From: Candidatus Omnitrophota bacterium | GTDB taxonomy: Bacteria; Omnitrophota; Gorgyraeia; Duberdicusellales; 4484-171 | Direction: 5' to 3' | DNA length: 64,000 nt | Assembly (NCBI GenBank): GCA_016935525.1 | Contig: JAFGQU010000021.1 | Span: forward strand, 15,028 to 79,027 | Shown here: piece after piece, positions 1 through 64,000 of the stretch | How positions within the stretch are numbered: position 1 is the first letter of the stretch | Layout: the number at the start of each line of letters is the position of its first letter | The notes under the pieces: generated by a model | The model's database searches: none | Seen by the model: the letters and a program-made list of their open reading frames with translations, nothing else | What the model was told of the DNA's origin: nothing | Translations under genes and position numbers: made by a program

Positions 1-56
1 TTACCGTCTTACCCGTACCGCCTTTGCCGCTGATGACGACGATCTGTTTCACACTC
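1..56 (-). CDS. MinD/ParA-superfamily P-loop ATPase, N-terminal fragment (gene continues beyond the window start)
   Basis: Reverse complement of 1..56 reads MSVKQIVVISGKGGTGKT (Walker A). The ATG overlaps the stop of the next gene by 4 nt (ATGA). Confidence 0.5.
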
Positions 57-906
57 ATTTTTTCTTCCCATCCCTAATCATCTCAAACATTGCCTGGAAC
101 CGCTCCCGATAATGAGGCAAAACCTCTACTATCGTCATCCCGCGCGAATATGCCGCTGCGATCTCCTTTTCAAACGGTATACGCATCAATACCGCGATAT
201 TTTCCTTCCGGCAGTAATCGTCCGTTTTCCTGTCACCCAAATCGGAACGGTTGATCACCACCCCAAACGGTATGGTTAATTTTCGTAACACTTCTACCGC
301 CAAAATCAAATCATTCAGCCCGAAGGGAGTAGGTTCAGTAACTAAAATACAGAAATCGCTTCCTTTAACGGATTCGATCACCGGACAGGAAGTACCCGGA
401 GGCGCGTCGATAATGTTTACCCCGGCGGGATCGATATATTTCTTTACCGCCCTGATAAGAGGAGGCGACATCGCCTGACCGATATTCAGCTTGCCGTGGA
501 TAAACTCTAAATCCCCACCCCATGAGGTACGGCTGTTTCCTGTTTCGATAACGCCGATCTCTTTATTCACTTCTGTTATCGCTTTCTGCGGGCAAAAATA
601 AGCGCACGCGCCGCAACCATGGCACAGTTCCGAAAAAACCAGCACGTCATTTTTTAATACCGCTAACGCGTTATACACGCACACCTCTTTACAGCGGCCG
701 CACCCGTTACACCTCTCCTTATCGATCTTTGGCACCGGGATAAAAACAGGGACCTTCTCTTTTATCTCCGGCTTCAGGAAAATGTGAGCATTAGGCTCCT
801 CCACATCACAGTCCAGGATCCGGGCGTGAGGGACCGACAAAGCGAGATTAGTCGCGACGGTCGTCTTCCCTGTTCCCCCTTTGCCGCTGGCAATGGAAAT
901 AATCAT
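55..906 (-). CDS. MinD/CooC-like ATPase with inserted 2x[4Fe-4S] ferredoxin domain
   Basis: 283 aa with a GKGGTGKTT Walker A and two CxxCxxCxxxCP ferredoxin motifs (CNGCGRCKEVC, CHGCGACAYFCP). Confidence 0.8.
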   Translation of the reverse strand: MIISIASGKGGTGKTTVATNLALSVPHARILDCDVEEPNAHIFLKPEIKEKVPVFIPVPKIDKERCNGCGRCKEVCVYNALAVLKNDVLVFSELCHGCGACAYFCPQKAITEVNKEIGVIETGNSRTSWGGDLEFIHGKLNIGQAMSPPLIRAVKKYIDPAGVNIIDAPPGTSCPVIESVKGSDFCILVTEPTPFGLNDLILAVEVLRKLTIPFGVVINRSDLGDRKTDDYCRKENIAVLMRIPFEKEIAAAYSRGMTIVEVLPHYRERFQAMFEMIRDGKKK

Positions 907-925
907 AAGTATGCTTTCTGTTGAC

Positions 926-1534
926 TTATATAATCGGATGAAAAGCGATTATTAAATCCTGAAACTTAGTCGCGTATTTTTCCAACCGGAACCCTTTACC
1001 GGCCAAATACGCGGCGGTATGGTTTAAATCAAACCGGCTGGCCGGATGGCGTCTTCCTTCGCTTCGATGGATCTCATCCACCAGTTTCAACCCCTCACGG
1101 TTAAAATCACTTAAAACGACCTTCCCTTCGAACGAGGTAACGCGCGCCAGCTCATCCCCCGCCGGGAAAGGATCTTCCAGATGATGAAACATATTCACGC
1201 AAAAGACGATGTCAAACTGACGGTCCTGAAACGGCAGATGCTCGGCATCGGCTATTTGAAAATTTACTTTTTCTCCCAGGCCGTAATATTCAATATTCAA
1301 TCGGGCGAACTTCTGTTCTTCTGCGGAGATATCGACACTGGTAAAACGGTACCCTTCTTTGGCCAACGCGAGGGTAAAGTACCCTTTACCGGTGCCTACT
1401 TCCAGAATATCGCCGTATAAAGGACAAGATTTATCCAGAATAAACTCCCGTTCTCTTTCGACGTCGTACCCGAAACGCTTATACAGCTCTATCCGTTCGC
1501 GATATTTTTTATGATTTTCTACCATGTATCCCAA
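926..1534 (-). CDS. class I SAM-dependent methyltransferase (type 11)
   Basis: 202 aa with LEVGTGKGYF motif I, an acidic motif II (VDIS) and a DIVFC motif. Confidence 0.75.
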   Translation of the reverse strand: MGYMVENHKKYRERIELYKRFGYDVEREREFILDKSCPLYGDILEVGTGKGYFTLALAKEGYRFTSVDISAEEQKFARLNIEYYGLGEKVNFQIADAEHLPFQDRQFDIVFCVNMFHHLEDPFPAGDELARVTSFEGKVVLSDFNREGLKLVDEIHRSEGRRHPASRFDLNHTAAYLAGKGFRLEKYATKFQDLIIAFHPII

Positions 1535-1535
1535 A

Positions 1536-1766
1536 CTACCCCCTGGTCATCTTCGTGCCGCATTTGGGGCAACTGACCGATACGCAGGGAGTTCCCGGTT
1601 GATGGGCGACATTGGCGCCGCACGCCGGACATACACAATGGCCGCCGGGGCCTCTTCCGGAAAATCCTCCTCCCATACCGCCAGAACCATTTCCCTGCCC
1701 TTTACCGAATCCTCTCCCTGTGCCCGGCCCTTGGCCGGAGGGACCTGTACCATCGCCTCTTGGCAT
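1536..1766 (-). CDS. DUF5320-family protein (Gly/Arg-rich N-terminus, C-terminal Cys4 zinc ribbon)
   Basis: The ORF track gives 1536..1817. The likely true start is the internal ATG at 1766, preceded by AGGAGG, giving MPRGDGTGPSGQGPGTGRG..., which matches the DUF5320 N-terminal signature. C-terminus reads CPACG...CPKCG. Confidence 0.6.
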   Translation of the reverse strand: MPRGDGTGPSGQGPGTGRGFGKGQGNGSGGMGGGFSGRGPGGHCVCPACGANVAHQPGTPCVSVSCPKCGTKMTRG

Positions 1767-1860
1767 TTCGCACCTCCTGATTTTTAAAAGAAAACAATGC
1801 CGGGAACGGCCCGGCACTCTCGAATAATTTTCTCAACGAAACCTTAGTATCCCGGACAAA

Positions 1861-2232
1861 TTATTTCCCCATACCGAAATGCGAATCGACGCTGGGCCCG
1901 TCCGTTGACTGGAATTTTCCGTTTTTGTATTTTTCGATTACCTCACGCACTTTGCCGGACACGCCGGTAATGATAGAAACCCCCGCCGCGTTGAGAGTTT
2001 GATAAGCGTTCGGCCCGACATTTCCGGTCAACACGGATTTGACGCCTTTTTCGGCGATAAGCTGACCGGACTGGATACCCGCCCCGCCGCTACTGTCGAT
2101 ATTGGGATTACGTACCGCTTCGCATTCACCGGATTCGGTGTCGGCGATAATAAAATACGCGCACCGTCCGAACCGCGGGTCGACCTCGGACTGAAGGTCT
2201 TCACCCCGAGACGTAATACATATTTTGCTCAT
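1861..2232 (-). CDS. NifX/NifB-type dinitrogenase FeMo-cofactor-binding family protein (Nitro_FeMo-Co fold)
   Basis: 123 aa containing RFGRCAYFII...AEKGVKSVLTGNVGPNA, typical of the NifX/NafY/DUF-type cofactor-binding family. Confidence 0.7.
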   Translation of the reverse strand: MSKICITSRGEDLQSEVDPRFGRCAYFIIADTESGECEAVRNPNIDSSGGAGIQSGQLIAEKGVKSVLTGNVGPNAYQTLNAAGVSIITGVSGKVREVIEKYKNGKFQSTDGPSVDSHFGMGK

Positions 2233-2243
2233 ACAGAAACCTC

Positions 2244-2651
2244 CTATTCGTGTTGATGATGTTTTTCATCGGGATGATCGCATTCTGTCTTTTCCACACC
2301 GTAACCTTTTCCCGCCCCCGGCCGGCAAAGGCTCTCTCCGCCGTGAAGAGTCCCGGCCATGACTTGATCAATCACCTCATCTATGTTTCCTTCGATCCCC
2401 ATTATTGTTTCGATACCGCTTTCTTCGAACAACATCTGAGCTCTCTGTCCCATTCCTCCGGCAATAATAGCTCTTACGCCTTTCCCTTTTAAAAACATCG
2501 GCAAAAAGCCGGGGTGATGTCCCGGGTTATCGATGACCTCTTTACTCACGATCGAATCTCCCTCGACATCGACAATCGTAAACGAAGGACATCGGCCGAA
2601 ATGGGCCGATACCAGATTACCGTCAGCTGAAATCGCTATTTTCAAAACCAC
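2244..2651 (-). CDS. NifX-like FeMo-co-binding family protein with His-rich C-terminal tail
   Basis: 135 aa containing HFGRCPSFTIVD...VRAIIAGGMGQRA and a C-terminus CDHPDEKHHQHE. Confidence 0.7.
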   Translation of the reverse strand: MVLKIAISADGNLVSAHFGRCPSFTIVDVEGDSIVSKEVIDNPGHHPGFLPMFLKGKGVRAIIAGGMGQRAQMLFEESGIETIMGIEGNIDEVIDQVMAGTLHGGESLCRPGAGKGYGVEKTECDHPDEKHHQHE

Positions 2652-2783
2652 ACCTCCTTAAATCTCCCGACGAACGTTGGAAGATTGAAAAATATTATTG
2701 TGAAACAGGCGGGAATAAAAACTTCACCTTCACATCGTTTTTCGATTGTATCCGGCCGCTCTATTCCCGCCTATCTCTTCCCG

Positions 2784-3155
2784 TTACTCATTGTCTTGCG
2801 ACGCCGCATTCGCTTCCAAATCTTTTATACGCTGATTGATCGCGGCTATCTCTTCCTGCATCGCCCGAGCTTCCTCTTTCAACGCTTTTGCTTCATCCTG
2901 CGCGGATACAGTCGATCTCGCATACGGATTGGCGTAAGGAACGCCATACCCGTAGGGAGACGCCCAGCGCCAGCCGAACCCGCGGCCGAATCCCCGGCCC
3001 CAGCCCCGGCCCCTACCGAATCCACGGCCATATCCGCCGCCGCGGCCGCCGACCGGATTCATGGAGCCCGGCACCGGAAACCCTGCGCAATAACCCGCGC
3101 CGCGTCCGGTCATCGGACCTGCTCCTAAAGGACCTGTTCTATCACCACCTGGCAT
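2784..3155 (-). CDS. DUF5320-family protein (RGG/FGRG-repeat region plus C-terminal coiled coil)
   Basis: The ORF track gives 2784..3164. An RBS AGGAGG lies 8 nt upstream of the ATG at 3155, giving MPGGDRTGPLGAGPMTGRGAGYC.... An RG/RGF-repeat block is followed by a coiled-coil tail. Confidence 0.6.
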   Translation of the reverse strand: MPGGDRTGPLGAGPMTGRGAGYCAGFPVPGSMNPVGGRGGGYGRGFGRGRGWGRGFGRGFGWRWASPYGYGVPYANPYARSTVSAQDEAKALKEEARAMQEEIAAINQRIKDLEANAASQDNE

Positions 3156-3214
3156 CTTACTCACCTCCTTTCTTATTGTAAATGGGACTCATTCTCATTA
3201 ATAAATAAAAAAAA

Positions 3215-3691
3215 TTATTCCCTGTCTTTACACTGTTCGCATAGCCCGTAAAACTGTAAGATATGTTTCATGATTTTAAAATTATATTTCTTCGCAAGAC
3301 CTTTTTCCGTTCTCTTTAACAACTCCACTTCATCGTCGATAAAATCGGTATAATTAATGACCCTCTGGCAACGAAGGCATACCAGGTGATGGTGATGGTC
3401 TTCTTTATCCTCTTTACTCCTTTGCAACTCATATCTGGCCCGTCCGTCGCCAAAATCAAACTTATGGACCATCTGCAACTGGACCAGCAGCTCTAAGGTA
3501 CGGTATACGGTAGACATCCCGCTGGAAGGATGGATTTTATGGACTCTATGGTATATCTCTTCGGCGCTTAAATGTTCCCCGGTCCTGCTTAACACCGCCA
3601 AAATAGCCTGGCGGGACAGGGTAAGCCGGTAACCATACCCTTTAAATCGGCCCTGACACCAGCCCGCTCTTTTTGTAAAGTTATCCGGCAT
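3215..3691 (-). CDS. Fur-family metalloregulator (Fur/Zur/PerR type)
   Basis: 158 aa with an HTH, an HHHH...CxxC metal site (EDHHHHLVCLRCQRV) and a C-terminal CEQC. Confidence 0.8.
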   Translation of the reverse strand: MPDNFTKRAGWCQGRFKGYGYRLTLSRQAILAVLSRTGEHLSAEEIYHRVHKIHPSSGMSTVYRTLELLVQLQMVHKFDFGDGRARYELQRSKEDKEDHHHHLVCLRCQRVINYTDFIDDEVELLKRTEKGLAKKYNFKIMKHILQFYGLCEQCKDRE

Positions 3692-3715
3692 ATGCCTCCT
3701 TATTAGGAATGATTC

Positions 3716-3778
3716 CCACTACCATTTATAGTGTACAACATTCCCGGTTTTTTGTCAAATTTATTTCTGGGGCGTTCC
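3716..3778 (-). promoter_or_regulatory. Putative sigma70 promoter of the fur-led operon with a Fur-box-like palindrome
   Basis: On the minus strand: TTGACA (3763..3768), a 17-nt spacer, TACACT (3740..3745), then the inverted repeat GGAATcATTCC (3716..3726) between the -10 and the RBS. Confidence 0.45.
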
Positions 3779-3821
3779 GCGTTGTCCCGTTGGCATACGC
3801 AGATGATCGCAGATAAGAAAA

Positions 3822-3985
3822 TCTGTACAGTCTACAGTCCATGGACTATCGACCATCGACTATACTCTATCGACTAATCACGCATCCCGTTTTCTCTCTA
3901 ACCGCTATCCGCTAAACGCTATTCACTATTCAACGGGATAACGGGCAAACAGGTTCACCTGACTACTGACTATCGACCAGAGGCT
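3822..3985. repeat. Heptanucleotide-periodic tandem repeat array (GTCTACA/GACTATC/NNCGCTA units)
   Basis: Direct reading shows a 7-nt period: ctgtaca gtctaca gtccatg gactatc gaccatc gactata ..., then accgcta tccgcta aacgcta, then gactact gactatc. Confidence 0.8.
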
Positions 3986-4045
3986 TATTAAGGTGATCCC
4001 GTTAAGACCCGTTCAAGGATAGGGTAACGGTGAGATAGATAGGTA

Positions 4046-4243
4046 TCAAGCAGCGATTTTCCGCACTTTCCCATCTTGCCAGACAGAAATCAATCGTCCG
4101 TTTTTTTTGTGCCGTTCAACAACTTTTTTCACTGCTTTTTTTAAAGCAACCTCTGCTTTATCATGAAGGCTCATACGTTTTTTCATATTTCCACTCCAGT
4201 CTTGTTTATTATTTTCTTCAACAAAGGCATATCTTTCTTGCAT
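4046..4243 (-). CDS. Small basic hypothetical protein, possible partner of the upstream P-loop kinase
   Basis: 65-aa ORF overlapping the 3' end of the zeta-like gene. A more likely start is an internal Met (MKKRMSLHDK...). Confidence 0.25.
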   Translation of the reverse strand: MQERYAFVEENNKQDWSGNMKKRMSLHDKAEVALKKAVKKVVERHKKNGRLISVWQDGKVRKIAA

Positions 4244-4809
4244 ATTTTGTTGTGTTCCATTTTTGCGATCACTTTTGGTTTAATCCCCGAATTATCAAAT
4301 AAGATCCAGGAATCTGACATTTTAATATACACGTGAAAAAAGTTATGGATACTTCTACCGAAACGTCTTTTTATATCGACAACAGGGACATCATGGCCGC
4401 CTTCCGCGACCCTATTTTTAATACGGGCCACAGCTAATTGGGGATCAGGGAGCCATAAAAAGAAAAGATGCAATTGATATCCTTCTTCTTTTAAATTCTG
4501 AAAATGCCTTAGGTAAGTTTTACCGGCAAGCGTCGTCTCAAAACCGAAATCGATCTTCCTCTTCACCATCTCTTTAATCTGGTCCAAAACAAGTTTCCCG
4601 GCTTTGATTGCTACTTGTTGGGGCGAAAATGGAGATAATCCTTGGGCAATAAGATCAGCATTCACAAAATGAGGGCAATGAGCATAATTTGGCAGAAATT
4701 CCTTAGCAAACGTCGTCTTCCCCGACCCGTTGGGGCCGGCTATTATGTACACATTATTTTCCCTTTTCACGGAAATATTATATCGTGTGAGAGGATATTG
4801 GCAAATCAA
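4183..4809 (-). CDS. Zeta-toxin/AAA_33-like P-loop kinase
   Basis: 208 aa with Walker A GPNGSGKTTF, of size and type seen in the zeta-toxin/UNAG-kinase family. Confidence 0.5.
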   Translation of the reverse strand: MICQYPLTRYNISVKRENNVYIIAGPNGSGKTTFAKEFLPNYAHCPHFVNADLIAQGLSPFSPQQVAIKAGKLVLDQIKEMVKRKIDFGFETTLAGKTYLRHFQNLKEEGYQLHLFFLWLPDPQLAVARIKNRVAEGGHDVPVVDIKRRFGRSIHNFFHVYIKMSDSWILFDNSGIKPKVIAKMEHNKICKKDMPLLKKIINKTGVEI

Positions 4810-4841
4810 ATGAACCAGATGACAACCTACGTATCCACCAT

Positions 4842-4949
4842 CTACAGTCTCTGGTCTACGGTCTATGGTCTACGGTCTACGGTCTATGGTCTACGGTCTA
4901 TGGTCTATTGACTACTGACTATCGACCATCAACTATCGACTATCGACGT
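4842..4949. repeat. Heptanucleotide tandem repeat array (YGGTCTA)n followed by (GACTATC)n
   Basis: Reads tctacag tctctgg tctacgg tctatgg tctacgg tctacgg tctatgg ... then gactact gactatc gaccatc aactatc gactatc. Confidence 0.85.
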
Positions 4950-4954
4950 ACCCA

Positions 4955-5923
4955 TCATATCGCTTCGATCGTTGACGGCGGTTTAGTGGCGATATTGTAC
5001 GTGACGCTCACTACCCCGGGAACAGCTTTCAGTATCCGTTGCGCCAATGTTTCCAGCGTCTCATACGGCAGACGGGTAGGGTGCGCCTGACGGGCATCGA
5101 CACTATCCCAACAGCGTATCTCTATCTGCAACCCAAAATCACGTTTATTATCACGCATACCTGTCACGCGGTCCTGATGCAAAATCGCCATATACTGAAA
5201 CGCGCCGCATCCGGCAAGTTCTTCTTCCACGATCACGGTTGCCGCGCGTACAGTAGCGATTCTCTCCCGCGTCGCTTCACCGATCACCCGGGCCGAAAGC
5301 GCCGGGCCGGGAAACGGCATCCGATGATATATCTCTTCCGGTAACCCTACCCCTTGCGCTACTTTTCTCACTCCATCTTTACGTAACTGGACCAGCGGTT
5401 CGATGATCTTGTACCCGAACGCGGCTTGAGGGTCGATCCCCAACTGTTCAAACACGTTATGTTGCCGTTTGATCCCGGCGATAGTTTCATCGATATCGGT
5501 AAGGATAGTCCCCTGCAAAAGATATTGTGCGCCGCTTGACTTTACCAGACGGCCGAATACTTTTTTATAAAAAGTCTGGGTGATCGCTTCTCTTTTTTCT
5601 TCCGGATCGGTGACTCCTTTTAACGCTGAAAAAAACTCATCCTGAGCGTCGATGATCTCTACATTCACCCCCATCTTTTTGAAAATCGCGACAATCCGTT
5701 CCGGTTCACCTTCCCGCATGATCCCGTTATCGATAAAATACGTGTGAAGCCTGTCGCCCAACGCCCGGTGCCCCAGCATCGTCACTGCCGAAGAATCTAC
5801 TCCTCCCGACAACGCGTTAATTGCCAGGCCGTCGCCTACGGTCCGGGAGATTTCCTTTACTTTTTCTTCTACGAACTGTACTACGTTCAGATCCTTTACG
5901 GTGATCTCTTTCGTCATGGTCAT
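4955..5923 (-). CDS. guaA: GMP synthase ATP-pyrophosphatase subunit (GuaA subunit-B-like; no glutamine amidotransferase domain)
   Basis: 322 aa with the PP-loop SGGVDSS. The C-terminal dimerisation region ends KPPSTIEAI, and the internal stretch LPEEIYHRMPFPGP is typical of GMP synthase. Confidence 0.8.
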   Translation of the reverse strand: MTMTKEITVKDLNVVQFVEEKVKEISRTVGDGLAINALSGGVDSSAVTMLGHRALGDRLHTYFIDNGIMREGEPERIVAIFKKMGVNVEIIDAQDEFFSALKGVTDPEEKREAITQTFYKKVFGRLVKSSGAQYLLQGTILTDIDETIAGIKRQHNVFEQLGIDPQAAFGYKIIEPLVQLRKDGVRKVAQGVGLPEEIYHRMPFPGPALSARVIGEATRERIATVRAATVIVEEELAGCGAFQYMAILHQDRVTGMRDNKRDFGLQIEIRCWDSVDARQAHPTRLPYETLETLAQRILKAVPGVVSVTYNIATKPPSTIEAI

Positions 5924-5938
5924 GGGTTTCCTCCTTTG

Positions 5939-8900
5939 TTATGAACCAACGGAAGTGGCGATCTCCCCTTTGCTTAACCATTTATGGTATTCCTGTAACG
6001 ATACCGGCTCGCTGTCGCCGCGCATACTCGCTTCGATCCCGTCTACCGTAGCGCGGGCCGCGGCCATAGTCGTGATATAAGGGACTTTATGCTGGATAGC
6101 CATCATCCGGATATAACTGTCGTCATATTTCCCTTCCCTGCCGATAGGCGTATTGATGACCAGATTGATCTGTTTATTTTTAATGACATCGACGATATTG
6201 GGCCGGCCTTCGTGGATCTTTTTGATCGGCTCGGTCTCCACACCGTGTTCCTGCAAAAACCGGCAGGTATTTTCGGTCGCGTACACATGGAATCCCAGCT
6301 CTTTTAACCGCCACGCGACCGGAAGCAATTCCGGTTTATCTTTATCGCTTACCGTCACCAGCACATTCCCTTCCCGGGGAAGCCGGGTCCCGGCCGCTTC
6401 CTGCGCTTTATAAAATGCCACGCCAAAACTCTTATCAATCCCCATCACCTCGCCGGTCGCGCGCATTTCCGGCCCGAGCACCGGATCGACCTCAGGGAAC
6501 ATGGAGAACGGAAATACCGCCTCTTTCACTCCGACAAAAGGGATCTTTTTCTCGATCAATTCGGGAAAACTTTTCAGTTTTTTGCCCATCATCAGTAACG
6601 TCGCGATCCGGGCGATAGGGATTCCCGTCACTTTCGATACATAAGGCACCGTACGCGACGCCCGCGGGTTCGCTTCCAGAACATACACTTTCCCTTCACA
6701 GATCGCGAACTGGATGTTCATCAATCCGACGACCTTCAGTTCCCGGGCGATCTTGATCGCGTATTCTTTTATTGTTTCCAGCTGTTGCGGCGTGATGTTC
6801 CGCGGAGGGACCCGGCAGGCCGAATCGCCCGAATGGATCCCGGCATGTTCGATATGTTCCATCACTGCCGCCAGATAGATATCTTCACCGTCGGAAAGCG
6901 CGTCGACTTCGGCTTCGATCGCGTTTTCTAAAAACCGGTCGACCAGCATCGGATGTTCCGGACTCAACTCGATCGCCTCTTCGACATATTTTTTCAGCAT
7001 CGATTCGTCAAAAATGATCTCCATCCCTCTTCCGCCGAGCACGAACGAAGGACGCACCATTAACGGATACCCGATCCGGCCGGCGATCTGGACCGCTTCT
7101 TTTAACGACCGGGCCGTACCGCCTTCGGTCTGGACGATCCCCATCTTTTCCATTTTAAGGCGAAACAATTGCCGGTCTTCGGCAAACGCGATGCTTTCCG
7201 GGCTCGTTCCCAAAATGTATACCCCGTTTTTTTCCAACTCCTGGGCGATATTCAAAGGAGTCTGCCCGCCGAACTGGACGATGACCCCTTGCGGTTTTTC
7301 TTTTTCATAAATCGCCAGCACATCTTCTACGGTAAGCGGTTCGAAATAGAGTTTATCGGACGTATCGTAATCGGTCGAAACCGTCTCGGGGTTACAGTTG
7401 ACCATGATCGTTTCATACCCTTCATCGCGTAACGCGAACGCCGCGTGAACACAGGTATAATCGAATTCGATCCCCTGGCCGATACGGTTCGGCCCGCCGC
7501 CGAGGATCATGATCTTTTTATGGTCCGATACCGGGACCTGGTCTTCTCCCGGGCTATACGTAGAATAATAGTATGCCGCGTTTTCCACTCCGCTGACCGG
7601 CACGGCCTCATATCGGGCGTTCCCCATCAACTTCACCCGCCGGCTGCGCACCTGCGATTCTTTGACTTTATACAATCGGGCGAGATATGTATCGCCGACC
7701 CCCCATTGTTTCGCTTTGACCAGGAGTTCATCCGGCAATTTGTTCCAGGGATATTTCAGGAATTCCTCTTCAAAATCGACCAGCTCTTTCATCTGGCCGA
7801 TAAACCATCGGCCGATATACGTGAGCTGATACAGTTCTTCTATCGTCATCCCTTTCCGTAACGCTTCATACATCAAAAATACCCGTTCGCTGGAAGGAAA
7901 CGTCAACCGGCTACGCAATTCATCAAGGCTCAATGACGCGAAACTCCTGGCAAACCCTAACCCGTACCGGGAGATCTCCAGCGACCGGATCGCTTTTTGC
8001 AGCCCTTCTTTAAACGTTTTACCGATACTCATCACCTCACCCACCGCTTTCATCTGAGTACCGAGGATATCTTTCGCCTGAGGAAATTTTTCAAACGCCC
8101 ACCGGGCGAATTTCACTACCACATATTCCCCGCTCGGCGAGTATTTCTCCAGCGTCCCCTCTTTCCAATACGGGATCTCATCCATAGTAAGCCCCGCGGC
8201 AAGTTTGGTAGAAATCCGGGCGATCGGGAATCCCGTCGCCTTTGACGCGAGCGCCGACGACCGTGACGTACGCGGATTGATCTCGATGACGACTAACCGG
8301 TCGTCTACGAGATTATGGGCGAACTGGATGTTCGTACCGCCGACCACACCGATCGCGTCCACGATCTTATAAGAATACTCCTGCATCAATTTCTGCAGTT
8401 TCTCCGGGACCGTCAACATCGGCGCGACACAAAAACTGTCGCCGGTATGGACGCCCATCGCATCGACATTCTCGATAAAACATACGGTGATCTTCTGATT
8501 TTTCTCGTCACGTACGACTTCCAGTTCAAGTTCTTCCCACCCCAGCACCGACTCTTCGATCAATACCTGATGGATAAGGCTTGCCGCGAGTCCCCGCGTC
8601 ACGATCACGGCAAGTTCTTCACGATTATACGCGATCCCCCCTCCGGTCCCGCCCATGGTATATGCCGGCCGGATCACGACCGGATATTTCAATTGTTCGG
8701 CAACCGTTTCAGCCTCTTCGACCGAATGGGCTATTTCCGATTGCGGTAACGCGATCCCCAGTGTACGCATCGTCTCTTTAAACGCGAGACGGTCTTCACC
8801 CCGTTCGATCGCGTCAGCCTGGACCCCGATGATCTTCACCTTATATTTTTCCAACACCCCGTGCTTATATAATGTCGAAGAAAGGTTAAGGCCGGTCTGT

Positions 8901-9175
8901 CCGCCCAGATTCGGCAGTAACGCGTCCGGTTTTTCTTTCGCGATGATCTTCTCCAGGCTTTCGGGAGTGAGCGGTTCGATATAGGTACGGTCGGCCATCA
9001 CCGGATCGGTCATGATCGTCGCCGGATTGGAATTGACCAGCACGATCTCATACCCTTCTTCCCGTAACGCTTTACAGGCCTGAGTACCGGAATAATCGAA
9101 TTCACAGGCCTGGCCGATCACGATCGGGCCGGACCCGATGATCAATACCTTATGGATATCGTTTCTTCTGGGCAT
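5939..9175 (-). CDS. carB: Carbamoyl-phosphate synthase large subunit
   Basis: 1078 aa with two ATP-grasp halves, an oligomerisation domain and an MGS-like domain; highly conserved sequence. Confidence 0.95.
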   Translation of the reverse strand: MPRRNDIHKVLIIGSGPIVIGQACEFDYSGTQACKALREEGYEIVLVNSNPATIMTDPVMADRTYIEPLTPESLEKIIAKEKPDALLPNLGGQTGLNLSSTLYKHGVLEKYKVKIIGVQADAIERGEDRLAFKETMRTLGIALPQSEIAHSVEEAETVAEQLKYPVVIRPAYTMGGTGGGIAYNREELAVIVTRGLAASLIHQVLIEESVLGWEELELEVVRDEKNQKITVCFIENVDAMGVHTGDSFCVAPMLTVPEKLQKLMQEYSYKIVDAIGVVGGTNIQFAHNLVDDRLVVIEINPRTSRSSALASKATGFPIARISTKLAAGLTMDEIPYWKEGTLEKYSPSGEYVVVKFARWAFEKFPQAKDILGTQMKAVGEVMSIGKTFKEGLQKAIRSLEISRYGLGFARSFASLSLDELRSRLTFPSSERVFLMYEALRKGMTIEELYQLTYIGRWFIGQMKELVDFEEEFLKYPWNKLPDELLVKAKQWGVGDTYLARLYKVKESQVRSRRVKLMGNARYEAVPVSGVENAAYYYSTYSPGEDQVPVSDHKKIMILGGGPNRIGQGIEFDYTCVHAAFALRDEGYETIMVNCNPETVSTDYDTSDKLYFEPLTVEDVLAIYEKEKPQGVIVQFGGQTPLNIAQELEKNGVYILGTSPESIAFAEDRQLFRLKMEKMGIVQTEGGTARSLKEAVQIAGRIGYPLMVRPSFVLGGRGMEIIFDESMLKKYVEEAIELSPEHPMLVDRFLENAIEAEVDALSDGEDIYLAAVMEHIEHAGIHSGDSACRVPPRNITPQQLETIKEYAIKIARELKVVGLMNIQFAICEGKVYVLEANPRASRTVPYVSKVTGIPIARIATLLMMGKKLKSFPELIEKKIPFVGVKEAVFPFSMFPEVDPVLGPEMRATGEVMGIDKSFGVAFYKAQEAAGTRLPREGNVLVTVSDKDKPELLPVAWRLKELGFHVYATENTCRFLQEHGVETEPIKKIHEGRPNIVDVIKNKQINLVINTPIGREGKYDDSYIRMMAIQHKVPYITTMAAARATVDGIEASMRGDSEPVSLQEYHKWLSKGEIATSVGS

Positions 9176-9304
9176 AGGTCTCCTTTGATTTTGATTACAG
9201 CGGTTTCTTTAAATGAATTTTGTCCGCGCTATGTATCCCCGGTAATTGTTCTGATGATATGCCTGACAAATAAGAAAATTTTGTTTAAAAATTAAGCAGG
9301 AAAA

Positions 9305-9334
9305 CATAAAAAAAAGCAACCTGTATCAGGTTGC
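9305..9334 (-). terminator. Putative intrinsic terminator (minus strand) between the MATE gene and carB
   Basis: Hairpin gcaacc-tgtatca-ggttgc next to an A8 run on the plus strand, which is a U-run on the minus strand. Confidence 0.45.
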
Positions 9335-9486
9335 TGCGTGCGTTCTGGTTGAAACGGATTGGGTCATGAATGAATACCTTAGGATTATGGACGTATTATT
9401 GAATTGTAGTATCTGTAAGGAAACCCGTCAAGGGAAAAGTAAACCGGCCATAGCCGGGGCGACCGGCCACAGCGGCACCCGCGTTT

Positions 9487-9637
9487 AGTCTACAGTCTCT
9501 GGTCTATGGTCTCTGGTCTCTGGTCTCTGGTCTACGGTCTCTGGTCTATGGTCTACGGTCTATGGTCTCTTGACTACTGACTATCGACTATCGACTATGG
9601 ACTATCGACTATGGACTATCAACCATCGACTATTTAA
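9487..9637. repeat. Heptanucleotide tandem repeat array (TGGTCTM)n then (GACTATS)n; the longest copy in the window
   Basis: About 12 units gtctacag/tctctgg/tctatgg... followed by about 9 units gactact/gactatc/gactatg/gactatc.... Confidence 0.9.
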
Positions 9638-11052
9638 TATTCGCCGTCAATCGCCGTCTCTATGACCGAGACCGGTTCTTCGACGACTTTTATGGTACGC
9701 CAATGCCCGCTCCGGTACCGGAAATACACAAATACCGAGAAAAAAAGAAAGATCGCGACCAATACGCTCCATCCGGTTTCCAGCGGTAACCGGTATACTT
9801 TTAACATGACAAACTGCGCCGGGACAAGTATCCAATGTAACGTAACCGAAAGGCACATCGCCCAGAACGTATCCCCGGCACCGCGTAACGCGCCGGTAAA
9901 CACGACAAACATCGATTCGACCAGGACGTACACGGACGCTAACCGGATCATGAATATCGCCGTTGACCGCGCGGCAAGGAATACCGGATCGGCCCCGGCC
10001 GGTTGGAACACGTCGACCAACAATCCGGGGAACCCCACAAAAAAGATAAACACGACCGCAGAATAAACACATCCCATTTTAAATCCCGACATCGCCGCGC
10101 GATGCGCGGTATCCGGTGATGACGCGCCCATATATCTTCCGACCAGACTGGTCGTACCGATCTCCACTCCCAACAACGGCACGAACGAGACCATATCCCA
10201 ATTGAACATTATCGTCGACGCGGTCGCGGCGATCAGACTTACCGAATGGAATATCATGACCATCACATCGAACGCGACCAGGTTAAGGAACATCTCTACC
10301 CCCGCCGGATACCCGAACCGCACCAGCGTTCCCATCACGTTCCGGTCGAACCGAAACGATCCGGTGATCCCGTATTCTTTACGGTTTGAAGAATTAAAAT
10401 ACGTACCGACCAGCACTATACATCCGCAGAACAGACCGATCACTGTACCGTAGGCCGCGCCCCTGATCCCTAACGCGGGGACCCCCAGTTTCCCGAAAAT
10501 CAGGATATAGTTGGCCACAATATTGACGACCATCGCGACGAACGAAGAGATCATCACGATTTTCGTTTTCCCGATACCGGAAAAAAACGAACTGAACACA
10601 TGCCGCAGGAGCCCGACGATCACCGCGGCAACCAGAATATCGAAATATATTTTCTGATGGATAAGTTGTACCGGATTGATCCCTACCATATCGAACAATC
10701 TATATGCCAGCGGCCGGCACCACACGATCACCGGCCAGGCGATCACGGCAATGATCAACGATTGCGTGATCGTAACGGCGCATTTCTGTTTATACCCGGC
10801 ACCGAGATATTGCGCGACAAGCGCGGTCGCGTATCCGGTCAATCCGACAAAAAAGGTCATCATCATAAACGCGGTAAGCCCTCCGGCCATCGCCGCGCTC
10901 ATCACTTCCGGCCCTAACCGGGACAAAAAGATCCGGTCAGTAAACGTCATGACCGTATAACAGGCGTGCGAGACGACCATCGGTAACGATATCGCGACCA
11001 TCTCGCGGATACTGCCCTGGGCCGGTAGTACGTGTGACTTAAGGTGTGCCAT
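9634..11052 (-). CDS. MATE-family multidrug/oligosaccharidyl-lipid efflux transporter
   Basis: 472 aa with 12 predicted TMs and a MATE-like N-terminus (ISLPMVVSHACYTVMTFTDRIFLSRLG). Confidence 0.8.
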   Translation of the reverse strand: MAHLKSHVLPAQGSIREMVAISLPMVVSHACYTVMTFTDRIFLSRLGPEVMSAAMAGGLTAFMMMTFFVGLTGYATALVAQYLGAGYKQKCAVTITQSLIIAVIAWPVIVWCRPLAYRLFDMVGINPVQLIHQKIYFDILVAAVIVGLLRHVFSSFFSGIGKTKIVMISSFVAMVVNIVANYILIFGKLGVPALGIRGAAYGTVIGLFCGCIVLVGTYFNSSNRKEYGITGSFRFDRNVMGTLVRFGYPAGVEMFLNLVAFDVMVMIFHSVSLIAATASTIMFNWDMVSFVPLLGVEIGTTSLVGRYMGASSPDTAHRAAMSGFKMGCVYSAVVFIFFVGFPGLLVDVFQPAGADPVFLAARSTAIFMIRLASVYVLVESMFVVFTGALRGAGDTFWAMCLSVTLHWILVPAQFVMLKVYRLPLETGWSVLVAIFLFFSVFVYFRYRSGHWRTIKVVEEPVSVIETAIDGEY

Positions 11053-11093
11053 ATCAGGGGATATTATAACATAGGAAAACAGATAACGGTGGG

Positions 11094-11200
11094 TTACAGT
11101 CTCTCTCTGGTCTCTGGTCTCTGGTCCCTTGACTATGGACTATGGACTACTGACCACCGACCATCGACTACTGACCATCGTCTATTGACTATCAACTAAC
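11094..11200. repeat. Heptanucleotide tandem repeat array
   Basis: Reads ctctctggtctctggtctctggtcccttgactatggactatggactactgaccaccgaccatcgactactgaccatcg. Confidence 0.85.
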
Positions 11201-11745
11201 GCTTTATATCGTTCCGGAAACCAGACTTTATATAATTCAAACATTTCTTCTCCTAAATGTTTTTTTAAAATCTCGATTTTACTCTGGCCACTGCCATCAT
11301 CATAATCACCTTCCTGAAGGGCGATGTTTTCAAAGATCACACCTACCCCTTTCTTGGCATCACTGAAAACTTCGTCACCGCGGATGCTGTTATAAAGCAC
11401 CCCGTTTATTCCGTTCACATAAAAACCGGACGGGTAGTTTATCGTCACGCCGCCTTTTTCTTTAGACATTTTTTTAAGTTGATCGATCATAAGAACTTTC
11501 TGTTCGTGGCTCATCAGAATCCACACGATAACCGAATTCCCTTTCTCGATCTGCTCATGGAGATAAACTTCATCCGTCTCTTTAGGAATAACGTTATACA
11601 TAACGGCATGTTCTTTCAACTCTTCACTGGTAATAAGCGACTGATCTTCTATGATCGGCAGCGCCTCGTCAATCACCGCATAACTATTCGCCGTCGCAAC
11701 AACTACCCACCCTATAATCAATAATATGTTTTTCAGTTTATTCAT
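11182..11745 (-). CDS. Secreted hypothetical protein (signal peptide)
   Basis: 187 aa with a hydrophobic N-terminal leader MNKLKNILLIIGWVVVATANSYA. Confidence 0.4.
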   Translation of the reverse strand: MNKLKNILLIIGWVVVATANSYAVIDEALPIIEDQSLITSEELKEHAVMYNVIPKETDEVYLHEQIEKGNSVIVWILMSHEQKVLMIDQLKKMSKEKGGVTINYPSGFYVNGINGVLYNSIRGDEVFSDAKKGVGVIFENIALQEGDYDDGSGQSKIEILKKHLGEEMFELYKVWFPERYKALVDSQ

Positions 11746-12262
11746 TCACAAACGTTTTTCCGTTCCAGGTATATATTTCCCAAGCCGGTTCATCGGCATA
11801 CGACCAACCTTCTTCATCAAACTTCGGCACACCGATTTTTATCGTAGGCGGATTTGATTGAAAATCTGTCTCTATACCGCATCCACTTCCGGTCTCAAAT
11901 ATTTTATACAATTCATCGTCTTTATAACCGTAAACAGCAAGATTCGTATAATGCATTCCGCTTTGCGACCAAGCCACAATTTGATGGGCAGCATCTTTAT
12001 TAAGACTTACAAACTCGACTTTTCCCATATGTTCGGCCATAGAAAATGTGTGTGCTTTTTCCGTATCGGGATCATATACGGTAACGATCCCCTCTTTCGC
12101 ATACGGCGGCGCATCGGTGAACGTACCGTACACCTGATGGACGGTAATGGTTTCAGTTCCTCCGTCACCGTCCAGATCGACGAAATGGGTCTCTAATTCC
12201 GCCGCCGCGGCCGCGCCGCACATAACCCCACACATCAAAATGAGTACAAATAATGATTTCAT
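11738..12262 (-). CDS. Secreted hypothetical protein with DLDGDG (FG-GAP/VCBS-like) motif
   Basis: 174 aa with a signal peptide; overlaps the downstream gene by 8 nt, suggesting an operon. Confidence 0.4.
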   Translation of the reverse strand: MKSLFVLILMCGVMCGAAAAAELETHFVDLDGDGGTETITVHQVYGTFTDAPPYAKEGIVTVYDPDTEKAHTFSMAEHMGKVEFVSLNKDAAHQIVAWSQSGMHYTNLAVYGYKDDELYKIFETGSGCGIETDFQSNPPTIKIGVPKFDEEGWSYADEPAWEIYTWNGKTFVNE

Positions 12263-12275
12263 AAGATAATCGTTA

Positions 12276-12325
12276 GTATATAGTCCATAGACCAGAGACT
12301 GTAGACCATGGACTATTCACCATAT
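12276..12325. repeat. Short heptamer repeat block (mixed orientation: TAGTCCA/TAGACCA/TGGACTA)
   Basis: Reads atagtccatagaccagagactgtagaccatggactat, with 8-bp inverted ends. Confidence 0.7.
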
Positions 12326-12726
12326 ATCGCCGCGATGATCATCCCTTCCAGAGGAGTCTGTATCAACCCCATGATCGTCCAGTACAGAACAACTGTAGGA
12401 GCGACCGTCATAAACGAGTACGTAGCGAACATTCCCGGCAGGATCCCGACCGCCCATACGCATAATCCAAACACGAACCCTTTGGTCAGTTTATTTTTCC
12501 CGGGTAGTCCTTTACGGATCAACGCGTACACCAAAGCTAATATAATACTTATTACCAGACTGCCGATAAAGAACCCGGCGCCCGGCGCGGAATCCATCGG
12601 TTTCCACACATTAGTCGGTTCGAGTTTATAGACCCAGTTAAAAATCCCGGCACAGGTCACCATCCCTGCTATCGCATTAAAAATAGTTACCGCTACGCCA
12701 GCCAAAAGCAGTTTTCCTATCTTCAT
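12313..12726 (-). CDS. Small integral membrane protein (hypothetical)
   Basis: 137 aa with 4 predicted TM segments. Confidence 0.4.
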   Translation of the reverse strand: MKIGKLLLAGVAVTIFNAIAGMVTCAGIFNWVYKLEPTNVWKPMDSAPGAGFFIGSLVISIILALVYALIRKGLPGKNKLTKGFVFGLCVWAVGILPGMFATYSFMTVAPTVVLYWTIMGLIQTPLEGMIIAAIYGE

Positions 12727-12842
12727 ATCCTCCTCCTTTTTTACGTTGAAATGATTATAACTCAGCTATAGATATTTGCAATAAGGGGGTAGTTCGAATG
12801 ATAAAAATGGCTCAGTCCGCCCGTTCGCCCGTTGCCCCGTTT

Positions 12843-12990
12843 TATAAATAAATCCTAAGACCGAAGCACTAAATTCTAAACAAGCTCTAAGCTCTAATTT
12901 CAAAACAGATAAATATTTTTTCATTAGAATTTGGAATTTAGGATTTGTTTTGGATTTAGAATTTAGGGCTTAGAATTTTTAGACTGGTGA
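12843..12990. repeat. Composite inverted repeat built from about 11-nt direct repeats (CTAAATTCTAA / TTAGAATTTAG)
   Basis: Left arm aaatcctaaga...ctaaattctaaacaagctctaagctctaattt. Right arm ttagaatttggaatttaggattt...ggatttagaatttagggcttagaattt. Centre near 12925. Confidence 0.6.
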
Positions 12991-13038
12991 TCTCCCCCCG
13001 CCACCCTGCACCCGGCACCCGAAACTGCTAAGGAACGG

Positions 13039-13440
13039 TTAGCAGGTAGCGGTGAGAGATTTATAGTTTCTATACATCCTTTCGACATTCTTATTATTCA
13101 CGTGATCGTGATGTCTGAACCCTCCGCCGAAATTTTGAGGAATATGCATAAGTTCATGGATGATCACTTTATCCTGTTCTTCGCCGGGAAGCTTATCAAA
13201 CCGTTCAGAAATAAATTCAATAGCATAATACGCCGGACACCCGATAGTTTTCTGCATGATCTTTGCTAATCCGTGACATCGCGCGATCGCGCGCCGTGAA
13301 GTGGACCCCGAACTTCTGAAACACTTGAATAGTTCCGGATGAATGTGAGGGAACAATGTCTTACAGATGTCTTCGGCTTTCTCCTGGAGATCACCCGCGA
13401 ATTCATAACCGATAGTTTTTCTTCTTTTCTTTCGGCGCAT
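13039..13440 (-). CDS. HExxH-motif zinc metallopeptidase-like protein (SprT/DUF45-like)
   Basis: 133 aa with HELMHI followed by a His-rich segment (GGGFRHHDH). Confidence 0.4.
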   Translation of the reverse strand: MRRKKRRKTIGYEFAGDLQEKAEDICKTLFPHIHPELFKCFRSSGSTSRRAIARCHGLAKIMQKTIGCPAYYAIEFISERFDKLPGEEQDKVIIHELMHIPQNFGGGFRHHDHVNNKNVERMYRNYKSLTATC

Positions 13441-13503
13441 GTCTCTTATTGTATCACGGCCGGTTTTTACCGAAAAGTTCGAATATGAAGACTGGCGAAA
13501 AAG

Positions 13504-13536
13504 TCGCTGGTCGATGGTCTATGGTCGTTAGTCAAA
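13504..13536. repeat. Short heptamer repeat remnant (TGGTCGA TGGTCTA TGGTCGT)
   Basis: Reads gctggtcgatggtctatggtcgttagtc at the left edge of the AT-rich island. Confidence 0.5.
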
Positions 13537-13680
13537 AACCAGGCAGGTGTCGGAGCTCACCCCGAATCGAGCTTCGCTCTGGTTCGGGGTCGGTCTTATT
13601 CTGCCTTCGGCAGAATCTCCTAAATACCCACCCATCTAGGGTAGCCCTTCAAGCGCACTTCGCGCGCTTTCCCTCATCTT

Positions 13681-14193
13681 CTATTCGAATTTCCATTTCT
13701 CTTGCCTAAAAAAATCAAACCGATTAAAATACCGGATCTTATAAAAACTGCAGATATTAGGGATTCGATAGGTATTCGTTTTAAAACTCTCATCTGTAAC
13801 CACAGCACAAGAAAACTTTGATTTTCCATTAGTATACTCTCTATTCTCTCTAATCGCCAAAGCAATAACCCAAGGGTCCGCATAAGGAGGTTCTTTATCA
13901 GGGCTAGCAAAGCCAGGATGATCTTTCAAAATATCTATCATAATATCTTGTTGGATGTCGTCTACATCAATAAACATATGTTTATTATCCTTAACCCAAT
14001 CAACCAAACCATCTTCATATCTAACTAATTCATCATGTACTTCTAGTGGAGATATTAGCCGTTCCTCTTGGATCAATTTCTCAATGTTAGGCCAAATTTT
14101 AGGATAAATGTCGGCGGGATGTTGTCGATAAATATTAATCAACGCACTGCTATCAATACAATATTTAATTTTTTCTTCCTCATTGCTACTCAT
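13681..14193 (-). CDS. DUF4411-family (PIN-like) protein
   Basis: 170 aa with an N-terminal YCIDSSALIN and the conserved acidic residues typical of the PIN-like DUF4411 fold. Its start overlaps the stop of the upstream ImmA/IrrE gene by 4 nt. Confidence 0.6.
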   Translation of the reverse strand: MSSNEEEKIKYCIDSSALINIYRQHPADIYPKIWPNIEKLIQEERLISPLEVHDELVRYEDGLVDWVKDNKHMFIDVDDIQQDIMIDILKDHPGFASPDKEPPYADPWVIALAIRENREYTNGKSKFSCAVVTDESFKTNTYRIPNICSFYKIRYFNRFDFFRQEKWKFE

Positions 14194-15320
14194 ACCATCG
14201 CCAACATTCCTACATCATGAAAATATTTAGTTTTTATTCCTAAATAATTAGACATATCAGCAGCAGTAATGAACCCTTTATTACCGGCCTCAAATACCAT
14301 AGAAACATAACGCTTGCCTTTCTCCGAAACACAGCGACCTGCGACAGTACTTCGTCCAAACGCTTTATATGGTTTTTCTTGTCTTTTCATCTCTTCGTAT
14401 AATTGCTGATACTTTCTGAAAGAAATATAATTCAATACTTGGAGACGTCTTAAGAAAACATATTTGCTAACTTTAAATTTTCTGGCAATAGATTTTATAG
14501 TTGGGATATCAAATATTTCATTCTTAAAACTGATCACATTTGTTTTTGGTACTAAAAATGCACCGGAAAAATGATTACTGAAAATTTCTCCGCTCTCTGA
14601 GTGTTGGTCTTCTTTATATTCTGGCAAACACATACCTTCTCTACCAATAAGTATGTGTGCATATTCATGAAATAATGTAAATATTTTTGCATTAATAGCA
14701 TCTTTGGAATTTATGACTATTGCTGGCAACCCTTTCCCATAAAAAGTAAATCCTCGAATTTCATTAACTGGTAAACTAAGTTGAAAAACTAATATATTCT
14801 GACTTTCTACCCATTTTCGCCAAATTTGAAAGGCTTCAAATGAATCACGCCAGTTAAATTGTTCTTCAATCTTTATTCCACAAGTCTGCCTAATCTGCTC
14901 AGCCACTATTTCAGGATTTTCAGAAAGCGAATGCGCTTTAAAATCCGGCCCTTTTACATTCAATTCCATAGCTAATTCTGAAGCCCTAGACTGATACTGT
15001 CGAGCCCTACGTATTAATATTAAGCTTTTGGAAGATATTGGCAGACGTACTTCATTAGGCAAGGTACGAAAATCTTTTAGCAAGACTTTTGTCTTAGGTG
15101 GTTTTGGCAAGAAAAAAGCTGTTAAAGGACGTTTGTAATATGTCGAGAGTTTTCTTAGTTTTGCAATAGTTATATCTACATCTCCCGATTCCCAAGTTTC
15201 GAGCAACTCAGGTTTTACTTTCAATTTTCCAGATATTTCCTCGACACTAAAACCTGCTGTATCGCGAGCCCATTTTAAAGTTGCCGGAGTAATTTTTGCT
15301 ATAATACTCTTATGTCTCAT
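14190..15320 (-). CDS. XRE-type HTH fused to an ImmA/IrrE-family (COG2856) zinc metallopeptidase
   Basis: 376 aa with an N-terminal HTH (TLKWARDTAGFSVEEISGKL...) and the metallopeptidase motif HEYAHILIG. Confidence 0.7.
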   Translation of the reverse strand: MRHKSIIAKITPATLKWARDTAGFSVEEISGKLKVKPELLETWESGDVDITIAKLRKLSTYYKRPLTAFFLPKPPKTKVLLKDFRTLPNEVRLPISSKSLILIRRARQYQSRASELAMELNVKGPDFKAHSLSENPEIVAEQIRQTCGIKIEEQFNWRDSFEAFQIWRKWVESQNILVFQLSLPVNEIRGFTFYGKGLPAIVINSKDAINAKIFTLFHEYAHILIGREGMCLPEYKEDQHSESGEIFSNHFSGAFLVPKTNVISFKNEIFDIPTIKSIARKFKVSKYVFLRRLQVLNYISFRKYQQLYEEMKRQEKPYKAFGRSTVAGRCVSEKGKRYVSMVFEAGNKGFITAADMSNYLGIKTKYFHDVGMLAMV

Positions 15321-15325
15321 ATTTT

Positions 15326-16435
15326 CTAACTAAAGAATTCCCCCTGAAACGCCTCCTGCATTAAAGAATTAAAAAGATTATTTAATTCTTTTTCTGACTC
15401 TTTTTGTTTTTGCTTCAAACTTTCAACTTTTTGAACAAGAGTGGCGAATTTCTTCTGTTGGGGCAAGGGGGGAAGAATTACCTTCAACTTTTCTAATGGT
15501 TTTTGTGTTATTTTTGGCTGCCCAGAAATATCTGCATATCGGTTTAATTGATGGAACCACAATAAATAAAACAAAAATTGTAAGTCAATGTCTTTCTTGA
15601 ACTGCTTTATGTAAATAGCATTATCCGAAACCCAACATTTACCTCTTGTGAGATGAACACAACCACAATAGACACCCACTCGTCCAATAACAATCGTCGG
15701 GAATTCGACTAAATAATCATTAAAATAACCCATAATCCCATTGCCCCCATATGAAGGGTATGGGTATGAATTATCGAGATTTTTCGAAGGGTTAAATTTC
15801 CCACTAGATAAAATAAATAAGTCCTTTCCAAAGGCTATGCCCCACCCTTTTGTATTCTTCACCGGATCGCCGAACATTTCCAAAAATGCTGATTTCAAAA
15901 ATTCATCAGTCAATTTGTTTATGTGGGCTCTCTTTTCAATTGTAGATTCAGCCTTAGCAAGAATTGCCGATGTCTTTATTTTTATCGGCTCCGAAACACT
16001 TGGCACTTTAATTTCTTCAATATCTGACAATCGTATAGATGGGTACGCTTTATCCCGTATAAGCTGACTTGGGCGGAATCGCCTGAACCAATATTTTAGA
16101 AACTCGCTATCAATTTCTTTTTTAGGTATTATTGTCGCAAGGTGGCTGACTACATAACAAGAATTTTGCAATACATAAACTCTGTCTTTTGTCGCTGACA
16201 TGCCACTTTTAGCAAATAAAATTGTTCCTTCAGGAAAAAGTCTTAATTGAAATTTTTTTGCTACATCATCATTAATCTTTTCAAGCGAATTTTCGTCTCC
16301 GCCAGACAATAAAAATTCTAAACTTCCTGCCCTAACAAAAGGGTGTCCTACCTTGCCAAAATACTGCTGACCTTGAGGAGCACCTTGCCCAGCTGAGACT
16401 TCAGCAATAGTTTTTAAATATGTTGTTTGCTTCAT
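15326..16435 (-). CDS. hsdS: Type I restriction-modification specificity subunit
   Basis: 369 aa with the HsdS-typical TRD plus conserved-helix architecture. It overlaps hsdM by 4 nt. Confidence 0.75.
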   Translation of the reverse strand: MKQTTYLKTIAEVSAGQGAPQGQQYFGKVGHPFVRAGSLEFLLSGGDENSLEKINDDVAKKFQLRLFPEGTILFAKSGMSATKDRVYVLQNSCYVVSHLATIIPKKEIDSEFLKYWFRRFRPSQLIRDKAYPSIRLSDIEEIKVPSVSEPIKIKTSAILAKAESTIEKRAHINKLTDEFLKSAFLEMFGDPVKNTKGWGIAFGKDLFILSSGKFNPSKNLDNSYPYPSYGGNGIMGYFNDYLVEFPTIVIGRVGVYCGCVHLTRGKCWVSDNAIYIKQFKKDIDLQFLFYLLWFHQLNRYADISGQPKITQKPLEKLKVILPPLPQQKKFATLVQKVESLKQKQKESEKELNNLFNSLMQEAFQGEFFS

Positions 16436-17943
16436 AGCTCTTTATCGATTTCCATAACTAGGATATCAATTTCTTTCTCTAAATAATGAATTTTCTGAAT
16501 TATGGTTTTTGGATCCTCGTATTCTATTTCTTCGTATTCAATCGGTTTATATCTCGAAATTGAGAGATCATAATCATTTTGTTTTATTTCTTCAAGACCA
16601 ACCCATAGCCATTTATCGCCTTTTTCTGGTTGTCTATTTTTATCACGGACTTTCCATTGTTGAACAATATCCGGGATATCATTCTCTTCAATTTTATTGC
16701 GCTTATCATCAAGGGAATACCCATCTGCCTGCATATCGTAAAACCAAACTTTATCGGTTTTATCGCCTTTAGTAAATACAAGAACTGCCGTTGAAACTCC
16801 AGCGTAAGGCTTGAATACTCCGGCAGGCATAGAAATAACTCCTTCAAGCGCACATTTTTCTAGAATCATTTTCCGAATATCTTTATGAGCATTACTTGAC
16901 CCAAAAAGTACACCGTCAGGCACAATTACACCACACCGACCGCCTGTAGTTAGCATATTTGTAAAAAGATTGATAAATAATAGTTCGGTTTTTGGACGTT
17001 TGCTCTTTCCTGCAATCGTCAAATCTTCACTTATATCGCTACGATCGACACTTCCCTTAAATGGTGGATTAGCAAGGATCACATCATAACAATTTCTTTC
17101 ACTGAAATTTTTTGATAATGTATCTGCATAGCAAATATTTGGGTTGGCGATTCCATGAAGCACCATATTCATTAGCCCTATTCGTACCATCGTAGTATCA
17201 AAATCATAGCCATGAAATGCTTTTTCCCATAGAAAGTTCCACTGTTTCTTATCTACAATTTTATCTCCCACCAAATTATGAGGCGCTCCATCTTCATCGT
17301 ACTCTATTTGGTCAGAGTCGGTATGCATTTTAAGAATATGATTAAAACTGGCAATCAAAAATCCTGCAGTTCCGCAAGCAGGATCACATATTCTTTCACC
17401 TAACCGAGGATCTAACAACTCAACAATCATCCTGATAATGTGCCTAGGAGTTCGAAACTGACCATTTTTACCTGATTGAGATATCTCACTTAAAAGATAC
17501 TCGTAAATATCTCCTTGGATATCTATTCCCTGAGCTGAAATATTGAGTTCATCTATAATTTTAACAGCTTCTTGTAAAAGAGATGCCTTAGGTATTAGAA
17601 ACACCGCGTCTTTCATAGATTCAGCATAAAAATTACCATCTCCACCTAATTGTTTAATGAATTGAAAAACAATATCTCGCACATGTTTAAGCATCCCTTC
17701 TGCATCAAAATACATCCAGTGCGACCATCGGCAATTCTCTTTTTTCGCAAAAATTGACTTATATTCAATATTGCGCCTTTTAGCGGCATTCTTCTGCATA
17801 TTGTCCATATCTTCAAGACGTCTCATAAAAATGAGATAGGAAATTTGCTCTACCGCGACTAATGGATTTGACAATCCTCCAGAATAGAACATGTCCCATA
17901 ATTTGTCGATTTTACTCTTAATTTGTGGATTCGAACTTAACAT
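16432..17943 (-). CDS. hsdM: Type I R-M DNA methyltransferase subunit (N6-adenine)
   Basis: 503 aa with the NPPF catalytic motif (ILANPPFKGS) and a SAM-binding motif. Confidence 0.9.
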   Translation of the reverse strand: MLSSNPQIKSKIDKLWDMFYSGGLSNPLVAVEQISYLIFMRRLEDMDNMQKNAAKRRNIEYKSIFAKKENCRWSHWMYFDAEGMLKHVRDIVFQFIKQLGGDGNFYAESMKDAVFLIPKASLLQEAVKIIDELNISAQGIDIQGDIYEYLLSEISQSGKNGQFRTPRHIIRMIVELLDPRLGERICDPACGTAGFLIASFNHILKMHTDSDQIEYDEDGAPHNLVGDKIVDKKQWNFLWEKAFHGYDFDTTMVRIGLMNMVLHGIANPNICYADTLSKNFSERNCYDVILANPPFKGSVDRSDISEDLTIAGKSKRPKTELLFINLFTNMLTTGGRCGVIVPDGVLFGSSNAHKDIRKMILEKCALEGVISMPAGVFKPYAGVSTAVLVFTKGDKTDKVWFYDMQADGYSLDDKRNKIEENDIPDIVQQWKVRDKNRQPEKGDKWLWVGLEEIKQNDYDLSISRYKPIEYEEIEYEDPKTIIQKIHYLEKEIDILVMEIDKEL

Positions 17944-17957
17944 TTCATCTCCTGTTA

Positions 17958-18073
17958 AATAGGGTAATATTAATTTTATTTTACCCTATTTATATAACAT
18001 ATTACCCTATTTCTGTCAATAGGGTAATTATTGTCAAATATTACCCTATTTATTCATATCATTACCCCATTTT
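17958..18073. promoter_or_regulatory. Array of six copies of the decamer TTACCCTATT (4 direct, 2 inverted) upstream of hsdM
   Basis: The copies are aaatagggtaat, ttaccctattta, attaccctatttc, aatagggtaatta, attaccctattta and attaccccatttt, all in the AT-rich fic-hsdM spacer. Confidence 0.6.
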
Positions 18074-18114
18074 GGTAAGTTCAAAAATTGAATTTACTCA
18101 AATCGTCGTAAATA

Positions 18115-19155
18115 TTACACTTTTTTCCACTTGGCATTACGCCCAATTCCTGTAGATTTTATCTTTCCAGCATCTCTTAAATCTCTCAATACTTTCCTTA
18201 TCATATCGCGGGTCACATTCGGACAAGCCTTTTCTAGTTCTGAAATCGAAAATGGCTTAATAAATCTATTGATTTGGGCGATTATCTGACCTGTCTTAGA
18301 CCTCGTACGCTTAAAAACTCCAACTCTCCCTTCAAATTCTTTATATGCAGCAAGTAACATAGCATGAAAATAATCAAGCCAGGGGAATATATTGTGCTCA
18401 CCTTGATGCCAACCGTTTGAAGAAGCAATAAGAGAATCATAATAACTATCTTTCGACTCTTCAATGATTCGTTCCAAACTTATGTATTTTCCTACACGAT
18501 AACCACATTTGTATAACAATAAAAGGGTTAACAACCGCGCGATCCTCCCGTTCCCATCTTTGAATGGATGAATGCATAGAAAATCAAATATAAACAATGG
18601 GACTAGAATAAGGTGATCATGAATTTCGTCCTCAATATATTTGTTATAAAGCGTGATGGTTTTTTTCATATAATTGGACGTATCTTTTGCGGGTACCGTC
18701 TGGAAACGAATGGTTGTGCTCCCATCAGGATTCTTATCTACAATAGCGTTATCCACTTTTTTCCAAAATCCGGACTTAATAGTTGTATATCGATATAACA
18801 TTGAATGGAATTGCAATATGACATTTTCATCGAGAGGAATATTTTGGTGTGATTGATGGATAAGGTTCAATACATCTTTGTAACCAGCAATTTCTTGTTC
18901 AGGACGGTTACGGGGTTTAGTTTTTTCTTTTACAATATTCTCAATCCTTTTATGCGGTGCCGTTACACCTTCTATCCTATTGGATGCTTCTGTACTTTCT
19001 ACAATCGCACTCTCCAGTAACTTTTCTAATACATCAGGTGACTGTCGAGTATAGAGCTCTTCTTTTCCTTTATATTCTCCTAGTACATGGATTGTCTTTA
19101 ACATTTTTGAATCAAATTTCAATTTTTTTAGATATTTTGACTCTAGCGATTCCAT
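18115..19155 (-). CDS. Fic-family protein (class II, N-terminal inhibitory helix) with C-terminal winged-helix domain
   Basis: 346 aa with the Fic motif HPFKDGNGRIARLL and an upstream [ST]xxxE[GN] inhibitory motif (SNRIEG). The C-terminus is basic and DNA-binding-like. Confidence 0.85.
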   Translation of the reverse strand: MESLESKYLKKLKFDSKMLKTIHVLGEYKGKEELYTRQSPDVLEKLLESAIVESTEASNRIEGVTAPHKRIENIVKEKTKPRNRPEQEIAGYKDVLNLIHQSHQNIPLDENVILQFHSMLYRYTTIKSGFWKKVDNAIVDKNPDGSTTIRFQTVPAKDTSNYMKKTITLYNKYIEDEIHDHLILVPLFIFDFLCIHPFKDGNGRIARLLTLLLLYKCGYRVGKYISLERIIEESKDSYYDSLIASSNGWHQGEHNIFPWLDYFHAMLLAAYKEFEGRVGVFKRTRSKTGQIIAQINRFIKPFSISELEKACPNVTRDMIRKVLRDLRDAGKIKSTGIGRNAKWKKV

Positions 19156-19165
19156 TTCGATCTCC

Positions 19166-21955
19166 TTATACTTTTATACTATTAAAAACTCCTATTATCT
19201 CCTGCAGTTCTTCTTCGGAAAATAACCTTGTAGCTGCATCTATCCCAAACTGGGTAAATGGAGGCTCAAAAAGATCGTCGTATTCAATATGTTTCTTCTT
19301 AGCAAAAACATTCTTTATTGTGCGTAAAAAGCGTATTTGCTCAGCCGTAAGCGCGTAGTGGTTGTTTCTTTCAATAACATAGGTATTAAAGGATTCATTA
19401 ATTATTTCTTCTGGTTCAGGGAATTTATATAAGCCAAGGATGCTCTTTATAAATTGTAAAAAACTACCATAGGGGCAAGCATACGTCTTTCTTAAATTAT
19501 CTTCATTTATATAGAGTTCGGGACTATTTAAGGTATCTTCTAAATCTACCAGGTCTTTGTCGGAAATTGGCTTATTCTGTTTTATTTTGACAAGAGCGGG
19601 ATGCGACTCTGCTAATTCTATGACTCTCTTTTCCACATTCTTTCGATAGCTATACACATAGTCGCCCTCTCCTTCGGGTCCAAATTCTATCCATTTCCTC
19701 TCAATCACTTCATCATCAAGGTCAAGTTTCACAATAGATGGTGGTTCTATCCTTTTATATTTCATTATTTCTGTAAGATTAGTCTTTATGTATTCAATCT
19801 TTTCATAATCAAGTTTATGCCAAAAATCAGAAGATAAAACTTTTATAATATGGCTTTCCTGTTCTTTTACTGCCTTTAGATTGCGCGGCAGACATTTAAT
19901 GTCATTTGTGATGGAAGTTCTGTACTTCTCTAAATCTTCTTTTTTATGGGTGATACAGGCTAAACCAAGATTTTCTACTTTAAGTAAGAATTGGTATTGA
20001 TAAATATTTATATCACTACAACAACGTAACAATGGTGCAATTTCTTGATCGAGAAATTGAATCGATTTAGTATCAACATCATCCCACACCTCTTTAGATA
20101 ATGCCTTATGGATATTACGTAGATTCTCACGAACAGTAATAGAGGGTTCGGGTAAAGATTGAATGTCATTTATGATTTCCTCTTTGACCTTATCAAAATA
20201 AGCTTGGTTAGACTGTCTAAATAGATTGAGCTTCTTTAATCGCACCCTAAATACTTTCACTGGCAAAGCTTCTTGTTGCGCTGGAACTTCGCCTTCTGGT
20301 TTTTCACCAAAATACTGGAAGTTGTTCCAGTGATCTATTATCAAAAATCGATCTTTTTCAATACACCATGATTTCCTTTTTAGCAAATCATCCTCTAATG
20401 TTCGAGTTCCTCGCCCAATCATCTGCCAAAACTTTATTTTGCTAAATACTGGTTTAGCAAACACAAGATTTACAACTTCTCGTATATCAACGCCAGTATC
20501 AAGCATATCTACTGAGATAGCAACACGTGGATAGTTCTCATTTTTGAATTTATCAAGCAGCTTCAGCGGTCTTTCCATCTTCGAATCTATAATATCGACC
20601 AGTTTACCCTGGTACTCTGGATACAATTCATTAAATACCATCCACAATCTTTTTGCATGTTCATGCGAAAGTGCAAATATAATGGATTTACCCGGTACTA
20701 CACCAGAATCATCTTTAAGACATACATCCATAAACTCACGTACTAATGACTCATTTGTACCTAGATTTGTAACCTTTTTTTCCAAATCAGTACCTTCAAA
20801 ATCGATCTCCTCAAGGGTTAACCCTTCTTCAACTAGTTTCTTTTGTATACTTAGCGGCAATTCGTTACCTTTAATTCCTGTAATCTGAAAGTTTGTCTTT
20901 GCAGCATATGGTGGTCGAAAATCAACAAGATACTTATCTTCAATAGCTTGATTGTATGCATAATTAAAAGTGGGGTGCCCATTTTCACAACTAAAAAATT
21001 TAAAAGTATCTCTATCAAGAAAATCGCTGGGAGTCGCAGTTAAACCAATTTGGATGGCATGAAAATAGCTTAGAACATCTTTCCATTTATTATAAATTGA
21101 TCTGTGACACTCATCTGAGATAACTACATCAAAAAATCCTGGAGATACAGAGGAAAAACACCCCATCATTGTCTGAATTGTCGCAACATTCAATCGCTTC
21201 GACTCCTGTAAATCGCCATAGCGTATCCAATGACGAGATTCATTAGGAAGATGCTCTTTAAAATTATCATAAGCCTGTTGCGCTAACGCTTCTCTATCGA
21301 CAAGGAAAAGCACTCTTTGTGCCCATCCTGCTCGGATTAAAACATCTATCAATGCCATAGCTGTTCGTGTTTTCCCTGTGCCAGTTGCCATAACAAGTAG
21401 AAATTTGCGTCTGCTCTTTTGTAAGCCATTAAAAATTCGCTTCAACCCTTCTATCTGGTAATCTCTATTGATAATTTCTGGTTTTATAGGTATTGAATGT
21501 AAATCTTTGCTATGCTCATTCTGATACAGGGTGCGTTCCAAATCTTCACGACTGAAAAATCCATGCACCATAGATGGCGCGTAACGCTGTCTATTCCAAT
21601 ACCATATTTCGTATCCATTCGTTAAAAAGATAAGCGGTTCCCTTCCATATTGTCTTTGTATACCGTCAGCATAGTCCTCGGCCTGCTGTTTTCCTACAAT
21701 TGGATCACGTGAAGTACGCTTTGCTTCTACAATAGCTAAAGGGTCACCAGCACGGTCTAAAAGAAGATAATCAGAAAAACCTGCTGTTTCATATTCCGCT
21801 TCACCATCGGAAATAGGTCGTCGAGTTCCTGCTCCTGCAATTTCAAATTCTGTTAACACGTGAGAATGGTCGTTTATCTGCCAACCAACTTTTTCCAAGC
21901 TTGAGTTTATTATTTTCTTTCTCGTCTGCATTTCTGTAGGATCAATATGATACAT
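19166..21955 (-). CDS. hsdR: Type I restriction enzyme R subunit (helicase/endonuclease)
   Basis: 929 aa with Walker A MATGTGKT and the DEAH box VISDECHRS (SF2 helicase). Confidence 0.9.
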   Translation of the reverse strand: MYHIDPTEMQTRKKIINSSLEKVGWQINDHSHVLTEFEIAGAGTRRPISDGEAEYETAGFSDYLLLDRAGDPLAIVEAKRTSRDPIVGKQQAEDYADGIQRQYGREPLIFLTNGYEIWYWNRQRYAPSMVHGFFSREDLERTLYQNEHSKDLHSIPIKPEIINRDYQIEGLKRIFNGLQKSRRKFLLVMATGTGKTRTAMALIDVLIRAGWAQRVLFLVDREALAQQAYDNFKEHLPNESRHWIRYGDLQESKRLNVATIQTMMGCFSSVSPGFFDVVISDECHRSIYNKWKDVLSYFHAIQIGLTATPSDFLDRDTFKFFSCENGHPTFNYAYNQAIEDKYLVDFRPPYAAKTNFQITGIKGNELPLSIQKKLVEEGLTLEEIDFEGTDLEKKVTNLGTNESLVREFMDVCLKDDSGVVPGKSIIFALSHEHAKRLWMVFNELYPEYQGKLVDIIDSKMERPLKLLDKFKNENYPRVAISVDMLDTGVDIREVVNLVFAKPVFSKIKFWQMIGRGTRTLEDDLLKRKSWCIEKDRFLIIDHWNNFQYFGEKPEGEVPAQQEALPVKVFRVRLKKLNLFRQSNQAYFDKVKEEIINDIQSLPEPSITVRENLRNIHKALSKEVWDDVDTKSIQFLDQEIAPLLRCCSDINIYQYQFLLKVENLGLACITHKKEDLEKYRTSITNDIKCLPRNLKAVKEQESHIIKVLSSDFWHKLDYEKIEYIKTNLTEIMKYKRIEPPSIVKLDLDDEVIERKWIEFGPEGEGDYVYSYRKNVEKRVIELAESHPALVKIKQNKPISDKDLVDLEDTLNSPELYINEDNLRKTYACPYGSFLQFIKSILGLYKFPEPEEIINESFNTYVIERNNHYALTAEQIRFLRTIKNVFAKKKHIEYDDLFEPPFTQFGIDAATRLFSEEELQEIIGVFNSIKV

Positions 21956-21980
21956 AAAAAATAAGCCTCCAATAATATTT

Positions 21981-22706
21981 CTACATCATCCCTGCGTCAG
22001 CAAAACTGAAATGTCGGTTATCTCCTATTATTAAATGATCCAATACTTTTATCCCCATTATCTTACCTGCCTTAATCAACTCTTGATTAAAACGATTATC
22101 GTCAATGCTAGGGTTGCAATCGCCCGAAGGATGGTTATGAACACAGATGATTGCGGCAGCAAAATGCTGCAAGGCTTTCTGGAAAACCTCTCGTATAATT
22201 GGGACGGCTTTGTTAACTGTCCCTTCGGTTATTTCGATGATATCGATGACTCTGTTCTTTGAGTTCAGAAGAATGATTTTGAATACTTCTTTTTTCAGAT
22301 CACGCATGCGCGGCATGAGGATATCAACGACATCTTTTGACGATTTGATCTGAGGCCGATCTTCTTTTACCTCTGTTTCCTTAAACCTCCTGCCTATTTC
22401 TATCGCTGCCTTTATTTGAGCAATCTTAGCTTTTCCTAATCCTTTAATTTCTTCCCATTGGGCTATGTCGGTATGGGCCAGATTACGAAACCCTTTGAAT
22501 TTCTGAAGCACTTTTCGGGAAAGATCGATCGCACTTTCCCCTTTTACCCCGTTACGGATCAAGATCGCCAGCAATTCCGTATCGCTCAGGGTATGCTCTC
22601 CGTTTTTGAACAGTTTTTCCCGGGGTCTATCATCTTCCGGCCAGTTATGTATTGCGGTAGGATACTCTCTATTGCGGCTTTTATACGTAGCTTTCTCTTC
22701 CGACAT
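21981..22706 (-). CDS. radC: RadC-family JAB/MPN domain protein
   Basis: 241 aa with an HhH N-terminus and the JAMM motif HNHPSG. Confidence 0.85.
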   Translation of the reverse strand: MSEEKATYKSRNREYPTAIHNWPEDDRPREKLFKNGEHTLSDTELLAILIRNGVKGESAIDLSRKVLQKFKGFRNLAHTDIAQWEEIKGLGKAKIAQIKAAIEIGRRFKETEVKEDRPQIKSSKDVVDILMPRMRDLKKEVFKIILLNSKNRVIDIIEITEGTVNKAVPIIREVFQKALQHFAAAIICVHNHPSGDCNPSIDDNRFNQELIKAGKIMGIKVLDHLIIGDNRHFSFADAGMM

Positions 22707-22733
22707 ATCTAACTATTCTGCTCCTTTTACCCC

Positions 22734-22758
22734 AAAAAATCAACCCCCAAAACTCCCC
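22734..22758. repeat. Direct repeat AAAATCAACCCC(C)AAAAC, left copy, flanking the RAYT element
   Basis: Matches 23756..23776 (ggaaaatcaaccccaaaaccc). Confidence 0.5.
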
Positions 22759-22797
22759 ACTGTCTCCTCTCCACAACCATCACTCCCCTACCCCTTC

Positions 22798-22816
22798 GGC
22801 AACACCGGATGTTGCC
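22798..22816. repeat. REP-like hairpin GGCAACACC-GG-ATGTTGCC
   Basis: Imperfect palindrome with one mismatch. Confidence 0.6.
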
Positions 22817-22862
22817 AGATGGTCATCTCAAATATCCCTTATTCCACTGTGCTCTTTCTTAA

Positions 22863-22899
22863 GTACCCTTTGGCAACACCGGGTGTTGCCAAAGGGTAC
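22863..22899. repeat. REP-like perfect 18-bp palindrome GTACCCTTTGGCAACACC/GGTGTTGCCAAAGGGTAC
   Basis: Perfect inverted repeat with a 1-nt loop, immediately after the RAYT stop codon. Confidence 0.8.
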
Positions 22900-23580
22900 T
22901 TATGCTATCGACTCATCCTCATCAAACAACAGATGTTTTATTTTGGCTAAATCACGTTGATAGAAAACTCTGTCTTGAACAAAGCTTAAGTACTGTGCCG
23001 GTCTTATTTCAAATAAATCGCCGTACTCGCACATTCTTTTTGCTTTTTTATCCAGTGAAACGTATTCTTTATACGATGAGGCTCTCCAGTCGGCAGGATC
23101 ATTTGTCAAATACGCTGTTACAGGATTGAGATGAACATACCGAGTTAAATGCAATAATTGATCATCGGTTTCCACCCGAACATTCTTAAAACGTGCTTCC
23201 CATAATGGTCCTTTCCGGTCATATTTGGTATTAAAATATCGAGCGTAACTATTCAACAATCTTCGCACAAAATCTGATATTCCATTATCGACTGTCTGTT
23301 TAAGAACTAAATGTATATGAGTCGGCATACTGCAATAAGCGATAATCTGGACAAGTTTTTGGTCAGATTGAGATACGACTGTATTCGTTTCTTTTATCTG
23401 TTCACTAGTCATTCGATCAAACTTGCTGAAGCTTATAGGTCTATCTCGATACTGATAATATTCTATCATTTTTGCCATGCGTATATAATCATAGTCGTTA
23501 TGGAATACTACGTATTTCGCAATCGTACGAGAAAACACATGATAGACCTGTCCCGTAATCAACTTCTGCGTCCGTACCAT
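22900..23580 (-). mobile_element. REP-associated tyrosine transposase (RAYT, IS200/IS605 Y1-transposase-like)
   Basis: 226 aa with the HUH motif MPTHIHLVL and a downstream catalytic Tyr region (NSYARYFN). The gene is flanked by GGCAAC...GTTGCC palindromes. Confidence 0.75.
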
Positions 23581-23593
23581 ACCATCCTCCTTA

Positions 23594-23622
23594 CCTTTGG
23601 CAACCTACGAGGTTGCCAAAGG
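23594..23622. repeat. REP-like hairpin CCTTTGGCAACC-tacga-GGTTGCCAAAGG
   Basis: Perfect 12-bp stem just upstream of the RAYT start. Confidence 0.8.
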
Positions 23623-23755
23623 GTTAAAAAAGAAAGACCTTCGCCCATCACCTGAGCAAAGGTCTCTATTAATTCTTTATACTCCTATAGCTATTATTGT
23701 CAATCCCTATCAGTGATCATCTGGTGTTTTTCAAATCTGCGATCATCTGTGTATA

Positions 23756-23776
23756 GGAAAATCAACCCCAAAACCC
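23756..23776. repeat. Direct repeat AAAATCAACCCCAAAAC, right copy
   Basis: Matches 22734..22758. Confidence 0.5.
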
Positions 23777-23801
23777 TGTCCTATCTCCACCTACGGTGGA
23801 G

Positions 23802-23873
23802 GTCACAGAGACACACGTCACACGTCACACGTGGAAGAACGGAACGCGGGATCCGGAACGCGATACGCGTAAT
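23802..23873. repeat. Heptamer-periodic repeats (GTCACAC x3, then AACGCGN units)
   Basis: Reads gtcacagagacacacgtcacacgtcacacgtg then gaacggaacgcgggatccggaacgcgatacgcgt. Confidence 0.6.
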
Positions 23874-23905
23874 AAAGGGGCGGGTAGAGAGAGATTTGAA
23901 TGGGT

Positions 23906-24799
23906 CTAACTCGGACGGCCTTCTTGCGACTCTTCGGTTTTTTTCCGTTTACTCATGGGCAATACGCCGGCTAAATCACCGATCACATTCACTAGGTCGG
24001 AATCGGAAGGGACTATGATCTTTGTATTCTCCTCTAAAGCCGTCTCCAGAGCCTGGAGCTTCCGCAGGAGCTGGGCATTCCCTATAAAATACTTTTCCGC
24101 CGCTTCGTTTACTAACTTTATCGCTTCGGCTTCTCCCTGGGCCTGGAGTATGCGCGCCTGTCTAATTCCTTCCGCCTGTTTGATGCTTGCCCGTTTTTCT
24201 CCGTCCGCCACAGTTTCCCTGGCGGTCGCAAAATCTACCGCGGCTATTTTTTCGTTTTCGGCTTTCACCACTTTATTCATTGTTTCCTGGACATCTTTCG
24301 GGGGATCGATCTCTTTCAATTCCGTTCGTACTATCTCAATACCCCAAGTACCCGTTTCGTCTTTAAGTGTTCTATGCAGTTCGGAATTGATCTTCCCTCT
24401 TTCGCTATTTGCCGATTTCAAAGTGAGGGTCCCGATTATATTTCTCAATGTCGTCCGGGCAAGGTTCACTATCTGGTACTGGTAATTATTCACATTATAC
24501 TGGGAATTTTTTACGCTTTCTTCATCGGATTTCACTTTAAAATACACCTGAGCATCAACTCGCGCGTTAAGATTATCATTTGTAATGATTTCCTGCGGTT
24601 CGGCATCAACCATTTGTTCGGTAACGTTTATAGTGACCATGCTCTCTATCATAGGGATGATCCAATTAAATCCCGGCGATGCAAACCGGTGATATTTTCC
24701 CAGACGTTCGATCAATCCTCTATGCGTCGGTCTTATTATGCGTATTCCTAAAAAAAACACGACAACCACTACAAGAATTACAGTATACACCGTTCCCAT
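23906..24799 (-). CDS. SPFH/band-7 (stomatin/prohibitin-like) membrane protein
   Basis: 297 aa with an N-terminal TM, an SPFH core and a coiled-coil Ala/Glu-rich C-terminal region. Confidence 0.85.
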   Translation of the reverse strand: MGTVYTVILVVVVVFFLGIRIIRPTHRGLIERLGKYHRFASPGFNWIIPMIESMVTINVTEQMVDAEPQEIITNDNLNARVDAQVYFKVKSDEESVKNSQYNVNNYQYQIVNLARTTLRNIIGTLTLKSANSERGKINSELHRTLKDETGTWGIEIVRTELKEIDPPKDVQETMNKVVKAENEKIAAVDFATARETVADGEKRASIKQAEGIRQARILQAQGEAEAIKLVNEAAEKYFIGNAQLLRKLQALETALEENTKIIVPSDSDLVNVIGDLAGVLPMSKRKKTEESQEGRPS

Positions 24800-24916
24800 A
24801 TGTACCTCCTGATTTGTGTAACTATTCTACCTCAACCAATAGCCGGCTGCAAAAGGTATTCGCAGGAAGATGGGGACAGCGAAACGCGGGGTCCGCTAAA
24901 CGCTCACCGCTGTTTC

Positions 24917-26881
24917 CTATTTTCTGTGAAATGAATTGAATTTATCGGTATATTTGAGGACGGTCCATACAAAAGCGGAATGGCTCCAGGTAAGCGGTGA
25001 GACACAAAGCGGCGAACCGGTGACCGGATGGATCTGTTCGGCAAGTACGCCGGAAGGTAACGCGTTGTTCCCGCACCATTCAAGATACGGTAACGCCGTT
25101 TGTAGTTCTTCCCGGTTTTCGGCAGAATCGATAAAGTATTCGCCTAACCAGAGCGTCGAAATAAACCAGGGGTTACCCGGAATATCTTTTGGACTGTCTT
25201 CAGCCCGTTGATAGACGTCACCCGGGTATCGCGCGCACCCTTCAACCGAAGTTTTTAGCCATAACTGGTCACGTATAGATTTGACTGTTTCGATCATACG
25301 CGGATCTTTAGGTTCGAAAATTCCTAACGTCACCAGGCTTAACAGGCTGATATCAATGGTCTCATCAAGCTTGTACCCTCCGTCTATCCGGGACCCTGAA
25401 CGGGCAAACCGGTTCAGGCCGGCATGGTAAAGATGGTGACTGATCCCCTGCGTCATTTCATCGGCTACGGAATCATACTTTTCAGCTAAAGAGGTATCTT
25501 TAAAGAGTTTCGCGAATTTTGCCGCGGCTCTTAAACCCGCGATCACCGATGCGACCGTATAGGCGTGCAAAGCGTATCGTTCTTCCCAAAGATCATACGA
25601 AGGTAACGGTAATCGGGTCTGCGGGTCACGGTACCGGACCAGAAAGTCGGCGGCTTTTTTAATGAGCGTATTGTACAGCGGCCGGATAAATTCTACGTCT
25701 TTTAAACTCTGGTAATGTATCCATAACGCCCAAAGAGTCAACGCGGTCGAATCTTCCTGGATAGGAAGGACTTCTTTCCCGTCGACTAACCAGGCATGCC
25801 AGTTACTGGCAAGAGATCCGTCCGGATTATAATGTTGGAATAGATAACCTTCTTCCGATAACACCCGCGCGCAAAAATCGAAATATTTCATACAGATATG
25901 CGAGTACCCGGCCTTTGCTAACGCAGCGGCGACAAACGCGCCGTCACGGCCCCACATATATGAATACGTATCTTTTCCGAAACGGACAATATCCGAATCG
26001 TTCGCGGCAATAATGGCACCATGGTTGTCGATCTGCGTTCTCAGGATAAGCAGGCTGCGGCTGAAAATATCGGTGATCGGTTTTGGTAACTTTTTGAGTT
26101 TAAGAGACTGTTTCTGTACCCAGATCGTCCAGTATTTCGACGACCGTTTGATAAGTTCTTCCGGGGTTTTTTGATGGACTTCTAAATTGAGTTTCGCGAC
26201 TTCAGGATACGTCGTGCCCGCAGCCATCCAATAATACGCATTTGTTTTTCCTTGAGCGGGCAATTCCAGCCAAATACCGACGGTAGAATGCGGCGAACCC
26301 CATGCCGACGGATTACCGCTCAAGTTTCCGGTTTCGGTTTCTTTGTCGGCTACTGAATTTTCCGGATTTCCCCGTCTGCCGCAGGTAAAATGTTGTACAC
26401 CCCAAGTGTCATGGGCCCAGCAACTGATAAGAAAATACCGGTGTACCTTGTAGTGGATGATCGAACAACTGCGCGGATCAAAATAGGCAGTACCGCCGAT
26501 ATCGTTCCCATAAAGATAAAAATCATGATTAAAAAAAAGCCGGACTTGCCGGACCCTATCCTGAAGATTGGTTACTTCGATTTTTTTAATGTAGATGTTC
26601 AAATCCAGATCTACGACATCCGCACATCGGAGTTCTAACCCTAACGTATCATTTTTGAGAAAGACGTCCGTTACCAGACTTTTATCATGATACCTTAAAT
26701 CTTTTTCCCATTCCGGACCCATCCGCGAATAGTGTCCGTCCGCCCATACGCCGAAACGGAAAGGATTCCCGCTGGAATGGTTTTCCTGACCGATAAAAGG
26801 GAAATATATGTCCCGGATCTGATAATCCGAATCGAAATTCAAAAGAAAAGAACCGTTACTTACCGGGATGTCTTTAGGCAT
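24917..26881 (-). CDS. Glycoside hydrolase family 15-like protein (glucoamylase/trehalase-type (alpha/alpha)6 barrel)
   Basis: 654 aa of GH15-related length and character, with an N-terminal beta-sandwich and an (alpha/alpha)6 catalytic region. Assignment is by overall resemblance. Confidence 0.6.
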   Translation of the reverse strand: MPKDIPVSNGSFLLNFDSDYQIRDIYFPFIGQENHSSGNPFRFGVWADGHYSRMGPEWEKDLRYHDKSLVTDVFLKNDTLGLELRCADVVDLDLNIYIKKIEVTNLQDRVRQVRLFFNHDFYLYGNDIGGTAYFDPRSCSIIHYKVHRYFLISCWAHDTWGVQHFTCGRRGNPENSVADKETETGNLSGNPSAWGSPHSTVGIWLELPAQGKTNAYYWMAAGTTYPEVAKLNLEVHQKTPEELIKRSSKYWTIWVQKQSLKLKKLPKPITDIFSRSLLILRTQIDNHGAIIAANDSDIVRFGKDTYSYMWGRDGAFVAAALAKAGYSHICMKYFDFCARVLSEEGYLFQHYNPDGSLASNWHAWLVDGKEVLPIQEDSTALTLWALWIHYQSLKDVEFIRPLYNTLIKKAADFLVRYRDPQTRLPLPSYDLWEERYALHAYTVASVIAGLRAAAKFAKLFKDTSLAEKYDSVADEMTQGISHHLYHAGLNRFARSGSRIDGGYKLDETIDISLLSLVTLGIFEPKDPRMIETVKSIRDQLWLKTSVEGCARYPGDVYQRAEDSPKDIPGNPWFISTLWLGEYFIDSAENREELQTALPYLEWCGNNALPSGVLAEQIHPVTGSPLCVSPLTWSHSAFVWTVLKYTDKFNSFHRK

Positions 26882-28095
26882 ACCGTCCTTTCATCTACGA
26901 TCCATTGATACAGTTGTGAATATTTTCCGGCCATACTGGCGATTGAGAAATTATTTTTCACATGCCGGCGGCAGTCACGAGGGTCGATAAGGTAGATCTC
27001 TTCCACAGCCTTGATCATCTCATCGATCGAGTCTACGACGAACCCGGTTTTCCCGTGAACCACGATTTCGGGTACCGACCCTTTACGAAAAGCTATCACC
27101 GGGGTACCGCACGCCATGGATTCGATCAGTACCAGCCCGAACGGTTCGCCCCATTGGATAGGGAAAAGTGTTGCCCGCGCGTGCCGGTACCAGAGTTTTT
27201 TCTGGGCGTTATCGATTTCTCCGATATAGATGATCTGTTTGTCCGAATCAAGAATAGGTTTCATGACTTTTTCATAATAATCCGGCCCGGTAAACGGTTT
27301 GCCCGCGTCCGTGAGCAGGTCGATCGATTTCCTTATTTTTTTGAAAAATACCCGGTCTTTTGCTTTGTTCTGCACATTACCCGCGATGATAAGCCGGGAT
27401 CCGGTTTTTTTCGCGACTTCGATAGCTTTATCCTGCCCTTTATCGCGGGTAATCCTTCCAATCGAGAACAAATAGTCCGGTGGGCCGGGACTGGTTCTGA
27501 ACGGATAGTCATCTACATCAATACCGTGATGGATGACTCTCTGCGCGTTGACTAATTCACGATGCTGCTTTCTCTGGTATTCACTGATCGGGACAAAATA
27601 GGCGCGGGAAGAAGAAACGAGCGATTCGTTCCATCGTTTGAATGAGCCTTCTTCTTCGGCCGGTAAATGGAGAGTCATCACAATAGGAACCGGACTCCCG
27701 GAGACTCCTTTAAAAATATATTCGACCATGACGGCATCATGCATATGGATAATATCGATATCACCTTTTTTTGCCCGTTGAAGAGAGAGGGCAAGATGAC
27801 GGCGCATATGTTCCTGCTGCAAGAGTGTGTTTTCACTCCAGTATTCGTTGAACCCTTTTTCAATAGTCGTGTACTGTTCTCCGATGACACGGGAATCACC
27901 GGAGCAGGCGACGATCGAACGGTACCCTAATCTATGAAGCCCTTTATCGATATTATAAATGACCGTTTCGATCGGGCCGTACCCCAAATTCCGCCGAATC
28001 GGACGGTTTAAAGTCGCTATGTGCAGTATATTCATCTTTTTTCTCGGTTTTATCATATTGATATTTTCCTTTACCATGCCGGAAATACGCGGCAA
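26860..28095 (-). CDS. GT4-family (group 1) glycosyltransferase
   Basis: Contains the EX7E region GEPFGLVLIESMACGTPVIAFRKGSVPEIV. The probable true start is the internal ATG at 28035 (MNILHIATLN...). Confidence 0.75.
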   Translation of the reverse strand: MPRISGMVKENINMIKPRKKMNILHIATLNRPIRRNLGYGPIETVIYNIDKGLHRLGYRSIVACSGDSRVIGEQYTTIEKGFNEYWSENTLLQQEHMRRHLALSLQRAKKGDIDIIHMHDAVMVEYIFKGVSGSPVPIVMTLHLPAEEEGSFKRWNESLVSSSRAYFVPISEYQRKQHRELVNAQRVIHHGIDVDDYPFRTSPGPPDYLFSIGRITRDKGQDKAIEVAKKTGSRLIIAGNVQNKAKDRVFFKKIRKSIDLLTDAGKPFTGPDYYEKVMKPILDSDKQIIYIGEIDNAQKKLWYRHARATLFPIQWGEPFGLVLIESMACGTPVIAFRKGSVPEIVVHGKTGFVVDSIDEMIKAVEEIYLIDPRDCRRHVKNNFSIASMAGKYSQLYQWIVDERTVCLKTSR

Positions 28096-28368
28096 AAAGT
28101 GTTTACCCTACACGGTAAACCAGAGAGAAGAAAATAAAACAGCCTGATTGGAGACGGAATATACGAAGAGACTTCAGGGCGTGTTACATATAAGCTGTCT
28201 CGTTTTGCCGGGGAACAAAGAGAACCGACTTGTTTAGTATAGCATAAAGAGCCGCAAATAGATACAACTAAAAAAGACTCAACCGAGAGGGTGAATAAGG
28301 CGTGAGTGGGCAATAAGGTGAGCCCGTTTTGCCCATGCACTCGTTGGACCCAACGGGAGAACGTGGAT

Positions 28369-29826
28369 TTAGGCTGTTTCGGCGGGAGGTTCGATACAGT
28401 TGGATAAGTTTTCGTTCATACTATCGGGTACCTCGGGAAAATACACACCGATACGGTACAATTCGCTCTCTTGCTTACTTTTATGTTTTACTTTGCAAAT
28501 GAGCTCAAACGGAGACTTGTTTTTAGGACAATATATCCGGCATAAGAGTTCTTCATCAAGAATGTCTTGAGTGGAAAGTAACAACATCCCTTCTTGCGAG
28601 ATATTGGCGATCTGGGGTGGGTTCATATTCTCTTTTCCGGAAGAGTCAACCACCTCTATCCTGGCACCCGGTATGGGGTTAAGTCTTACCAACCTTCTTC
28701 TTTCTAACACTGCCCGGTTTTTCCCTTGCCGTTTTGCCTGACGTAACGCGTTATCGGCAATCCAGATCAATTCTTTAAGGTCTCTTGCGTTACAAGGAAA
28801 AACCGCTACCCCTGCGCTGAACTCTAAGGTAAACTCTCCGGCATCTTTTGCCTGCGGTAAAGTGATTTTTGTCCGGTTGAAATAGTTCCTGACCCTCTCT
28901 AAAACGACTAACGCTTGTTGCGCATCGGTTTCGGGAAAGACAAGCATAAACTCATCACCTCCATATCTGCCGACAATATCTATACTCCTGATACTCCTTT
29001 TAACGACATGAGCAAAAGCTATCAACACATCGTTACCGGCCAGATGGCCATGGTCATCGTTTATTTTTTTGAAATGGTCAATATCGATCATCACGATACT
29101 GAAAGTCTTTTGATACCGTTTGGACCGGGCAAGTTCGGTCTCTAAAAGTTCCATGATCGACCGGAAATTGACACAACCGGTGAGTTCATCATGACTCGCC
29201 AGATTTTTCAATTTCTCTTCGGCTTCTTTGTACGCGGTGATATCTTCAATCGCAAGTAAGATGAGTTGCGTATGGTTGGTTTTACGATAGACCTTACGGG
29301 CGTTGAGGAGCATCGTTCGTGTACCGATACCGGGAAAATCATGTTCGACTTCAAAATCATCAAAACTTGTGGTATGGGGAAGGATATCCTCCAACAATTC
29401 CCGTAATCGCGGGATATCCCATTGACGGTCACCTAGCTCATAGATATGTTGTTTCTCGGTATCTTCAGGTTTTACTTTAAAGAATTGGTAGAACGAACGG
29501 CTGGCGGAAACCACCTTTAAATCCGCGTCCAGAATGATCAAAGAGTCCCGTACGGTATTTATGATGCCGTTGGCGTATTCAAGAGCATCTTCAACAGTTT
29601 GTTCTAATTTTTTACGTTGTTCGATCTCGGCACGGAGGAGCCTCTGAATGACTCGTTCCGCGGACGTACGGGTACTCACCCGGTCTTCAAGAGTCTTCTC
29701 GTATTCTTTTAATTCTTTCTCTTTGTTTTCCAGTCCGGGGCCTATCTTACCAAGCTTCTTTATCTGTTGTTGTAACGCATTGATCGCTTTCATTAATTGT
29801 TGTTTAGCGGTTACCTTTTTTTTCAT
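28369..29826 (-). CDS. Diguanylate cyclase (coiled-coil/PAS-GGDEF) with C-terminal PilZ domain
   Basis: 485 aa with a GGDEF active site (RYGGDEF). The C-terminus carries the PilZ signatures RxxxR (RRRLVR) and (D/N)xSxxG (NISQEG). Confidence 0.8.
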   Translation of the reverse strand: MKKKVTAKQQLMKAINALQQQIKKLGKIGPGLENKEKELKEYEKTLEDRVSTRTSAERVIQRLLRAEIEQRKKLEQTVEDALEYANGIINTVRDSLIILDADLKVVSASRSFYQFFKVKPEDTEKQHIYELGDRQWDIPRLRELLEDILPHTTSFDDFEVEHDFPGIGTRTMLLNARKVYRKTNHTQLILLAIEDITAYKEAEEKLKNLASHDELTGCVNFRSIMELLETELARSKRYQKTFSIVMIDIDHFKKINDDHGHLAGNDVLIAFAHVVKRSIRSIDIVGRYGGDEFMLVFPETDAQQALVVLERVRNYFNRTKITLPQAKDAGEFTLEFSAGVAVFPCNARDLKELIWIADNALRQAKRQGKNRAVLERRRLVRLNPIPGARIEVVDSSGKENMNPPQIANISQEGMLLLSTQDILDEELLCRIYCPKNKSPFELICKVKHKSKQESELYRIGVYFPEVPDSMNENLSNCIEPPAETA

Positions 29827-29975
29827 CTTGTTCTCCCCGGATTTGATTATACTCTCGTTTACGGGAATTGATAGGATTACTTACACCCGTTCCCTTATCC
29901 GGGTAGGACTTCCCTTTTGGAAGTTTCTGCTCCCCGGGGTAGGACATATGCGGCGTCACGCGGATTGATGATGTG

Positions 29976-30305
29976 TTACACCTGACAGCCACACTTTTTG
30001 TTCATTAATATCTTTATTTGCTTTTTACGAGAATCGATGAATACATTCTGCTTCCTGGAACCGGTCGCGAGTTTACGGTTGAGATCACTATAATGGTTAT
30101 ATCCTCTGCTTTTCATTTCGGCAACGAGTGCTTGATGTCGTGCATACAAAGCCGCTAATTTGCCTTTCCATCTAAGGGTCTCGGGATGTTTAGAGTATCC
30201 TTTTTTATTCTTAGTTAAGATCGACCATATCGCGTGCAGTTCTCTATGTTCGCCAAGAAGATGGTTACGACAAAGTTTTTTTGGAGAAATATCCCAGATC
30301 CTCAT
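29976..30305 (-). CDS. Pyrimidine-dimer DNA glycosylase family protein (T4 endonuclease V-like)
   Basis: 109 aa. The N-terminus MRIWDISPKKLCRNHLLGEHRELHAIW parallels the DenV motif LxxQHLxxExREL. Confidence 0.55.
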   Translation of the reverse strand: MRIWDISPKKLCRNHLLGEHRELHAIWSILTKNKKGYSKHPETLRWKGKLAALYARHQALVAEMKSRGYNHYSDLNRKLATGSRKQNVFIDSRKKQIKILMNKKCGCQV

Positions 30306-30406
30306 AATGTTATTCGTTATTTTCTAAAAGAAAACCTTCTGCCCTCTCTTATATCACAGAGATCTAAAGAGTGCAACTTCGGGGGTAGAACACGGAAAAG
30401 CTATTC

Positions 30407-30435
30407 TTGACGCTATAATCCAAATGGGCTATAAT
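30407..30435 (+). promoter_or_regulatory. Sigma70-type promoter upstream of the tRNA-Asn locus
   Basis: TTGACG (30407..30412), a 17-nt spacer, then TATAAT (30430..30435). A second TATAAT lies at 30414..30419. Confidence 0.55.
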
Positions 30436-30506
30436 ACGGTTCTTATAAAGGTAGCAGAACTGTAAGAGTCACCTTCGTTCTTGCATAAAATCGACTAAAC
30501 GTGTAA

Positions 30507-30523
30507 AAATTCCCCGGTAGCTC
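30507..30523 (+). repeat. Partial duplicate of the tRNA-Asn 5' end (aattccccggtagctc) within the tRNA leader
   Basis: Identical 16 nt to 30656..30671. It is followed by an unrelated hairpin cccgag-cgggata-ctcggg. Confidence 0.7.
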
Positions 30524-30659
30524 CCCGAGCGGGATACTCGGGATTAATTCAATTAAGCATTTTTCCTCGTTCACAGTCGAAAAATGCAAGTTTCATTGAA
30601 CAGTCGGTCACCCTCCTTCGCTACCGGAAAAAGCGGAGGAAGCAATGACCTGCATTAAT

Positions 30660-30736
30660 TCCCCGGTAGCTCAGTCGGTATGAGCAACTGACTGTTAATC
30701 AGTGGGTCGTAGGTTCGAGCCCTACCCGGGGAGCCA
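30660..30736 (+). tRNA. tRNA-Asn (anticodon GTT), CCA encoded
   Basis: Cloverleaf: acceptor tccccgg/ccgggga, D-arm gctc/gagc, anticodon stem actga/tcagt with loop ctGTTaa, T-arm gtagg-ttcgagc-cctac, discriminator G and CCA. Confidence 0.85.
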
Positions 30737-30747
30737 TGATAAAAACA

Positions 30748-30779
30748 CCCCCTCTCTTTATGAGAGGGGGTTATTTTTT
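30748..30779 (+). terminator. Intrinsic terminator after tRNA-Asn
   Basis: Hairpin ccccctctc-ttta-gagaggggg followed by ttattttttat. Confidence 0.8.
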
Positions 30780-30780
30780 A

Positions 30781-30975
30781 TCATATGGTTTCCTCCGGAG
30801 GATCGAACCTTGTGCCATGGAAGGCACAAGGGGATGAACTGCGGAGCGAAGCGACCATGAGGTTTGCTCCCTTGGCAGTCCGCGCGAGTCCGACTTTGTC
30901 GGACGGAGCTGCGCGCCCTACCCGGGGAGCCAGAATAAAATATCCCTCGCCCTTTTTGGGTGAGGGATTTTTATT
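30781..30975 (+). repeat. Structured tandem unit A ending in the tRNA-Asn 3' end (ccctacccggggagcca) plus its own terminator
   Basis: Hairpin ccttgtgcc-atggaa-ggcacaagg, a conserved 115-nt core, hairpin gtccgac-ttt-gtcggac, the 3' end gcgccctacccggggagcca at 30932, and terminator 30942..30975. Confidence 0.7.
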
Positions 30976-31163
30976 TCTGACCCTGTGTCGGGTCGAACCT
31001 TGGAGGCGAACCCGACAAGGTGATGAACTGCGGAGCGAAGCGACCATGAGGTTTCTTGCCTTGGCAGTCCGCGCGAGTCCGACTTTGTCGGACGGAGCTG
31101 CGCGCCCTACCCGAGGAGCCGTGACAAAAATACCCCCTCTCGTTATGAGAGGGGGTATTTTTG
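30976..31163 (+). repeat. Structured tandem unit B (about 93% identical core to unit A) with its own terminator
   Basis: Same core, ...gcgccctacccgaggagccg, then terminator accccctctc-gtta-gagagggggt plus a T-run at 31132..31163. Confidence 0.7.
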
Positions 31164-31267
31164 TGTCGTATGGGTTTCCCTCGGTACGCGTGAGGTCCCC
31201 TTTTAAATTCTTTTTCCTTAACCAAAATAATTGTGTTATAATCATTTTCCACACGTAAGGAGGTGAT

Positions 31268-31897
31268 ATGAAATTTGCCTTATTATTGTTACTTCTCTTC
31301 CTTTTCGGCCAACCGGCCGGGGCCCAGAATAAAGCTTACTTGAAAGACGGTAAGATCGTCGTCGAGACGCCCGAAGGCGCCCGTCAACTCGATTATTCGG
31401 CCGATAAAGACGAAACCCGTTACGAGGTGACTAGTCCCGCCGGAAAAAGCTGGAGCGTGCAGAGTGACACAAAAAAGGTGGATGAAGCACTCGGCGTCTA
31501 TATGGAAAAAGGCACCCCGTTATATGAAAAAAACGTGATCATTACCGACGAAGCCGACGGGACTCAAACGATCCATGTCGATTACATCACTAAAAACGAA
31601 AACGAAACAATGCTCTTCTCTCCCGACGGTAATTACGCCTATTACCTGACGACGGCCGAAGACGGGAAAAACAGTATTTACGGGATCAATCTACTTACCA
31701 ATAAAACGTTCTTTATCAGTACGGCAAGCGATTACCGGCTAATCACCTGTACCAACGACCGGACATACCTTGCGTTACGGGCCGGGATAAACAGTACTCT
31801 CTTTATGATCTACGATCTTTCGGGCACCAAAATGGGGTCGGTAGAAAGTACCGACGGATTTTCAGGTATACAGAACGATTTTTGTTTCTCGTTGTAA
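31268..31897 (+). CDS. Secreted hypothetical protein (signal peptide)
   Basis: 209 aa with the leader MKFALLLLLLFLFGQPAGA. Confidence 0.4.
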   Translation: MKFALLLLLLFLFGQPAGAQNKAYLKDGKIVVETPEGARQLDYSADKDETRYEVTSPAGKSWSVQSDTKKVDEALGVYMEKGTPLYEKNVIITDEADGTQTIHVDYITKNENETMLFSPDGNYAYYLTTAEDGKNSIYGINLLTNKTFFISTASDYRLITCTNDRTYLALRAGINSTLFMIYDLSGTKMGSVESTDGFSGIQNDFCFSL

Positions 31898-31913
31898 AGA
31901 AAGGAGCAGGAAG

Positions 31914-32810
31914 ATGAACCGCAAAACTTTTATTTTTACGCTTATCTTCTGCCTGGCCGTAACGGGCATAAGTTTTGCCGCGGGTTTAAAGAAAACCGTG
32001 GCGGTATTCGAATTCGAGAACGATTCGGGATTCACTACCTGGGCGAAAATGGGTGAAGATTTTTCCGACCAGCTTACCGACTCACTGATGCAAAGCGGCG
32101 GATTTATCGTCCTTTCCCGTAAAGACCTTGATGTGGTCATGGCTGAACAGGATCTTGCCGCCAGTAACCGGTTCGCAAAAGCTAAAGCGGCTCAAACCGG
32201 GAAAATCGTACCGGCCCAGATCCTGGTAAAAGGTAAGATCACCGATTTCGAAGAAAATACCTCCGGTTCCGGACAGGGGTTAAGCATTAAAGGGATTTCG
32301 ATCGGGACAAAAAGTTCCGCGGTAAGTATCGGCGTGATCGTCCAGTTGATCGATTCCACTACCGGAGAAGTGCTCGCATCAAAAAGGATCGACGGCGAGG
32401 CAAAATCGGGCGGATTATCGTTAGGATATTCCGGCGCCTGGGATTTCGGTTCATCGAACTTCAAGAAAACACCGGTCGGGAAAGCCGTACAGATGGCAAT
32501 CGACCGGGCGGTCGCCTATATCGCGAAAGAACTTTCCTCTGTTGCCTGGAGCGCGAAAGTGATTACGGTCAAAGACGGCACGATCTTCATCAATGCCGGA
32601 AGTAATGCCGGGGTAAATTCCGGTGATACGTTTACCCTCTACAGCGAAGGTGAAGCCCTGATCGATCCCGATACCGGGATGAATTTAGGAAGTGACCGGA
32701 AGAAGCTGGGAATGATCGTCATATCTTCCGTACAGGAAAAATTCTCGAAAGCTACCACCAGCGGCTTTAATATCGATCAGGTGTCGGTGGGCGACGTTGT
32801 CTTAAAATAG
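31914..32810 (+). CDS. CsgG-family (curli-secretion-channel-like) lipoprotein
   Basis: 298 aa with a signal peptide and the CsgG-type motif KKTVAVFEFENDSG. Confidence 0.55.
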   Translation: MNRKTFIFTLIFCLAVTGISFAAGLKKTVAVFEFENDSGFTTWAKMGEDFSDQLTDSLMQSGGFIVLSRKDLDVVMAEQDLAASNRFAKAKAAQTGKIVPAQILVKGKITDFEENTSGSGQGLSIKGISIGTKSSAVSIGVIVQLIDSTTGEVLASKRIDGEAKSGGLSLGYSGAWDFGSSNFKKTPVGKAVQMAIDRAVAYIAKELSSVAWSAKVITVKDGTIFINAGSNAGVNSGDTFTLYSEGEALIDPDTGMNLGSDRKKLGMIVISSVQEKFSKATTSGFNIDQVSVGDVVLK

Positions 32811-32884
32811 GAAAAATGCGTTCGCATATTTTCCTGATTACAACGATTAAAGACGGATTACGGTGACAATAAAGGAGAAAAAAC

Positions 32885-33079
32885 ATGTACGTAAAAAGTA
32901 TTTTTTTCTGTATTCTCGCCACACTGTTGCTGACCGGATGCGAAACCGCGCAAAAAGCGACGACCGAAACCGGTCGGTATATCGGTAAAGGCGCGAACGT
33001 GGTCGGCGGAATCACCGCCGGCGGGGCCGAAGCGGTAAAAGGCGAAGAGACCAGCGAAGAGAATCCTTACGCCCGATAA
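32885..33079 (+). CDS. Small lipoprotein (hypothetical)
   Basis: 64 aa with the lipobox LLLTGC. Confidence 0.35.
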   Translation: MYVKSIFFCILATLLLTGCETAQKATTETGRYIGKGANVVGGITAGGAEAVKGEETSEENPYAR

Positions 33080-33097
33080 TATTGTTAGTCACATGGG

Positions 33098-33160
33098 AAA
33101 TAGTCGATAGTCAATAGTCCATGATCCGTAGACCATAGACCGGAAACTAGAGACTGTATC
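33098..33160. repeat. Heptanucleotide tandem repeat array, reverse orientation ((GATAGTC)n then (TAGACCR)n)
   Basis: Reads aaatagtcgatagtcaatagtccatgatccgtagaccatagaccggaaactagagactgtatcc. Confidence 0.8.
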
Positions 33161-33215
33161 CCCTCTATCCGCTCATTGATCCCTTATGGTATAATATCCC
33201 AAAAAGGAGGCTGAT

Positions 33216-33470
33216 ATGGAAGAACAGGAGATCGGAATAGTCGACCATTTCTTTAACAAGATCTCGGTCGGGATGATCAAATTGAGTGACGTACTGAAAG
33301 TAGGCGATACGATCCATATTAAAGGAAAACAGACGGATTTTTCTCAAAAAGTCGAATCGATGCGGATAGAATTCGATAGTGTGAATGAAGCAAAATCAGG
33401 CGATAAGGTCGGTATCAAAGTGTCCCAGCCGCTCCATTCCAACGATACCGTGTATAAAGTGACCGTTTAG
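33216..33470 (+). CDS. Small beta-barrel protein resembling EF-Tu domain 2
   Basis: 84 aa; the stretches GMIKLSDVLKVGDTIHIKG...EAKSGDKVGIKV follow the EF-Tu domain-2 pattern. Confidence 0.4.
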   Translation: MEEQEIGIVDHFFNKISVGMIKLSDVLKVGDTIHIKGKQTDFSQKVESMRIEFDSVNEAKSGDKVGIKVSQPLHSNDTVYKVTV

Positions 33471-33502
33471 GAGATAGCCCGTACAATCACAGGAGAAAAA
33501 CC

Positions 33503-33625
33503 ATGAAAAGTCACGATATAAAAAAAGATGCGAAAAAGAAACCGCAGAAAACACTGAAAGAACGACAAGCCGAAAAACGGTTAAAACGGGAACAGGAAAA
33601 AACCGCACCGGGTTGGAATCAATAA
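33503..33625 (+). CDS. Possible 40-aa Lys/Glu-rich small protein
   Basis: ATG preceded by AGGAG; sequence MKSHDIKKDAKKKPQKTLKERQAEKRLKREQEKTAPGWNQ. It is too short to appear in the ORF track. Confidence 0.2.
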   Translation: MKSHDIKKDAKKKPQKTLKERQAEKRLKREQEKTAPGWNQ

Positions 33626-33636
33626 CGAGAAAGCGG

Positions 33637-33725
33637 ATAGCGACTAGCGGTCAGCGGATAGAGTGAAATAGGGAATTAGCAATGTCCAATTAACAATTAG
33701 CAGTTATCAATGAGAGAAAAAATAA
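33637..33725. repeat. Heptamer-periodic region (AGCGNNN x5 then AATNNNN x6)
   Basis: Reads agcggat agcgact agcggtc agcggat agagtga, then aataggg aattagc aatgtcc aattaac aattagc agttatc. Confidence 0.6.
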
Positions 33726-33847
33726 GGAGGAAAACTCCGGATTTTAAGTTGATAATTGCTAAATGTTCATTTTGCATTAATCATTTATATTAGACGTGGT
33801 CTATGTGACGCGCTTGCCCCGTTGCGTAAACTCACGGAGTATCGTGT

Positions 33848-34192
33848 TTAACGGCCTTTACGGGCGGAATAAGCGAAGGGGAGAAAATAATTTTCCCATG
33901 ATTTGGGGGTGGACGAGTACTGATTCGTTCCGAAAAAGTAGTCGACTAACGCTTCTCTCATACGAGTAATCTCTTTAAGCCGCGGAAAAGTCTGCACATC
34001 AACAAGAGTCAAATCGATAAGTTCTAACGCCCGTTCGGCAGCTTGCCGACAATAAGCATGGTTCTCTTTTGATTGCCATCGGAGCGCCCGACTCACTTCA
34101 CTCCCGATATTCGCCATTTGTTCAAGAAACGGAATCTGTTGCCAACGGCCTTGCGCTAAATTTTTATGCTGATAATTCATGTTTTTATCCAT
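33848..34192 (-). CDS. Hypothetical protein with HEPN-like Rx6H motif
   Basis: 114 aa with RALRWQSKENH. It overlaps the upstream gene by 16 nt. Confidence 0.3.
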   Translation of the reverse strand: MDKNMNYQHKNLAQGRWQQIPFLEQMANIGSEVSRALRWQSKENHAYCRQAAERALELIDLTLVDVQTFPRLKEITRMREALVDYFFGTNQYSSTPKSWENYFLPFAYSARKGR

Positions 34193-34518
34193 TGAGAGAT
34201 GATTTCAACGATTTTCTTACGGGTCTGTTCATTCTCTACACTGCGGCTGCTATTGCCCTGAGCCGGACGCATATTGATCATCGAATCGTATTCAATAAAA
34301 TCTTCTTGCGGCATATCCGGATAAAGGTTGATTCCCCAAAGATTCTTTTGGTCTGCCCCATCGTCTAACAGTAATGCTTCTAAATCCGAATGCAGTTCGG
34401 CATCAAGCGCGACAATCCCCCGTTCAATATCGACAACCGCTTTCACCATGTTGCCGAACATTGCTCCGGATATCTTCCTGAGCTCTTCAATAGATAACAT
34501 GTCTCTGATGATTTTCAT
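34177..34518 (-). CDS. Hypothetical protein (upstream partner of the HEPN-like ORF)
   Basis: 113 aa, acidic. Confidence 0.3.
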   Translation of the reverse strand: MKIIRDMLSIEELRKISGAMFGNMVKAVVDIERGIVALDAELHSDLEALLLDDGADQKNLWGINLYPDMPQEDFIEYDSMINMRPAQGNSSRSVENEQTRKKIVEIISQWIKT

Positions 34519-35004
34519 GTCATTTTCCTTTAAAAATATCCGTCAATTATAATACCTGACTTACTCTATCCTTGCAAGGGAAAGAGTTCAGTCTATAATC
34601 TAGAGTATTTAATCTTTAGTGGAAAATTAATACATCAAAAAAAATAATGTAGACTGTCGACGGATGACGTAGGGCGAGTGTTTATCTCGTAGTGGTCGTT
34701 TTGTCTTCTTTTTTCTTCTTCCGCGGAGTGGCCGAGGTCGGCGGCAGGTCTTTATCGATCATGCGTTGATGGATGTTACAATATGCGTTTTCGTTGTACA
34801 TGCTCAACACGTTCTTACAGCCGTGATATTTGCAGATACGCCCTTTTTCGTATGAAGTGACTTTCTTGATACATCCTCCTTGGTTGCTTCAATTATACCA
34901 CTAAACACCTCCGTAAAGTAAACTATGTTCGATCTGCCGATCACGAAAAAAAAGCGGCGGGATATCCCGCCGCTTTTGTCTCATCGCAGATAACCCGGCC
35001 GATA

Positions 35005-35538
35005 TTATTTCATCGTCTTAGAAGGCACCTGTATCGGCGGTTTAGGAACTGCCGGTTGCGATGTCGGCGTAGTTCCCGGTTTCATCGATGAAGATGTTGA
35101 GGGCATCGGCGGTTTTGCGGGAGTCGCCGGGATCGCCGAACTCGTCGGCATCACTGGTTGCGGTCGGACCGTAACCGGTCTTACCATTTTTTGAGTCTTC
35201 GCTTTCAGCGAACTTACTTTTTTCCTCCCGAACAGCCCGGCACTGTACTCTAAAGAAACCTGATCATCGGGCATTAACGCGGCGATATCCATTTTCTTTC
35301 CGTCTTTCTCGATCGGGGTCGATCGGTTCAGTTTGAACACGATCTCTTGTGCATCTTTGGCATCGGGCTGTACGGTGATAGTCGATTTTTCCGTATCGAT
35401 CACCGTGATCTTTCCGGCTACCTTTTCTACGGTCGCCGCTGCAGCCAGGATTTCGGGAGACGAAAACCCTCCGCCTACCAATCCTGCTACCAGGACCAGA
35501 ATCAACCAGAATCTTACCTCACCTCGCATATTCCCCAC
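35005..35538 (-). CDS. Secreted protein with Pro/Thr/Ser-rich C-terminal region
   Basis: 177 aa with an N-terminal TM/signal sequence and a low-complexity PxP tail. Confidence 0.4.
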   Translation of the reverse strand: MGNMRGEVRFWLILVLVAGLVGGGFSSPEILAAAATVEKVAGKITVIDTEKSTITVQPDAKDAQEIVFKLNRSTPIEKDGKKMDIAALMPDDQVSLEYSAGLFGRKKVSSLKAKTQKMVRPVTVRPQPVMPTSSAIPATPAKPPMPSTSSSMKPGTTPTSQPAVPKPPIQVPSKTMK

Positions 35539-36046
35539 CCTCCTTCCTTAAGAGCCTCTTTATGCACTCATCCTGATTTTGCCGCCGCAGAAGAGACTCT
35601 TTCCCTTTAATAAGGCGGCTTTTTTACTGTTTGTATCCGAATACAGTATACTCTCCGCACACAAAAGGAACATAGAAAAAGAAACTATTTTTTCGTTCGA
35701 CACGTCTATTCGATTTTATGGAAACCGCCTGTTTAACCGCTTGCTGAACAAGGGGTTATAAACCCTATTTCTCTTGCAGACAAAAACCCTTGAGGTACAA
35801 TCTATCTTAGATCATACAGTCCATAAAAACAAAGAGATTCCCATGACAATACAATACCTGTTATCGAATAATATGGTTCTACGTGACATCATTTTACAGG
35901 ATCAGTCCAGCACTGATGACCGCACCCACCTGATCCATTATTATTACCTTACCCATTCCAGTAAGAGCCCCCCTGTGTTTCTCTCTCTTTTCTAATGTGC
36001 CGCTCCTGGTACACAAAAAAACACGTCAGTATAAAGAAGGAAACTT

Positions 36047-36406
36047 ATGAGAATTTTAATATCTTTAATCAGTCTCGCTCTTGCTGTGTTCCTCTGTGTG
36101 GGCTGGAGCCAGATGGGGAACGACCAGCAACCCACACCACAGGTGAAAACACAAAAAATAGATGCAAAACAGATCCTGAAAGATTCTGAAGGAATCGTGA
36201 CGGAAATATCGCCCCAGGAGATCGTCATTGAAAAAGAAGATTATACCGGAGAAGAAGAAAGTTATACGATCGATCCTCAGGTAAAAATCGAATCTACCGA
36301 TTCACTTGACGATATCGGAGTCGGCGATATGGTCTCGGTAAAATACGTAACGGATAAAGATAAAAAAATCGTAAAAGTGATCCGGGTCGAAGAATTCAAT
36401 CACTGA
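36047..36406 (+). CDS. Secreted hypothetical protein
   Basis: 119 aa with a signal peptide. Confidence 0.4.
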   Translation: MRILISLISLALAVFLCVGWSQMGNDQQPTPQVKTQKIDAKQILKDSEGIVTEISPQEIVIEKEDYTGEEESYTIDPQVKIESTDSLDDIGVGDMVSVKYVTDKDKKIVKVIRVEEFNH

Positions 36407-36461
36407 TCAGCGAAACCGGTAGCGGGATATACCTTATAGAGAGAAATAAAAAGGAGCCTAT

Positions 36462-36659
36462 ATGGAAACGTTCAGTGACCTGCAGAGATCGAAATATTCA
36501 CAGGAAGATCTCGATAAAATACGTACCAAAGCATATTATATCTGGGAACAGAAGGGAAAACCGACGACAGAAAGCGCGTTAGATCACTGGTTACAAGCCG
36601 AACGGGAACTGCGCCGGGCCGGTATGATCTCAAAAAAAGAGAGTAAAAAAGGGTTCTAA
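36462..36659 (+). CDS. DUF2934-family protein
   Basis: 65 aa containing AYYIWEQKGKP...HWLQAERE. Confidence 0.6.
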   Translation: METFSDLQRSKYSQEDLDKIRTKAYYIWEQKGKPTTESALDHWLQAERELRRAGMISKKESKKGF

Positions 36660-36788
36660 CAATATCATACTATCCGAAAAAGAAATGAGGTAATACCATG
36701 ATAAACAAATTCGATAAGAAAAAACCGCTCTCACCACAACCACCACAACCGGGCCAATCTAAACCATGTTGCTCATAGATCACAAAAG

Positions 36789-36823
36789 ATATATGGAGCA
36801 GGATTTTTTCCTGCTCCATATAT
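36789..36823. terminator. Perfect 14-bp palindromic hairpin ATATATGGAGCAGG-attttt-CCTGCTCCATATAT
   Basis: Lies immediately after a 26-codon ORF and 10 nt before the next gene. Confidence 0.5.
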
Positions 36824-36832
36824 CAATATTTT

Positions 36833-37165
36833 ATGAACTATATCGCGAATAACGGTTACATAAAGGGAAACGGCACCGTCCGTTCTCTATGTATGGAAAA
36901 ACTTAAAGAAAAATCTCAAATAAAAAAAGAACAGATAAAACCGTCTTGTGAAGCGAAACTCATCGTACCGGCTGACGCCTATCAAACTCCGGTCAGTTAT
37001 AGCGTAGGCTGGCTCACTCTTGTGATGGCGTGTATCCCGATCCTGTTCGGCCTGGTAGAAGGAAAAAAGACCGCTCTCGGGATCGGACTGATTCTTATTG
37101 CGATCAGCGTAATAGCTTTTGCGATAGGGTACCGACATAACAAGTCCAAGAAAACACAAAAATAG
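36833..37165 (+). CDS. Small membrane protein (hypothetical)
   Basis: 110 aa with 2 TM segments in the C-terminal half. Confidence 0.35.
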   Translation: MNYIANNGYIKGNGTVRSLCMEKLKEKSQIKKEQIKPSCEAKLIVPADAYQTPVSYSVGWLTLVMACIPILFGLVEGKKTALGIGLILIAISVIAFAIGYRHNKSKKTQK

Positions 37166-37183
37166 AGAAAGACATCGCGTGCG

Positions 37184-37513
37184 ATGAAAACAATCATTCT
37201 CCTCTGTATATCGAACATATTCATGACGATCGCCTGGTACGGCCATCTGAAATACAAAAGTGCGCCGCTGGTGACGGTAATCTTCGTCAGTTGGGGGATT
37301 GCCTTCGCCGAATACTGTTTCCAGGTACCGGCAAACCGTATCGGACATGCGACGTTCACTGCCGCGCAGTTAAAGACGATACAGGAAGTGATCACACTTG
37401 CCGTATTCTGCGCGTTTTCCCTGATCTACCTTAAAGAAGAGATCCGCTGGAACTATCTGGTAGGATTCGCTTTTATCGCGCTTGCGGTATTCTTTATATT
37501 CAAGAAATGGTAA
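37184..37513 (+). CDS. DMT-superfamily small membrane protein (DUF486)
   Basis: 109 aa; SNIFMTIAWYGHLKYK is typical of the DUF486/DMT small family. Confidence 0.6.
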   Translation: MKTIILLCISNIFMTIAWYGHLKYKSAPLVTVIFVSWGIAFAEYCFQVPANRIGHATFTAAQLKTIQEVITLAVFCAFSLIYLKEEIRWNYLVGFAFIALAVFFIFKKW

Positions 37514-37649
37514 AAATGACTTAGTCCCACTCCGAAAAAATATGTTCGTTTGATGACAAAGACACTCCCTCCCTCCAAAAACAAGAAGAAGCAATCTACT
37601 CCTATATAAAAACATTGACATTATACCGGTAAAATCTAAAATATTCTCT

Positions 37650-37985
37650 ATGAACCTTCGGCTTCTTCGTACATTATTGATACTAGCGTTCGTATCGATA
37701 GCCGCGGTTGGACAATCCGTATACGCGACCGATACGCCGCTGTTATCGGAAACGGAAAAAGAGATAGAACTGCGTAAAATAGAACTATTTCAAGGACATT
37801 GCGATGAAAGGATCAAACAGCAATCGCAAGAGGTATCGTCAGTCATCTTAAACGATCAGGCCCGCAGGTCCGCGGTCATTACCGATCATTCTTGTCTTTT
37901 TTCCAATATACCTAAAGATTTTTTTATATTCTCTTCAAAATCGTGTATCCATTCTCCTCCCTGCTGTTACTCACCTTTTTGTTGA
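37650..37985 (+). CDS. Secreted Cys-rich hypothetical protein
   Basis: 111 aa with a signal peptide; weakly supported. Confidence 0.3.
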   Translation: MNLRLLRTLLILAFVSIAAVGQSVYATDTPLLSETEKEIELRKIELFQGHCDERIKQQSQEVSSVILNDQARRSAVITDHSCLFSNIPKDFFIFSSKSCIHSPPCCYSPFC

Positions 37986-38043
37986 TGGATCTTTCAATTT
38001 CATTGGGTAGTTTCAGTAAAAATCAGGAGTGAGAACCATGTGA

Positions 38044-38352
38044 GTGATCATAATGCACAATAACGATGAATATCTTAAACTCGCGTCACGTCTGGCCGAA
38101 CAATGTGCCGCGAAGATCGTCACGATAGACAAACCGGGCATAGGATCGGCAGTAAAAGGCCTGCAGATAGGATTTGTCCTGTCGCACGGGCAGATCATGA
38201 GCGTCTATCACAAAGCGTTAGCGGTATTCTTAAAAGACGAAGCATCGGTCAATGCACTGTTTACGATGATGAGGTCTGACCGGGAACTGGACCGATTGAG
38301 CCTGGAAGATGAAGGATTTATCTGTAATGTTCCGCTAGAATGTGCCGCATAG
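38044..38352 (+). CDS. Hypothetical protein (possible DRTGG-like domain) upstream of the CBS/EIIA gene
   Basis: 102 aa; its stop overlaps the next ORF. Confidence 0.3.
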   Translation: MIIMHNNDEYLKLASRLAEQCAAKIVTIDKPGIGSAVKGLQIGFVLSHGQIMSVYHKALAVFLKDEASVNALFTMMRSDRELDRLSLEDEGFICNVPLECAA

Positions 38353-39295
38353 AAAAAAGAAAAGACTAAAGATGGCAAAACTCACTAATTATGTCCATTA
38401 CGGAGCGATAGTCGATAATCTGGTACCACAAAATAAATATCAAGTGATAAAGATCCTGCTCGATAAACTGTTCGAGTTCTATCCGGATATCGTCCTGAAT
38501 AAAGACGATGTCCTGGCCGCGGTGACCGAACGGGAAGACAGCCAGACGACCGGGATCGGCGCGGGCCTGGCGTTTCCGCATGCCCGTATCGAGAATTGGC
38601 AGGGATTATCGGTCGTCGTCGGGATATGTAAAGACGGGACGGATTTCGAAAGTGTCGACAATATCCCGGTGAAGATGGTATTTCTCATGATTTCCTCTCC
38701 CGACGATTCTTACGCGATCTTAAAGACCATGGCCGGGATCGCGCGGTTTTTCCGGGAAACCGGAGAAAATATCGATTCGTTTATCAACCAGTGTTTTGCC
38801 GAAGGAGGTATTTTCGCTCAGTTAAATAAAAATAATAAAGAGACCGAAAAACAGATCACCGCAAACGATATCGTCCGGCCAGTCCAGAACGTCGTCTCGA
38901 TAGATACTTCTATTGAAGAAGCAACCCAGACCATGCATTTAAACCATCTTGACGTGTTGCCGGTCATAGACGAACACGGCAGGTTTTGCGGAGAACTTTC
39001 CTGTATCGATATCTTTAATTACGAGATGCCCCATTTTTTCAGCCAGTTACAGACCGTATCGTTTGTAAGACACATCGATCCGTTTGAAAAATATTTCCGG
39101 ATAAAACGTGACCTGAAAGTAAAAGATTTTTACCGTAAAGGCCCAAAAGCGTTACGAGCGGACGCGACATTACTTGAGATCGTGTTTGAACTTACCGTAA
39201 AAAACCGCTCGACCGTGTTTGTCGTCGATGGTGACGACCGGTTTATCGGTGCGATAGACCGGTTCTGTATCGTGGATAAAATACTGTTTTTTTAG
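38342..39295 (+). CDS. PTS EIIA(Ntr/Fru)-type domain protein with tandem CBS domains
   Basis: EIIA-2 motifs TGIGAGLAFPHAR, then two CBS repeats. The start may be the second ATG at 38372. Confidence 0.6.
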   Translation: MPHRKKKRLKMAKLTNYVHYGAIVDNLVPQNKYQVIKILLDKLFEFYPDIVLNKDDVLAAVTEREDSQTTGIGAGLAFPHARIENWQGLSVVVGICKDGTDFESVDNIPVKMVFLMISSPDDSYAILKTMAGIARFFRETGENIDSFINQCFAEGGIFAQLNKNNKETEKQITANDIVRPVQNVVSIDTSIEEATQTMHLNHLDVLPVIDEHGRFCGELSCIDIFNYEMPHFFSQLQTVSFVRHIDPFEKYFRIKRDLKVKDFYRKGPKALRADATLLEIVFELTVKNRSTVFVVDGDDRFIGAIDRFCIVDKILFF

Positions 39296-39306
39296 AAGGA
39301 GAGATC

Positions 39307-40599
39307 ATGAAAGCTTTTCTCTCGATCGCTATATTCGTTATCGCTTATTTCTTTATTGCGACCGAAAAGGTCAATAAAACCATCGTTACGATACTGGGCG
39401 CGTGTTGCGTACTATTTTTAAATCTGGTCACGTTCCCGGAGGCGGTGGCGGCGGTCGATTTTAACGTCATATTCCTGCTGGTCGGGATGATGACCTGTGT
39501 CCATATATTATCAAAAACCGGGTTCTTTGAATGGGTTGCCGTAAGTATCGCCAAATATACTAAAGGGAACCCTTACGGAATCATGGTGTTACTGGTTACG
39601 GCTACCGCGGTGCTCTCCTCCGTCCTTGATAACGTGACGACGATCATCCTTTTAGTACCGGTCACGATATTGATCATGCAGCTTTTAGAGATCGATCCGG
39701 TACCATTTATTATATTGGAAGCGATCGCATCCAACATCGGCGGTACCGCGACTCTGATCGGTGATCCCCCGAATATCATCATCGGGTCCCGGGCAAACCT
39801 GTCGTTTAACGATTTCCTGTTCAATCTAGGTCCGGTGATAGTACTGGTATTCGCGTTTTTTCTTTTAACGATCTTCCTCGCGTTCAGAAACCGGTTCCAG
39901 GTGAGCCGGCAGATAAAAGGGCGGGTAATTAATGCCATACCAAGCCTGGCGATCACTGATTTTCCGAGAATGAGAAAAGCGTTAATAATCTTAGCGGTAA
40001 TGTTTATCATGTTTTTCTTGCATGAACTCATCGGATTACAGCCGGGAGTCATCGCGCTCGGCGGAAGCATGGTCATGTTGCTTGCCTGCCGTATCGAGAG
40101 TGACGAGACGTTGATGCGGGTCGAATGGGGTGTCATATTCTTTTTTATCGGTATGTTTATGATCATCTCGGCACTGGAAGTCAACGGAGTGATGTCGCTC
40201 ATTAGTAACAGCGTCATGATGATGGCCGGAAAAAACCTGCTGATCCTCTGTTTTGTAGTCATGTGGGGCGCGGCATTGCTTTCCTCGGTTCTCGATAACA
40301 TCCCGTTTGTCATCGCGATGGTCCCGCTGGTAAAACAGTTTATTACCCATTTCACGTTAGAAAATCCCGGTATGCACTATGCCGCGGTCGCTGAACCGTT
40401 ATGGTGGGCATTGGCTCTGGGTGCCTGTTTAGGCGGGAACGGTACGATCATCGGTTCTTCGGCAAACATCATCATGGCCAAGATAAGTGAGAAAAACGAA
40501 TGTCCGGTGACCTTTAAACGGTTCTTCAAATACGGGGTTTCCTTTACTATTCAATCTCTCCTGATCTGTAGCGTATATCTTTGGTTACGCTATTTTTAA
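39307..40599 (+). CDS. ArsB/NhaD-superfamily anion/citrate permease
   Basis: 430 aa with about 12 TMs and the duplicated motif SSVLDNVTTIILLVP / SSVLDNIPFVIAMVP. Confidence 0.7.
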   Translation: MKAFLSIAIFVIAYFFIATEKVNKTIVTILGACCVLFLNLVTFPEAVAAVDFNVIFLLVGMMTCVHILSKTGFFEWVAVSIAKYTKGNPYGIMVLLVTATAVLSSVLDNVTTIILLVPVTILIMQLLEIDPVPFIILEAIASNIGGTATLIGDPPNIIIGSRANLSFNDFLFNLGPVIVLVFAFFLLTIFLAFRNRFQVSRQIKGRVINAIPSLAITDFPRMRKALIILAVMFIMFFLHELIGLQPGVIALGGSMVMLLACRIESDETLMRVEWGVIFFFIGMFMIISALEVNGVMSLISNSVMMMAGKNLLILCFVVMWGAALLSSVLDNIPFVIAMVPLVKQFITHFTLENPGMHYAAVAEPLWWALALGACLGGNGTIIGSSANIIMAKISEKNECPVTFKRFFKYGVSFTIQSLLICSVYLWLRYF

Positions 40600-40636
40600 T
40601 GTTTCATCTTTCATTTTTCCTCTAATCCTCCACATC

Positions 40637-40652
40637 AAGTGAAAAAATTCAC
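40637..40652. promoter_or_regulatory. Rex-operator-like palindrome GTGAA-aaaa-TTCAC (distal)
   Basis: Reads agtgaaaaaattcact, matching the Rex consensus TTGTGAAnnnnTTCACAA. Confidence 0.5.
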
Positions 40653-40747
40653 TAAAATAGCTATTTCTTAATTATTTGTAAGTAATTGGTTACCAATGCT
40701 TAACGTAAAAAACCCTTAATTTTCAAAAAATATCCCTAAAATGCCTC

Positions 40748-40791
40748 TTGACAAACTTCTCAAAAAGTTCTATACTGTGAAATAATTCACT
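40748..40791 (+). promoter_or_regulatory. rex promoter (TTGACA-17-TATACT) with an overlapping Rex box TGTGAAATAATTCACT
   Basis: -35 at 40748..40753, -10 at 40771..40776, and the Rex box at 40776..40791 directly downstream of the -10. Confidence 0.55.
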
Positions 40792-40799
40792 TAAAAACT

Positions 40800-41411
40800 A
40801 TGAAAGATCTGTCAAACAATACAATCGAACGTATCTGTAAAATATTCGGGTATCTCGATGCTCTTCAGAAAAAAGAAATCGGGTTTATCTCCTCAAGGGA
40901 ACTGGCTCAAGGGTTAGGTACCACCGAATATACCGTACGTAAAGATCTTAGCACCCTGGGCGTAACCGGGCATACCCGACGGGGATATGACGTGAAACTG
41001 TTAAAAACCCAGTTAGGCGAAAAGCTGCATCTCACCCAGAAACGTAAAGCCGGTATCGTAGGACTGGGCAGACTCGGGACGGCATTACTTGATTACGAGA
41101 AGTTTAAAGTCGACGGATTCGAGATCGTTGCCGGATTCGATTGCAGTATTAATAAGTTGGAACGTATCCGTACCCAGATCGATGTGTTCAGCGTGAACGA
41201 TCTCAAACGGGTAGTCGCCGAACGGCATATCGAACTGGGTATTATCGCCGTACCGGAGGCTGCCGCGCAAAATGTTGCCGATACATTATGCGCGGCCGGC
41301 GTGAAAGGAATTTTGAATTTTTCACCGGTAAAAGTGACCGTTCCCGAAGGGATCGTCTATCTTGATATGGATTTTACCAACGCGTTACGGTTCATCGCAG
41401 CGCGGTTATAA
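40800..41411 (+). CDS. rex: Redox-sensing transcriptional repressor Rex
   Basis: 203 aa with a winged helix followed by a Rossmann NADH-binding domain (GIVGLGRLG). Confidence 0.85.
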   Translation: MKDLSNNTIERICKIFGYLDALQKKEIGFISSRELAQGLGTTEYTVRKDLSTLGVTGHTRRGYDVKLLKTQLGEKLHLTQKRKAGIVGLGRLGTALLDYEKFKVDGFEIVAGFDCSINKLERIRTQIDVFSVNDLKRVVAERHIELGIIAVPEAAAQNVADTLCAAGVKGILNFSPVKVTVPEGIVYLDMDFTNALRFIAARL

Positions 41412-41438
41412 GTAGGGAAAAATGGAACAAAAAGGCAG

Positions 41439-41472
41439 ACCCTTGACAATTTTGTACAAAATCATCAAGGGT
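41439..41472. promoter_or_regulatory. 17-bp imperfect inverted repeat ACCCTTGAcaATTTTGT/ACAAAATcaTCAAGGGT upstream of serC
   Basis: Contains the perfect 14-nt palindrome ATTTTGTACAAAAT. Confidence 0.5.
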
Positions 41473-41574
41473 TCAATTCGCGTATGCAACTTATGTGCAC
41501 TTAGTTCCACGTGCGTGGCGTTGCCACAACGGGGCTCACGCCATAAGTTGCGCGCTCATTGAAGGAGGGACATC

Positions 41575-42657
41575 ATGAACAGGATCTATAATTTTAGCGC
41601 AGGACCGGCAACATTACCGAAAGAGGTGCTCGAGAAAGCGGCTGAAGAGATGCTCGATTATAAAGGATGCGGGATGTCGGTGATGGAGATGTCGCATCGC
41701 GGAAAAGAGTTTAAAGGTATTATCGAACGGTGCGAAGCCACATTACGGGAAATAATGGGTATTCCCAATAACTATAGAGTATTGTTTCTTCAGGGCGGCG
41801 CGTCGTTACAGTTTGCAATGGTACCGTTAAACCTGATGACGAAACACAAAAAAGCCGATTATGTGCATACCGGCCAGTGGACTAAAAAAGCGATAACTGA
41901 AGCGAAAAAGTACGGGACCGTCAATATCATCGCCAGTTCCGAAAAAGAAAATTTCACCTATATCCCTAAACTTTCTCCGGCGACGTTTTCAAAAGATGCC
42001 GATTATTTTTATATCGTGACCAATAATACCATCTACGGTACCGCGTATAAGACTCTGCCCGATACCGGGGATGTACCGCTGGTTGCCGATATGTCGTCGA
42101 ATATCCTTTCCGAACCGATAGACGTAACAAAATTCGGGCTGATCTTTGCCGGAGCGCAGAAAAATATCGGGCCGGCCGGAGTGACGCTGGTGATCATCCG
42201 GGAAGATCTTGCCGGGCATGCGCGGGATATCACCCCCACACTCCTTGATTATCAGACCCATATCGAAAGCGGATCGATGTATAACACTCCGCCCTGTTAT
42301 TCTATTTATATCGCGGGGCGGGTGTTTGAATGGATACGACAAAAAGGCGGACTTACCGCGATGAAAAAGATAAATGAAGAAAAAGCTCAACTCCTCTATG
42401 ATTACCTGGATAATTCGAAATTGTTCCGTAGTCCGGTGAAAAAAGAAGACCGGTCATTGATGAACGTGCCGTTTGTGACCGGTAACGCCGAGTTGGATGC
42501 GAAATTTATCGAAGAAGCGGGAAAACGCGGCCTGAAAACCCTGAAAGGACACCGTACTGTCGGCGGGATGAGAGCGAGTATATATAACGCGATGCCGATC
42601 GACGGGATAAAGACGTTGGTCGCGTTTATGAGAGAATTCGAGAAAGAAAATACATAA
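41575..42657 (+). CDS. serC: Phosphoserine aminotransferase
   Basis: 360 aa with FSAGPA at the N-terminus and class V aminotransferase features. Confidence 0.9.
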   Translation: MNRIYNFSAGPATLPKEVLEKAAEEMLDYKGCGMSVMEMSHRGKEFKGIIERCEATLREIMGIPNNYRVLFLQGGASLQFAMVPLNLMTKHKKADYVHTGQWTKKAITEAKKYGTVNIIASSEKENFTYIPKLSPATFSKDADYFYIVTNNTIYGTAYKTLPDTGDVPLVADMSSNILSEPIDVTKFGLIFAGAQKNIGPAGVTLVIIREDLAGHARDITPTLLDYQTHIESGSMYNTPPCYSIYIAGRVFEWIRQKGGLTAMKKINEEKAQLLYDYLDNSKLFRSPVKKEDRSLMNVPFVTGNAELDAKFIEEAGKRGLKTLKGHRTVGGMRASIYNAMPIDGIKTLVAFMREFEKENT

Positions 42658-42735
42658 AACCCTACACGCAAGAAGATCGTCTGCGATTATTTGTTCTAAT
42701 CAGCGATCATCTGCGTACAAAGAAAGGTCCACACC

Positions 42736-43911
42736 ATGTACAAAATAATGAAATTAGATAAGATCGCGCCGGAAGGGTTAGCCCTTTTTCCTCTTGATCA
42801 ATACGAGATCGGCACCGAAATCTCGGAACCCACGGGGATACTTCTGCGTAGTTTCAATATGCACGATATGAAACTGCCCGATTCACTCCTTGCCGTCGGG
42901 AGGGCCGGAGCCGGAGTGAACAACATTCCGATTGAGAAATGCGCCGAAAAAGGCATTATCGTATTCAATACTCCCGGAGCAAATGCGAATGCCGTAAAAG
43001 AGTTGACGATCACCGGGCTGCTTTTGGCGTCACGGGATATCGTCAAGGGGATTAATTTTTCAGAATCGTTGAAAGGAAAAGGGACCGAAGTCCCCCAGCT
43101 GGTTGAGAAAAACAAAAAGAAATTCGCCGGTACCGAAATCAACGGTAAAACTCTGGGAGTACTGGGATTAGGTAAAATCGGGGTGATGGTCGCAAACGCC
43201 GCGCTTGACCTCGGGATGAACGTCGTCGGATACGATCCTTCTATTTCCGTCGAATCGGCGTGGGGGCTGTCCCGGGATGTACAGAGAGCGACCGGACTGG
43301 ATATGTTGCTGGCTAATGCCGATTATCTTTCGTTACATGTACCCCTGGCCGATACTACCCGCGGGATGATCAATGCCGAACGGTTGGCCCGGATGAAAAA
43401 AGGAATACGCATATTGAATTTTTCGCGCGGGGGGATCGTCAATAACGATGATCTGAGTACGGCACTTAAAGAGGGGATTGTCGCAAAATATGTGACTGAT
43501 TTTCCCGATGACGAACTTCTACATATGGAAAATGTGATCGCGATCCCCCATTTGGGCGCCTCCACCGAGGAAGCCGAAAGTAATTGCGCGATCATGGTCG
43601 CCCGACAGATGATCGATTTTATCGAAAGAGGAAATATCAAACATTCGGTCAATTATCCCGATTGCAAACTGGAATTAAGTTCGGATTTCCGCCTTATCGT
43701 GATGAACAAGAATATCCCCAATATGGTCGGGCAGGTATCGACTATCCTGGCGAAATCGAATATTAATATCACCGAGATGTTGAATAAGAGTAGAGGGAAT
43801 TACGCCTGTACGATCATCGATGTTTCCGACCGGCCGGATGAGAAAATAGTAAAATCGATCTCCTCTATCGAAGGGGTCGTGAAGGTAAGGATCCTAGATT
43901 TGAAAAAGTAA
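42736..43911 (+). CDS. serA: D-3-phosphoglycerate dehydrogenase (with C-terminal ACT domain)
   Basis: 391 aa with the 2-hydroxyacid dehydrogenase NAD motif GLGKIG and an ACT-like C-terminus. Confidence 0.9.
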   Translation: MYKIMKLDKIAPEGLALFPLDQYEIGTEISEPTGILLRSFNMHDMKLPDSLLAVGRAGAGVNNIPIEKCAEKGIIVFNTPGANANAVKELTITGLLLASRDIVKGINFSESLKGKGTEVPQLVEKNKKKFAGTEINGKTLGVLGLGKIGVMVANAALDLGMNVVGYDPSISVESAWGLSRDVQRATGLDMLLANADYLSLHVPLADTTRGMINAERLARMKKGIRILNFSRGGIVNNDDLSTALKEGIVAKYVTDFPDDELLHMENVIAIPHLGASTEEAESNCAIMVARQMIDFIERGNIKHSVNYPDCKLELSSDFRLIVMNKNIPNMVGQVSTILAKSNINITEMLNKSRGNYACTIIDVSDRPDEKIVKSISSIEGVVKVRILDLKK

Positions 43912-44189
43912 CCGGGATATTTTTTGGCCGATATATTTTTTTATCTGGCCGGATTTCATCCGGCAATGAAACCCTTCCCCCTCCTCTGAGATCACTTATC
44001 TCAGGGATCCCGTGAGGAGAAATTCTGGCAGTACTTTTTGGCCTCTACTGACCGTTGTAGTGGGCTATACGCTGGATGCACGGTCAGCCGATTAGGGGTT
44101 CCCGGATAAATTCCGCCTTGAAAATCAAAAAAATTACAGTACAATTATACTATCTTTACCTATAAATATACCTGAATAAGAGATACACC

Positions 44190-45308
44190 ATGAACTTCCT
44201 GACTTTTACCGTAAAAGACCTTATCCGCAGAAAAATACGTTATATACTGACTCTCCTGGGCATCACGATCGGGATCGTGACCTGTATCATCATGCTCGCC
44301 TTAAGCGAAGGTATCCGTGACTCCTTTAAGGGAGCCTATATCGAACGTAACATCGATATCGTTGTCTTCGCGAAAGACGAATTCAACCTTCTGGCCAGTC
44401 GTATCGATAATTCCGTAGTCGAAGGGCTGAAAAATATCCATGAAATAGAAAACGCAACCGGCGTTATCCTGGATATCGTTAAATACCGGAAATCATACGT
44501 CCCGGTGTACGGGTGGCCCCTGGACAGCCCGATGTTCGGCGAAATAAAAATAAACGGCCGGCTCCCCCTTTCCGGACAAAGAGAAGTGTTGATCGGCGAA
44601 CTGTTTGCTCAGAATTCCGGAAAAAAAATCGGTGATACGCTGGATATCAAAAGAAAGACATTCCATATCGTAGGGATATTTCAGAGCGATATCCCGTTTG
44701 AAAAATCGGCGTTCATCGTGCCGCTGATCACCCTGCAGCGCCTGGACCGGACCTATAGGGATACGGTTGTCGCGATAAACGTCACATTAAAACCGGCCTA
44801 TCGGATAAAAGAAAAAATTGATTTGGTGACCGCCGAAATAGAGAACACGTTTCCGGAAGTCTCCGCGCAATCCAGTGATATTTTCGGGGAAGAACGTACC
44901 GAGATGATCCTGATGGGTGAAAAATTCGCTCAACTGGTGTTTTTGATCACCTTGTTCGCGGTCATCCTGGGACTCTCTAATACCATGATCACCTCGGTAT
45001 TTGAAAAAAGGAAATTGATGGGATTGTTGATGACTATCGGCTGGAAAAAAAGCGATATCATGAAATCTTTGTTCCTGCAGGCGTTCCTGTTAAGTATCGC
45101 AGGAGGGATCCTGGGAGTCACCATCGGATTCTTTACCACTCATTATATTTTTAACCAGCTCGTCATCCAGATCTTTACCCCTTCCTGGGATTACCTGTTC
45201 GTCTTTAAAGTCATCGGGACGCTTCTTGTGGTGACCGTCACCGCCAGCGTGATATCGTCATGGAGTATCGTCAATATCAATCCGATCGAGGTGATAAAAA
45301 GTGAGTAA
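44190..45308 (+). CDS. ABC transporter permease, FtsX/MacB-like (AttF/AttG-type context)
   Basis: 372 aa with an N-terminal TM, a periplasmic domain and C-terminal TMs of the FtsX fold. Confidence 0.8.
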   Translation: MNFLTFTVKDLIRRKIRYILTLLGITIGIVTCIIMLALSEGIRDSFKGAYIERNIDIVVFAKDEFNLLASRIDNSVVEGLKNIHEIENATGVILDIVKYRKSYVPVYGWPLDSPMFGEIKINGRLPLSGQREVLIGELFAQNSGKKIGDTLDIKRKTFHIVGIFQSDIPFEKSAFIVPLITLQRLDRTYRDTVVAINVTLKPAYRIKEKIDLVTAEIENTFPEVSAQSSDIFGEERTEMILMGEKFAQLVFLITLFAVILGLSNTMITSVFEKRKLMGLLMTIGWKKSDIMKSLFLQAFLLSIAGGILGVTIGFFTTHYIFNQLVIQIFTPSWDYLFVFKVIGTLLVVTVTASVISSWSIVNINPIEVIKSE

Positions 45309-45978
45309 GAAACAACCGCCGTTGCTTAATGTCGATCGAGTTTCTAAATTGTTCACGTCCGGACGTACCCAGGCGCTCAACGATATTTCGTTTAAAGCTC
45401 ATCAGGGCGAATTTCTTTCGATCTACGGCCCCTCGGGAAGCGGTAAGACCACACTGCTATATATCATCGCCGGCCTGATCCGACCGTCGAAAGGAGAGGT
45501 GTTTATCCGGGGAAAATCGTTATCGGCAATACCGAACCTGCCGTGCATGCGTCGCAAGACCATCGGGTTTATCTTTCAGGATTTTTATCTGTACCCCAGT
45601 TTTACCGTATTAGAAAATGTGTTATTACCTAACGTCAATCAGTTTACTCTCGCTAAAAAATGGGTGATAAAAGCCGAAACCCTCCTGCATCAACTGGGTA
45701 TCCACCGTAAAGCCCGCCAGAATATCAATGAACTTTCCTGCGGTGAACGGCAACGGGTATGTATTGCCCGGGCACTCCTGAACGATCCGGCCCTGATCCT
45801 TGCCGATGAACCGACGGGAAGCCTTGATTCGGAAAACTCCATCAACGTGTTGGAAATACTGCAAAAGATCAATGAACAGCGTAACACGACGATACTCATG
45901 GTGACCCATGATACCAGTGTATCAAAATACGCGCACCGGAATATCGAGATCATCGACGGAAAAATAAGGAATCCGTGA
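45301..45978 (+). CDS. ABC transporter ATP-binding protein
   Basis: 225 aa with Walker A GPSGSGKTT, the signature LSCGERQR and a Walker B ILADEPTGSLD. Confidence 0.9.
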   Translation: MSKKQPPLLNVDRVSKLFTSGRTQALNDISFKAHQGEFLSIYGPSGSGKTTLLYIIAGLIRPSKGEVFIRGKSLSAIPNLPCMRRKTIGFIFQDFYLYPSFTVLENVLLPNVNQFTLAKKWVIKAETLLHQLGIHRKARQNINELSCGERQRVCIARALLNDPALILADEPTGSLDSENSINVLEILQKINEQRNTTILMVTHDTSVSKYAHRNIEIIDGKIRNP

Positions 45979-48194
45979 TCATGGAGTATCTCCCGGTCCA
46001 GAACCATATTCGACATACCCCACACAAAAAATCTTACCTCAACGACGAATCACCTCATTTTGATCGAACCGTTGAATGGTGGTTTGTTCAAGGATACTAT
46101 GGATCATCCGGTTTTGGCCGCAGAGATTTCATGGTCAGCTTTTTTCGGCAAAAGGTACCGCAAGACGTAAAAGAGATCGACGGCGATATCTTTCATGTCG
46201 TCATCGCCATATACGATCCGGTACGAAAAGAGTGCCGTCGTAAGATGATCGCCCATAAAAAAGCTCTCGAATCTATGGCTCGTTATGGACCAAAACAGAA
46301 TAAAACCGTCGATTCTTCCCTAGTACGTGCGTATCTCAATGAAATCCTTACCTACGGGCCGGCGGCGGATATCGTGATATCTGAAACCCCCGTGACGATT
46401 TCGGGGACACCGCTTACCTACCGTTGGGATGGATTTGAGCTGGTCCAAAAAGACGGTACGTTCCTGTTGTATTTTCCCGATCTTTTTACCGGGATCCGAT
46501 GCGGGCTTGAGCTGACCCCCGGTTATGCTTCTCTTGATCTAAAACAGATGAATGTCACTAATTCCGATGATATGGCGTATCGCTGTTATCCCCGGATGGA
46601 TGTCCGGGGAACTGACGGAAAAGAACAATTGCGCGGAGAAGCCTGGTTTGATCATCAGTTTGGAGAATATCAGGATACGTTCCTTACGCAAAAAAACGAA
46701 CATGTATTAGGATGGGATTGGATCGCGTTAAACCTTGATGACGGGACTGACGGTATTTTTATGGCTCATCGGGAGATGAATACCGGTATGATAAAAAATA
46801 TCAGTTTAGTCCTCAAAAAATCCGGTGAAGAAGCGGTCTTGTTTAAAGAAGTCCAAGCGACACCTCTTGGTTACTGGGAAAGCCCGAAAACTCATATTGT
46901 CTGGCCGGTAAAATGGCGGATCGAGGTCCCTTCATCCAATATCGATTTTACATTCACACCGGCTTACGATGACCAGGAGATCATGTATCTAGGCCTGATG
47001 CGGGCGATCTGGGAAGGAAGCGGGAACATAACCGGGTCGTTTTCCGGAATCCATATCCAGGGCCGCGGACGGTTAGAACTGTACGGGTACGGATATATTA
47101 CCGATATTAAAAATTATATGGACCATTTTATCAAACGGTTTGACCGGCATATCGAAGAATTTTTCCCGCAAAATATCGATGAAGACTGGTTATGCCGATA
47201 TCTGGGTAAACCGCTGTGGCAACATGATCCCCAGGCGTACCGGTCGGTCCTCACCCGGCCGGTATGGGACCTGATGCAACGTAAAGGAAAACACTGGCGG
47301 ACGGTTTTTGGCGTTTTGTTCCTCGATTCATTAGGATACCCTTCGGGTAAATATGAAGCGTTACTTGCTACCGCTTTGGAACTGAACCATACCGGCGCGT
47401 TAATCATCGATGATATCGAAGATAATTCGTTACTGCGTCGCGGGGATACCTCTATCCATCTTAAATACGGAACCGACATCGCGATCAATGCCGGTAATAC
47501 CCTCTATTTTTTACCGTATGTACAGTTATGGGATCATCCTCATCTCGACCAGGACCAGAAATACGAACTGTACCGGATCATGGTAAAAGTATGGACTCGA
47601 TCGCATTTCGGTCAGGGTGCCGATATTTACTGGTCGAGGAATCTTTCCCGGGAAAACCTGGACGCGTGGCTTGCCGATTCTCTGCCGGAGAAGATCCTTC
47701 AGATGTATTCTTACAAGACTGCCGCGGCCGTAGAAGGAGTCGGAGAATCCGTATGCGTGATCGCCCGGACGGATGACGCGACTAAAGAAGCCTATATGTC
47801 GTTAGGCCGTATCTTCGGTACGGCTTTTCAGATCATCGATGATATTAATAATTTTAACGATTCTAAAGAGTGGCGTAAGACCTGCGGCGAAGATCTCGCG
47901 CGCGGGAAACTCACCTACGTCATCGTCCAGGCCTTGACTCTTCTGGATGCTGAAAAACGGAAACGGTTGACCGATATCCTCCTTTCGGAAACAGAACGTA
48001 CCTCGCCCGATTCGTTTGCTGAAGGGATCAGACTTATTCGGACCTCGGGCGCTCTGGAATTATGCCGTACCCAGGCGCAAAAGATGATCGAAGACCAATG
48101 GAAACAATTTTCTCGCCATGCCGATCCTTCCGACGCAAAGACCATGATCAGAATGCTTATCTGGAGACTCACCAACATCGTCTATGAAAGCTGA
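45975..48194 (+). CDS. Fusion protein: AttH/CrtC-like lipocalin-type domain (N) plus trans-polyprenyl diphosphate synthase (C)
   Basis: The N-terminus has EWWFVQGYYG (EWWY-type motif of CrtC/AttH). The C-terminus has the first DDxxD DDIEDNSLLRRG, the second DDxxN IIDDINNFND, and GKxTY. Confidence 0.65.
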   Translation: MIMEYLPVQNHIRHTPHKKSYLNDESPHFDRTVEWWFVQGYYGSSGFGRRDFMVSFFRQKVPQDVKEIDGDIFHVVIAIYDPVRKECRRKMIAHKKALESMARYGPKQNKTVDSSLVRAYLNEILTYGPAADIVISETPVTISGTPLTYRWDGFELVQKDGTFLLYFPDLFTGIRCGLELTPGYASLDLKQMNVTNSDDMAYRCYPRMDVRGTDGKEQLRGEAWFDHQFGEYQDTFLTQKNEHVLGWDWIALNLDDGTDGIFMAHREMNTGMIKNISLVLKKSGEEAVLFKEVQATPLGYWESPKTHIVWPVKWRIEVPSSNIDFTFTPAYDDQEIMYLGLMRAIWEGSGNITGSFSGIHIQGRGRLELYGYGYITDIKNYMDHFIKRFDRHIEEFFPQNIDEDWLCRYLGKPLWQHDPQAYRSVLTRPVWDLMQRKGKHWRTVFGVLFLDSLGYPSGKYEALLATALELNHTGALIIDDIEDNSLLRRGDTSIHLKYGTDIAINAGNTLYFLPYVQLWDHPHLDQDQKYELYRIMVKVWTRSHFGQGADIYWSRNLSRENLDAWLADSLPEKILQMYSYKTAAAVEGVGESVCVIARTDDATKEAYMSLGRIFGTAFQIIDDINNFNDSKEWRKTCGEDLARGKLTYVIVQALTLLDAEKRKRLTDILLSETERTSPDSFAEGIRLIRTSGALELCRTQAQKMIEDQWKQFSRHADPSDAKTMIRMLIWRLTNIVYES

Positions 48195-49446
48195 CCTCAA
48201 AAACCGCGTACTCATCGTCGGCGGCGGACCGGCAGGGATGATGGCGGCGATCGCCGCGGGAAACAGTACCGATAACGTACTGTTGATCGAACAAAACTCC
48301 TCCTGCGGAAAAAAACTGCTGGTATCGGGTAACGGCCGATGCAATTTTACCAATGCCCGTGATATCCGTTCGTTTCCCGAGCATTTCGCACACGGCGGCA
48401 CATTTTTGCGTGACGCGTTCAATACGTTTTCTAACCGTGACCTTATCGATTTCTTCAAAAACCGCGGGTTATCTTCTCATTGCGAAGAAGACCAAAAGGT
48501 GTTTCCGGTGAGTGACAATGCCGGTGATGTTCTTAACGTATTATTGAAAGAACTGAAAAAGAAAAAAGTAAAGATCCTCTACAATACTGCTCTTGAGAAA
48601 ATACTGCTCTCTGAGAACGCAGTCGAAGGGATACGCCTTTCAAAAAAAGAAATCATCCCCGGCCGCACACTTATCCTTGCGACCGGCGGGATAAGTTATC
48701 CGCATACCGGCTCAGACGGATGTGGATTACGTATCGCCAAAACGCTTCCCCATACCGTCACCCCGCTTCTGGCCGGACTCACCTCGATCCAGAGCGCTCA
48801 AGAATACATCAGACACCTGGAAGGTATTTCGTTAAGAGGAGTAGTCCTTACCTTGCATATCGCCAAGAAAAAGCTGAAATCGCAAAAAGGCGATATTATG
48901 TTTACCCGAAACGGCCTTTCCGGGCCGCTGGCGATGTCGTATAGTTCAAAGATCGCATTAGCAGTGTATGAGCACCGGAACATAAGGATATCGATCGACC
49001 TGTTTCCCGATATGACCAACGAAATGCTCCATCAGACCCTTAAAGACCATTGGCAGGCTCATTCCCGGAAAAACCTCACCAATTCTTTATCCGCTTTTGT
49101 GCCGGAACGGTTTGCTCATACGTTACTTAACATACACAGGATCGATACCGGAAAAACGGTAAGCTATATGACAAAACGCGAACGTACCATTATTACGGGT
49201 TTTTTAAAAAATCTTACGCTCGACATCACCGGATGCGGCCCGGTTGAAAAAGCTATGGTCACCCGCGGCGGGATATCGTTAAAAGAAGTCGATCCCCGGT
49301 CGATGGCCTCGCGGATCATCAAAGGATTATATTTTGCCGGGGAAATGCTGGATATCGACGGTGATACCGGCGGATTTAACCTGCAAGCCGCGTTTTCTAC
49401 CGGATATCTGGCCGGAATACATGCGGCAGGTGAGAAACGAAAATAA
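48184..49446 (+). CDS. HI0933/BaiN-family FAD-dependent flavoprotein
   Basis: 420 aa with an N-terminal GGGPAGMMAAI dinucleotide fold and a C-terminal GGFNLQAAFSTGYLAG. Confidence 0.8.
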   Translation: MKADLKNRVLIVGGGPAGMMAAIAAGNSTDNVLLIEQNSSCGKKLLVSGNGRCNFTNARDIRSFPEHFAHGGTFLRDAFNTFSNRDLIDFFKNRGLSSHCEEDQKVFPVSDNAGDVLNVLLKELKKKKVKILYNTALEKILLSENAVEGIRLSKKEIIPGRTLILATGGISYPHTGSDGCGLRIAKTLPHTVTPLLAGLTSIQSAQEYIRHLEGISLRGVVLTLHIAKKKLKSQKGDIMFTRNGLSGPLAMSYSSKIALAVYEHRNIRISIDLFPDMTNEMLHQTLKDHWQAHSRKNLTNSLSAFVPERFAHTLLNIHRIDTGKTVSYMTKRERTIITGFLKNLTLDITGCGPVEKAMVTRGGISLKEVDPRSMASRIIKGLYFAGEMLDIDGDTGGFNLQAAFSTGYLAGIHAAGEKRK

Positions 49447-49502
49447 ATAATTTTCTTCATAAATAAAGGATATTTAGGTAGAATAATAAAAGGCCTGTAC
49501 AC

Positions 49503-49529
49503 CGCCCGGATAAGGGCGGTTTGTTTTTC
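49503..49529 (+). terminator. Intrinsic terminator
   Basis: Hairpin ccgccc-ggataa-gggcgg followed by tttgttttt. Confidence 0.75.
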
Positions 49530-49556
49530 AACACACCTTAAGAAAGGAGAATCCCG

Positions 49557-50534
49557 GTGCAACCACCTAAAATATACGGGGTCAGCATCTGGTTAGTCGT
49601 CACCCTGGCGATAAGCCTCTTTGTCTTCCTTATCGGGAAACTCATACCTTCCCCGCTCCTTGACCCTTTACTGGTAGCTCTGACGTTAGGGATTATCCTG
49701 CGGTTACTGATCAAATTCAATGATACCTCTCTGGCTCAATTACGTATGGCTCCGGCGTTCCTTATTCCTCCGGGCGTGATCCTCTATGGAGCGGTAAACC
49801 TGAATTTCAGTAAATTAACTCCGCTTGACCCCAATTTCATCTTTTTGATCTTCATTGTATTTCTTATTTATACCATCTCTTGTCTGATGTTTTCGCGTCT
49901 GTTACGCCTAAACGAGCGTACCGGATACCTGATCACTACCGGCTCGACCATCTGCGGCGCCTCCGCCATCACTATTACCTCGCGCGGTATCGATGCTGAA
50001 CCGGAAGAAATCTCGTTAAGCCTTATTCCGATATTTATTGCGGCACTCATCGGTTTGTTTTTTATCATGCCGAACGTAAAAATCATGATGGGCCTTTCCC
50101 CTACCGAATACGGAGTATTTGCCGGAACGGTATTACAGTTTACCGGATTTGTAAAAGCAGCCGTAGCCGATTTGCCCGGCGAAGTTCAAAATATCGCGAT
50201 GTCGGTAAAAGCCGTCCGGTACGTGGGGCTTTTGTTTATGATCCCGCTGTTTGCCAGCATCATAAAAGGGAAACCGTATGTCCCGATGGTCCTCTGGTTT
50301 TTTCTCGGTGCCGGTCTATTATTCTCTTTTTTCCCAACCCTGACGGCGGCCGTAAAACCTTTTTTCAAGACTCTTCTTAACATATTGTGGAGTATGGCGA
50401 TGGCGGCGATCGGTTTAAACGCAAATGCGAAAAAGATATTTTCCCGGGAAGGGTTAAAAGCATTGATAGTAAGCCTTCTGTCATTTTTTATCGCAACCAG
50501 CGTATTTTTAACCGGGATTTTAATACTTAAATAA
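49557..50534 (+). CDS. Polytopic membrane protein, possibly YeiH/UPF0324-type exporter
   Basis: 325 aa with about 10 TMs; family assignment is tentative. Confidence 0.35.
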   Translation: MQPPKIYGVSIWLVVTLAISLFVFLIGKLIPSPLLDPLLVALTLGIILRLLIKFNDTSLAQLRMAPAFLIPPGVILYGAVNLNFSKLTPLDPNFIFLIFIVFLIYTISCLMFSRLLRLNERTGYLITTGSTICGASAITITSRGIDAEPEEISLSLIPIFIAALIGLFFIMPNVKIMMGLSPTEYGVFAGTVLQFTGFVKAAVADLPGEVQNIAMSVKAVRYVGLLFMIPLFASIIKGKPYVPMVLWFFLGAGLLFSFFPTLTAAVKPFFKTLLNILWSMAMAAIGLNANAKKIFSREGLKALIVSLLSFFIATSVFLTGILILK

Positions 50535-50549
50535 ACACGGAATAATACC

Positions 50550-52538
50550 ATGAAAATAGGGTTACGCGTTATCCTGGGGATACTGGCGATTGTCCTGACA
50601 ATCCTGATCTCATCGTTTCTTTCGGTAAATATCAGTGAAAAGGCATTACAGGATTTTATCGGCCATGAGGCAATATCGAAAACCCAGGAGGCACTTGAAA
50701 CGATAGATGATACGATCCTCATCCGCATAGAAGAAGTCGATTTTTTTGCTCACGCTATCTCCTCTCATCCGATACTTGCCGAATCAAACAGATATTTCGA
50801 TACCCACCCGAATCTTGCTAAATACATACAGGAAAAAGATAAAGAATGGATATCTCTGCCTAAAGAAGCCATTACTCCTTTCATAAAAGAAATCGTCGGC
50901 AACCCCCTCTCCCAACAGATACGATGGCGACTGCAGGAAACCCATCCTCAAGAAAAGATATTTGCCGAGGTATTCATCACTAATAAATACGGGGTGAATG
51001 TCGCACAATCGACGAAAACGACCGATTATTATCAGGGTGACGAACTATGGTGGCAACAAGCTAAAGAAACCGGCAGGCATATTGCCGATCTGCAGTTTGA
51101 CGAAAGCAGCGAACAATATGCTATTACTATCGCATCGCGGATCGACGACCAAAACGGAAATTTTGCCGGCGTGATAAAAGCATTACTCACCGTAGATGAA
51201 ATCACTAACCTTATCCAGAAAAATATATTACGGGCACGTGAACAGGTATTGATGACTTTGATCACAAAAGAAGGCAAGATCATTTACTCTTCCGAAGGAT
51301 ACAAACCTTTTCGTGACGTTTCCGATCTCCTTACTTTAAAAAGACAATCGGGTGCCGGAAAAAAATTCCTGATCGTCGAAGACGAAGAAGGGCAAAAAAG
51401 CAAAGGATTTCTGGCCTGGGCCGAATCAGAAGGTTCCCATGAGTTTCCCGGATTTCAATGGATCTTATTCTCGCAATATGAGACGAATACTCTTTTTGCT
51501 CCGATCAAAAGGCTGAAGATCACTCTGCTTACGATCACTCTTTTAGTCACGTTCATCTCGATCATCATCGGGTTCAGTATTTCTTATTCGGTATCTTCCC
51601 CGATCAACAAACTGACCGGGATCGCCCAAAATCTCAGCGAGGGAAGGTTAACCGTAGCGATACCCGACGACCTGAAAAACCTCACCGATGAGATCGGCCA
51701 ATTCGCCAAAGTATTCGATTCAATGCGCCAACGACTTAAAATCACGTACGATAGCCTGGAAAAAAAAGTAAAAGAACGTACTGCCGATCTGGAAAATAAA
51801 ACCTTCCAATTGGAAAAGACTAAAAAAGAACTGGAACGGTCAAATAAAGATCTGGAACAATTCGCGTATGTCGCCTCTCACGACCTCCAGGAACCGTTAA
51901 GAAAGATCATCGCGTTCGGAGACCTGTTCCAGGAAGAAATGGGTAGAAATATCTCGGAAAACGCAAAAGACTATCTCCACCGCATGCAGAATGCGGCTTA
52001 TCGTATGCGTAACCTTATCGAAGGATTACTACAATATTCCCGGCTGAACACCCGGGCATTGCCTTTTGAAGAAGTCGATCTGGAAAAAATCGTCCAAGAT
52101 GTCCTTGGTACTCTGGAATTGACTATTCAGGAAACTGGTGCTACCATTGAGGTCGGGTATCTTCCCCGGATGAAAGCCGATCAGCTGCAGATGGAACAAC
52201 TGTTTCAGAATCTCATCATGAACGCCCTGAAATTCCGTAAACCCGGTCAAAAACCGCGTATTACTATTACCAGCTGGCCGGCACAGATCGGGTGGGTACA
52301 GATCGCCATCCAGGATAACGGTATCGGATTTGACGAAAAATATACCGAACGGATATTTTATCCTTTTCAACGCCTGCATAAATCAGGAGAATTTGAAGGG
52401 GCAGGTATCGGCCTTTCTATATGTAAAAAAATAGTCGAACGTCATGGCGGACAGATCAGCGTCAAGAGTAACCCTCAGGAAGGCAGCACTTTTATTATCC
52501 ATCTGCCTACCCATGAAATCGAAAGGAGTCAAAAATGA
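50550..52538 (+). CDS. Sensor histidine kinase (periplasmic Cache-like domain, HAMP, HisKA, HATPase)
   Basis: 662 aa with two TMs flanking a sensor domain, the H-box VASHDLQEPLR and the G boxes. Confidence 0.85.
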   Translation: MKIGLRVILGILAIVLTILISSFLSVNISEKALQDFIGHEAISKTQEALETIDDTILIRIEEVDFFAHAISSHPILAESNRYFDTHPNLAKYIQEKDKEWISLPKEAITPFIKEIVGNPLSQQIRWRLQETHPQEKIFAEVFITNKYGVNVAQSTKTTDYYQGDELWWQQAKETGRHIADLQFDESSEQYAITIASRIDDQNGNFAGVIKALLTVDEITNLIQKNILRAREQVLMTLITKEGKIIYSSEGYKPFRDVSDLLTLKRQSGAGKKFLIVEDEEGQKSKGFLAWAESEGSHEFPGFQWILFSQYETNTLFAPIKRLKITLLTITLLVTFISIIIGFSISYSVSSPINKLTGIAQNLSEGRLTVAIPDDLKNLTDEIGQFAKVFDSMRQRLKITYDSLEKKVKERTADLENKTFQLEKTKKELERSNKDLEQFAYVASHDLQEPLRKIIAFGDLFQEEMGRNISENAKDYLHRMQNAAYRMRNLIEGLLQYSRLNTRALPFEEVDLEKIVQDVLGTLELTIQETGATIEVGYLPRMKADQLQMEQLFQNLIMNALKFRKPGQKPRITITSWPAQIGWVQIAIQDNGIGFDEKYTERIFYPFQRLHKSGEFEGAGIGLSICKKIVERHGGQISVKSNPQEGSTFIIHLPTHEIERSQK

Positions 52539-52981
52539 TCGAATCCGAAAGAAAAACAATCTCTATTCTAATCGCTGATGATGATGACGATGATGTAATG
52601 CTGGTCACTAAAGCATTGAAAGAGTACCGTTTCCTAAACGACCTTCAACGCGTGCGGGACGGTGAAGAACTTCTGGATTACCTGTTCCATCGTGGGAACT
52701 ATACCGATGCCGATAAATTTCCATTACCAAACCTTATCCTTTTGGATTTAAATATGCCCCGTAAAGACGGACGGGAAGCGTTGAAAGAGATCAAAGATCA
52801 TCATGAACTCCGTAAGATCCCGGTAATCATCCTTACGACTTCGAAAACCGACGAAGATATCGTACGTTCTTACGATTTAGGGGTAAATTCTTTTGTGACC
52901 AAACCGGTAGAATTCAAAGATTTTATGGAAGTAATCAAAAATATCGGCACCTACTGGCTTGAGATAGTCCAGCTTCCTTAA
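52535..52981 (+). CDS. Response regulator, receiver-only (CheY-like)
   Basis: 148 aa with ADDDDDD...DLNMP (phospho-Asp) ...ILTTS. Confidence 0.8.
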   Translation: MIESERKTISILIADDDDDDVMLVTKALKEYRFLNDLQRVRDGEELLDYLFHRGNYTDADKFPLPNLILLDLNMPRKDGREALKEIKDHHELRKIPVIILTTSKTDEDIVRSYDLGVNSFVTKPVEFKDFMEVIKNIGTYWLEIVQLP

Positions 52982-53000
52982 GCGGGAAAGGAGAATACTG

Positions 53001-53387
53001 ATGAATAGGAAAATACTCCTTGTCGATGATGATAAAGAAGATCTCATGTTAATGGAACATTACCTGAAAAAAGCCGGGTTCAACAACCTAAGCAGTGTCT
53101 CCTCCGGCGAAGAAGCGGTTGAATATGTGAAAAAAGAAAAACCGTTCATTATCATCATCGATACTATTCTTTCAGGGATGGACGGGTTTGAGACCTGTCA
53201 GGCACTACGCGCGTTTTGCGGTGGCGAGACAAAGATCATCATATTGACCGGAAATATCGGGGCGGTAGATGTCGATAAAGCAAAAGAATGTGGCGCGACC
53301 GAATGCACGGTAAAAGGCAACAATTATCTGCATCTTGTAGGAGAAGTCCAAAAAATATGTTTGAAACTTAAACAAGAAGAAAGATAG
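53001..53387 (+). CDS. Response regulator, receiver-only
   Basis: 128 aa with LLVDDD...IIIDTILSGMDG...ILTG. Confidence 0.75.
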   Translation: MNRKILLVDDDKEDLMLMEHYLKKAGFNNLSSVSSGEEAVEYVKKEKPFIIIIDTILSGMDGFETCQALRAFCGGETKIIILTGNIGAVDVDKAKECGATECTVKGNNYLHLVGEVQKICLKLKQEER

Positions 53388-53397
53388 CCCTTTATCT

Positions 53398-54120
53398 TTA
53401 CTTGCCAAACTCAGGTAATTTTTCATTTTCCAGGATCACCGGTAACGGTGAGGCATCTATCCTCATCCCCCCATCATGTTCTATCTTGATCGTGTAAAGA
53501 ACCCCGGGAACGAACATAGTACCGGGCGCCTCTATTTGAGCGTTTTTAATCCCCATCCGTTCTTTCGCTTTCGGTTTTAACGCATATTCCCAGAATCGTT
53601 CCCACAACTCTCTTTCAAAACGCCCATGGTACTGGTTCAGGCTATACCCGGCGGGAACAGTATCGATCTGGGTGATCGGGTATTCTTCGGTAGCATTACC
53701 GTGCAACATAAATACTTTCCAGAACAGATAGGCACTCTTTCCCCGTAATCTGTCTTTATTACGGATATGGATATCGTCAAACCGGATGACCAGCGATTGA
53801 AACTGGATGATGTTACCGGAAAAAGTGAAATATTTTGGTTCCAGGGGATCCCCTTGTGTATCATATTCGAGAAATTTGATAGTGGTATAGAGCCGTTGGT
53901 CGTTCTCGTCATATTCGACCGCGGTCACTAAGACGTGCGCGATACGGGAATCAGCTTCAAGACGCCTGATGATCTGGTTGAGGATTTCGATGCGGCGGAT
54001 ATGATTAAGATAGATATGCCCGGCAAGGACCAGGCCTGCGGCCAATAGAATGATGAAAATAATACGATTCATTATTTTTTTCATCGTCCAATTATACCTT
54101 CCGACCAGGCTAAATGCCAA
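53398..54120 (-). CDS. Membrane-anchored hypothetical protein
   Basis: The likely start is MKKIMNRIIFIILLAAG (signal anchor). Confidence 0.35.
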   Translation of the reverse strand: MAFSLVGRYNWTMKKIMNRIIFIILLAAGLVLAGHIYLNHIRRIEILNQIIRRLEADSRIAHVLVTAVEYDENDQRLYTTIKFLEYDTQGDPLEPKYFTFSGNIIQFQSLVIRFDDIHIRNKDRLRGKSAYLFWKVFMLHGNATEEYPITQIDTVPAGYSLNQYHGRFERELWERFWEYALKPKAKERMGIKNAQIEAPGTMFVPGVLYTIKIEHDGGMRIDASPLPVILENEKLPEFGK

Positions 54121-54207
54121 TATAATTTATAAAAGGATAATTTCATATCCTCAAGAACAATGGGCGGAATAAAAGTTTTATGGTAGAATGTCTTTCAAAA
54201 AACATTA

Positions 54208-54594
54208 ATGATCATGCGAATATTCCTTTTACTATCAATACTGATATCTCTTCTGGGGTGCGAGCTCATTCAGAGAGAGTCCCCGGCATATATGGTCATC
54301 GAAATAGCCGTCCATGATAAAAACATGTATGCCCAATATATCGAGGAAGTCTACCCCATCGTAAAAAAATACGGCGGGACATATCTTGTCCGCACCGAAA
54401 ACGTAGCCCCTATTACCGGCAATTGGCACCCTGAACGCATCATCATACTGAGATTCAAATCGATAACCGCTCTCCAGCGATGTTTTCAATCCGCGGAATA
54501 TACACGGATATCTCATCTGCGGGAAGATTCAACGACCTCAAAGGCGATTATTGTTGACGGTTATCCGTCTCTTAAACCGGTAGGCGCACCATGA
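54208..54594 (+). CDS. DUF1330-family protein (with N-terminal lipoprotein-type leader)
   Basis: 128 aa with the core MVIEIAVHD...YGGTYLVR...IIILRF...AIIVDG. Confidence 0.6.
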   Translation: MIMRIFLLLSILISLLGCELIQRESPAYMVIEIAVHDKNMYAQYIEEVYPIVKKYGGTYLVRTENVAPITGNWHPERIIILRFKSITALQRCFQSAEYTRISHLREDSTTSKAIIVDGYPSLKPVGAP

Positions 54595-55283
54595 AAAAAG
54601 ATTTGATCCGGGTTCGCCGGATCATGTTAACACGGTTGGTAGGCGGTTTTTTTCTGGTCTTCAGCCTGCTTTTTTTATGTGCCGGCCGGATCGATTATTG
54701 GCAGGGATGGGGGTTGGTCCTGGTGAGCGCGGCATTATTAGCGAGAACCTGTTTTTTAATAAAAGACAAATATACTCTTTTGCAGGAACGGGTCGAGCCC
54801 GGATCGGGCATGAAATGGTGGGATAAAATATTCCTATTGTTGTTTATTCTTTCTTTTTTGAGCGTTATCGCACTGGCCGGCCTGGAGAGCGGCCGGTTCC
54901 ACCGGACCGGCGCTTTGCCTGGGCTGATCTACCCATTAGGATATCTGCTTTTATTTCTGTCGCACTACGTGACCATATCGGCAATGTGTGCTAACGATTA
55001 TTTTTCAAGCATCGTACGTATACAAAAAGACAGAGATCACAAGGTCATCCAGGAGGGCCTTTACGGAATAATCCGTCATCCCGGTTATAGCGGCGGGATC
55101 CTGTTGGGATTCGCTGTCGCGTTCATGTTAGGTTCGAGATATGCGCTTATCCCGGCGTCGACCATGGCTTTACTGCTTATCGTACGTACTTATTTAGAAG
55201 AGATCACTCTCGAAAAAAATCTACCGGGATATACCGAATACACAAAAAAAGTAAAATACCGCATTGTTCCCGGACTCTGGTAA
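54591..55283 (+). CDS. Isoprenylcysteine carboxyl methyltransferase (ICMT/PEMT)-family membrane methyltransferase
   Basis: 230 aa with multiple TMs and a C-terminal GLYGIIRHPGYSG. Confidence 0.7.
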   Translation: MKKDLIRVRRIMLTRLVGGFFLVFSLLFLCAGRIDYWQGWGLVLVSAALLARTCFLIKDKYTLLQERVEPGSGMKWWDKIFLLLFILSFLSVIALAGLESGRFHRTGALPGLIYPLGYLLLFLSHYVTISAMCANDYFSSIVRIQKDRDHKVIQEGLYGIIRHPGYSGGILLGFAVAFMLGSRYALIPASTMALLLIVRTYLEEITLEKNLPGYTEYTKKVKYRIVPGLW

Positions 55284-55330
55284 AAAAGGGTTTTGACAAT
55301 AGCGTCGAATACAGGTATACCTATACTATT

Positions 55331-56107
55331 ATGGATTTTAAAGACGTCGCCATACACGCTGCCCGGGAAGCCGGAAGCGTCCATGAAAAATATTTTCAGA
55401 AAGATTTTTCTGTAACAGAGAAGACTTCTTCGTTCGATCTGGTGACTGTTGCCGACGTGGAAGCAGAACAGACAATAGTCTCACTTATCAAAAAACAGTA
55501 TCCCGACCATAATTTCCTCTGTGAAGAACAAAAATACGAAAAAACCGCATCACCGTACACCTGGATCATCGACCCTCTAGACGGGACAAACAATTTCTCA
55601 TCGGGGTTGCCGATTTTCTGTGTATCGATCGCTTTGATGGCCCATGACGAGATCATTCTCGGGACGATATACGATGTGACCCGTGACGAACTTTTCTTTG
55701 CCGAAAAAGGAAAAGGCTCTTTTCTTAACGATATTCCGATCAGAGTAAATGAAACCGCCGAACTCCAAAGGTCACTGTTGATCACGGGTTTTTATTATAA
55801 CCGCGGAGAAGAAATGATCGAGACCCTGGAAAACATAAAAAGTTTTTTTAAAAAACCTATTTTGGGGTTACGACGTCTGGGAGCCGCCGCGCTCGACCTT
55901 TGTTATGTCGCATCCGGGCGGGCCGCGGGATTTTGGGAATTTGAATTAAACCCCTGGGATTTTGCTGCCGGTAAACTCATTATCGAAGAAGCTCACGGCA
56001 AGATAACCGATAAGTATGGACAGACGGTCGATGCCGGAAAAAAATCATATATAGTCGCGTCGAACGGAAAAATCCACTCGCAGATGATAAAAATACTGAA
56101 AAGATAA
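55331..56107 (+). CDS. Inositol monophosphatase-family protein (SuhB-like)
   Basis: 258 aa with the metal-binding motifs EEQ and WIIDPLDGTNNF. Confidence 0.85.
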   Translation: MDFKDVAIHAAREAGSVHEKYFQKDFSVTEKTSSFDLVTVADVEAEQTIVSLIKKQYPDHNFLCEEQKYEKTASPYTWIIDPLDGTNNFSSGLPIFCVSIALMAHDEIILGTIYDVTRDELFFAEKGKGSFLNDIPIRVNETAELQRSLLITGFYYNRGEEMIETLENIKSFFKKPILGLRRLGAAALDLCYVASGRAAGFWEFELNPWDFAAGKLIIEEAHGKITDKYGQTVDAGKKSYIVASNGKIHSQMIKILKR

Positions 56108-56116
56108 TATCCCTCC

Positions 56117-57226
56117 ATGAAGATATTAATGCCTTTAAACCCCACTGACAATATTGATATATTGATAAAAGGGGGTGCCGACGAGTTCTATTGCGGGTTT
56201 ATCCCGCCTGAGAGCAAAAATACTTATGTGAATATCCTTACCGAATATGAAAATAATGATTTTACTACCATAGAAGAATTAAAGAATAAAGCTGACATAA
56301 TTCATTCCTATGGAAAAAAAATATTTGTTGTATTGAATTTTCAGTATTATACCGAAGCTTTTTTAGAAATTCTATTATCTACAATCGAAAAATTGAATGA
56401 ACTGCCTATCGACGCGTTCATTTTAAGCGACCTGGGGTTGATCACTCAAGTCCGCGTTCGTTTTCCGGAAATAGAAGTCCACTTATCTACCGTAACCGGC
56501 GCATTCAACACCTACGCCCTACGTTTTTTCCAGGATCTGGGAGTTACCCGGATCGTATTGCCTGACCATTTAAATAACGATGAGATCGCAGCCCTTACCC
56601 AACATGCCCCAAAAATGCAACTGGAAATATTTGTAATGAACAATCGCTGCATTCATCTTGAATGCCTATGCCGGTTCCACCATTGGCAAAAAGGGCAACC
56701 CCACCCCGCACCTTCATCTCTTTCACGTACAACCCTGGGCCATATCAAACGTATCCTCAGGCAATTTCCCCACAAAATATTAGGGTTATTATTCAATAAT
56801 CCGGTTATCAAAAAAGTATTCGAGAATATTCTCAATCAGACAAGAGACCTGCATGGATGCCGTCTTCCCTTTGATGTTTCTCCGCTCAATCTTCCGGCAA
56901 CTCGCGAACGTATTCAGAAAGCTCAAGAATTAGAAAGATATTTCGGACCATTCCATGTGTTTATGCGCTATCCTCCATGCGGCGCCTGCACCTTATATCG
57001 GGCCTGGCACCAGGGCATAGACGTGTTTAAAATAGACGGGAGGTTCAATCCGTTCAGCAAAAAACTCAAAGACCTGCGTTTTATCATAGAATGCGCCGGG
57101 TTCCTCGCTCAGGCAAAAGATGAAAAGGAATTTATTGTATTCTGTAAAAATCGCTTTAAAAAAATATTCGGACATCGTTGTACTCACGAACAATGTTATG
57201 ATCTGAATATCTGGATACAGAATTAA
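56117..57226 (+). CDS. Peptidase-U32-family protein (UbiU/RlhA/TrhP-type putative O2-independent hydroxylase component)
   Basis: 369 aa with the N-terminal U32 TIM-barrel signature (PLNP...GGADEFYCGF) and the Cys clusters CIHLECLC and PPCGAC. Confidence 0.65.
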   Translation: MKILMPLNPTDNIDILIKGGADEFYCGFIPPESKNTYVNILTEYENNDFTTIEELKNKADIIHSYGKKIFVVLNFQYYTEAFLEILLSTIEKLNELPIDAFILSDLGLITQVRVRFPEIEVHLSTVTGAFNTYALRFFQDLGVTRIVLPDHLNNDEIAALTQHAPKMQLEIFVMNNRCIHLECLCRFHHWQKGQPHPAPSSLSRTTLGHIKRILRQFPHKILGLLFNNPVIKKVFENILNQTRDLHGCRLPFDVSPLNLPATRERIQKAQELERYFGPFHVFMRYPPCGACTLYRAWHQGIDVFKIDGRFNPFSKKLKDLRFIIECAGFLAQAKDEKEFIVFCKNRFKKIFGHRCTHEQCYDLNIWIQN

Positions 57227-58029
57227 TGGAACACGCTTATTATCTCACTCACACAGAAAACCTTCAGGACATAGATTTGGAAAATTTTCACCGTATCTAT
57301 TACGGAGCGGAATTTTGCGAATATCTTCTTCCCCGGTGGGAAGAAATAGAGAAAGCGCTCGATTTCTGTAATGAGCAAAAAAAAACATTCAGTTTTCTCA
57401 CCCCTATTGTGTCCGCTTATGGGATAGATGTGTTGATTCCGATATTTAAACGACTCAACACCTACAGTACTACTCATAATAGAAAGGTCGAAGTCATTGT
57501 AAACGATTTAGGGATATTATCCCTCCTTAAAGAATATTCATCGTTAGGAAAAGTAATCGGCCGGCTGCTCAGCAAACAGAGAACCGATCCTCGTATTGTA
57601 CGCTATCAGGATGATTTCACCGAAAGTCAATTGGATACACTGTCTCATTCACAATTTTCAAAAAGTTTCTGCGCCGCCCTTAAGGAATACAATATCATCC
57701 GTATCGAACTAGATAATCCTTTCCAGGGAATAGCCGATAGTTTTATACAGAATGGATTAGGCGTTTCTCTTTACTACCCTCTGGTTTCGATCGCGACGAC
57801 CCGGTTATGCCTTTTCAATATCAATGAGACCTATCACCTGCCCGAAATCAAAGAATGCAAAAAGAAGTCATGTAAGGCTCTGGGCACTTTCCGGCTCACC
57901 CACTCGACCCTTCCTGTTCCAATATTATTACAAGGGAACGCCCAACTGTATGAAAACAAGTCTTTACCTCCTGAATTAGAAAAAAAGGGTATCGATCGTC
58001 TTATCCATAACATTGGAATAGTTACTTGA
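57226..58029 (+). CDS. Second peptidase-U32-like paralogue (UbiV-like partner)
   Basis: 267 aa with the U32-like N-terminus FHRIYYGAEFCEYL. Its start overlaps the upstream stop (ATGA-type overlap). Confidence 0.5.
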   Translation: MEHAYYLTHTENLQDIDLENFHRIYYGAEFCEYLLPRWEEIEKALDFCNEQKKTFSFLTPIVSAYGIDVLIPIFKRLNTYSTTHNRKVEVIVNDLGILSLLKEYSSLGKVIGRLLSKQRTDPRIVRYQDDFTESQLDTLSHSQFSKSFCAALKEYNIIRIELDNPFQGIADSFIQNGLGVSLYYPLVSIATTRLCLFNINETYHLPEIKECKKKSCKALGTFRLTHSTLPVPILLQGNAQLYENKSLPPELEKKGIDRLIHNIGIVT

Positions 58030-58082
58030 ACAGAATATATTATCCTTAAGAATAATATGAGCCATACAGATATAGAAGATTC

Positions 58083-58628
58083 ATGTCTTCATTAAACATC
58101 CCCACTCAATTTCCTGTTTTTACTATCGGCCATAGCACCCGCACTCAGGAAAAATTTCTCGCACTCCTTAATCAGCATGAAATAGATATGCTTGTTGATA
58201 TAAGAACCATTCCTCGTTCGCGACATAACCCTCAATTCAACCGGGAAATATTCGGTACGTTCTTAAGCAATCACCGGATAACCTATCTTCATCGGGACGG
58301 GTTAGGCGGATTACGGAAAATGAATAAAAATTCTCTGAACAACGCGTTAAAAAACAGATCATTCCGTGCGTACGCCGACTATATGGGAACCGATGGATTC
58401 CAACGTCATTTCACCGAACTGGTCCAAGAAACATATACTCACCGGCCGTGCCTTATGTGCGCAGAACTTCTCCCCTGGCGATGTCACCGCTGGCTTCTTG
58501 CCGATGCGTTCCACTTGGTCGGGATAAAGGTAACCCATATTGTTGATGAAACACATACCCAACCACACACTCCCCACCCCCATTTGAAAACAGACCTGTT
58601 CGGCCGCATGGTGTATCAAAATGGATAA
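58083..58628 (+). CDS. DUF488-family protein
   Basis: 181 aa containing FTIGHSTR...LVDIRTIPRSRHNPQF. Confidence 0.7.
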   Translation: MSSLNIPTQFPVFTIGHSTRTQEKFLALLNQHEIDMLVDIRTIPRSRHNPQFNREIFGTFLSNHRITYLHRDGLGGLRKMNKNSLNNALKNRSFRAYADYMGTDGFQRHFTELVQETYTHRPCLMCAELLPWRCHRWLLADAFHLVGIKVTHIVDETHTQPHTPHPHLKTDLFGRMVYQNG

Positions 58629-58630
58629 TT

Positions 58631-58902
58631 TCGTCGCGCGTATTGCGTACTGCGTATCGCGATTTACATGAAATATGTCCGCCTCCGGCAGACGAAATAT
58701 ACTCGCTCGCGCTCGTGGAATATGCTTACGCGAAATGAAATCCCGAAGGGATATCTAGTATTTCCTTGATTCATTTCTCGAGCCGTAAGGCGAAGAGAAA
58801 TACAATTGTATTTCCATCGCATTTGGACTGTATTTCAATAAAACCATTCCGCGCTTCAAATGTATCCCGGACGCGTTACGCGTGTCGCGTTACGCATTAC
58901 GA
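58631..58902. repeat. Convergent-gene spacer bounded by heptamer blocks (GCGTAYY)n / (CGCGTTA)n, with an internal 18-nt palindrome GAAATACAATTGTATTTC
   Basis: Left block tcgtcgcgcgtattgcgtactgcgtatcgcga (58631..58662), right block acgcgttacgcgtgtcgcgttacgcattacga (58871..58902), and the palindrome at 58797..58814. Confidence 0.6.
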
Positions 58903-59505
58903 TTAGAGGATGGGTTTTCGTTCCAGGAGTGCTCTTCCCAGAGTGGCCGAATCGATGTATTCGATCTGTGCGCCTTGGGGGACACCGATGCCGATACGAT
59001 AAATCTTTACCTGATAAGGAGAAAGTTTCTCTATTAAAAACTGGGCGGTAAGTTCTCCTTCGTTATCGGCATCGGTCGAGATGATCACTTCCGTCACCTC
59101 TTGCTTTTCTACCCGGCTGATAAGTTTGCGTATGCTTAAAGAGTCGGGACCGAACCCTTCTAAAGGAGAGATAGATCCTAACAAGACATAATATAATCCT
59201 TTATATTGTGACGTTTTTTCGATCGCAAGGATATCTTTAGGTTCTTCCACCACACAGACTATATGAGTATCCCGTTTAGGATTACTACAGATAGAACAAA
59301 TAGATTGGGACGAAAAGTTATTACATAATTCGCAGGGTTTGATATGGGAATGTACATCGAGGATCTTCCGGCTCAAGTCGGATGATTCTTTTTGCGACAG
59401 TTTCAGTATGTAAAACGCAATACGTTCAGCACTGCGTTTTCCCACACCCGGAAACCGCGATAGATGTTCGATCAATTCGTCTAATTCTTTGGGGAAACTA
59501 CTCAT
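58903..59505 (-). CDS. recR: Recombination protein RecR
   Basis: 200 aa with an HhH, the Cys4 zinc finger CELCNNFSSQSICSIC and a Toprim domain. Confidence 0.9.
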   Translation of the reverse strand: MSSFPKELDELIEHLSRFPGVGKRSAERIAFYILKLSQKESSDLSRKILDVHSHIKPCELCNNFSSQSICSICSNPKRDTHIVCVVEEPKDILAIEKTSQYKGLYYVLLGSISPLEGFGPDSLSIRKLISRVEKQEVTEVIISTDADNEGELTAQFLIEKLSPYQVKIYRIGIGVPQGAQIEYIDSATLGRALLERKPIL

Positions 59506-59512
59506 ATTCTTA

Positions 59513-59607
59513 GGTCACAAAGTCACACGTTTCAAATATTTTTTTTAAATGAGTTATTAATAGCTCTTTCTTTACGTGTGACCTTGTGACGTGTGTCGTG
59601 TGACGTG
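59513..59607. repeat. Inverted GTCACAC-type heptamer blocks flanking an AT-rich core between dnaX and recR
   Basis: Left block ggtcacaaagtcacacgt, right block acgtgtgaccttgtgacgtgtgtcgtgtgacgtg. Confidence 0.6.
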
Positions 59608-61290
59608 TTATACATCAAACGTCCCTTCAAACGTATCGAGGAGGTCATTTACCAGACCTTCCTCACCGGGGAAACCGTATTCTTTGCTCTGCATAGTATC
59701 GGGATTCCCTTTATCGGAAGCCTCTTCTTTCAAGAGAACAAATTTAATCCCGATTGCGGCGTTAAATTTCTTTTTCAGGCATTCTTCCAGATAAGAAGTA
59801 TTTTTAGCCTTCTCGACGATCTCTTTATGAAAAGAATATTGCCGGGAAAACCCTAATGTAAGTCTCTGCTTCTCATAGGAGATCAATGTCGATTCCGCAA
59901 GATACGAAGCAAGTGACATCCGTTCTTTCTTTATCTCAGAAAGGAATTCTTTCCAGCTTTGACGGATATATTCTAACGTCACGGTATCTACGACCTGTTC
60001 GGCCTGCGGCGGATCATCCTGAGAAAGTACCGTGTGAGGACCGTGCCGGGAAGGATTTTCTCCGATACCTTTAGGTGTAAGGATATCTTGTGCCGGCGCA
60101 AAATCGATATTTTTTTCTTTTTGCGGAGTAATTTCCGGTTGAGGTATTACCGGTTTTTGCGCAGACTGCTTTTGTTGAGGCCCGGGATGTTGAGGGTTAT
60201 CCTCAACCTGACAATATTTTATGAAGACTATTTCCAGGGGGATCCGTAACGAATCGAGTTTACGTCCCCAATCTTTTGCATCAAGCAGTAATTCGATCAA
60301 TTTCAGGATATCGGATATCCGGGTTTTTCGAGAAAGCTCTTTCAATATGTCTTTCGTCTGGGGCGACACATAGACCAGATCTTTAAGTACCTGCGGACTC
60401 AATTTCACTAAAGCGATATTACGCAGATGTTCGATGAAATACAGGAGAAAGGCGCCGAGGTCTTTCCCTTCTTCTACCAGGGTATTAAGGAAAGTCAGAG
60501 CATTCACGACATCTTTATTGATGATATAGCGAGTGACGGTATTTAATGTCTCTTCATCGATTATCCCCAGGAAAGAGGTGACTTCACCGGGATCTTTTTT
60601 GTCCAGAAGGATCGGGACAAACTGGTCAAGTAACGATTCGGCGTCACGGATGCTCCCGCCCGATACCCGGGCGATCGGATAAAACAATTTTTTATCCAGG
60701 GAGATATTTTCTTTCTCAGCGATATATTGGAGTTTTTCGACGATCTGTTCTGCCGGTAAAAGGTGAAATTGGAATTTCTGGCAACGGGAAAGGATCGTAG
60801 GCAATATCTTCTGAGGATGAGTCGTCGCAAAGATGAACTTTACATGGTGTGGCGGTTCTTCTAATGTCTTAAGTAACGCGTTGAACCCGTCCGTCGTGAT
60901 CTGATGGACTTCATCGATAATATATATCTTATAACGGGAATAGGTCGGCGAAAGCTTAACGTTTTCGCGTAATGTACGGATATCATCGATCCCGCGGTTA
61001 GAAGCGCCGTCGATCTCGATCACATCCAGAGATACTCCCCGGTCGATTTCGGTACAACTGGTACATTTCCCGCAAGGGGTAAGGGTAGGGCCTTCGAAAC
61101 AATTAAGCGACCTGGCGAGGATCCTCGCCAGACTTGTTTTACCTACCCCCCGGGGACCGCTGAAAAGGTAGGCATGATGGACCCGGTCACTGACAATCGC
61201 TTTTTTAAGTGCCGATACCACATGCGCCTGGCCGACGACTTCCTGGAAATTACGGGGACGATACTTTAGAGCAAATGCTTGATAATCCAT
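59608..61290 (-). CDS. dnaX: DNA polymerase III subunit gamma/tau
   Basis: 560 aa with the AAA+ Walker A GPRGVGKTS, the zinc module CGKCTSC and domain III. Confidence 0.9.
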   Translation of the reverse strand: MDYQAFALKYRPRNFQEVVGQAHVVSALKKAIVSDRVHHAYLFSGPRGVGKTSLARILARSLNCFEGPTLTPCGKCTSCTEIDRGVSLDVIEIDGASNRGIDDIRTLRENVKLSPTYSRYKIYIIDEVHQITTDGFNALLKTLEEPPHHVKFIFATTHPQKILPTILSRCQKFQFHLLPAEQIVEKLQYIAEKENISLDKKLFYPIARVSGGSIRDAESLLDQFVPILLDKKDPGEVTSFLGIIDEETLNTVTRYIINKDVVNALTFLNTLVEEGKDLGAFLLYFIEHLRNIALVKLSPQVLKDLVYVSPQTKDILKELSRKTRISDILKLIELLLDAKDWGRKLDSLRIPLEIVFIKYCQVEDNPQHPGPQQKQSAQKPVIPQPEITPQKEKNIDFAPAQDILTPKGIGENPSRHGPHTVLSQDDPPQAEQVVDTVTLEYIRQSWKEFLSEIKKERMSLASYLAESTLISYEKQRLTLGFSRQYSFHKEIVEKAKNTSYLEECLKKKFNAAIGIKFVLLKEEASDKGNPDTMQSKEYGFPGEEGLVNDLLDTFEGTFDV

Positions 61291-61323
61291 AAATGTCTAA
61301 ATCCTCAATGTTCAAGCACCAAT

Positions 61324-61400
61324 ATATAGTCGATAGTCGTTGGTCGACGGTCTTCAGTAATGAAACCAAAGACTCTAGACCATAGGCTAAAGACCGAAGG
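61324..61400. repeat. Heptanucleotide tandem repeat array (TAGTCGA/TGGTCGA/TAGACCA units)
   Basis: Reads atagtcgatagtcgttggtcgacggtcttcagtaatgaaaccaaagactctagaccataggctaaagaccgaagg. Confidence 0.75.
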
Positions 61401-61438
61401 ATTTTTTGGCCATTGATGTATATTTGAGAATTTACAAT

Positions 61439-61651
61439 TCATCTGTTCAAAGAAAACAACAACCCTATAAAAACGGCATAACTGAGCAATAACGCTACGC
61501 CTTCAAACCGACTTATTTTATCTTTTGCCTTCATCCCTGTAAAGAGAAGAATAGTGAATTTCCTCAGACTAAAAGTCCGAGGCTTCTTCACGTCCCGCCA
61601 AACTCCGTTCGGCGAAACATCCGCCTGAGGCGGATAATTTCTCGCATTCAT
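61439..61651 (-). pseudogene. Relic 3'-end fragment of a CaCA-family antiporter gene (duplicate of the 63175..63265 gene end)
   Basis: Its C-terminus KISRFEGVALLLSYAVFIGLLFS parallels the true gene end KISRFEGMVLLLGYVVFLGIVFTFS. About 85% nucleotide identity over about 90 nt, and the N-terminal part is unrelated. Confidence 0.6.
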
Positions 61652-61844
61652 CCCCGGTCTGAAGCCCGGGGATTTCTGCGTAGAAATTAAAAAGGCAATA
61701 CCGGTAATTCTAATTGTAATGCCAAAAGATCAATAATTACCGAATCATTACAGATGCCAATGCCCTCTCACAAAAATGATATTGAAAGATGCCTATCTCT
61801 TTCCGGAACGGATAACTTGTTGTATTATACCATAAAAACCGCTT

Positions 61845-63005
61845 TCACCGTGCGGCGGTTTTAGTAAACATGTCTGCAAAAAACTGTTTGATGTGTTGCT
61901 GAGCATCCTTCTCGTCAAACCAGTAGCCCACATCAAGCACAAAAGGGGTCATGGTTTTCTGGTCATTGATCAAAACCTGATAGGGAGCTAAAGAAGGTAT
62001 TACTTCACAATGGACGTAGTCAAGAGAACTGGTATCCATATAATCACTTACATAATCACGCACCATTACCTTGATCTTATCGGTTACTCTTACCAGCAGA
62101 GTGGCAACGGCACTTCCTCCGGAATGAGCTAAAAGGCCGATCCGTCGGCTATCAATAACATCCAGATAACTAAGATATTTTAGGACCAATAATGTTTCAT
62201 ACACACGAAGTCCCATAAGGCTGAACCCGTCTGTTAATAAATCCCGTGTGATGCGGTTTTCAACACTAGAATATGACCTCATCGCGCGGAAATAAGGCAT
62301 AACCACCGCATAGCCTTCATTCACTAATTCCCGACCCATATGGTAATCACGGAAAAATACATCAGATTCCCGATGACCGTGCAGCCCGATAACTGCCGGA
62401 TAAGGAGGCGGAATAGTCGCAGGAAGTAACAGTAACACGTGGAATCTCCCGACATGAATATCTTCGAACACAAGTTCTTTCTCCTGGTATCTTTCATAAT
62501 CACGCTGAGCGATAGTAGTGACCACTAACGTCTTTTTATCTAGATCGTCAATTAAAAATCCGATATTCAACCCTTCAATGATCAATTGTTTTAACTCAGC
62601 AGGATCCAATCTGATCCCACCCGATTCTTTCGGTGCCGAAACCGGGATAATCTGCGCTATATTAGGAATACATGTCTTGCCGGCAATAGGGCCTTTATAA
62701 TACCTACTCTCCAATGTTATTATTGTAGATGTATCTTTTTTCCGGATCATCTGATGTATATCATGCTCCAATTCTTCCCAAATAACAGGACGGCGATAAC
62801 GACGATGACGCTGGCTAAAGGTATAGTAGGGAGCAAGCCAATAATCCTGTTCGTAATCTCCCACAATATACGGTGAAGCAAAATCGACCTTTTCAATAAT
62901 ACCGTTATGTTTTCGAGAAGATGACAATAGCATGAATACACCGATAACAACCCCAACAGCAAAAATTGTGAGGCTATTCCTGCATTTTTTACCGAAACCG
63001 CACAT
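61845..63005 (-). CDS. Membrane-anchored alpha/beta-hydrolase-fold protein
   Basis: 386 aa with an N-terminal TM, a GxSxG-type nucleophile elbow (AHSGGS) and conserved His/Asp. Confidence 0.5.
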   Translation of the reverse strand: MCGFGKKCRNSLTIFAVGVVIGVFMLLSSSRKHNGIIEKVDFASPYIVGDYEQDYWLAPYYTFSQRHRRYRRPVIWEELEHDIHQMIRKKDTSTIITLESRYYKGPIAGKTCIPNIAQIIPVSAPKESGGIRLDPAELKQLIIEGLNIGFLIDDLDKKTLVVTTIAQRDYERYQEKELVFEDIHVGRFHVLLLLPATIPPPYPAVIGLHGHRESDVFFRDYHMGRELVNEGYAVVMPYFRAMRSYSSVENRITRDLLTDGFSLMGLRVYETLLVLKYLSYLDVIDSRRIGLLAHSGGSAVATLLVRVTDKIKVMVRDYVSDYMDTSSLDYVHCEVIPSLAPYQVLINDQKTMTPFVLDVGYWFDEKDAQQHIKQFFADMFTKTAAR

Positions 63006-63174
63006 AAAAATCCAGCTGCCCCTCTCTCCTCACATGAGCTCTTGGTAATAATGAATGCTCCCGGCAAGAGATAAAAATGTGATTGCCGTTACCGAAAAAT
63101 ACCTCTCTATATCGTAGATCCCATCCGTATTGATCCCGCTCCTCCGGAAGCGTATATCTGAAGAGATATCAATT

Positions 63175-64000
63175 TCAAGAAAATGTAAATACTATTCCTA
63201 AAAAAACAACATAACCGAGCAATAACACCATGCCTTCAAACCGGCTTATTTTATTTTTTGTCTTCATAACCGCAAAAAGAAGAATACTGAAAAGAATCAA
63301 TACCGGCAACTCGAATTTTAATGCCGAAGAGCCGATAGATAACGGCTCGATACAGGCAACTATCCCTAACACAAAGATGATGTTGAATATATTACTCCCT
63401 ACGATATTGCCGATACTGATCGCGGGCACTTTTTTAAACGCCGCGGTAAGCGATGCGGCAAGTTCCGGCAATGAAGTACCTACCGCAAACATGGTCATTG
63501 CGATGATCCAGGGGCTTATCCCCAGAATCTTTGCTAACGTCACGCCGGATGAGACCATCACATAACTGCCGGCGATGATAGCCGAAAGCGAGATGAGAAA
63601 AAATATCATAATACCCCATCGTGAACGGGTCCGTTCGATAATAGGATAGAACCGGAAATGAGAGATATCGTCTTCAAGAAAAACCGGATTTTGAGCCGAT
63701 TTGAAAGAAAAATAACAGAACGCGATAAAAAGAAGGATAAACACTATCCCCTCCCAACGTTGGATCACCAGGTCAAGACTGAATATATAAAGAAGGACGG
63801 TCACAACTATCATAAACGGAGTCTCCCGCCGCAGGATACTGCGCTCTACCGTAAGCGGCGTAAATAGCGCGCAGAGACCAAGAATGAGCCCGATATTAGC
63901 GATATTACTGCCGACGATATTACCTAACGCGATCGCCGATTGTTTTTCAAATGCGGCGAGGATACCTACACCCGCTTCCGGCGCGCTGGTCCCGAACGCG
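63175..64000 (-). CDS. Na+/Ca2+ (CaCA-family, YrbG-like) antiporter, 5'-partial (continues past the window end)
   Basis: The track ORF 63175..63813 starts at an internal Met. The frame continues upstream through 64000 with the first alpha-repeat GTSAPE...GNIVGSNIANIGLILG, and the second alpha-repeat GTSLPE...GNIVGSNIFNIIFVLG lies downstream. Confidence 0.8.
   Translation of the reverse strand, partial: AFGTSAPEAGVGILAAFEKQSAIALGNIVGSNIANIGLILGLCALFTPLTVERSILRRETPFMIVVTVLLYIFSLDLVIQRWEGIVFILLFIAFCYFSFKSAQNPVFLEDDISHFRFYPIIERTRSRWGIMIFFLISLSAIIAGSYVMVSSGVTLAKILGISPWIIAMTMFAVGTSLPELAASLTAAFKKVPAISIGNIVGSNIFNIIFVLGIVACIEPLSIGSSALKFELPVLILFSILLFAVMKTKNKISRFEGMVLLLGYVVFLGIVFTFS

Follow-up and report, generated by a model that had tools for sequence, protein, structure and literature searches.

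Genomic context of the gene pair

The window analyzed here, that is, the whole 64-kb stretch of DNA from an uncultured Omnitrophica host, contains a low-GC block in which the genes follow the order hsdR-fic-hsdM-hsdS-ImmA-DUF4411 on a single strand. Its features, in the direction of transcription, are listed below.

19166-21955, minus strand: hsdR (Pfam ResIII/EcoEI_R_C/HSDR_N; PADLOC REase_I, E 3.9e-157)
18115-19155, minus strand: embedded Fic/DOC gene (Pfam Fic; PADLOC SoFic, E 2.7e-35)
17958-18071, no strand assigned: six AATAGGGTAAT boxes in the fic-hsdM spacer, arranged as two 3-box units
16432-17943, minus strand: hsdM (Pfam N6_Mtase/HsdM_N; PADLOC MTase_I, E 2.3e-175)
15326-16435, minus strand: hsdS (Pfam Methylase_S; PADLOC Specificity_I, E 1.5e-73)
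14190-15320, minus strand: antitoxin gene, VapB52-like, 376 aa (XRE-HTH, M78 (ImmA/IrrE) zinc peptidase and helical C-terminal domain)
14190-14193, minus strand: ATGA stop/start overlap of antitoxin and toxin genes, 4 nt, read from the sequence
13681-14193, minus strand: toxin gene, VapC52-like, 170 aa (predicted DUF4411 PIN-fold nuclease)
13520-13680, minus strand: GC-rich multi-hairpin region 3' of the pair with a U-run at its end (RNA fold -66.9 kcal/mol, z = -4.83 versus shuffles)

The hsdM and hsdS genes overlap by 4 nt and have a GC content of 36%, as do hsdR and fic, which form the upstream half of the same block. Only 5 nt lie between the end of hsdS and the start codon of the ImmA gene, and the pair and the restriction-modification (R-M) genes are alike in composition (34-36% GC). 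Judged purely by this gene spacing, the pair probably shares a transcript with hsdM-hsdS that begins in the spacer preceding hsdM; a promoter scan returned fewer sigma-70-like sites than shuffled sequence (30 vs 35.3) and has no bearing on transcription units. The ATGA overlap is an arrangement indicating that antitoxin and toxin would be translationally coupled. Downstream of the toxin gene, GC climbs from 34% to 52% across the multi-hairpin region, which includes a terminator-like site (13562-13545) and probably both terminates the operon and marks the compositional edge of the island. Rfam, run over the whole 64-kb window, gave a tRNA-Asn at 30660 as its sole match. The low-GC island holding the pair also adjoins an IS200-like transposase.

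The sequence itself is well attested. An independent Logan assembly is identical to the window at 11,255/11,255 compared bases, and the annotation of an NCBI Candidatus Omnitrophica MAG includes both proteins in identical form.

Within the fic-hsdM spacer, AATAGGGTAAT is matched six times with at most one mismatch, all within 114 nt; no match occurs elsewhere in the 64 kb, and none of 100 shuffles reached six. This array is a candidate operator ahead of hsdM-hsdS-ImmA-PIN. As a family-wide operator for the antitoxin HTH it was unsupported: exact 9-mer repeats in the operon-upstream spacers of other loci were no commoner than in control spacers, and no comparable box arrays were found upstream of homologous operons.

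Domain structure of the antitoxin and toxin

The preliminary description of this DNA read the first gene as a fusion of an HTH with a COG2856 zinc peptidase carrying a HEYAH motif and the second as a PIN-like DUF4411 protein, with a 4-nt overlap and a position directly 3' of hsdS. The layout above bears out the last two points, and profile and structural comparisons bear out the rest. In the antitoxin, Pfam places HTH_3/HTH_19 at aa 15-70 (HTH matches span aa 13-71) and Peptidase_M78 (PF06114) at aa 172-293 (E 1.8e-15), with HEYAH at aa 218-222 (nt 14655-14669). The AF2 model has a pLDDT of 88.6, and the protein divides into the following regions.

15105-15293, minus strand: N-terminal XRE helix-turn-helix domain, aa 10-72 (Pfam and AF2 helices)
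15045-15077, minus strand: flexible linker, aa 82-92, with a DFR motif (F84, R85), the predicted self-cleavage site (AF2 and alignment)
14442-14807, minus strand: M78 zinc-peptidase domain, aa 172-293, with HEYAH, C231 (Cys-switch residue) and E245 (third zinc ligand)
14193-14345, minus strand: helical C-terminal domain, aa about 326-376 (AF2 helices; colinear with the VapB52 C-terminal region)

The N-terminal domain is built from helices at 12-22, 26-33, 37-45, 52-62 and 66-70 in the AF2 model, and Foldseek finds it to resemble the HTH domains of ImmR, C.BclI and C.AhdI; the C-terminal helices span 326-334, 336-347, 353-360 and 364-375. The linker is the sole segment of the model with pLDDT below 50, and it falls right over the FR motif, in which all 79 homologues keep R85 and 78/79 have F or Y at position 84. 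Invariant in all 79 as well are H218, E219, H222 and E245 of the zinc site. Because a Cys occupies the Cys-switch position (C231 here) in only 54/79 homologues, the switch may not be general. Position 248, one helical turn past E245, is Ser in the window protein and Cys in 79/79 homologues and in VapB52; the base behind Ser248 is identical in the independent assembly.

The best Foldseek structures for the peptidase are CapP (7t5t), IrrE (3dti) and PprI (8sln). Homology and structural similarity to CapP and IrrE would suit a trans-acting anti-repressor, whose peptidase cleaves a separate repressor or phage protein so that the PIN gene is then induced transcriptionally, as in ImmA/ImmR, IrrE/DdrO and CapP/CapH. 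In 2009 and 2017, bioinformatic work describing this gene arrangement put forward such a model for COG2856-Xre-PIN operons. We consider it highly improbable here, however, given that HTH and peptidase form one polypeptide and that no separate small XRE ORF flanks the pair in the window. The F/Y-R site, moreover, lies in cis within the disordered linker and is invariant across homologues, and the Mycobacterium tuberculosis homologue cleaves itself and binds its toxin directly.

The toxin aligns with the whole of DUF4411 (PF14367; positions 1-159 of 159, E 4.7e-30). Its AF2 model has a pLDDT of 95.6, and the top-ranked PDB folds, each at probability 1.00, belong without exception to VapC toxins (VapC11, Rv0301 and VapC21). 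A word-index search with the DUF4411 protein gave only 4 proteins, and the alignment was built from an exhaustive HMMER search; D106 and E135 are invariant in the 64 toxin homologues compared. Sequence and structure prediction show the 170-aa protein to be a PIN-fold nuclease with four predicted catalytic acidic residues. No PADLOC model, the RmrT models included, matched it at E <= 0.01.

Homology to VapB52/VapC52 of Mycobacterium tuberculosis

The closest characterized counterpart is VapB52/VapC52 (Rv2515c/Rv2514c), for which crystal structures are available as PDB 9vzy and 9vzz, the latter with the catalytic Asp of the toxin changed to Ala (Singh et al., NAR 2026; PMC13273310). A profile of 40 antitoxin homologues matches 9vzy_A over its full length (E 1.2e-71, profile positions 10-384), and the toxin-family profile matches 9vzy_D (E 2.9e-39). 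Foldseek with the antitoxin model missed 9vzy, which a sequence search of the PDB recovered. By BLASTP, the window antitoxin and toxin each share 28% identity with VapB52 (E 3e-41) and VapC52 (E 3e-20), respectively, in both cases over the full length. Alignment equates F84/R85 with F75/R76 of VapB52, H218/E219/H222 with H216/E217/H220, C231 with C229 and E245 with E245; in the toxin, D14/E55/D106/E135 correspond to the catalytic D6/E48/D99/E117 of VapC52. All residues named as functional in PMC13273310 are kept in the window pair, which also shows the VapBC52-type layout of overlapping genes on the same strand with the antitoxin first.

In M. tuberculosis, VapC52 is a DUF4411 PIN toxin that cuts tRNA loops, an activity abolished in PIN mutants, and VapB52 binds the toxin dimer in a 1:2 complex (PMC13273310). 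The N-terminal domain of VapB52 is required to hold the toxin, and its C-terminal domain occludes the toxin active site (PMC13273310). Single-stranded DNA triggers the peptidase to remove its own toxin-binding N-terminal domain, an effect abolished in H216A/H220A, and the FR motif is the probable cleavage site (PMC13273310). Tandon et al. 2019 are credited in PMC13273310 with showing that this pair is a functional toxin-antitoxin system. Phage protection in the same study was seen when the toxin was overexpressed alone, and cells with toxin plus antitoxin were unprotected against phage D29 (PMC13273310); any defensive role of the complete module is therefore presumptive even for the M. tuberculosis pair.

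The protease-gated toxin foreseen in the preliminary description thus matches the mechanism since shown for its homologue. The accompanying remark that such pairs are not experimentally characterized is outdated, as the homologue now has structures, tRNase activity and ssDNA-triggered antitoxin self-cleavage to its name (PMC13273310).

Distribution of the pair and its restriction-modification neighbors

We compared 168 related loci, comprising 80 genome loci and 88 metagenome or viral loci. A DUF4411 gene stands next to the ImmA gene in 78/80 of the former, the two exceptions (L054 and L056) being cut by contig ends, and in 79/88 of the latter; the other 9 are without a DUF4411 ORF, 5 of them at contig ends. 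The 4-nt overlap seen in the window recurs in 17/80 genome loci. Linkage of the pair spans bacteria and archaea and extends to plasmids of cultured bacteria and to viral contigs. Confirmed loci number 316 among GTDB species genomes, metagenomes contribute more than 420, and DUF4411 counts 2,026 cluster representatives.

Restriction genes recur at fixed positions beside the pair. A methylase is found at -1 in 18/74 loci (24%) in each of two independent sets, and a restriction-type helicase at +1 in 12/67 and 7/65 loci (11-18%). Control positions at least four genes away yielded about one hit in 200-300 genes, and no such family appeared in the Pfam control. Because the methylase at -1 and the helicase at +1 are enriched in this manner over control positions, the genomic association with restriction, read from gene neighborhoods, is real and position-specific. 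The pair often sits between methylase and restriction helicase, in Type III or methylase plus PLD/SNF2-helicase systems, with gaps of 0-35 nt; in these loci, the distance from PIN stop to R start is mostly 0-10 nt. Type I systems are rare by comparison: searched by phmmer with the window HsdM, HsdS and HsdR, the 168 loci gave one other Type I locus (L055), and the pair lies 3' of hsdS in the window and one archaeal locus. Genes of roughly 420-480 aa upstream of several archaeal and bacterial loci were considered as diverged HsdS/HsdM and rejected, being housekeeping genes or without a Pfam match.

The idea of toxin genes inside R-M operons is, in general, an old one. Literature searches turned up no account of the pair within Type III operons, nor of the R-M embedding reported here. 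R-M neighborhoods were not analyzed in PMC13273310.

The same survey bears on the simplest alternative, namely, that the pair is an addiction cassette only, a selfish toxin-antitoxin unit that keeps a mobile R-M island in place by being lethal to cells from which it is lost, with no link to sensing, defence or restriction. The module is indeed mobile and promiscuous: about two thirds of the related loci have no R-M neighbor and lie among housekeeping genes, R-M-linked copies are scattered across many clades of the antitoxin tree, and pairs occur on the plasmids and viral contigs noted above. The window pair itself lies in a low-GC island beside the IS200-like transposase, and the intact M. tuberculosis pair gave no protection against phage D29. 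Neighbor enrichment is nonetheless sharply position-specific, and the frequent placing of pairs between M and R genes, 0-35 nt from their neighbors, amounts to more than hitch-hiking, even if addiction could still operate from inside an operon. The ssDNA-responsive protease of the homologue likewise points to signal-dependent activation. On balance, we think it unlikely that addiction is the whole of its function.

A second alternative is a controller-like regulator, in which the HTH-peptidase would act as a transcription factor that times methylase and restriction expression, as C proteins do, with the PIN protein as a subordinate effector. Its appeal comes from the likeness of the N-terminal HTH to C.BclI and C.AhdI in Foldseek and, for VapB52, to C.Csp231I (0.96 A RMSD; PMC13273310), from the many related pairs located between methylase and restriction genes, and from the six-box, operator-like array just upstream of hsdM. 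That likeness is generic to XRE-family HTH domains, however, and in VapB52 the domain binds the toxin. Where the pair lies between M and R genes, the mostly 0-10 nt from PIN stop to R start leave no room for a regulated promoter; the window pair is downstream of all R-M genes, box arrays of this kind are absent upstream of homologous operons, and the boxes could be bound by Fic or some other factor rather than by the antitoxin. We accordingly hold a controller role to be improbable.

A proposed function for the pair

We propose, as the probable explanation, that the pair is a VapBC52-type toxin-antitoxin (abortive-infection) module whose two genes close a Type I R-M operon acquired by horizontal transfer. 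By analogy with the M. tuberculosis homologue, one antitoxin would clamp a dimeric toxin, holding it through the N-terminal domain and plugging the active site with the C-terminal domain, while C231 on the zinc would keep the peptidase off. The C231 switch would be released by single-stranded DNA, whether this stems from phage replication, from DNA damage or from the degradation of cut DNA; the peptidase would then cut its own linker at the FR site, with loss of the N-terminal domain, and the freed toxin would be expected to cleave tRNA anticodon or variable loops, such that translation stops. As such, the window pair would represent a distant (28% identity) but intact member, in an uncultured Omnitrophica host, of a toxin-antitoxin family with a mechanism resolved only in 2026, and the survey extends that family over a wide range of bacteria and archaea.

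What the present analysis adds is comparative: about one locus in four has the cassette directly 3' of a DNA methyltransferase gene. Since the homologue senses ssDNA, this arrangement suggests a testable link between restriction and abortive infection. We hypothesize that its place inside the R-M operon might let the module serve as a second line behind restriction, and comparative genomics makes a backup role coupled to restriction plausible.

A broader and more speculative reading, which we put forward with considerable doubt, is that ImmA-DUF4411 cassettes serve specifically as a second line for restriction systems that translocate DNA (Type I, Type III and methylase plus PLD/SNF2-helicase systems). 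The ssDNA or fragments left by restriction that cuts, stalls on or partly destroys incoming DNA would switch on the protease and free the tRNA-cutting toxin, and translation would be shut off when restriction has engaged and the infection has not ended. This reading is suggested by the position-specific embedding of the pair in R-M loci taken together with the ssDNA trigger of the M. tuberculosis homologue. If true, the long-standing hypothesis of 'immunity-suicide coupling' (Makarova et al. 2012) would acquire a definite sensor, signal and effector.

Relationship to other known systems

RosmerTA (RmrT/RmrA) represents the wider class of HTH-ImmA antitoxin systems, for which phage defence has been demonstrated (Millman et al. 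2022; Ernits et al. 2023). The window antitoxin shares its HTH plus ImmA-type zinc peptidase architecture (best PADLOC RmrA match E 7.9e-22, aa 10-366), whereas the gene next to it matches no RmrT model. The RosmerTA toxins tested so far have no known function or cause membrane depolarization and are not PIN RNases; the NetFlax network, for its part, reports ImmA-type antitoxins paired with PIN-like toxins.

CapP/CapH (CBASS), ImmA/ImmR (ICEBs1) and IrrE/DdrO (Deinococcus) have in common with the window antitoxin an M78 peptidase with an HExxH plus Glu zinc site, and according to PMC13273310 a Cys-switch with ssDNA activation is described for both CapP and VapB52. The proteases of these systems cut a separate XRE repressor and thereby de-repress genes. 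The window antitoxin, in contrast, combines protease and HTH substrate in one polypeptide, lacks a GAF domain, and would have as its output the release of a bound toxin.

PrrC-EcoprrI and RloC offer a parallel, in that a latent tRNA-loop nuclease gene is housed within a Type I R-M operon (Type Ic for PrrC), in keeping with 'immunity-suicide coupling' (PMC1484252, PMC3458546, PMC3506569). There is no homology, however: PrrC is an ABC-ATPase joined to an ACNase, whereas DUF4411/PIN is all that was detected in the window toxin. Furthermore, PrrC lacks an antitoxin: the R-M enzyme itself keeps it silent, and the T4 Stp peptide sets it off, whereas the window module is proposed to carry its own antitoxin and sensor.

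Canonical VapBC modules share the PIN-fold toxin with its four acidic residues. They differ in pairing it with an RHH, AbrB or Phd protein of 8-13 kDa (a MerR type is also canonical) rather than a 376-aa HTH-M78 antitoxin, and in binding at 2:2 or 4:4 as opposed to the 1:2 of VapB52 (PMC13273310).

VapB52/VapC52 provides the closest match, with the identical two-gene order, a three-domain HTH-M78-CTD antitoxin and a DUF4411 PIN toxin. At just 28% identity, the target tRNAs, affinity and trigger of the window pair could all differ from those of its homologue. Its antitoxin has Ser at the otherwise invariant Cys position 248 and does not have the 23-residue disordered N-terminal extension of VapB52, and, unlike the M. 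tuberculosis pair, the window pair is encoded within a Type I R-M operon of an Omnitrophica MAG.

The pair and its operon

The 376-aa ImmA-like antitoxin gene and the 170-aa DUF4411 toxin gene lie in a Type I restriction-modification (R-M) operon. The operon and its flanks comprise the following features.

Genes of the low-GC block and its flanks (window positions)
13039-13440, 'putative phage metallopeptidase' gene (PF18894), flanking the block on the toxin side
13681-14193, minus strand, toxin gene, 170 aa, DUF4411
14190-15320, minus strand, antitoxin (ImmA) gene, 376 aa, XRE-type HTH plus Peptidase_M78
15326-16435, minus strand, hsdS, upstream of the ImmA gene
16432-17943, minus strand, hsdM, upstream of hsdS
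18115-19155, minus strand, Fic/DOC gene (Pfam Fic, E 1.1e-14; PADLOC SoFic, E 2.7e-35), between hsdR and hsdM
19166-21955, minus strand, hsdR of the Type I R-M operon
21981-22706, minus strand, RadC gene, flanking the block
22900-23580, IS200-type Y1 transposase gene, flanking the block on the RadC side

The preliminary description of a fused HTH and COG2856/M78 peptidase with a HEYAH motif, encoded directly 3' of hsdS and overlapping a DUF4411 gene by 4 nt, is borne out. Pfam assigns aa 15-70 of the 376-aa protein to an XRE-type HTH and aa 172-293 to Peptidase_M78/IrrE N-terminal-like (E 1.8e-15), with HEYAH at aa 218-222 (nt 14655-14669), and matches the 170-aa protein to DUF4411 end to end (E 4.7e-30). 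The two genes overlap in the ATGA at 14190-14193, and the ImmA gene starts 5 nt past the hsdS stop on the same strand.

From hsdR through DUF4411, the six genes each have a GC content of 34-36%, versus 42-53% in the flanks, with a climb to 52% immediately past the DUF4411 stop; the block therefore looks like a single horizontally acquired unit. An NCBI Candidatus Omnitrophica MAG carries identical annotated proteins, and a separate Logan assembly is identical to the window across all 11,255 nt compared. A Fic-like gene likewise lies upstream of the methylase at one related genome locus, L043.

The 171-nt fic-hsdM spacer (25% GC) contains six 11-bp AATAGGGTAAT boxes at 17958-18071, arranged as two three-box units in the orientation + - - + - - with a spacing of 17-22 nt; of these, four match perfectly and two carry a single mismatch. 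Six boxes were reached in 0/100 shuffles, and there are no other copies within the 64-kb window. The array looks like a putative operator preceding hsdM-hsdS-ImmA-PIN, and similar arrays were not seen at homologous loci. On the 3' side of the toxin gene, a region with several GC-rich hairpins (13520-13680, minus strand; RNA fold z = -4.83) and a U-run after the last of them coincides with the GC shift from 34% to 52% and is probably a terminator. An Rfam search returned no match in the pair or operon region.

Conservation of the pair

Pattern scanning across GTDB, with each species represented by a single genome, gave 316 confirmed related loci; the best 80 were examined and span many bacterial phyla and archaea at 33-45% identity. 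A same-strand DUF4411 ORF follows the antitoxin gene in 78/80, contig ends having cut the other two; it abuts or overlaps that gene in 76/80, including 17 loci with the identical 4-nt overlap. A second set, independent of the first and made up of 80 metagenome and 8 viral contigs, has the toxin gene at 79/88 loci, with five of the nine exceptions at contig ends. The annotated pair also occurs on plasmids of cultured Methylorubrum and Iamia. Given this adjacency across both sets and the plasmids, the ImmA-like subfamily of the window antitoxin is strictly tied to DUF4411.

At two metagenome loci (L115 and L163) the contig goes on, yet no DUF4411 ORF was detected after the ImmA gene, which may reflect toxin loss; at L115 an 838-aa helicase follows directly. 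The antitoxin or toxin is split into two ORFs at five loci (L051, L025, L078, L095, and L142), likely through frameshifts or decay.

Homology to VapB52/VapC52

Family profiles of both proteins were run against every sequence in the PDB. They matched entry 9vzy, in which three chains are a 393-aa 'HTH cro/C1-type domain-containing protein' (E 1.2e-71, full length) and six are a 162-aa 'DUF4411 family protein' (E 2.9e-39). Entry 9vzz has only the DUF4411 protein, in a variant carrying Ala in place of the first catalytic Asp. Both match the M. tuberculosis proteins Rv2515c/Rv2514c, renamed VapB52/VapC52 (Singh et al., NAR 2026; PMC13273310). The earlier view that such pairs are not experimentally characterized is thus outdated, while the protease-gated mechanism class proposed with it is supported by homology.

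VapC52 is a PIN RNase that cuts tRNAs at the anticodon or variable loop and requires D6, E48, D99, and E117 to do so (PMC13273310). The window toxin aligns with it at full length (28% identity, E 3e-20), and D14/E55/D106/E135 match these residues in an alignment with 64 toxin homologues. An exhaustive search recovered 2,026 cluster representatives of the DUF4411 family; among the 139 aligned, D106, E135, and W66 are invariant and D14 and E55 nearly so. AlphaFold modeled the toxin with very high confidence (pLDDT 95.6), and the best solved-structure matches of this model are all VapC PIN toxins (VapC11, Rv0301, and VapC21; probability 1.00).

VapB52 and the VapC52 dimer form a 1:2 complex that requires the N-terminal domain of VapB52, and the C-terminal domain of the antitoxin occludes the toxin's active site (PMC13273310). 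The zinc ligands are H216, H220, and E245, joined in the resting state by C229, the 'cysteine switch'. Single-stranded DNA (ssDNA) induces VapB52 to cleave itself, probably at a conserved FR motif (F75, R76), so that the N-terminal domain is lost; H216A/H220A abolishes this cleavage (PMC13273310). The window antitoxin aligns at full length (28% identity, E 3e-41), and each functional residue so reported has a counterpart in the window proteins. Among 79 antitoxin homologues, H218/E219/H222 and E245 are invariant, as is R85 of F84/R85 (matching F75/R76); C231 matches C229, and Cys occupies this position in 54/79, so the switch does not appear universal across the family.

The antitoxin model (pLDDT 88.6) consists of an N-terminal five-helix HTH, a disordered segment (aa 82-92), a helical region, an alpha/beta peptidase, and a helical C-terminal domain. 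The FR motif sits inside aa 82-92, the sole low-confidence segment, in keeping with a loop exposed for cleavage. The nearest folds in Foldseek's copy of the PDB are CapP, IrrE/PprI, and the M. tuberculosis regulator 6cyy, and the HTH domain by itself matches ImmR and R-M controller proteins.

Based on this homology, the pair is most likely a protease-gated PIN toxin-antitoxin module. The present analysis establishes its family membership, its fold, its catalytic and regulatory residues, the linkage of the two genes, and their place in the operon; we infer stoichiometry, trigger, and substrate from the M. tuberculosis proteins. The antitoxin would clamp a toxin dimer; ssDNA would free the cysteine switch; the peptidase would then cut its own FR linker; and the released toxin would cleave tRNA, leading to translation arrest. 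The weak points of this reading are the low identity (just 28%), the cysteine switch in 54/79 homologues, and Ser248, three residues past the zinc ligand E245, where all 79 homologues and VapB52 have Cys. Its codon (14577-14579, minus strand) is AGT, and the independent assembly has the same base. A further weak point is that, in the M. tuberculosis work, protection from phage D29 came from overexpressed toxin only, not the intact pair (PMC13273310).

Recurrent position within R-M operons

An unbiased Pfam tally of the genes directly upstream of the pair (n=76) found 8 N6_N4_Mtase, 8 Eco57I/N6_Mtase-type methylases, and 1 HsdS; the genes directly downstream (n=67) included 13 ResIII helicase/restriction proteins. 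Among 91 control genes four positions off, no DNA methylase or ResIII was among the 25 commonest Pfam families.

Neighbors of the pair by seed-based classification of every called gene around it; only the Pfam control is unbiased, because the seeds were picked among neighboring genes
Methylase at -1: genome loci 18/74; metagenome and viral loci 18/74
Helicase at +1: genome loci 12/67; metagenome and viral loci 7/65
Methylase at least four genes away: genome 1/~305 genes; metagenome and viral 1/~197 genes

At L014, L019, L022, L027, L043, L044, L084, L061, L074, L028, and L035, the pair is flanked on the same strand by a DNA methylase on one side and a ResIII or PLD/SNF2 helicase on the other (at L019 the upstream contig is cut and the helicase alone is visible). 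Spacers at most of these junctions are 0-35 nt; the exceptions are L027, L028, and L043, each with a single gap of 76-201 nt. The layout mod-ImmA-PIN-res is a Type III arrangement (e.g., L014, L027, L084), with methylase-side gaps of 0-35 nt. At L061 and L074, a ~1,200-aa Eco57I-type methylase precedes the pair and a PLD/SNF2 helicase follows it. The order hsdM-hsdS-ImmA-PIN occurs only in the window and at one archaeal locus, L055.

The order differs at L103, L106, L110, and L111, where the pair precedes an N6_N4-type methylase; at L106 and L111 a large ORF follows, i.e., pair-mod-(res?).

Overall, an R-M-type neighbor lies within three genes at 29/80 genome loci and 24/88 metagenome or viral loci, and the remainder sit among unrelated genes. 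In a neighbor-joining tree of the antitoxins (no support values), R-M-linked loci of the various types are dispersed and intermixed with unlinked loci, which argues for repeated association rather than a single inherited event. Functional coupling to restriction, as originally proposed, is a plausible hypothesis, in which the trigger could be ssDNA derived from restricted DNA. Alternatively, the toxin-antitoxin pair could simply stabilize the island.

Comparison with known systems

Fused HTH-COG2856 genes beside PIN toxins were predicted in 2009 to be three-component toxin-antitoxin systems. A 2017 paper described DUF4411.1 lying downstream of HTH-DUF955; it also reported coupling of PIN-like toxins to subunits of Type I R-M systems, with no such case for Type II. 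The literature searched holds no account of the pair within Type III or methylase-helicase operons, and the VapBC52 paper has no R-M neighborhood analysis (PMC13273310). The sole addition to that literature is that the pair is repeatedly embedded in R-M operons at specific positions, a point that is experimentally tractable.

RosmerTA established a role for ImmA-type antitoxins in phage defense; the window antitoxin matches the PADLOC RmrA models, whereas its toxin matches no PADLOC model. Finally, the general notion that R-M operons of Types I and III carry suicide toxins goes back to 2012, PrrC-EcoprrI being the paradigm. That work stressed the lack of classical antitoxins at such loci; in contrast, the window cassette supplies its own.

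Follow-up and report, generated by a model that had tools for sequence, protein, structure and literature searches.

What are the two tandem units that stand behind a tRNA-Asn gene in this Omnitrophota genome? The first-pass annotation of the window (the whole 64-kb stretch of DNA that was analysed) had taken them either for attachment-site scars stacked by serial integration and excision or for small RNAs with a tRNA-like 3' CCA end. The answer considered probable here is that they are DNA-level attachment-site modules of serine-recombinase islands docking at the 3' end of tRNA-Asn, and that these modules may record past events as scars or be duplicated candidate attB sites that can still be used. 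The locus begins with the following features:

30407..30435, + strand: sigma-70-type promoter, TTGACG-17 nt-TATAAT, matching the consensus at 11 of 12 positions (consensus scan)
30499..30523, + strand: 5' stub in the leader, consisting of upstream flank and tRNA nt 1-13 (direct repeat D3, sequence)
30660..30736, + strand: tRNA-Asn(GTT), intact and intron-less, with its CCA encoded (ARAGORN; Rfam RF00005, 67.9 bits)

The promoter, which had been called strong, drives the leader and tRNA-Asn; the position of the tRNA is agreed upon by ARAGORN and Rfam. Within the gene, nt 59-76 (30719-30736) form the segment that is repeated downstream, starting in the T-loop directly after A58, and this segment is the putative B half-site of an attachment site. 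The exact 16-nt copy of the tRNA 5' end that had been noticed in the leader is present at 30508-30523 as 3 flank bases plus tRNA nt 1-13, and the similarity extends at 84% identity over 25 nt (30499-30523 against 30648-30672). A small hairpin follows the stub, similar stubs occur in loci L044, L054 and L082, and the process behind them may be separate from that behind the 3' units. Downstream of the tRNA, the array is composed as follows:

30737..30780, + strand: A-rich tract and bidirectional intrinsic terminator T0, stem 30747-30771 (terminator scan, both strands)
30781..30914, + strand: unit 1 spacer (inverted repeats I10 and I8, unit alignment, fold z)
30915..30932, + strand: direct repeat 1, GCCCTACCCGGGGAGCCA, matching tRNA nt 59-76 at 18/18 positions
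30933..30975, + strand: A-rich tract and intrinsic terminator T1, stem 30942-30968 (terminator scan)
30976..31103, + strand: unit 2 spacer, with a T-loop-like inverted motif (GGGTCGAACCTT, 30990-31001) and the shared core at 31015-31103
31104..31121, + strand: direct repeat 2, GCCCTACCCGAGGAGCCG, matching the tRNA 3' end at 16/18 positions
31122..31166, + strand: A-rich tract and bidirectional terminator T2 (repeats I1, I2 and D1; terminator scan)
31167..31200, + strand: start of a truncated third spacer (direct repeat D5; alignment)

Both of the tandem units described earlier are thus in place, each closed by a tRNA 3' end and then by its own terminator (30781-30975 and 30976-31163; 87% identity overall, 85% in a 147-nt register and 95.6% over a 91-nt core). 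The claim that the closing repeat is identical to the tRNA holds for unit 1 and fails for unit 2, where a G has become A in the acceptor strand and CCA has become CCG. Copies of the 17-mer GCCCTACCCGRGGAGCC stand at 30719, 30915 and 31104, three in 64 kb where chance would give 0.01. On the far side of the first copy, the T0 segment 30737..30780 would represent the B' side of the first attachment site. The unit 1 spacer comprises an inverted motif (30786-30811, TGGTTTCCTCCGGAGGATCGAACCTT), hairpin P1 (30806-30829) and the shared core (30826-30914), and after every terminator the tRNA 3' end and T-loop recur in degenerate, inverted form: at 30786-30811, at 30990-31001 and, truncated, at 31171-31184, where TGGGTTTCCCTCGG resembles 30786-30798. 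T2, with perfect 18-nt arms (31124-31141 and 31147-31164) and a terminator-like hairpin at 31135-31155, shares ~82% identity with the T0 region, and T1 is unrelated in sequence to either; nine terminators were called in the region, where 1.9 are expected. A 30-mer probe from the core has no matches in the window outside the two units, and no further copies of the spacer, direct or inverted, occur in the window. The mirror-image ORFs that had been dismissed as spurious do exist, as two 157-aa frames on opposite strands across the units, and they stay open because the 189-nt period equals 63 codons; protein coding was rejected, as neither has a Pfam match and their similarity to a recombinase C-terminus is confined to the tRNA antisense stretch.

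The context for these repeats is provided by a comparison set of 102 tRNA-Asn loci. In 11 fetched loci, nine of them independent (L126 repeats L125, and L128 is taken once), a large serine recombinase (LSR) gene abuts the 3' end of tRNA-Asn; the gene is antisense and abuts or overlaps that end in L044, L054, L072, L108, L101, L064, L113, L125/L126 and L127. The set spans Omnitrophota, Krumholzibacteriia and MAGs that carry the label Planctomycetia or 'bacterium', and the encoded proteins carry Resolvase, Recombinase and Zn_ribbon_recom domains. The L054 ORF (P0127, 542 aa) closes with W-L-P-G-stop, for which the antisense of CTACCCGGGGAGCCA is the coding sequence, and the islands of L125 and L127 carry restriction-modification and TIR-type genes. 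The 3' end of tRNA-Asn is a recurrent integration site for LSR islands in Omnitrophota and in other phyla. No tyrosine integrase was seen beside tRNA-Asn in the loci examined, the neighbouring recombinases being serine-type.

Occupied modules are found in locus L128 (Omnitrophica GCA_016196545.1), where two LSR islands each lie exactly at the 3' edge of a module made up of terminator, spacer and tRNA 3' fragment. Read in the orientation of the tRNA, the first part of this locus runs from tRNA-Asn (...GGGGAG|AC) through a terminator, an inverted acceptor motif, a spacer of ~50 nt and the fragment AGGGCACGCGGGGGAGCCA to LSR2; four small genes then lead to ...cacGGGGAGAC, a terminator, the same spacer, the same fragment and LSR1. 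The module measures 118 nt, its two copies are identical at 118/118 positions, each fragment overlapping an LSR stop codon. The order of 3' end, A-tract, terminator, T-run and inverted tRNA-like motif can be aligned among the window's three copies, L128, L082, L021 and L105. Downstream tRNA 3' fragments are sporadic (4 of ~16 Omnitrophota-type loci), the length and sequence of the spacers vary between lineages, and unit interiors cannot be aligned across lineages; an insertion history thus fits better than a conserved gene. The anatomy of the window's locus, the recombinase hotspot at this tRNA and the occupied modules of L128 are observed directly; that the window's units arose by, or serve, recombination of the LSR-island type is a probable reading of them. 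Of the stacked scars proposed in the first-pass annotation, the picture of attachment sites is largely upheld by the LSR context and the L128 modules; the recombinase concerned is serine rather than tyrosine, and tblastn with two LSRs as queries detected no recombinase gene or remnant in the 64-kb window.

A plausible course of events can be outlined. Each module consists of an A-rich tract and terminator, a short inverted tRNA-like motif, a spacer of 100-130 nt and a copy of tRNA nt 59-76, and because of this order the junction between a tRNA 3' fragment and an A-rich tract with terminator recurs three times, reproducing the natural attB. Islands related to those in other Omnitrophota would integrate by a crossover within the T-loop or immediately 3' of it, and every integration would displace the earlier 3' end and its terminator downstream. 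Island bodies may later have been lost, whether through deletion or through site-specific excision that used another tRNA-like site; a duplication of the module by unequal exchange is the alternative. Either route would leave cargo-less segments of ~190 bp bounded by direct repeats. The array is now empty, and three candidate landing sites may remain, two of which would spare the functional tRNA.

Several observations run against this module model. The identity of the core between the units (95.6%) exceeds that between T0 and T2 (~82%), a difference for which gene conversion or constraint is needed; the inverted tRNA-like motif and the 5' leader stub are left unaccounted for; L128 can be taken to hold either a chromosomal or an island-borne module; the three tRNAs of the Coriobacteriia locus L074 (genome WQXX01) have analogous modules with no recombinase gene nearer than 8 kb; and, besides the lack of a recombinase in the window, the core is missing from the fetched LSR islands. 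Of the core and the integrase genes that the first-pass annotation had proposed to search for, LSRs do stand at tRNA-Asn in related loci, and the 115-nt core was found neither in the fetched LSR islands nor in phage, plasmid, viral and JGI metagenome collections. An origin as a phage or plasmid attP was discarded: the units have no blastn match in either collection, and the viral scans returned only phage tRNA-Asn genes or chance coding matches. Three metagenome matches to a 20-mer of the core were all chance matches within coding regions. Synteny based on the flanking Pyr_excise gene and 209-aa gene was likewise of no avail, as the tRNA neighbourhood is not conserved and the contig of the closest relative stops before the locus.

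Among the rival explanations, the one that survives best, itself unlikely, dispenses with a site-specific recombinase and with function: a segment comprising the tRNA T-loop, the terminator and the native downstream spacer would have been duplicated once by illegitimate recombination, then multiplied and made uniform by gene conversion or unequal crossing-over. The array is periodic (spacings of 196 and 189 nt) and closes with a truncated third spacer, and the likeness of T0 to T2 and of 31171-31184 to 30786-30798 suggests a higher-order repeat of ~385 nt; a 1.4-copy tandem pattern at the tRNA-Thr of the Coriobacteriia locus L074 points the same way. Random breakpoints, however, would not put the junction in the T-loop in the window, in L082, in L105 and at three L074 tRNAs, and the edges of the L128 module coincide with the ends of LSR islands. 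Locus L074 itself also argues against simple duplication, in that analogous modules stand at its tRNA-Thr, tRNA-Met and tRNA-Asn with one spacer family behind all three and ends that match each tRNA. Tandem duplication is partly compatible with the module model, as the mode by which the array grew.

Next in order, and improbable, is the proposal that the modules form a maintained array of duplicated candidate attB landing pads instead of passive scars, a smaller share of this probability falling to RNAs that mimic the tRNA end. Each landing pad would combine a tRNA 3' half-site, a terminator and an inverted motif that follows the cognate tRNA in sequence, such that several recombinase-borne defence islands could stack behind one tRNA without the functional gene ever being recombined. 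Under this proposal, L074, where each module copy lies between an inverted and a direct repeat of the T-loop region of the cognate tRNA, would mark a wider, undescribed class of miniature modules targeting tRNA T-loops. The cognate inverted and direct T-loop brackets of L074 and L082, together with the conserved 5' stubs, lie outside the textbook picture of integration.

It is quite improbable that the units are small structured RNA genes with a 3' end that imitates the tRNA-Asn acceptor end. In such an RNA, pairing is possible between the 5' end of unit 1 (UCCUCCGG-A-GGAGG) and its 3' end (CCUAC-CCGGGGA-G-CCA), yielding a 'minihelix' of acceptor and T-stem in which the spacer replaces the T-loop. 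The RNA could be acted on by the CCA-adding enzyme or RNase P, or could itself serve the tRNA as antisense partner or decoy. The closing helix is nevertheless missing from unit 2, L021, L082 and L105. Unit 1 folds with z = -5.1 relative to shuffled sequence, yet the opposite strand folds equally well (z = -5.2) and unit 2 poorly (z = -1.9). Each unit does have its own terminator, and a weak TTTATG-16 nt-TATCAT element (30757-30784, read from the sequence) would start transcription at the 5' strand of the minihelix, but the promoter scan makes no call before either unit. Conservation is similarly two-edged: the core is 95.6% identical between units with differing flanks, and the pairing of hairpin P1 is kept in L021 through a change from G-C to A-U, whereas interiors are not conserved between lineages, compensatory change is seen in P1 only and the RNAalifold covariation term is unfavourable (+3.29). 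In Rfam searches of the locus, only the tRNA reaches the gathering threshold, and no second tRNA or tmRNA was detected by ARAGORN. The earlier suggestion of tRNA-like 3' CCA sRNAs is hence not sustained, given the missing Rfam family and promoter, the unfavourable covariation and the unconserved interiors. Resemblance to sbcD RNA (RF01757) was also considered and rejected: it is confined to unit 2 (28.6 bits, E = 0.0019, below the gathering score of 40), owes much of its score to the terminator and does not extend to unit 1 or the related units of L074, L021, L082 and L105.

Very unlikely is a derivation of the units from decayed extra copies of tRNA-Asn, possibly once interrupted by a group I intron whose debris would now form the middle. 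A group I intron does occur in the tRNA-Asn of relatives and is common in the clade, tandem tRNA-Asn genes are found in L033 and L045, unit 1 opens with the tRNA-5'-like TTCCTCCGG and closes with a 3' end, and weak tRNA similarity (12/17 positions, D1) covers the 17 nt upstream of the exact repeat. Such a derivation is opposed by the lack of any Intron_gpI match at E values as high as 10, by the lack of BLAST similarity between the unit interior and the tRNA-Asn introns of eight relatives and by the lack of a 5' strand in unit 2, and it would leave L128 and L074 unexplained. Three further candidates were set aside: group I intron debris as such, for which a few short motifs look alike by eye (Rfam and BLAST with the eight real introns being negative); a minus-strand tRNA-like gene (GGTTCGATCC...CCA), which is negative in ARAGORN and Rfam, leaves its T-stem unpaired and has no room for a promoter between the terminators; and an 18-nt repeat that arose when reverse transcriptase stopped at m1A58, an idea that fits the window and not L074, where repeats begin at nt 54/55.

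In an independent Logan assembly of SRR13394437 the contigs break off within the repeat (L001 ends at ~30723 and L002 starts at ~31083), so that only the outer junctions of the array are confirmed by it. Although this short-read assembly of the same run is broken at both repeat edges, a repeat-induced misjoin in the MAG that turned one copy into an array is hardly credible, as the copies differ by 13% and in their terminators and are thus not collapsed or duplicated reads, L002 has the variant specific to unit 2 contiguous with the core and the downstream gene, and comparable arrays occur in the unrelated assemblies L082, L105, L128 and L074.

The favoured reading, that of attachment-site modules, can be set against several known systems. 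In the islands at ssrA in Dehalococcoides (McMurdie et al. 2011, PMC3146451), 20 bp of the gene's 3' end form a direct repeat, tandem arrangements occur, some islands have no integration module, and insertion takes place inside the T-loop, with a ~540-aa serine recombinase, DsiB, on the reverse strand adjoining attL. Common to both cases are a ~540-aa antisense serine recombinase at the 3' end of a tRNA(-like) gene, a likeness of size, strand and position, as well as a boundary in the T-loop, a short direct repeat of the 3' end (18 bp here versus 20), tandem repeat-bounded segments of which some have no integration module, and extra conserved bases just upstream of the repeats. The target, however, is tRNA-Asn here and tmRNA there; the window's segments are ~190 bp long (189-196), gene-free and equipped with a terminator each, with no recombinase in the window; and the Omnitrophota recombinase ORFs end within tRNA antisense sequence. 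SCC elements, which dock at rlmH (orfX) by means of the serine recombinases CcrAB or CcrC and include ccr-less pseudo-SCC and composite arrays, similarly present serine-recombinase islands at a conserved gene's 3' end, repeated site sequences bounding tandem cassettes and some cassettes without recombinase genes, but their target is a protein gene, their cassettes are kilobases long with cargo and there is no tRNA-derived half-site. Cis-mobilizable elements (CIMEs), flanked by attL- and attR-type repeats and encoding no recombinase, descend from neighbouring integrative elements or travel with them through tandem accretion; the known ones are kilobase-sized remnants of tyrosine-recombinase ICEs. 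The window's units likewise lie between att-type repeats and encode no recombinase; what they share with L128 is the architecture of the module, and their core is absent from every fetched island and from the collections searched. Finally, a T-loop sublocation class of tyrosine-integrase islands at tRNA genes was reportedly described by Williams in 2002. Such islands share the direct repeat of the tRNA 3' end from the T-loop and the displaced 3' end downstream; here, by contrast, the neighbouring recombinases are serine-type and the repeats lack a T-stem-like inverted core site on their immediate 5' side.

For annotation, the locus serves as a warning that structured, terminator-ended repeats with tRNA-like 3' ends are not necessarily sRNA genes. 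If the module reading is true, the array would supply natural attB candidates for a family of ~540-aa serine recombinases, which would be useful for the discovery of recombinase tools, and the restriction-modification and TIR-type cargo of the islands is of interest for the biology of defence islands. The locus would then represent an unusually clean empty hotspot, with three near-identical docking sites, each with a terminator, within 500 bp, and tRNA-Asn would be a hotspot for serine-recombinase integration in Omnitrophota, a phylum that is known almost solely from metagenomes.

The only tRNA gene in the 64 kb, a tRNA-Asn(GTT) with an encoded CCA that is called by both ARAGORN and Rfam, is followed by two tandem units of about 190 nt, each of which reproduces the end of the gene. 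The final 18 nt of the tRNA, GCCCTACCCGGGGAGCCA, are nt 59-76 in tRNA numbering, and the repeated segment therefore begins in the T-loop, directly after A58. This segment has three matches in the window (0.01 expected), and an A-rich tract and then an intrinsic terminator lie 3' of every copy (T0 after the tRNA, T1 after unit 1, T2 after unit 2). Each terminator has on its 3' side an inverted, degenerate version of the T-loop and 3' end of the tRNA.

Features of the tRNA-Asn locus in the window
30407-30435: near-consensus promoter
30660-30736: tRNA-Asn(GTT) (ARAGORN, Rfam)
30786-30811: inverted tRNA-like motif, TGGTTTCCTCCGG-AGGATCGAACCTT
30915-30932: tRNA 3'-end copy 1, 18/18 match to tRNA nt 59-76
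30990-31001: inverted tRNA-like motif, GGGTCGAACCTT
31104-31121: tRNA 3'-end copy 2, 16/18 match to tRNA nt 59-76
31171-31184: inverted tRNA-like motif, truncated third copy, 3' of T2

The units are 87% identical, rising to 95.6% over a 91-nt core that has no further copy in the window outside them; T0 is related to T2, and T1 to neither. The first-pass annotation described this anatomy correctly (promoter, tRNA-Asn, leader copy, two tandem units, tRNA 3' ends, and terminators) and rightly took the mirror ORFs for spurious, as the two 157-aa frames match no protein family and stay open solely through the 189-nt repeat period, which is a whole number of codons (63). Its concern about misassembly is answered in part: an assembly made independently from the same run has contig breaks at both repeat edges, so that the outer junctions are confirmed and the copy number is not. 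The locus occupies a divergent intergenic region (30305-31268; large ORFs on the minus strand to the left, on the plus strand immediately to the right), at which GC skew passes from clearly negative to about zero. Elsewhere in the window, the G+C content of 14000-22000 (0.35 vs about 0.46) suggests horizontally acquired genes, and a block of ~7.7 kb (33100-40800; small ORFs, DUF5674, a PTS-EIIA/CBS protein, and a CitMHS transporter) has no counterpart in the closest relative's contig (L006 1937-2185; 78% protein identity), where a Rex-like gene directly follows a 64-aa gene.

The unit core was unmatched in phage and plasmid collections and in a viral scan, a metagenome scan gave chance matches in coding sequence only, and no conserved synteny around tRNA-Asn was found among the related loci compared. 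A genome-collection scan with the shared tRNA 3'-end pattern returned 102 loci, in which tRNA-Asn genes make up 86 of 108 pattern matches. An arrangement like that of the window recurs at the Omnitrophota-type loci L082 and L105, and as a degenerate version at L021, in the order tRNA-Asn, terminator, (inverted T-loop-like motif), spacer of 40-210 nt, and 3'-end copy beginning at nt 58/59. L021 agrees with the window units in GGATCGAACCTT, in the first hairpin, and in blocks that are collinear; apart from this resemblance, the spacers are lineage-specific. A 16-nt motif, CCGAGGACGAGAGTCC (a GGAC-GAGA-GTCC hairpin), occurs in the L021 unit (~2672-2690, minus strand) and 3' of tRNA-Asn in the viral contig L119 (~1305-1330), and GAGTCC is also found in spacers of the window, L082, and L128.

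Translation of the region 3' of tRNA-Asn in related loci uncovered large serine recombinase (LSR) genes (Pfam Resolvase, Recombinase, and Zn_ribbon_recom) that lie antisense to the tRNA, their C-terminus extending into its 3' end (L044, L054, L072, L108, L101, L064, and L113). The ORFs finish in W-L-P-(G/R), the antisense of the acceptor 3' strand plus CCA, so that the stop codon falls inside the tRNA or a tRNA-like fragment; the L054 ORF, identical to the database protein P0127 (542 aa), closes with W-L-P-G-stop, antisense of CTACCCGGGGAGCCA, and other tails read WLPRVP, WLPREG, and similar. Homologue fetching added further islands at tRNA-Asn (L125-L127) with type I restriction-modification and TIR-domain genes.

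LSR ORFs and adjoining islands
L054 6368-7996: LSR ORF
L044 3831-5429: LSR ORF
L128 181-1776 and 4701-6332: LSR ORFs
L127 10001-11680: LSR ORF
L125 1-9905: island with hsdR, hsdM, hsdS, and TIR-domain protein genes
L127 1-9916: island with hsdR, hsdM, hsdS, and TIR-domain protein genes

The L125 and L127 islands look like defence islands, and a small HTH_17/MerR-like gene adjoining their recombinase may encode a directionality factor. In L113 (4447-6045, minus strand), the mechanical LSR ORF continues through a terminator and the whole antisense tRNA-Asn to give ...ARTYDLLVNSQPLYQLSYRG..., an example of how ORF calls at such junctions become too long when they follow a reading frame across the antisense of a tRNA. 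The 64-kb window itself contains no LSR. In the proposed search for the core beside recombinase genes, LSR genes were found to adjoin tRNA-Asn in relatives, and no piece of the core occurred in any island fetched.

Occupied modules are seen in another Omnitrophota locus, L128 (GCA_016196545.1). In tRNA orientation it opens with tRNA-Asn (...GCGGGGGAG, then AC) and a terminator, followed by GGTTTTCCCCCGCG, an inverted acceptor strand, a ~50-nt spacer, and the 3'-end-like fragment AGGGCACGCGGGGGAGCCA, which overlaps the stop codon of LSR2; next come LSR2, four small genes, ...cacGGGGAGAC, a second terminator, spacer, and fragment, and LSR1. The two terminator-spacer-fragment stretches are identical (118/118), and each of the two recombinase islands lies flush with the 3' edge of a module whose build resembles that of the window's units. 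Such a module can be read as chromosomal or as island-borne. Since the sequence right of the fragment, CCAAT.CAT.CTCT.ATCAAAC, is recombinase C-terminal coding region and is identical in islands lying directly against the tRNA, the comparison favours the chromosomal reading, in which the islands would have integrated into chromosomal fragment sites.

Together with the LSR islands of its relatives, the tRNA-Asn locus matches the anatomy of the ssrA genomic islands of Dehalococcoides, in which a serine recombinase of ~540 aa lies on the reverse strand beside attL, the insertion point falls within the T-loop, the 3' end is directly repeated over 20 bp, additional bases are conserved immediately 5' of each repeat, and many repeat-bounded islands stand in tandem, some without integration genes (PMC3146451). 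On the strength of this match, the window units are probably attachment-site modules of LSR islands, devoid of cargo, in which every junction of tRNA fragment, A-tract, and terminator would reproduce the natural attB. The first-pass proposal of attachment-site scars is strengthened by the islands at module edges in L128. The route to an empty array is one that we infer: islands may have integrated in series and then excised at an alternative tRNA-like site, their bodies may have been deleted, or unequal exchange may have duplicated a module.

Several features sit less easily with cargo-less LSR modules. The core is more alike between the units than T0 is to T2, which requires gene conversion or some constraint, and in the window, L128, L082, and the Coriobacteriia locus L074 the inverted motif 3' of the terminators follows the sequence of the cognate tRNA; the motif may serve as a half-site for the recombinase or may extend the terminator palindrome. 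Integration at the 3' end does not account for the 5' stub in the window leader, where the copy noted at first pass is indeed exact over 16 nt (tRNA nt 1-13 and 3 bases of flank) and 84% identical over 25 nt. Such stubs are present in four genomes, the window's included; they consist of upstream flank plus the initial 12-24 nt of tRNA-Asn and lie 130-310 nt 5' of the intact gene.

5' stubs and tRNA-Asn group I introns
Window 30499-30523: 5' stub
L044 ~3401-3416: 5' stub
L054 ~5917-5929: 5' stub, directly downstream of a TTGACG/TATAAT promoter
L082 ~202-225: 5' stub, followed by a GIY-YIG nuclease ORF (218-520)
Introns: L015 1359-1561; L020 2868-3110; L021 2848-3122; L044 3559-3781; L054 6131-6334; L059 3016-3260; L065 7302-7557; L072 2223-2478

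One idea for the origin of the stubs is double-strand-break repair following homing-endonuclease cleavage. In eight Omnitrophota-type relatives, tRNA-Asn(GTT) is interrupted in the anticodon loop by a group I intron (RF00028, 78-101 bits), that of L021 enclosing an HNH endonuclease ORF; the window gene is intron-free, and a full-text literature search found no published account of a group I intron in a bacterial tRNA-Asn.

L074 (WQXX01000003.1), from a metagenome-assembled genome, also does not fit the LSR-island model well. A unit stands behind all three tRNAs of this 8-kb locus, tRNA-Thr, tRNA-Met, and tRNA-Asn (2020-2353, minus strand; 4657-4985; 5040-5340), with no recombinase within it; the spacers share a ~110-nt core (82-92% identity), with the cognate T-stem and T-loop, inverted, to the left and the cognate T-loop-to-CCA segment to the right. 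Because of these misfits (the core, absent from the islands and better conserved than T0 and T2; the motif; the 5' stub; and L074), arrays of landing pads that are maintained, or miniature modules of a new class that target T-loops, keep a share of the probability, albeit a small one.

That the units are small RNA genes, the tRNA mimics envisaged at first pass, is improbable. Unit 1 folds far better than shuffled sequence and could close as an acceptor plus T-stem minihelix, but its fold is equally good on both strands, unit 2 shows no such margin over shuffles, and the closure is absent from unit 2 and all related units. The Rfam threshold is reached by the tRNA alone, no promoter was called upstream of either unit, and the covariation check proposed for the hairpins, run in RNAalifold on both units plus L021 (the sole recognisable homologue), gave an unfavourable term with compensatory changes in the first hairpin only. 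A permissive Rfam scan yielded a single lead, sbcD RNA on unit 2, which was set aside at 28.6 bits (gathering score 40) and has no match in unit 1 or the analogous units of L074, L021, L082, and L105, where comparable sub-threshold matches are terminator look-alikes. The evidence is thus against an RNA gene.

In summary, the locus is real, and its interest is not confined to a single genome. Its most likely place is among the already known arrays of direct repeats that serine-recombinase islands leave or use at tRNA-like genes. The form it takes is unusual: a miniature, empty, terminator-bearing array at the tRNA-Asn of a little-studied phylum.

Follow-up and report, generated by a model that had tools for sequence, protein, structure and literature searches.

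The region between positions 44190 and 49446 of the window (the whole stretch of 64,000 nucleotides that was analysed, from a Candidatus Omnitrophota bacterium) carries four tightly packed genes on the plus strand, on which all coordinates below lie. They encode an ABC permease, an ABC ATPase, a lipocalin–prenyl synthase fusion and a flavoprotein, and all four open reading frames of the initial annotation are confirmed. The TAA of the permease gene overlaps the GTG start of the ATPase gene by 8 nt and the TGA of the fusion gene overlaps the ATG of the flavoprotein gene by 11 nt. The whole block had been described as translationally coupled through overlaps, which holds for these two junctions but probably not for the one between ATPase and fusion, where an overlap requires GTG at 45975 as the fusion start. 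A Shine-Dalgarno-like AAGGAA (45966–45971) is located 9 nt 5' of the ATG at 45981, the same ATG is the NCBI start call (737 aa; P0001) and the closest fusion homologue has the N-terminus MEY; the two genes are thus probably 2 nt apart here and still tightly coupled. The four genes form a transcription unit bracketed by a promoter-like site and a GC-rich hairpin with a T-run. The former, TTGAAA-16-TACAAT (44118–44145), lies in the gap of 278 nt that precedes the operon and matches 10 of 12 consensus positions. This is a consensus match only, and sites of this kind are no more frequent in the region than shuffling predicts. The latter, an intrinsic-terminator-like hairpin of 7 bp (6 GC; 49501–49520) followed by TTGTTTTT, lies downstream of the flavoprotein gene and is the probable 3' end of the operon.

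The first gene (44190–45308) encodes a 372-aa permease of the FtsX/MacB type (type VII; Pfam MacB_PCD, 2.1e-19; FtsX, 1.4e-16). It has four transmembrane helices, near residues 19–37, 249–267, 290–308 and 337–355, the first two of which are separated by a large periplasmic MacB_PCD domain. The 225-aa ATPase (45301–45978; Pfam ABC_tran, 3.4e-35) starts with GTG, is LolD/FtsE/MacB-like and shares 34% identity with Agrobacterium AttE. Its best NCBIfam match is LolD, at a score below the cut-off, and the NCBIfam equivalog scores of permease and ATPase are all far under their cut-offs.

The third gene (45981–48194) encodes the fusion protein of 737 aa from the ATG, or 739 aa if GTG 45975 is used; residue numbers here count from 45975. 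It is a single continuous ORF whose AlphaFold2 model has a pLDDT of 92 and a pTM of 0.91, and it matches the Pfam profiles polyprenyl_synt (E=6.6e-48, residues 425–674), Lipocalin_9 (E=8.5e-23, residues 244–372) and CrtC (E=1.8e-6, residues 197–230 only). The proposed joining of a lipocalin to a prenyl synthase is thus real and its domain identities, by profile and model, are correct. A missed stop between two separate genes had been considered, yet the halves form one ORF in the window, as they do in over 100 clusters of equally long homologues, at 35–59% identity to the fusion. Nor is the fusion unusual, as had been thought: database searching uncovers a large conserved family with confirmed matches in at least 310 species-representative genomes, spanning many bacterial phyla as well as Methanomicrobiales, and most of the 80 loci fetched carry full-length fusions. 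The family is a real and widespread yet uncharacterised two-part enzyme. Neither a signal peptide nor a hydrophobic N-terminal segment is present in any of the 104 fusion homologues over which residue conservation was counted, and the AttH-like domain of the window protein contains no signal peptide and no transmembrane segment. Judged by this lack of a signal peptide the fusion protein is cytoplasmic, which places its AttH-like domain across the membrane from canonical AttH.

The C-terminal half (residues ~425–735; 47247–48179) is a trans-isoprenyl diphosphate synthase of the kind seen in type III (eukaryote-like) GGPP synthases, with which it agrees motif by motif. Its best solved relatives are the GGPP synthases of human and yeast, along with prenyltransferase domains from fungal bifunctional terpene synthases, with Foldseek TM scores of 0.8–0.9. 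The first Asp-rich motif, DDIED (D479, D480, D483; 47409–47423), lies within LIIDDIEDNSLLRRG (47400–47444); it contains no insertion, is preceded by small residues at −4 and −5 (A475, G474), and its three aspartates are invariant together with R488 and R489 (104/104). The second, DDINN (47838–47852, within FQIIDDINNF at 47826–47855), has the DDxxN form of human and yeast GGPP synthase, D623 being invariant and position 622 aspartate in 88 homologues and asparagine in 16. With both motifs located and D479, D480, D483, R488, R489, K439, R442, H472, K581, Q619, D623 and K645 conserved in 103–104 of 104, the earlier description of a complete trans-isoprenyl diphosphate synthase stands, and by this conservation the domain is most likely active. 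Alignment to yeast GGPP synthase (2DH4, whose chain numbering is native plus 5) pairs Y511-F512 (47505–47510) with Tyr107/Phe108 on the floor of the chain-length pocket, and H544 (47604–47606) with His139 of the same pocket. Y511 and H544 are invariant (104/104) and F512 is kept in 96; prediction of chain length from three residues is fallible, as F512 varies in 8 of 104 and position 622 is asparagine in 16. Given the agreement in motifs and the conservation of the three residues that limit the yeast enzyme to C20, we infer GGPP (C20) as the product.

The N-terminal half (residues ~20–375; 46032–47099) is an AttH/CrtC-type double β-barrel and a putative isoprenoid C=C hydratase (2ICH, E=6e-16). 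The anticipated AttH/CrtC fold is recovered by Foldseek of the AlphaFold2 model, with TM scores of 0.76 to 2ICH and 0.70 to kievitone hydratase 7A0Q, and the domain shares 24% identity with Agrobacterium AttH (E=2e-13). The EWWY-type signature noted previously is present, although it actually reads EWWF (46074–46085). Its W36 (104/104) belongs to only six columns that are invariant across fusion, AttH and CrtC, and is likely the counterpart of CrtC W110, a mapping taken from one alignment column. In the AWFDHQ motif (46641–46658), where YFD of CrtC aligns with WFD, D226 takes the place of D268, the proton donor of CrtC, and is conserved in 103 of 104 homologues, with W224 and H227 in all of them. 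W247 and W249 of the GWDW motif (46710–46721), also invariant (104/104), correspond to the cation-π residues W283 and W285, the WTW of CrtC aligning with WDW. The alignment reference was a bona fide CrtC, encoded in a crtC-crtD cluster, and the spacing of 15 from Asp to Trp in R. litoralis CrtC agrees with the RgCrtC numbering. D268, W283 and W285 are essential in RgCrtC, where the aspartate protonates the terminal C=C and the tryptophans provide cation-π stabilisation (PMC12402844). Hydration of isoprene double bonds to tertiary alcohols is common to the AttH-like proteins CrtC, kievitone hydratase and Hgs (bioRxiv 10.1101/2025.10.20.683597). The same Asp and Trp residues are also kept in AttH proteins without an assigned function, and their conservation is thus not proof of catalysis.

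The ABC pair is a conserved partner of the fusion only in one subclade, where the coupling is reciprocal. All six permease homologues of at least 46% identity with a readable neighbourhood adjoin a fusion gene, which supports a functional link between fusion and exporter in this lineage. At 26–29% identity, two of three permease homologues (L087 and L088) occur in other lipid-biosynthesis/export clusters, namely PKS or fatty-acid-desaturase clusters that also contain ABC and LolA-like genes, whereas the third (L089) does not. Outside the ABC subclade the partners of the fusion include HpnN/BstA-like RND pumps, lycopene-cyclase-like membrane proteins, a squalene-cyclase-like enzyme and glycosyltransferases. 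Some loci have HAE3 RND pumps related to the lipid exporters HpnN/BstA, AcrB/HlyD or an ABC-2 pair as neighbours, and lycopene-cyclase-like membrane proteins adjoin the fusion in six. A glycosyltransferase and a sulfotransferase are fused or adjacent in L064, L058 and L066, an HMG-CoA synthase adjoins the fusion in L058, and a squalene-cyclase-like gene overlaps it in L085. Transporters aside, these neighbours hint at a hydroxylated terpenoid product. About two-thirds of the fusion-family loci have neither a transporter nor a terpenoid neighbour, so the exporter is not intrinsic to the function of the enzyme.

The fourth gene (48184–49446) encodes a 420-aa FAD flavoprotein of the HI0933/BaiN family (HI0933_like, 1.9e-82; TIGR00275, 441.6 bits, cut-off 183.8), which had been taken for a possible member of the pathway. 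Of the fusion loci examined, only the window and L005 have it behind the fusion (54% identity between the two copies); L083, a 58% relative, lacks it, as do all the others. A true third step, in which the flavoprotein would reduce or oxidise the isoprenoid of the fusion, is unlikely. The 11-nt overlap with the fusion gene is conserved in L005 and could reflect a functional link, no terminator was found ahead of the gene while a good one follows it, and BaiN, a member of the HI0933 family, is a C=C reductase. Against this, the restricted occurrence beside the fusion is combined with a ubiquitous family (more than 7,600 clusters at E<=1e-60), and relatives at 50–52% identity, almost as close as the L005 copy, have BipA, Maf, HIT or FtsJ as neighbours and no isoprenoid genes close by. 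These unrelated housekeeping contexts do not support the pathway role, and the flavoprotein is probably a co-transcribed housekeeping-type bystander that landed in the operon.

To our knowledge isoprene C=C hydration is the only chemistry known in the AttH/CrtC family (CrtC, kievitone hydratase, hydroxy-GDGT synthase). It is tentatively proposed, at slightly less than even confidence, that the fusion is an uncharacterised bifunctional GGPP synthase/isoprenoid hydratase which feeds a lipid exporter in this lineage. The synthase domain would add IPP to allylic diphosphates until the chain reaches C20 (GGPP), while the N-terminal barrel would be fixed in orientation against it. D226 would then donate a proton to a trisubstituted isoprene double bond in the C20 chain or in a direct derivative, and the carbocation, stabilised by W36, W247 and W249, would capture water to give a tertiary alcohol. 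The hydroxylated C20 lipid may partition to the inner membrane, from which a dedicated homodimeric MacB/LolCDE-type ABC machine, made of the permease and ATPase of the two genes just upstream, would extract it towards the periplasm or outer membrane. Transporters of this type take their substrates from the outer leaflet or the periplasm, and a lipid made in the cytoplasm would have to flip before uptake.

Isoprenoid synthesis with hand-off or export was the original suggestion. Its exporter link holds in this lineage, but passive hand-off is less likely than catalysis because the counterparts of the catalytic Asp and Trp of CrtC are conserved. A non-catalytic chaperone that passes the unmodified synthase product to membrane or exporter is possible though doubtful. 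Lipocalin-like folds commonly bind lipids, the fusion is tied to exporters in several lineages, and for NE1406 lipid binding and transport were proposed and AttH-like proteins were associated with ABC transporters (PMC2954199). However, a near-invariant buried acid and three tryptophans at the catalytic positions of CrtC exceed the needs of binding, the characterised family members are all enzymes, release of a C20 diphosphate normally needs no carrier, and a carrier in the cytoplasm has no access to the periplasmic entry site usual for MacB-type systems. The same study speculated on regulatory ligand sites at the domain interface of NE1406 (PMC2954199), and the rigid interdomain packing of the fusion (pTM 0.91) would permit allosteric coupling. 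A lipid sensor that tunes GGPP synthase to membrane lipid status is nevertheless very improbable, for the family offers no known precedent, and the catalytic-type Asp/Trp set with terpenoid-tailoring and export neighbours indicates a pathway enzyme and not a regulator.

A further reading, which we consider improbable, makes the N-terminal domain a protonation-initiated terpene cyclase with a cyclic C20 product, a prokaryotic counterpart of the fungal prenyltransferase-cyclase chimeras. Protonation by Asp with cation-π stabilisation by Trp, the mechanism of CrtC (PMC12402844), is also the way in which class II cyclases initiate. In fungal bifunctional terpene synthases (8V0F, 6V0K, 9E2H) the prenyltransferase domain is the closest relative of the synthase half, and cyclase-type neighbours (lycopene-cyclase-like and SHC-like) do occur. 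Yet these separate cyclase genes beside the fusion suggest that other proteins cyclise, the glycosyl- and sulfotransferase partners fit a free hydroxyl better, and we know of no AttH/CrtC family member that cyclises isoprenoids.

Among known systems, Agrobacterium AttEFGH (pAtC58-type plasmids) resembles the locus in having an AttH-like gene beside an FtsX-type permease and a LolD-like ATPase, and AttH and NE1406 (PDB 2ICH) have the EWW, AW.D, GWDW, WEG and GRG.LE..GY motifs in common with the fusion. The AttFGH-like assignment of the initial annotation is rejected all the same, as gene order, permease build and signal peptide all differ. The canonical locus runs from the ATPase through one 802-aa duplicated permease with two FtsX domains to secreted AttH, which stands alone behind a signal peptide. 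The window order is permease, ATPase and a synthase-linked protein lacking such a peptide, and its leading 372-aa permease contains a single FtsX domain with marginal similarity to AttFG (E=0.025). MacB/LolCDE (type VII) likewise combines a four-helix FtsX permease and periplasmic MacB_PCD with a separate LolD-like ATPase, and the distant permease homologues sit with LolA-like carriers in lipid clusters (two of three); in contrast, the window pair falls below all NCBIfam equivalog cut-offs, and no adaptor, membrane-fusion protein, TolC or LolA-like gene was found in its operon.

The double β-barrel of the carotenoid 1,2-hydratase CrtC (Rubrivivax gelatinosus; Rhodobacter/Roseobacter type), kievitone hydratase 7A0Q and the hydroxy-GDGT synthase Hgs is common to the N-terminal half of the fusion, which matches both Pfam CrtC and Lipocalin_9, keeps counterparts of the catalytic Asp and W.W pair at matching spacing and, as proposed here, would also act on an isoprenoid. 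The fusion is only ~19% identical to CrtC, soluble, cytoplasmic and without a membrane anchor; its barrel is covalently joined to the synthase that produces the isoprenoid chain, and its likely substrate is a C20 chain and not a C40 carotenoid or tetraether. Yeast Bts1 (2DH4) and human GGPS1 (2Q80) have the motifs LIIDDIEDN..LRRG, IN..N..YF, H.GQG.DIYW, FQI.DD..N and EDL..GK in common with the fusion, as well as an insertion-free first Asp-rich motif and the Tyr, Phe and His of the pocket floor. The fusion differs from them in being prokaryotic and only ~25% identical, with a 420-residue N-terminal extension and a conserved insertion of ~9 residues after DIYW that includes W565. Fungal chimeras (PvCPS 8V0F, variediene synthase 9E2H and fusicoccadiene synthase) also fuse a GGPP-synthase-type domain, among the closest solved relatives of this synthase half, to a chain-transforming domain, but here the partner is an AttH/CrtC β-barrel instead of an α-helical class I/II cyclase, and the hosts are bacteria and archaea.

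The fusion protein, in which an AttH/CrtC-type lipocalin domain is joined to a polyprenyl diphosphate synthase, is a 739-aa product encoded at 45975-48194 (737 aa if translation begins at ATG 45981) and belongs to a set of four ORFs that occupy 44190-49446 on the + strand exactly as the initial annotation had described. Numbered from GTG 45975, its Pfam matches are a weak CrtC hit at residues 197-230, Lipocalin_9 at 244-372 (E=8.5e-23) and polyprenyl_synt at 425-674 (E=6.6e-48). It is preceded by a 372-aa permease with MacB_PCD and FtsX domains (44190-45308, +) and a 225-aa ABC_tran ATPase (45301-45978, +) that is LolD/FtsE-like but falls under every NCBIfam equivalog cut-off, and is followed by a 420-aa HI0933_like flavoprotein (48184-49446, +). 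The four genes are bracketed by a promoter-like site on the 5' side (44118-44145) and a hairpin with a T-run on the 3' side (49501-49520). All junctions within the block had been thought to overlap, and when read directly this proves correct for permease/ATPase (8 nt) and fusion/flavoprotein (11 nt), whereas the 4-nt GTGA overlap between ATPase and fusion exists only if the start is GTG 45975. A 2-nt gap at this junction is more likely, since an AAGGAA box at 45966-45971 suits ATG 45981 better, this ATG is the NCBI-called start (737 aa; protein cluster P0001) and the closest homologue starts MEY.

Upstream of the operon lie Rex, SerC and SerA, and downstream a YeiH-family membrane protein and then a histidine kinase/response regulator pair. 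The YeiH-family gene (in the 49557-52981 stretch) is situated beyond the terminator-like hairpin and is treated as a separate unit; a copy of 64% identity is also found downstream in one related locus (L005), 1.4 kb past the 3' end of the fusion gene. A regulatory RNA 5' of the operon was considered and rejected, as an Rfam scan of the whole window at gathering thresholds returned only one tRNA (30660-30733) and no element near the operon. The proteins encoded in the window match a 'Candidatus Omnitrophica' MAG at 100% identity. Elsewhere in the window, a low-GC island on the - strand (14190-21955; GC about 0.35 against about 0.46 in the flanks) contains the type I restriction-modification genes HsdR (19166-21955), HsdM (16432-17943) and HsdS (15326-16435) together with a Fic-domain gene (18115-19155) and an IrrE/HTH-type gene (14190-15320), and is adjoined by RadC (21981-22706); the whole is probably a defence island gained by horizontal transfer. 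A further + strand stretch (54591-58029) encodes an ICMT/PEMT-family membrane methyltransferase (54591-55283), an inositol monophosphatase (55331-56107), a peptidase-U32 (56117-57226) and a 267-aa ORF with no Pfam match (57226-58029), and no connection of these genes to the isoprenoid operon was established.

The fusion is almost certainly a real single protein. Its ORF is continuous in the window and relatives of the same length occur in the database, so that the alternative of two genes merged by a missed stop fails, and the domain identities proposed from the sequence are confirmed by Pfam and NCBIfam profiles. A protein database search yielded at least 166 clusters at E<=1e-5, and nearly all of the best 120 of these 166, on which this description rests, are about 700-830 aa long with the identical three Pfam domains. 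The initial annotation called the fusion unusual, which, if taken to mean rare, is wrong: at least 310 loci were confirmed when one genome of each GTDB species was scanned, spread over many bacterial phyla and the Methanomicrobiales. Bacterial carriers include Aminicenantes, Acidobacteriota, Ignavibacteria/Melioribacteraceae, Balneolaceae, Bacteroidales, Verrucomicrobiota, Planctomycetota (including Scalindua), Desulfobacterota and Alpha- and Gammaproteobacteria, with Bauldia litoralis ATCC 35022 and Desulfatitalea alkaliphila among those in culture. A remoter clade of identical architecture (22-29% identity) is found in Legionella quateirensis, Streptomyces and myxobacteria. The archaeal carriers are several Methanomicrobiales (Methanoregula, Methanoculleus, Methanogenium), whose full-length fusions imply that the gene has moved between domains of life. 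These archaeal copies (L016, L019, L028, L030, L031, L035, L054 and L057) have 35-47% identity to the window protein, and in three Methanomicrobiales loci a PEP-utilising/PPDK-like gene is positioned directly upstream.

The 80 loci fetched are mostly full-length fusions, and about ten to a dozen of the lowest-ranked (L069, L071-L076, L078-L080) encode the synthase on its own, in DPANN and Bathyarchaeota. These match the synthase half only (residues ~373-735) at 30-35% identity, and their mostly archaeal hosts suggest an archaeal-type origin for this half. A literature search gave no published description of the fusion, and although absence there is no proof of unpublished status, the label "uncharacterised" appears right on this basis.

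The C-terminal half has the sequence features of a complete trans-prenyl diphosphate synthase. It scores 163.5 bits against PF00348 (polyprenyl_synt; cut-off 27), residues 425-674 covering profile positions 3-239 of 251, and contains both Asp-rich motifs, DDIED and DDINN. In a 104-sequence alignment of the fusion family D479, D480, D483, R488, R489, R442, H472, K581, Q619, D623 and K645 are invariant and K439 is present in 103, while the predicted model of this half adopts the all-alpha isoprenoid synthase fold, with target-normalised TM scores of 0.80-0.90 to archaeal, bacterial, yeast and human GGPP synthases (GGPPS). The synthase is thus very likely to be active. Among solved structures it comes closest to human and yeast GGPP synthases, solanesyl-PP synthases and the prenyltransferase domains of fungal bifunctional terpene synthases. 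The first Asp-rich motif lacks an insertion. The residues at positions -4/-5 are small (G474 in 101 of 104 sequences; A, T or S at 475), and this together with the solanesyl-PP synthase matches had prompted a long-chain reading (C30 or longer). This was dropped after motif-level alignments, by which the domain is classed with the type III GGPPS, the two having in common LIIDDIEDNS.LRRG, IN..N..YFL, H.GQG.DIYW, FQI.DD..N and EDL..GK. Y511, F512 and H544 align with Tyr107, Phe108 and His139 of the yeast enzyme (2DH4; the numbering carries a 5-residue tag offset), bulky residues that form the pocket floor and limit elongation to C20 in that enzyme. Across the family their counterparts are conserved (104, 96 and 104 of 104, respectively), and on this ground the product is predicted with moderate confidence to be GGPP (C20). 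The fusion family differs from type III GGPPS in a conserved, family-specific insertion of about nine residues after DIYW, which includes W565.

The N-terminal half is matched by Lipocalin_9 at 81.4 bits (cut-off 26.2) and by CrtC at 29.2 bits (cut-off 22.5), and since the CrtC profile aligns just 34 residues (197-230) the N-barrel appears to be divergent. Sequence searches matched NE1406 (2ICH, solved as a "putative AttH") at E=6e-16, and Agrobacterium AttH shares 24% identity with the fusion (E=2e-13). An AlphaFold2 model built from the family alignment has a mean pLDDT of 92 and a pTM of 0.91 over the 739 residues, values that would imply a fixed mutual arrangement of the two halves. The strand pattern of the model over residues 33-370 is that of two orthogonally packed lipocalin-like beta-barrels, and in Foldseek the modelled N-terminal half gives TM scores of 0.76 to 2ICH and 0.70 to kievitone hydratase (7A0Q). 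The AttH/CrtC fold originally assigned to this half is thereby upheld. An AttH-like protein has been described as a hydroxy-GDGT synthase (Hgs) in a 2025 preprint, according to which CrtC, kievitone hydratase and Hgs all convert isoprene double bonds into tertiary alcohols by hydration (bioRxiv 10.1101/2025.10.20.683597), and the AttH-like hydratases have just gained their third characterised member.

Mutagenesis of Rubrivivax-type CrtC, the R. gelatinosus enzyme (RgCrtC), identified D268 as the essential proton donor and showed that stabilisation of the carbocation requires W110, W283 and W285; C13-C20 terpenoids are further substrates of the enzyme, hydrated at their terminal double bond (PMC12402844). 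For alignment with the fusion family RgCrtC was represented by a genuine CrtC encoded beside crtD on the Roseobacter litoralis photosynthesis plasmid, in which the D-to-W distance of 15 agrees with the numbering of RgCrtC. Its sequence GEGYFDANFG...(15 residues)...YWTWGRF is positioned opposite GEAWFDHQFG...LGWDWIAL of the fusion, which places D268 at D226 (103 of 104 sequences), W283 at W247 and W285 at W249 (both 104 of 104) and, tentatively, W110 at a probable equivalent, W36 (104 of 104). H227, Q334, E335, W346 and E368 are invariant as well. Conservation of this kind points to a site that is catalytic or, at the least, highly specific; the catalytic argument is weakened by the occurrence of CrtC-type Asp/Trp motifs in AttH proteins of unknown function too, and the chances that the domain is a catalytic hydratase are put at about even.

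The competing readings of the N-terminal domain are given lower odds. With the counterparts of the proton donor and the Trp residues retained almost throughout the family, a non-catalytic lipid chaperone is considered unlikely. A protonation-initiated cyclase is improbable, and a regulatory sensor slightly more so. A catalytic hydratase is the reading carried forward here.

The genomic neighbours of the fusion vary with the lineage. When 417 neighbour ORFs taken from 54 full-length loci were clustered without bias, no universally conserved partner gene emerged, a Pfam scan of 90 immediate neighbours revealed no shared partner, and the four-gene block is not conserved across the 54 loci. The largest groups of immediate neighbours are HAE3/MMPL (4) and FtsX (3), along with a few others, these counts being lower bounds because simple ORF calling left 12 loci, for the most part fragments or matches to the synthase alone, without a fusion ORF. 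An FtsX/ABC pair adjoins the fusion on the same strand in the window and in L005, L083, L086, L001 and L010, with a looser association in L013, L017 and L048. In L002, L004, L023 and L037 the same-strand neighbours are HAE3-family RND/MMPL proteins that show sterol-sensing-domain similarity and are relatives of the hopanoid/sterol transporters HpnN and BstA. In Legionella AcrB and HlyD are upstream, and on a 269-kb linear Streptomyces canus plasmid (L082, NZ_CP109336.1; 5261-9202) a distant 747-aa fusion, annotated just as "polyprenyl synthetase family protein", is divergent from an ABC-2-type transporter pair.

Other loci adjoin genes of a different kind. A polytopic membrane protein of about 235-260 aa is encoded on the strand of the fusion in six loci (L020, L021, L024, L043, L044 and L045); it matches Lycopene_cyc below threshold (24.1 bits against 27) and no NCBIfam family, so that a lycopene-cyclase-like identity is a lead only. 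Its hosts are Thermoanaerobaculia, Bacteroidales, Gammaproteobacteria and Syntrophaceae (for example L021, 10151-10888), and its distance from the fusion is at most about 25 nt in five loci and 778 nt in L020. On a metagenome contig (L085, 7001-11207) a 675-aa squalene/oxidosqualene-cyclase-like gene overlaps by 38 nt the 3' end of a fusion of 44% identity to that of the window, and as its score is well under the hopene-cyclase cut-off it is classed, by sequence, as a divergent class II terpene cyclase. In L058 the fusion has a GT28-like glycosyltransferase gene on its upstream side and an HMG-CoA synthase gene on the other, and in L066 a GT4 gene precedes it. In a Polyangiaceae MAG (L064, 5112-9641) a single continuous ORF of 1,509 aa, as assembled and with a MAG frameshift or misassembly possible, joins a sulfotransferase and a GT1-type (GT28-N/EryCIII-like) glycosyltransferase to CrtC/Lipocalin_9/polyprenyl_synt, and hints that the product bears a hydroxyl that is glycosylated or sulfated; it is flanked by a sulfatase upstream and a methyltransferase downstream. 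Most loci have no informative neighbour, and the common thread of those that do is isoprenoid tailoring, hydroxyl decoration and lipid export.

Reciprocal tests separate the permease from the flavoprotein. Among 5.8 billion proteins the only close homologues of the permease have 73%, 53% and 51% identity, to which the genome loci add copies of 72%, 47% and 46%, and in all six cases checked (the window, L005, L083, L086, L001 and L010) the permease gene is next to a fusion gene; the 73% cluster (P0122), on a 4.2-kb contig, is outside these six. The next relatives (26-29%) occur in mixed contexts. Two of them (L087 and L088, 26-28%) accompany a fatty-acid desaturase, an ABC ATPase, an FtsX permease and a LolA-like (TP_0789-like) protein, with a PKS and a condensation-domain protein in addition in L087, and look like a separate uncharacterised lipid biosynthesis/export system, while another (L089) has no lipid-cluster context. 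From this distribution the permease is assigned to a lipid-export ABC lineage with one subclade apparently dedicated to the fusion. Functional coupling of the ABC pair and the fusion is likely, and the export link drawn in the initial annotation was right in this lineage. Such subclade-specific reciprocal pairing of a MacB-type system offers a handle on how transporters treat small isoprenoid lipids.

The flavoprotein is a confident family member (TIGR00275, 441.6 bits against 183.8; HI0933_like, 276.8 bits) with VGGGPAG, an FAD Rossmann motif, near its N-terminus, and had been regarded as a possible modifier of the product. Its relatives number more than 7,600 clusters at E<=1e-60 in a smooth identity continuum, and those of 50-52% identity, nearly as close as the 54% copy of L005, reside beside BipA, Maf, HIT or FtsJ genes, in surroundings devoid of isoprenoid and ABC genes. 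L083, whose fusion is 58% identical, has no flavoprotein, and across the loci compared there is no conserved flavoprotein-fusion association. A role as pathway reductase was downgraded on this reciprocal context, and the co-transcribed gene most likely entered the operon as a housekeeping gene and is probably a bystander. That it has a genuine role, as its 11-nt overlap with the fusion gene and its presence in L005 might suggest, is unlikely, a judgement independent of how the N-terminal domain is read.

The whole fusion protein is predicted to be cytoplasmic, because it contains no hydrophobic segment anywhere and a diphosphate synthase requires cytosolic IPP and Mg2+; a hydrophobic segment at the N-terminus is absent from all 104 homologues. 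Four TM helices are predicted in the permease, and TM1 and TM2 enclose a periplasmic MacB_PCD of about 210 residues; with its cognate ATPase alongside, the permease is assigned to the MacB/LolCDE-type (type VII) architecture. This class takes its substrates from the outer leaflet or periplasm, which makes direct transfer from the cytoplasm to the transporter awkward in mechanistic terms; extraction of a flipped, membrane-embedded lipid is the more natural reading. No gene for a membrane-fusion protein/TolC or LolA-like protein is found within the operon, and the gene for a periplasmic partner may lie at another place in the genome. L013 contains an HlyD gene, and LolA-like genes accompany the distant permease homologues of L087 and L088.

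It is proposed that the C-terminal domain would make GGPP and that D226 of the N-terminal barrel domain, which would be rigidly docked to the synthase, would protonate a trisubstituted double bond in the C20 chain or in a compound closely derived from it. The Trp cage would steady the cation and capture of water would give a tertiary alcohol. In the Omnitrophota-type subclade this amphipathic product would enter the inner membrane and then be taken out by the dedicated MacB-type ABC machine. Taken as a whole this chain of events is given slightly less than an even chance. If the hydratase reading is right, the carriers produce a C20 isoprenoid lipid, hydroxylated and so far sought by nobody, which would bear on membrane biology and on the assignment of isoprenoid biomarkers, and the fusion would be a naturally channelled, cofactor-free terminal alkene hydratase of interest for biocatalysis. 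More speculatively, the family may represent a hitherto unrecognised, widespread prokaryotic "assembly-line" class of terpenoid enzyme, a GGPP synthase hard-wired to a CrtC-type protonating beta-barrel, whose new hydroxylated and possibly cyclised C20 lipids would be glycosylated, sulfated or further cyclised according to lineage and exported by whichever lipid pump has been recruited. This joint reading is tentative and on balance doubtful; if true, the makers would be anaerobes (Omnitrophota, Aminicenantes, Desulfobacterota, Acidobacteriota, Verrucomicrobiota) and Methanomicrobiales, and their lipids could be a source, as yet unassigned, of isoprenoid biomarkers in sediments. The family is large, ancient and distributed across many phyla of mostly uncultured anaerobes and methanogens, and three cultured carriers, Bauldia litoralis ATCC 35022, Desulfatitalea alkaliphila and Legionella quateirensis, make it tractable.

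Fusions of prenyltransferases to chain-transforming domains are known in fungi, and the present family would add a beta-barrel catalytic partner to this short list. Both halves are well-known kinds of enzyme, and it is their combination, its breadth, its cytoplasmic location and its shifting exporter and tailoring partners that appear unstudied. The module had been called AttFGH-like, and direct comparison with the Agrobacterium att locus rules this out by gene order, permease architecture and the side of the membrane on which the AttH-like domain resides. The att locus encodes an ATPase (219 aa), then an 802-aa permease with two FtsX domains and then a secreted 354-aa AttH, whereas the order in the window is permease, ATPase, fusion. 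The window permease has 372 aa and one FtsX domain, unlike the duplicated, YbbP-like att permease of about 800 aa, to which its similarity is marginal (BLASTP E=0.025). AttH is exported, its N-terminus being a typical signal peptide that begins MNVKRILLLCALSLPAPAVAVGQ, whereas the AttH-like domain of the fusion is placed on the opposite, cytoplasmic side. Only the ATPase resembles its counterpart, AttE (34% identity, E=2e-38), at a level generic for the subfamily. The window module and Att thus draw on common superfamilies, but the module stands outside the Att system.
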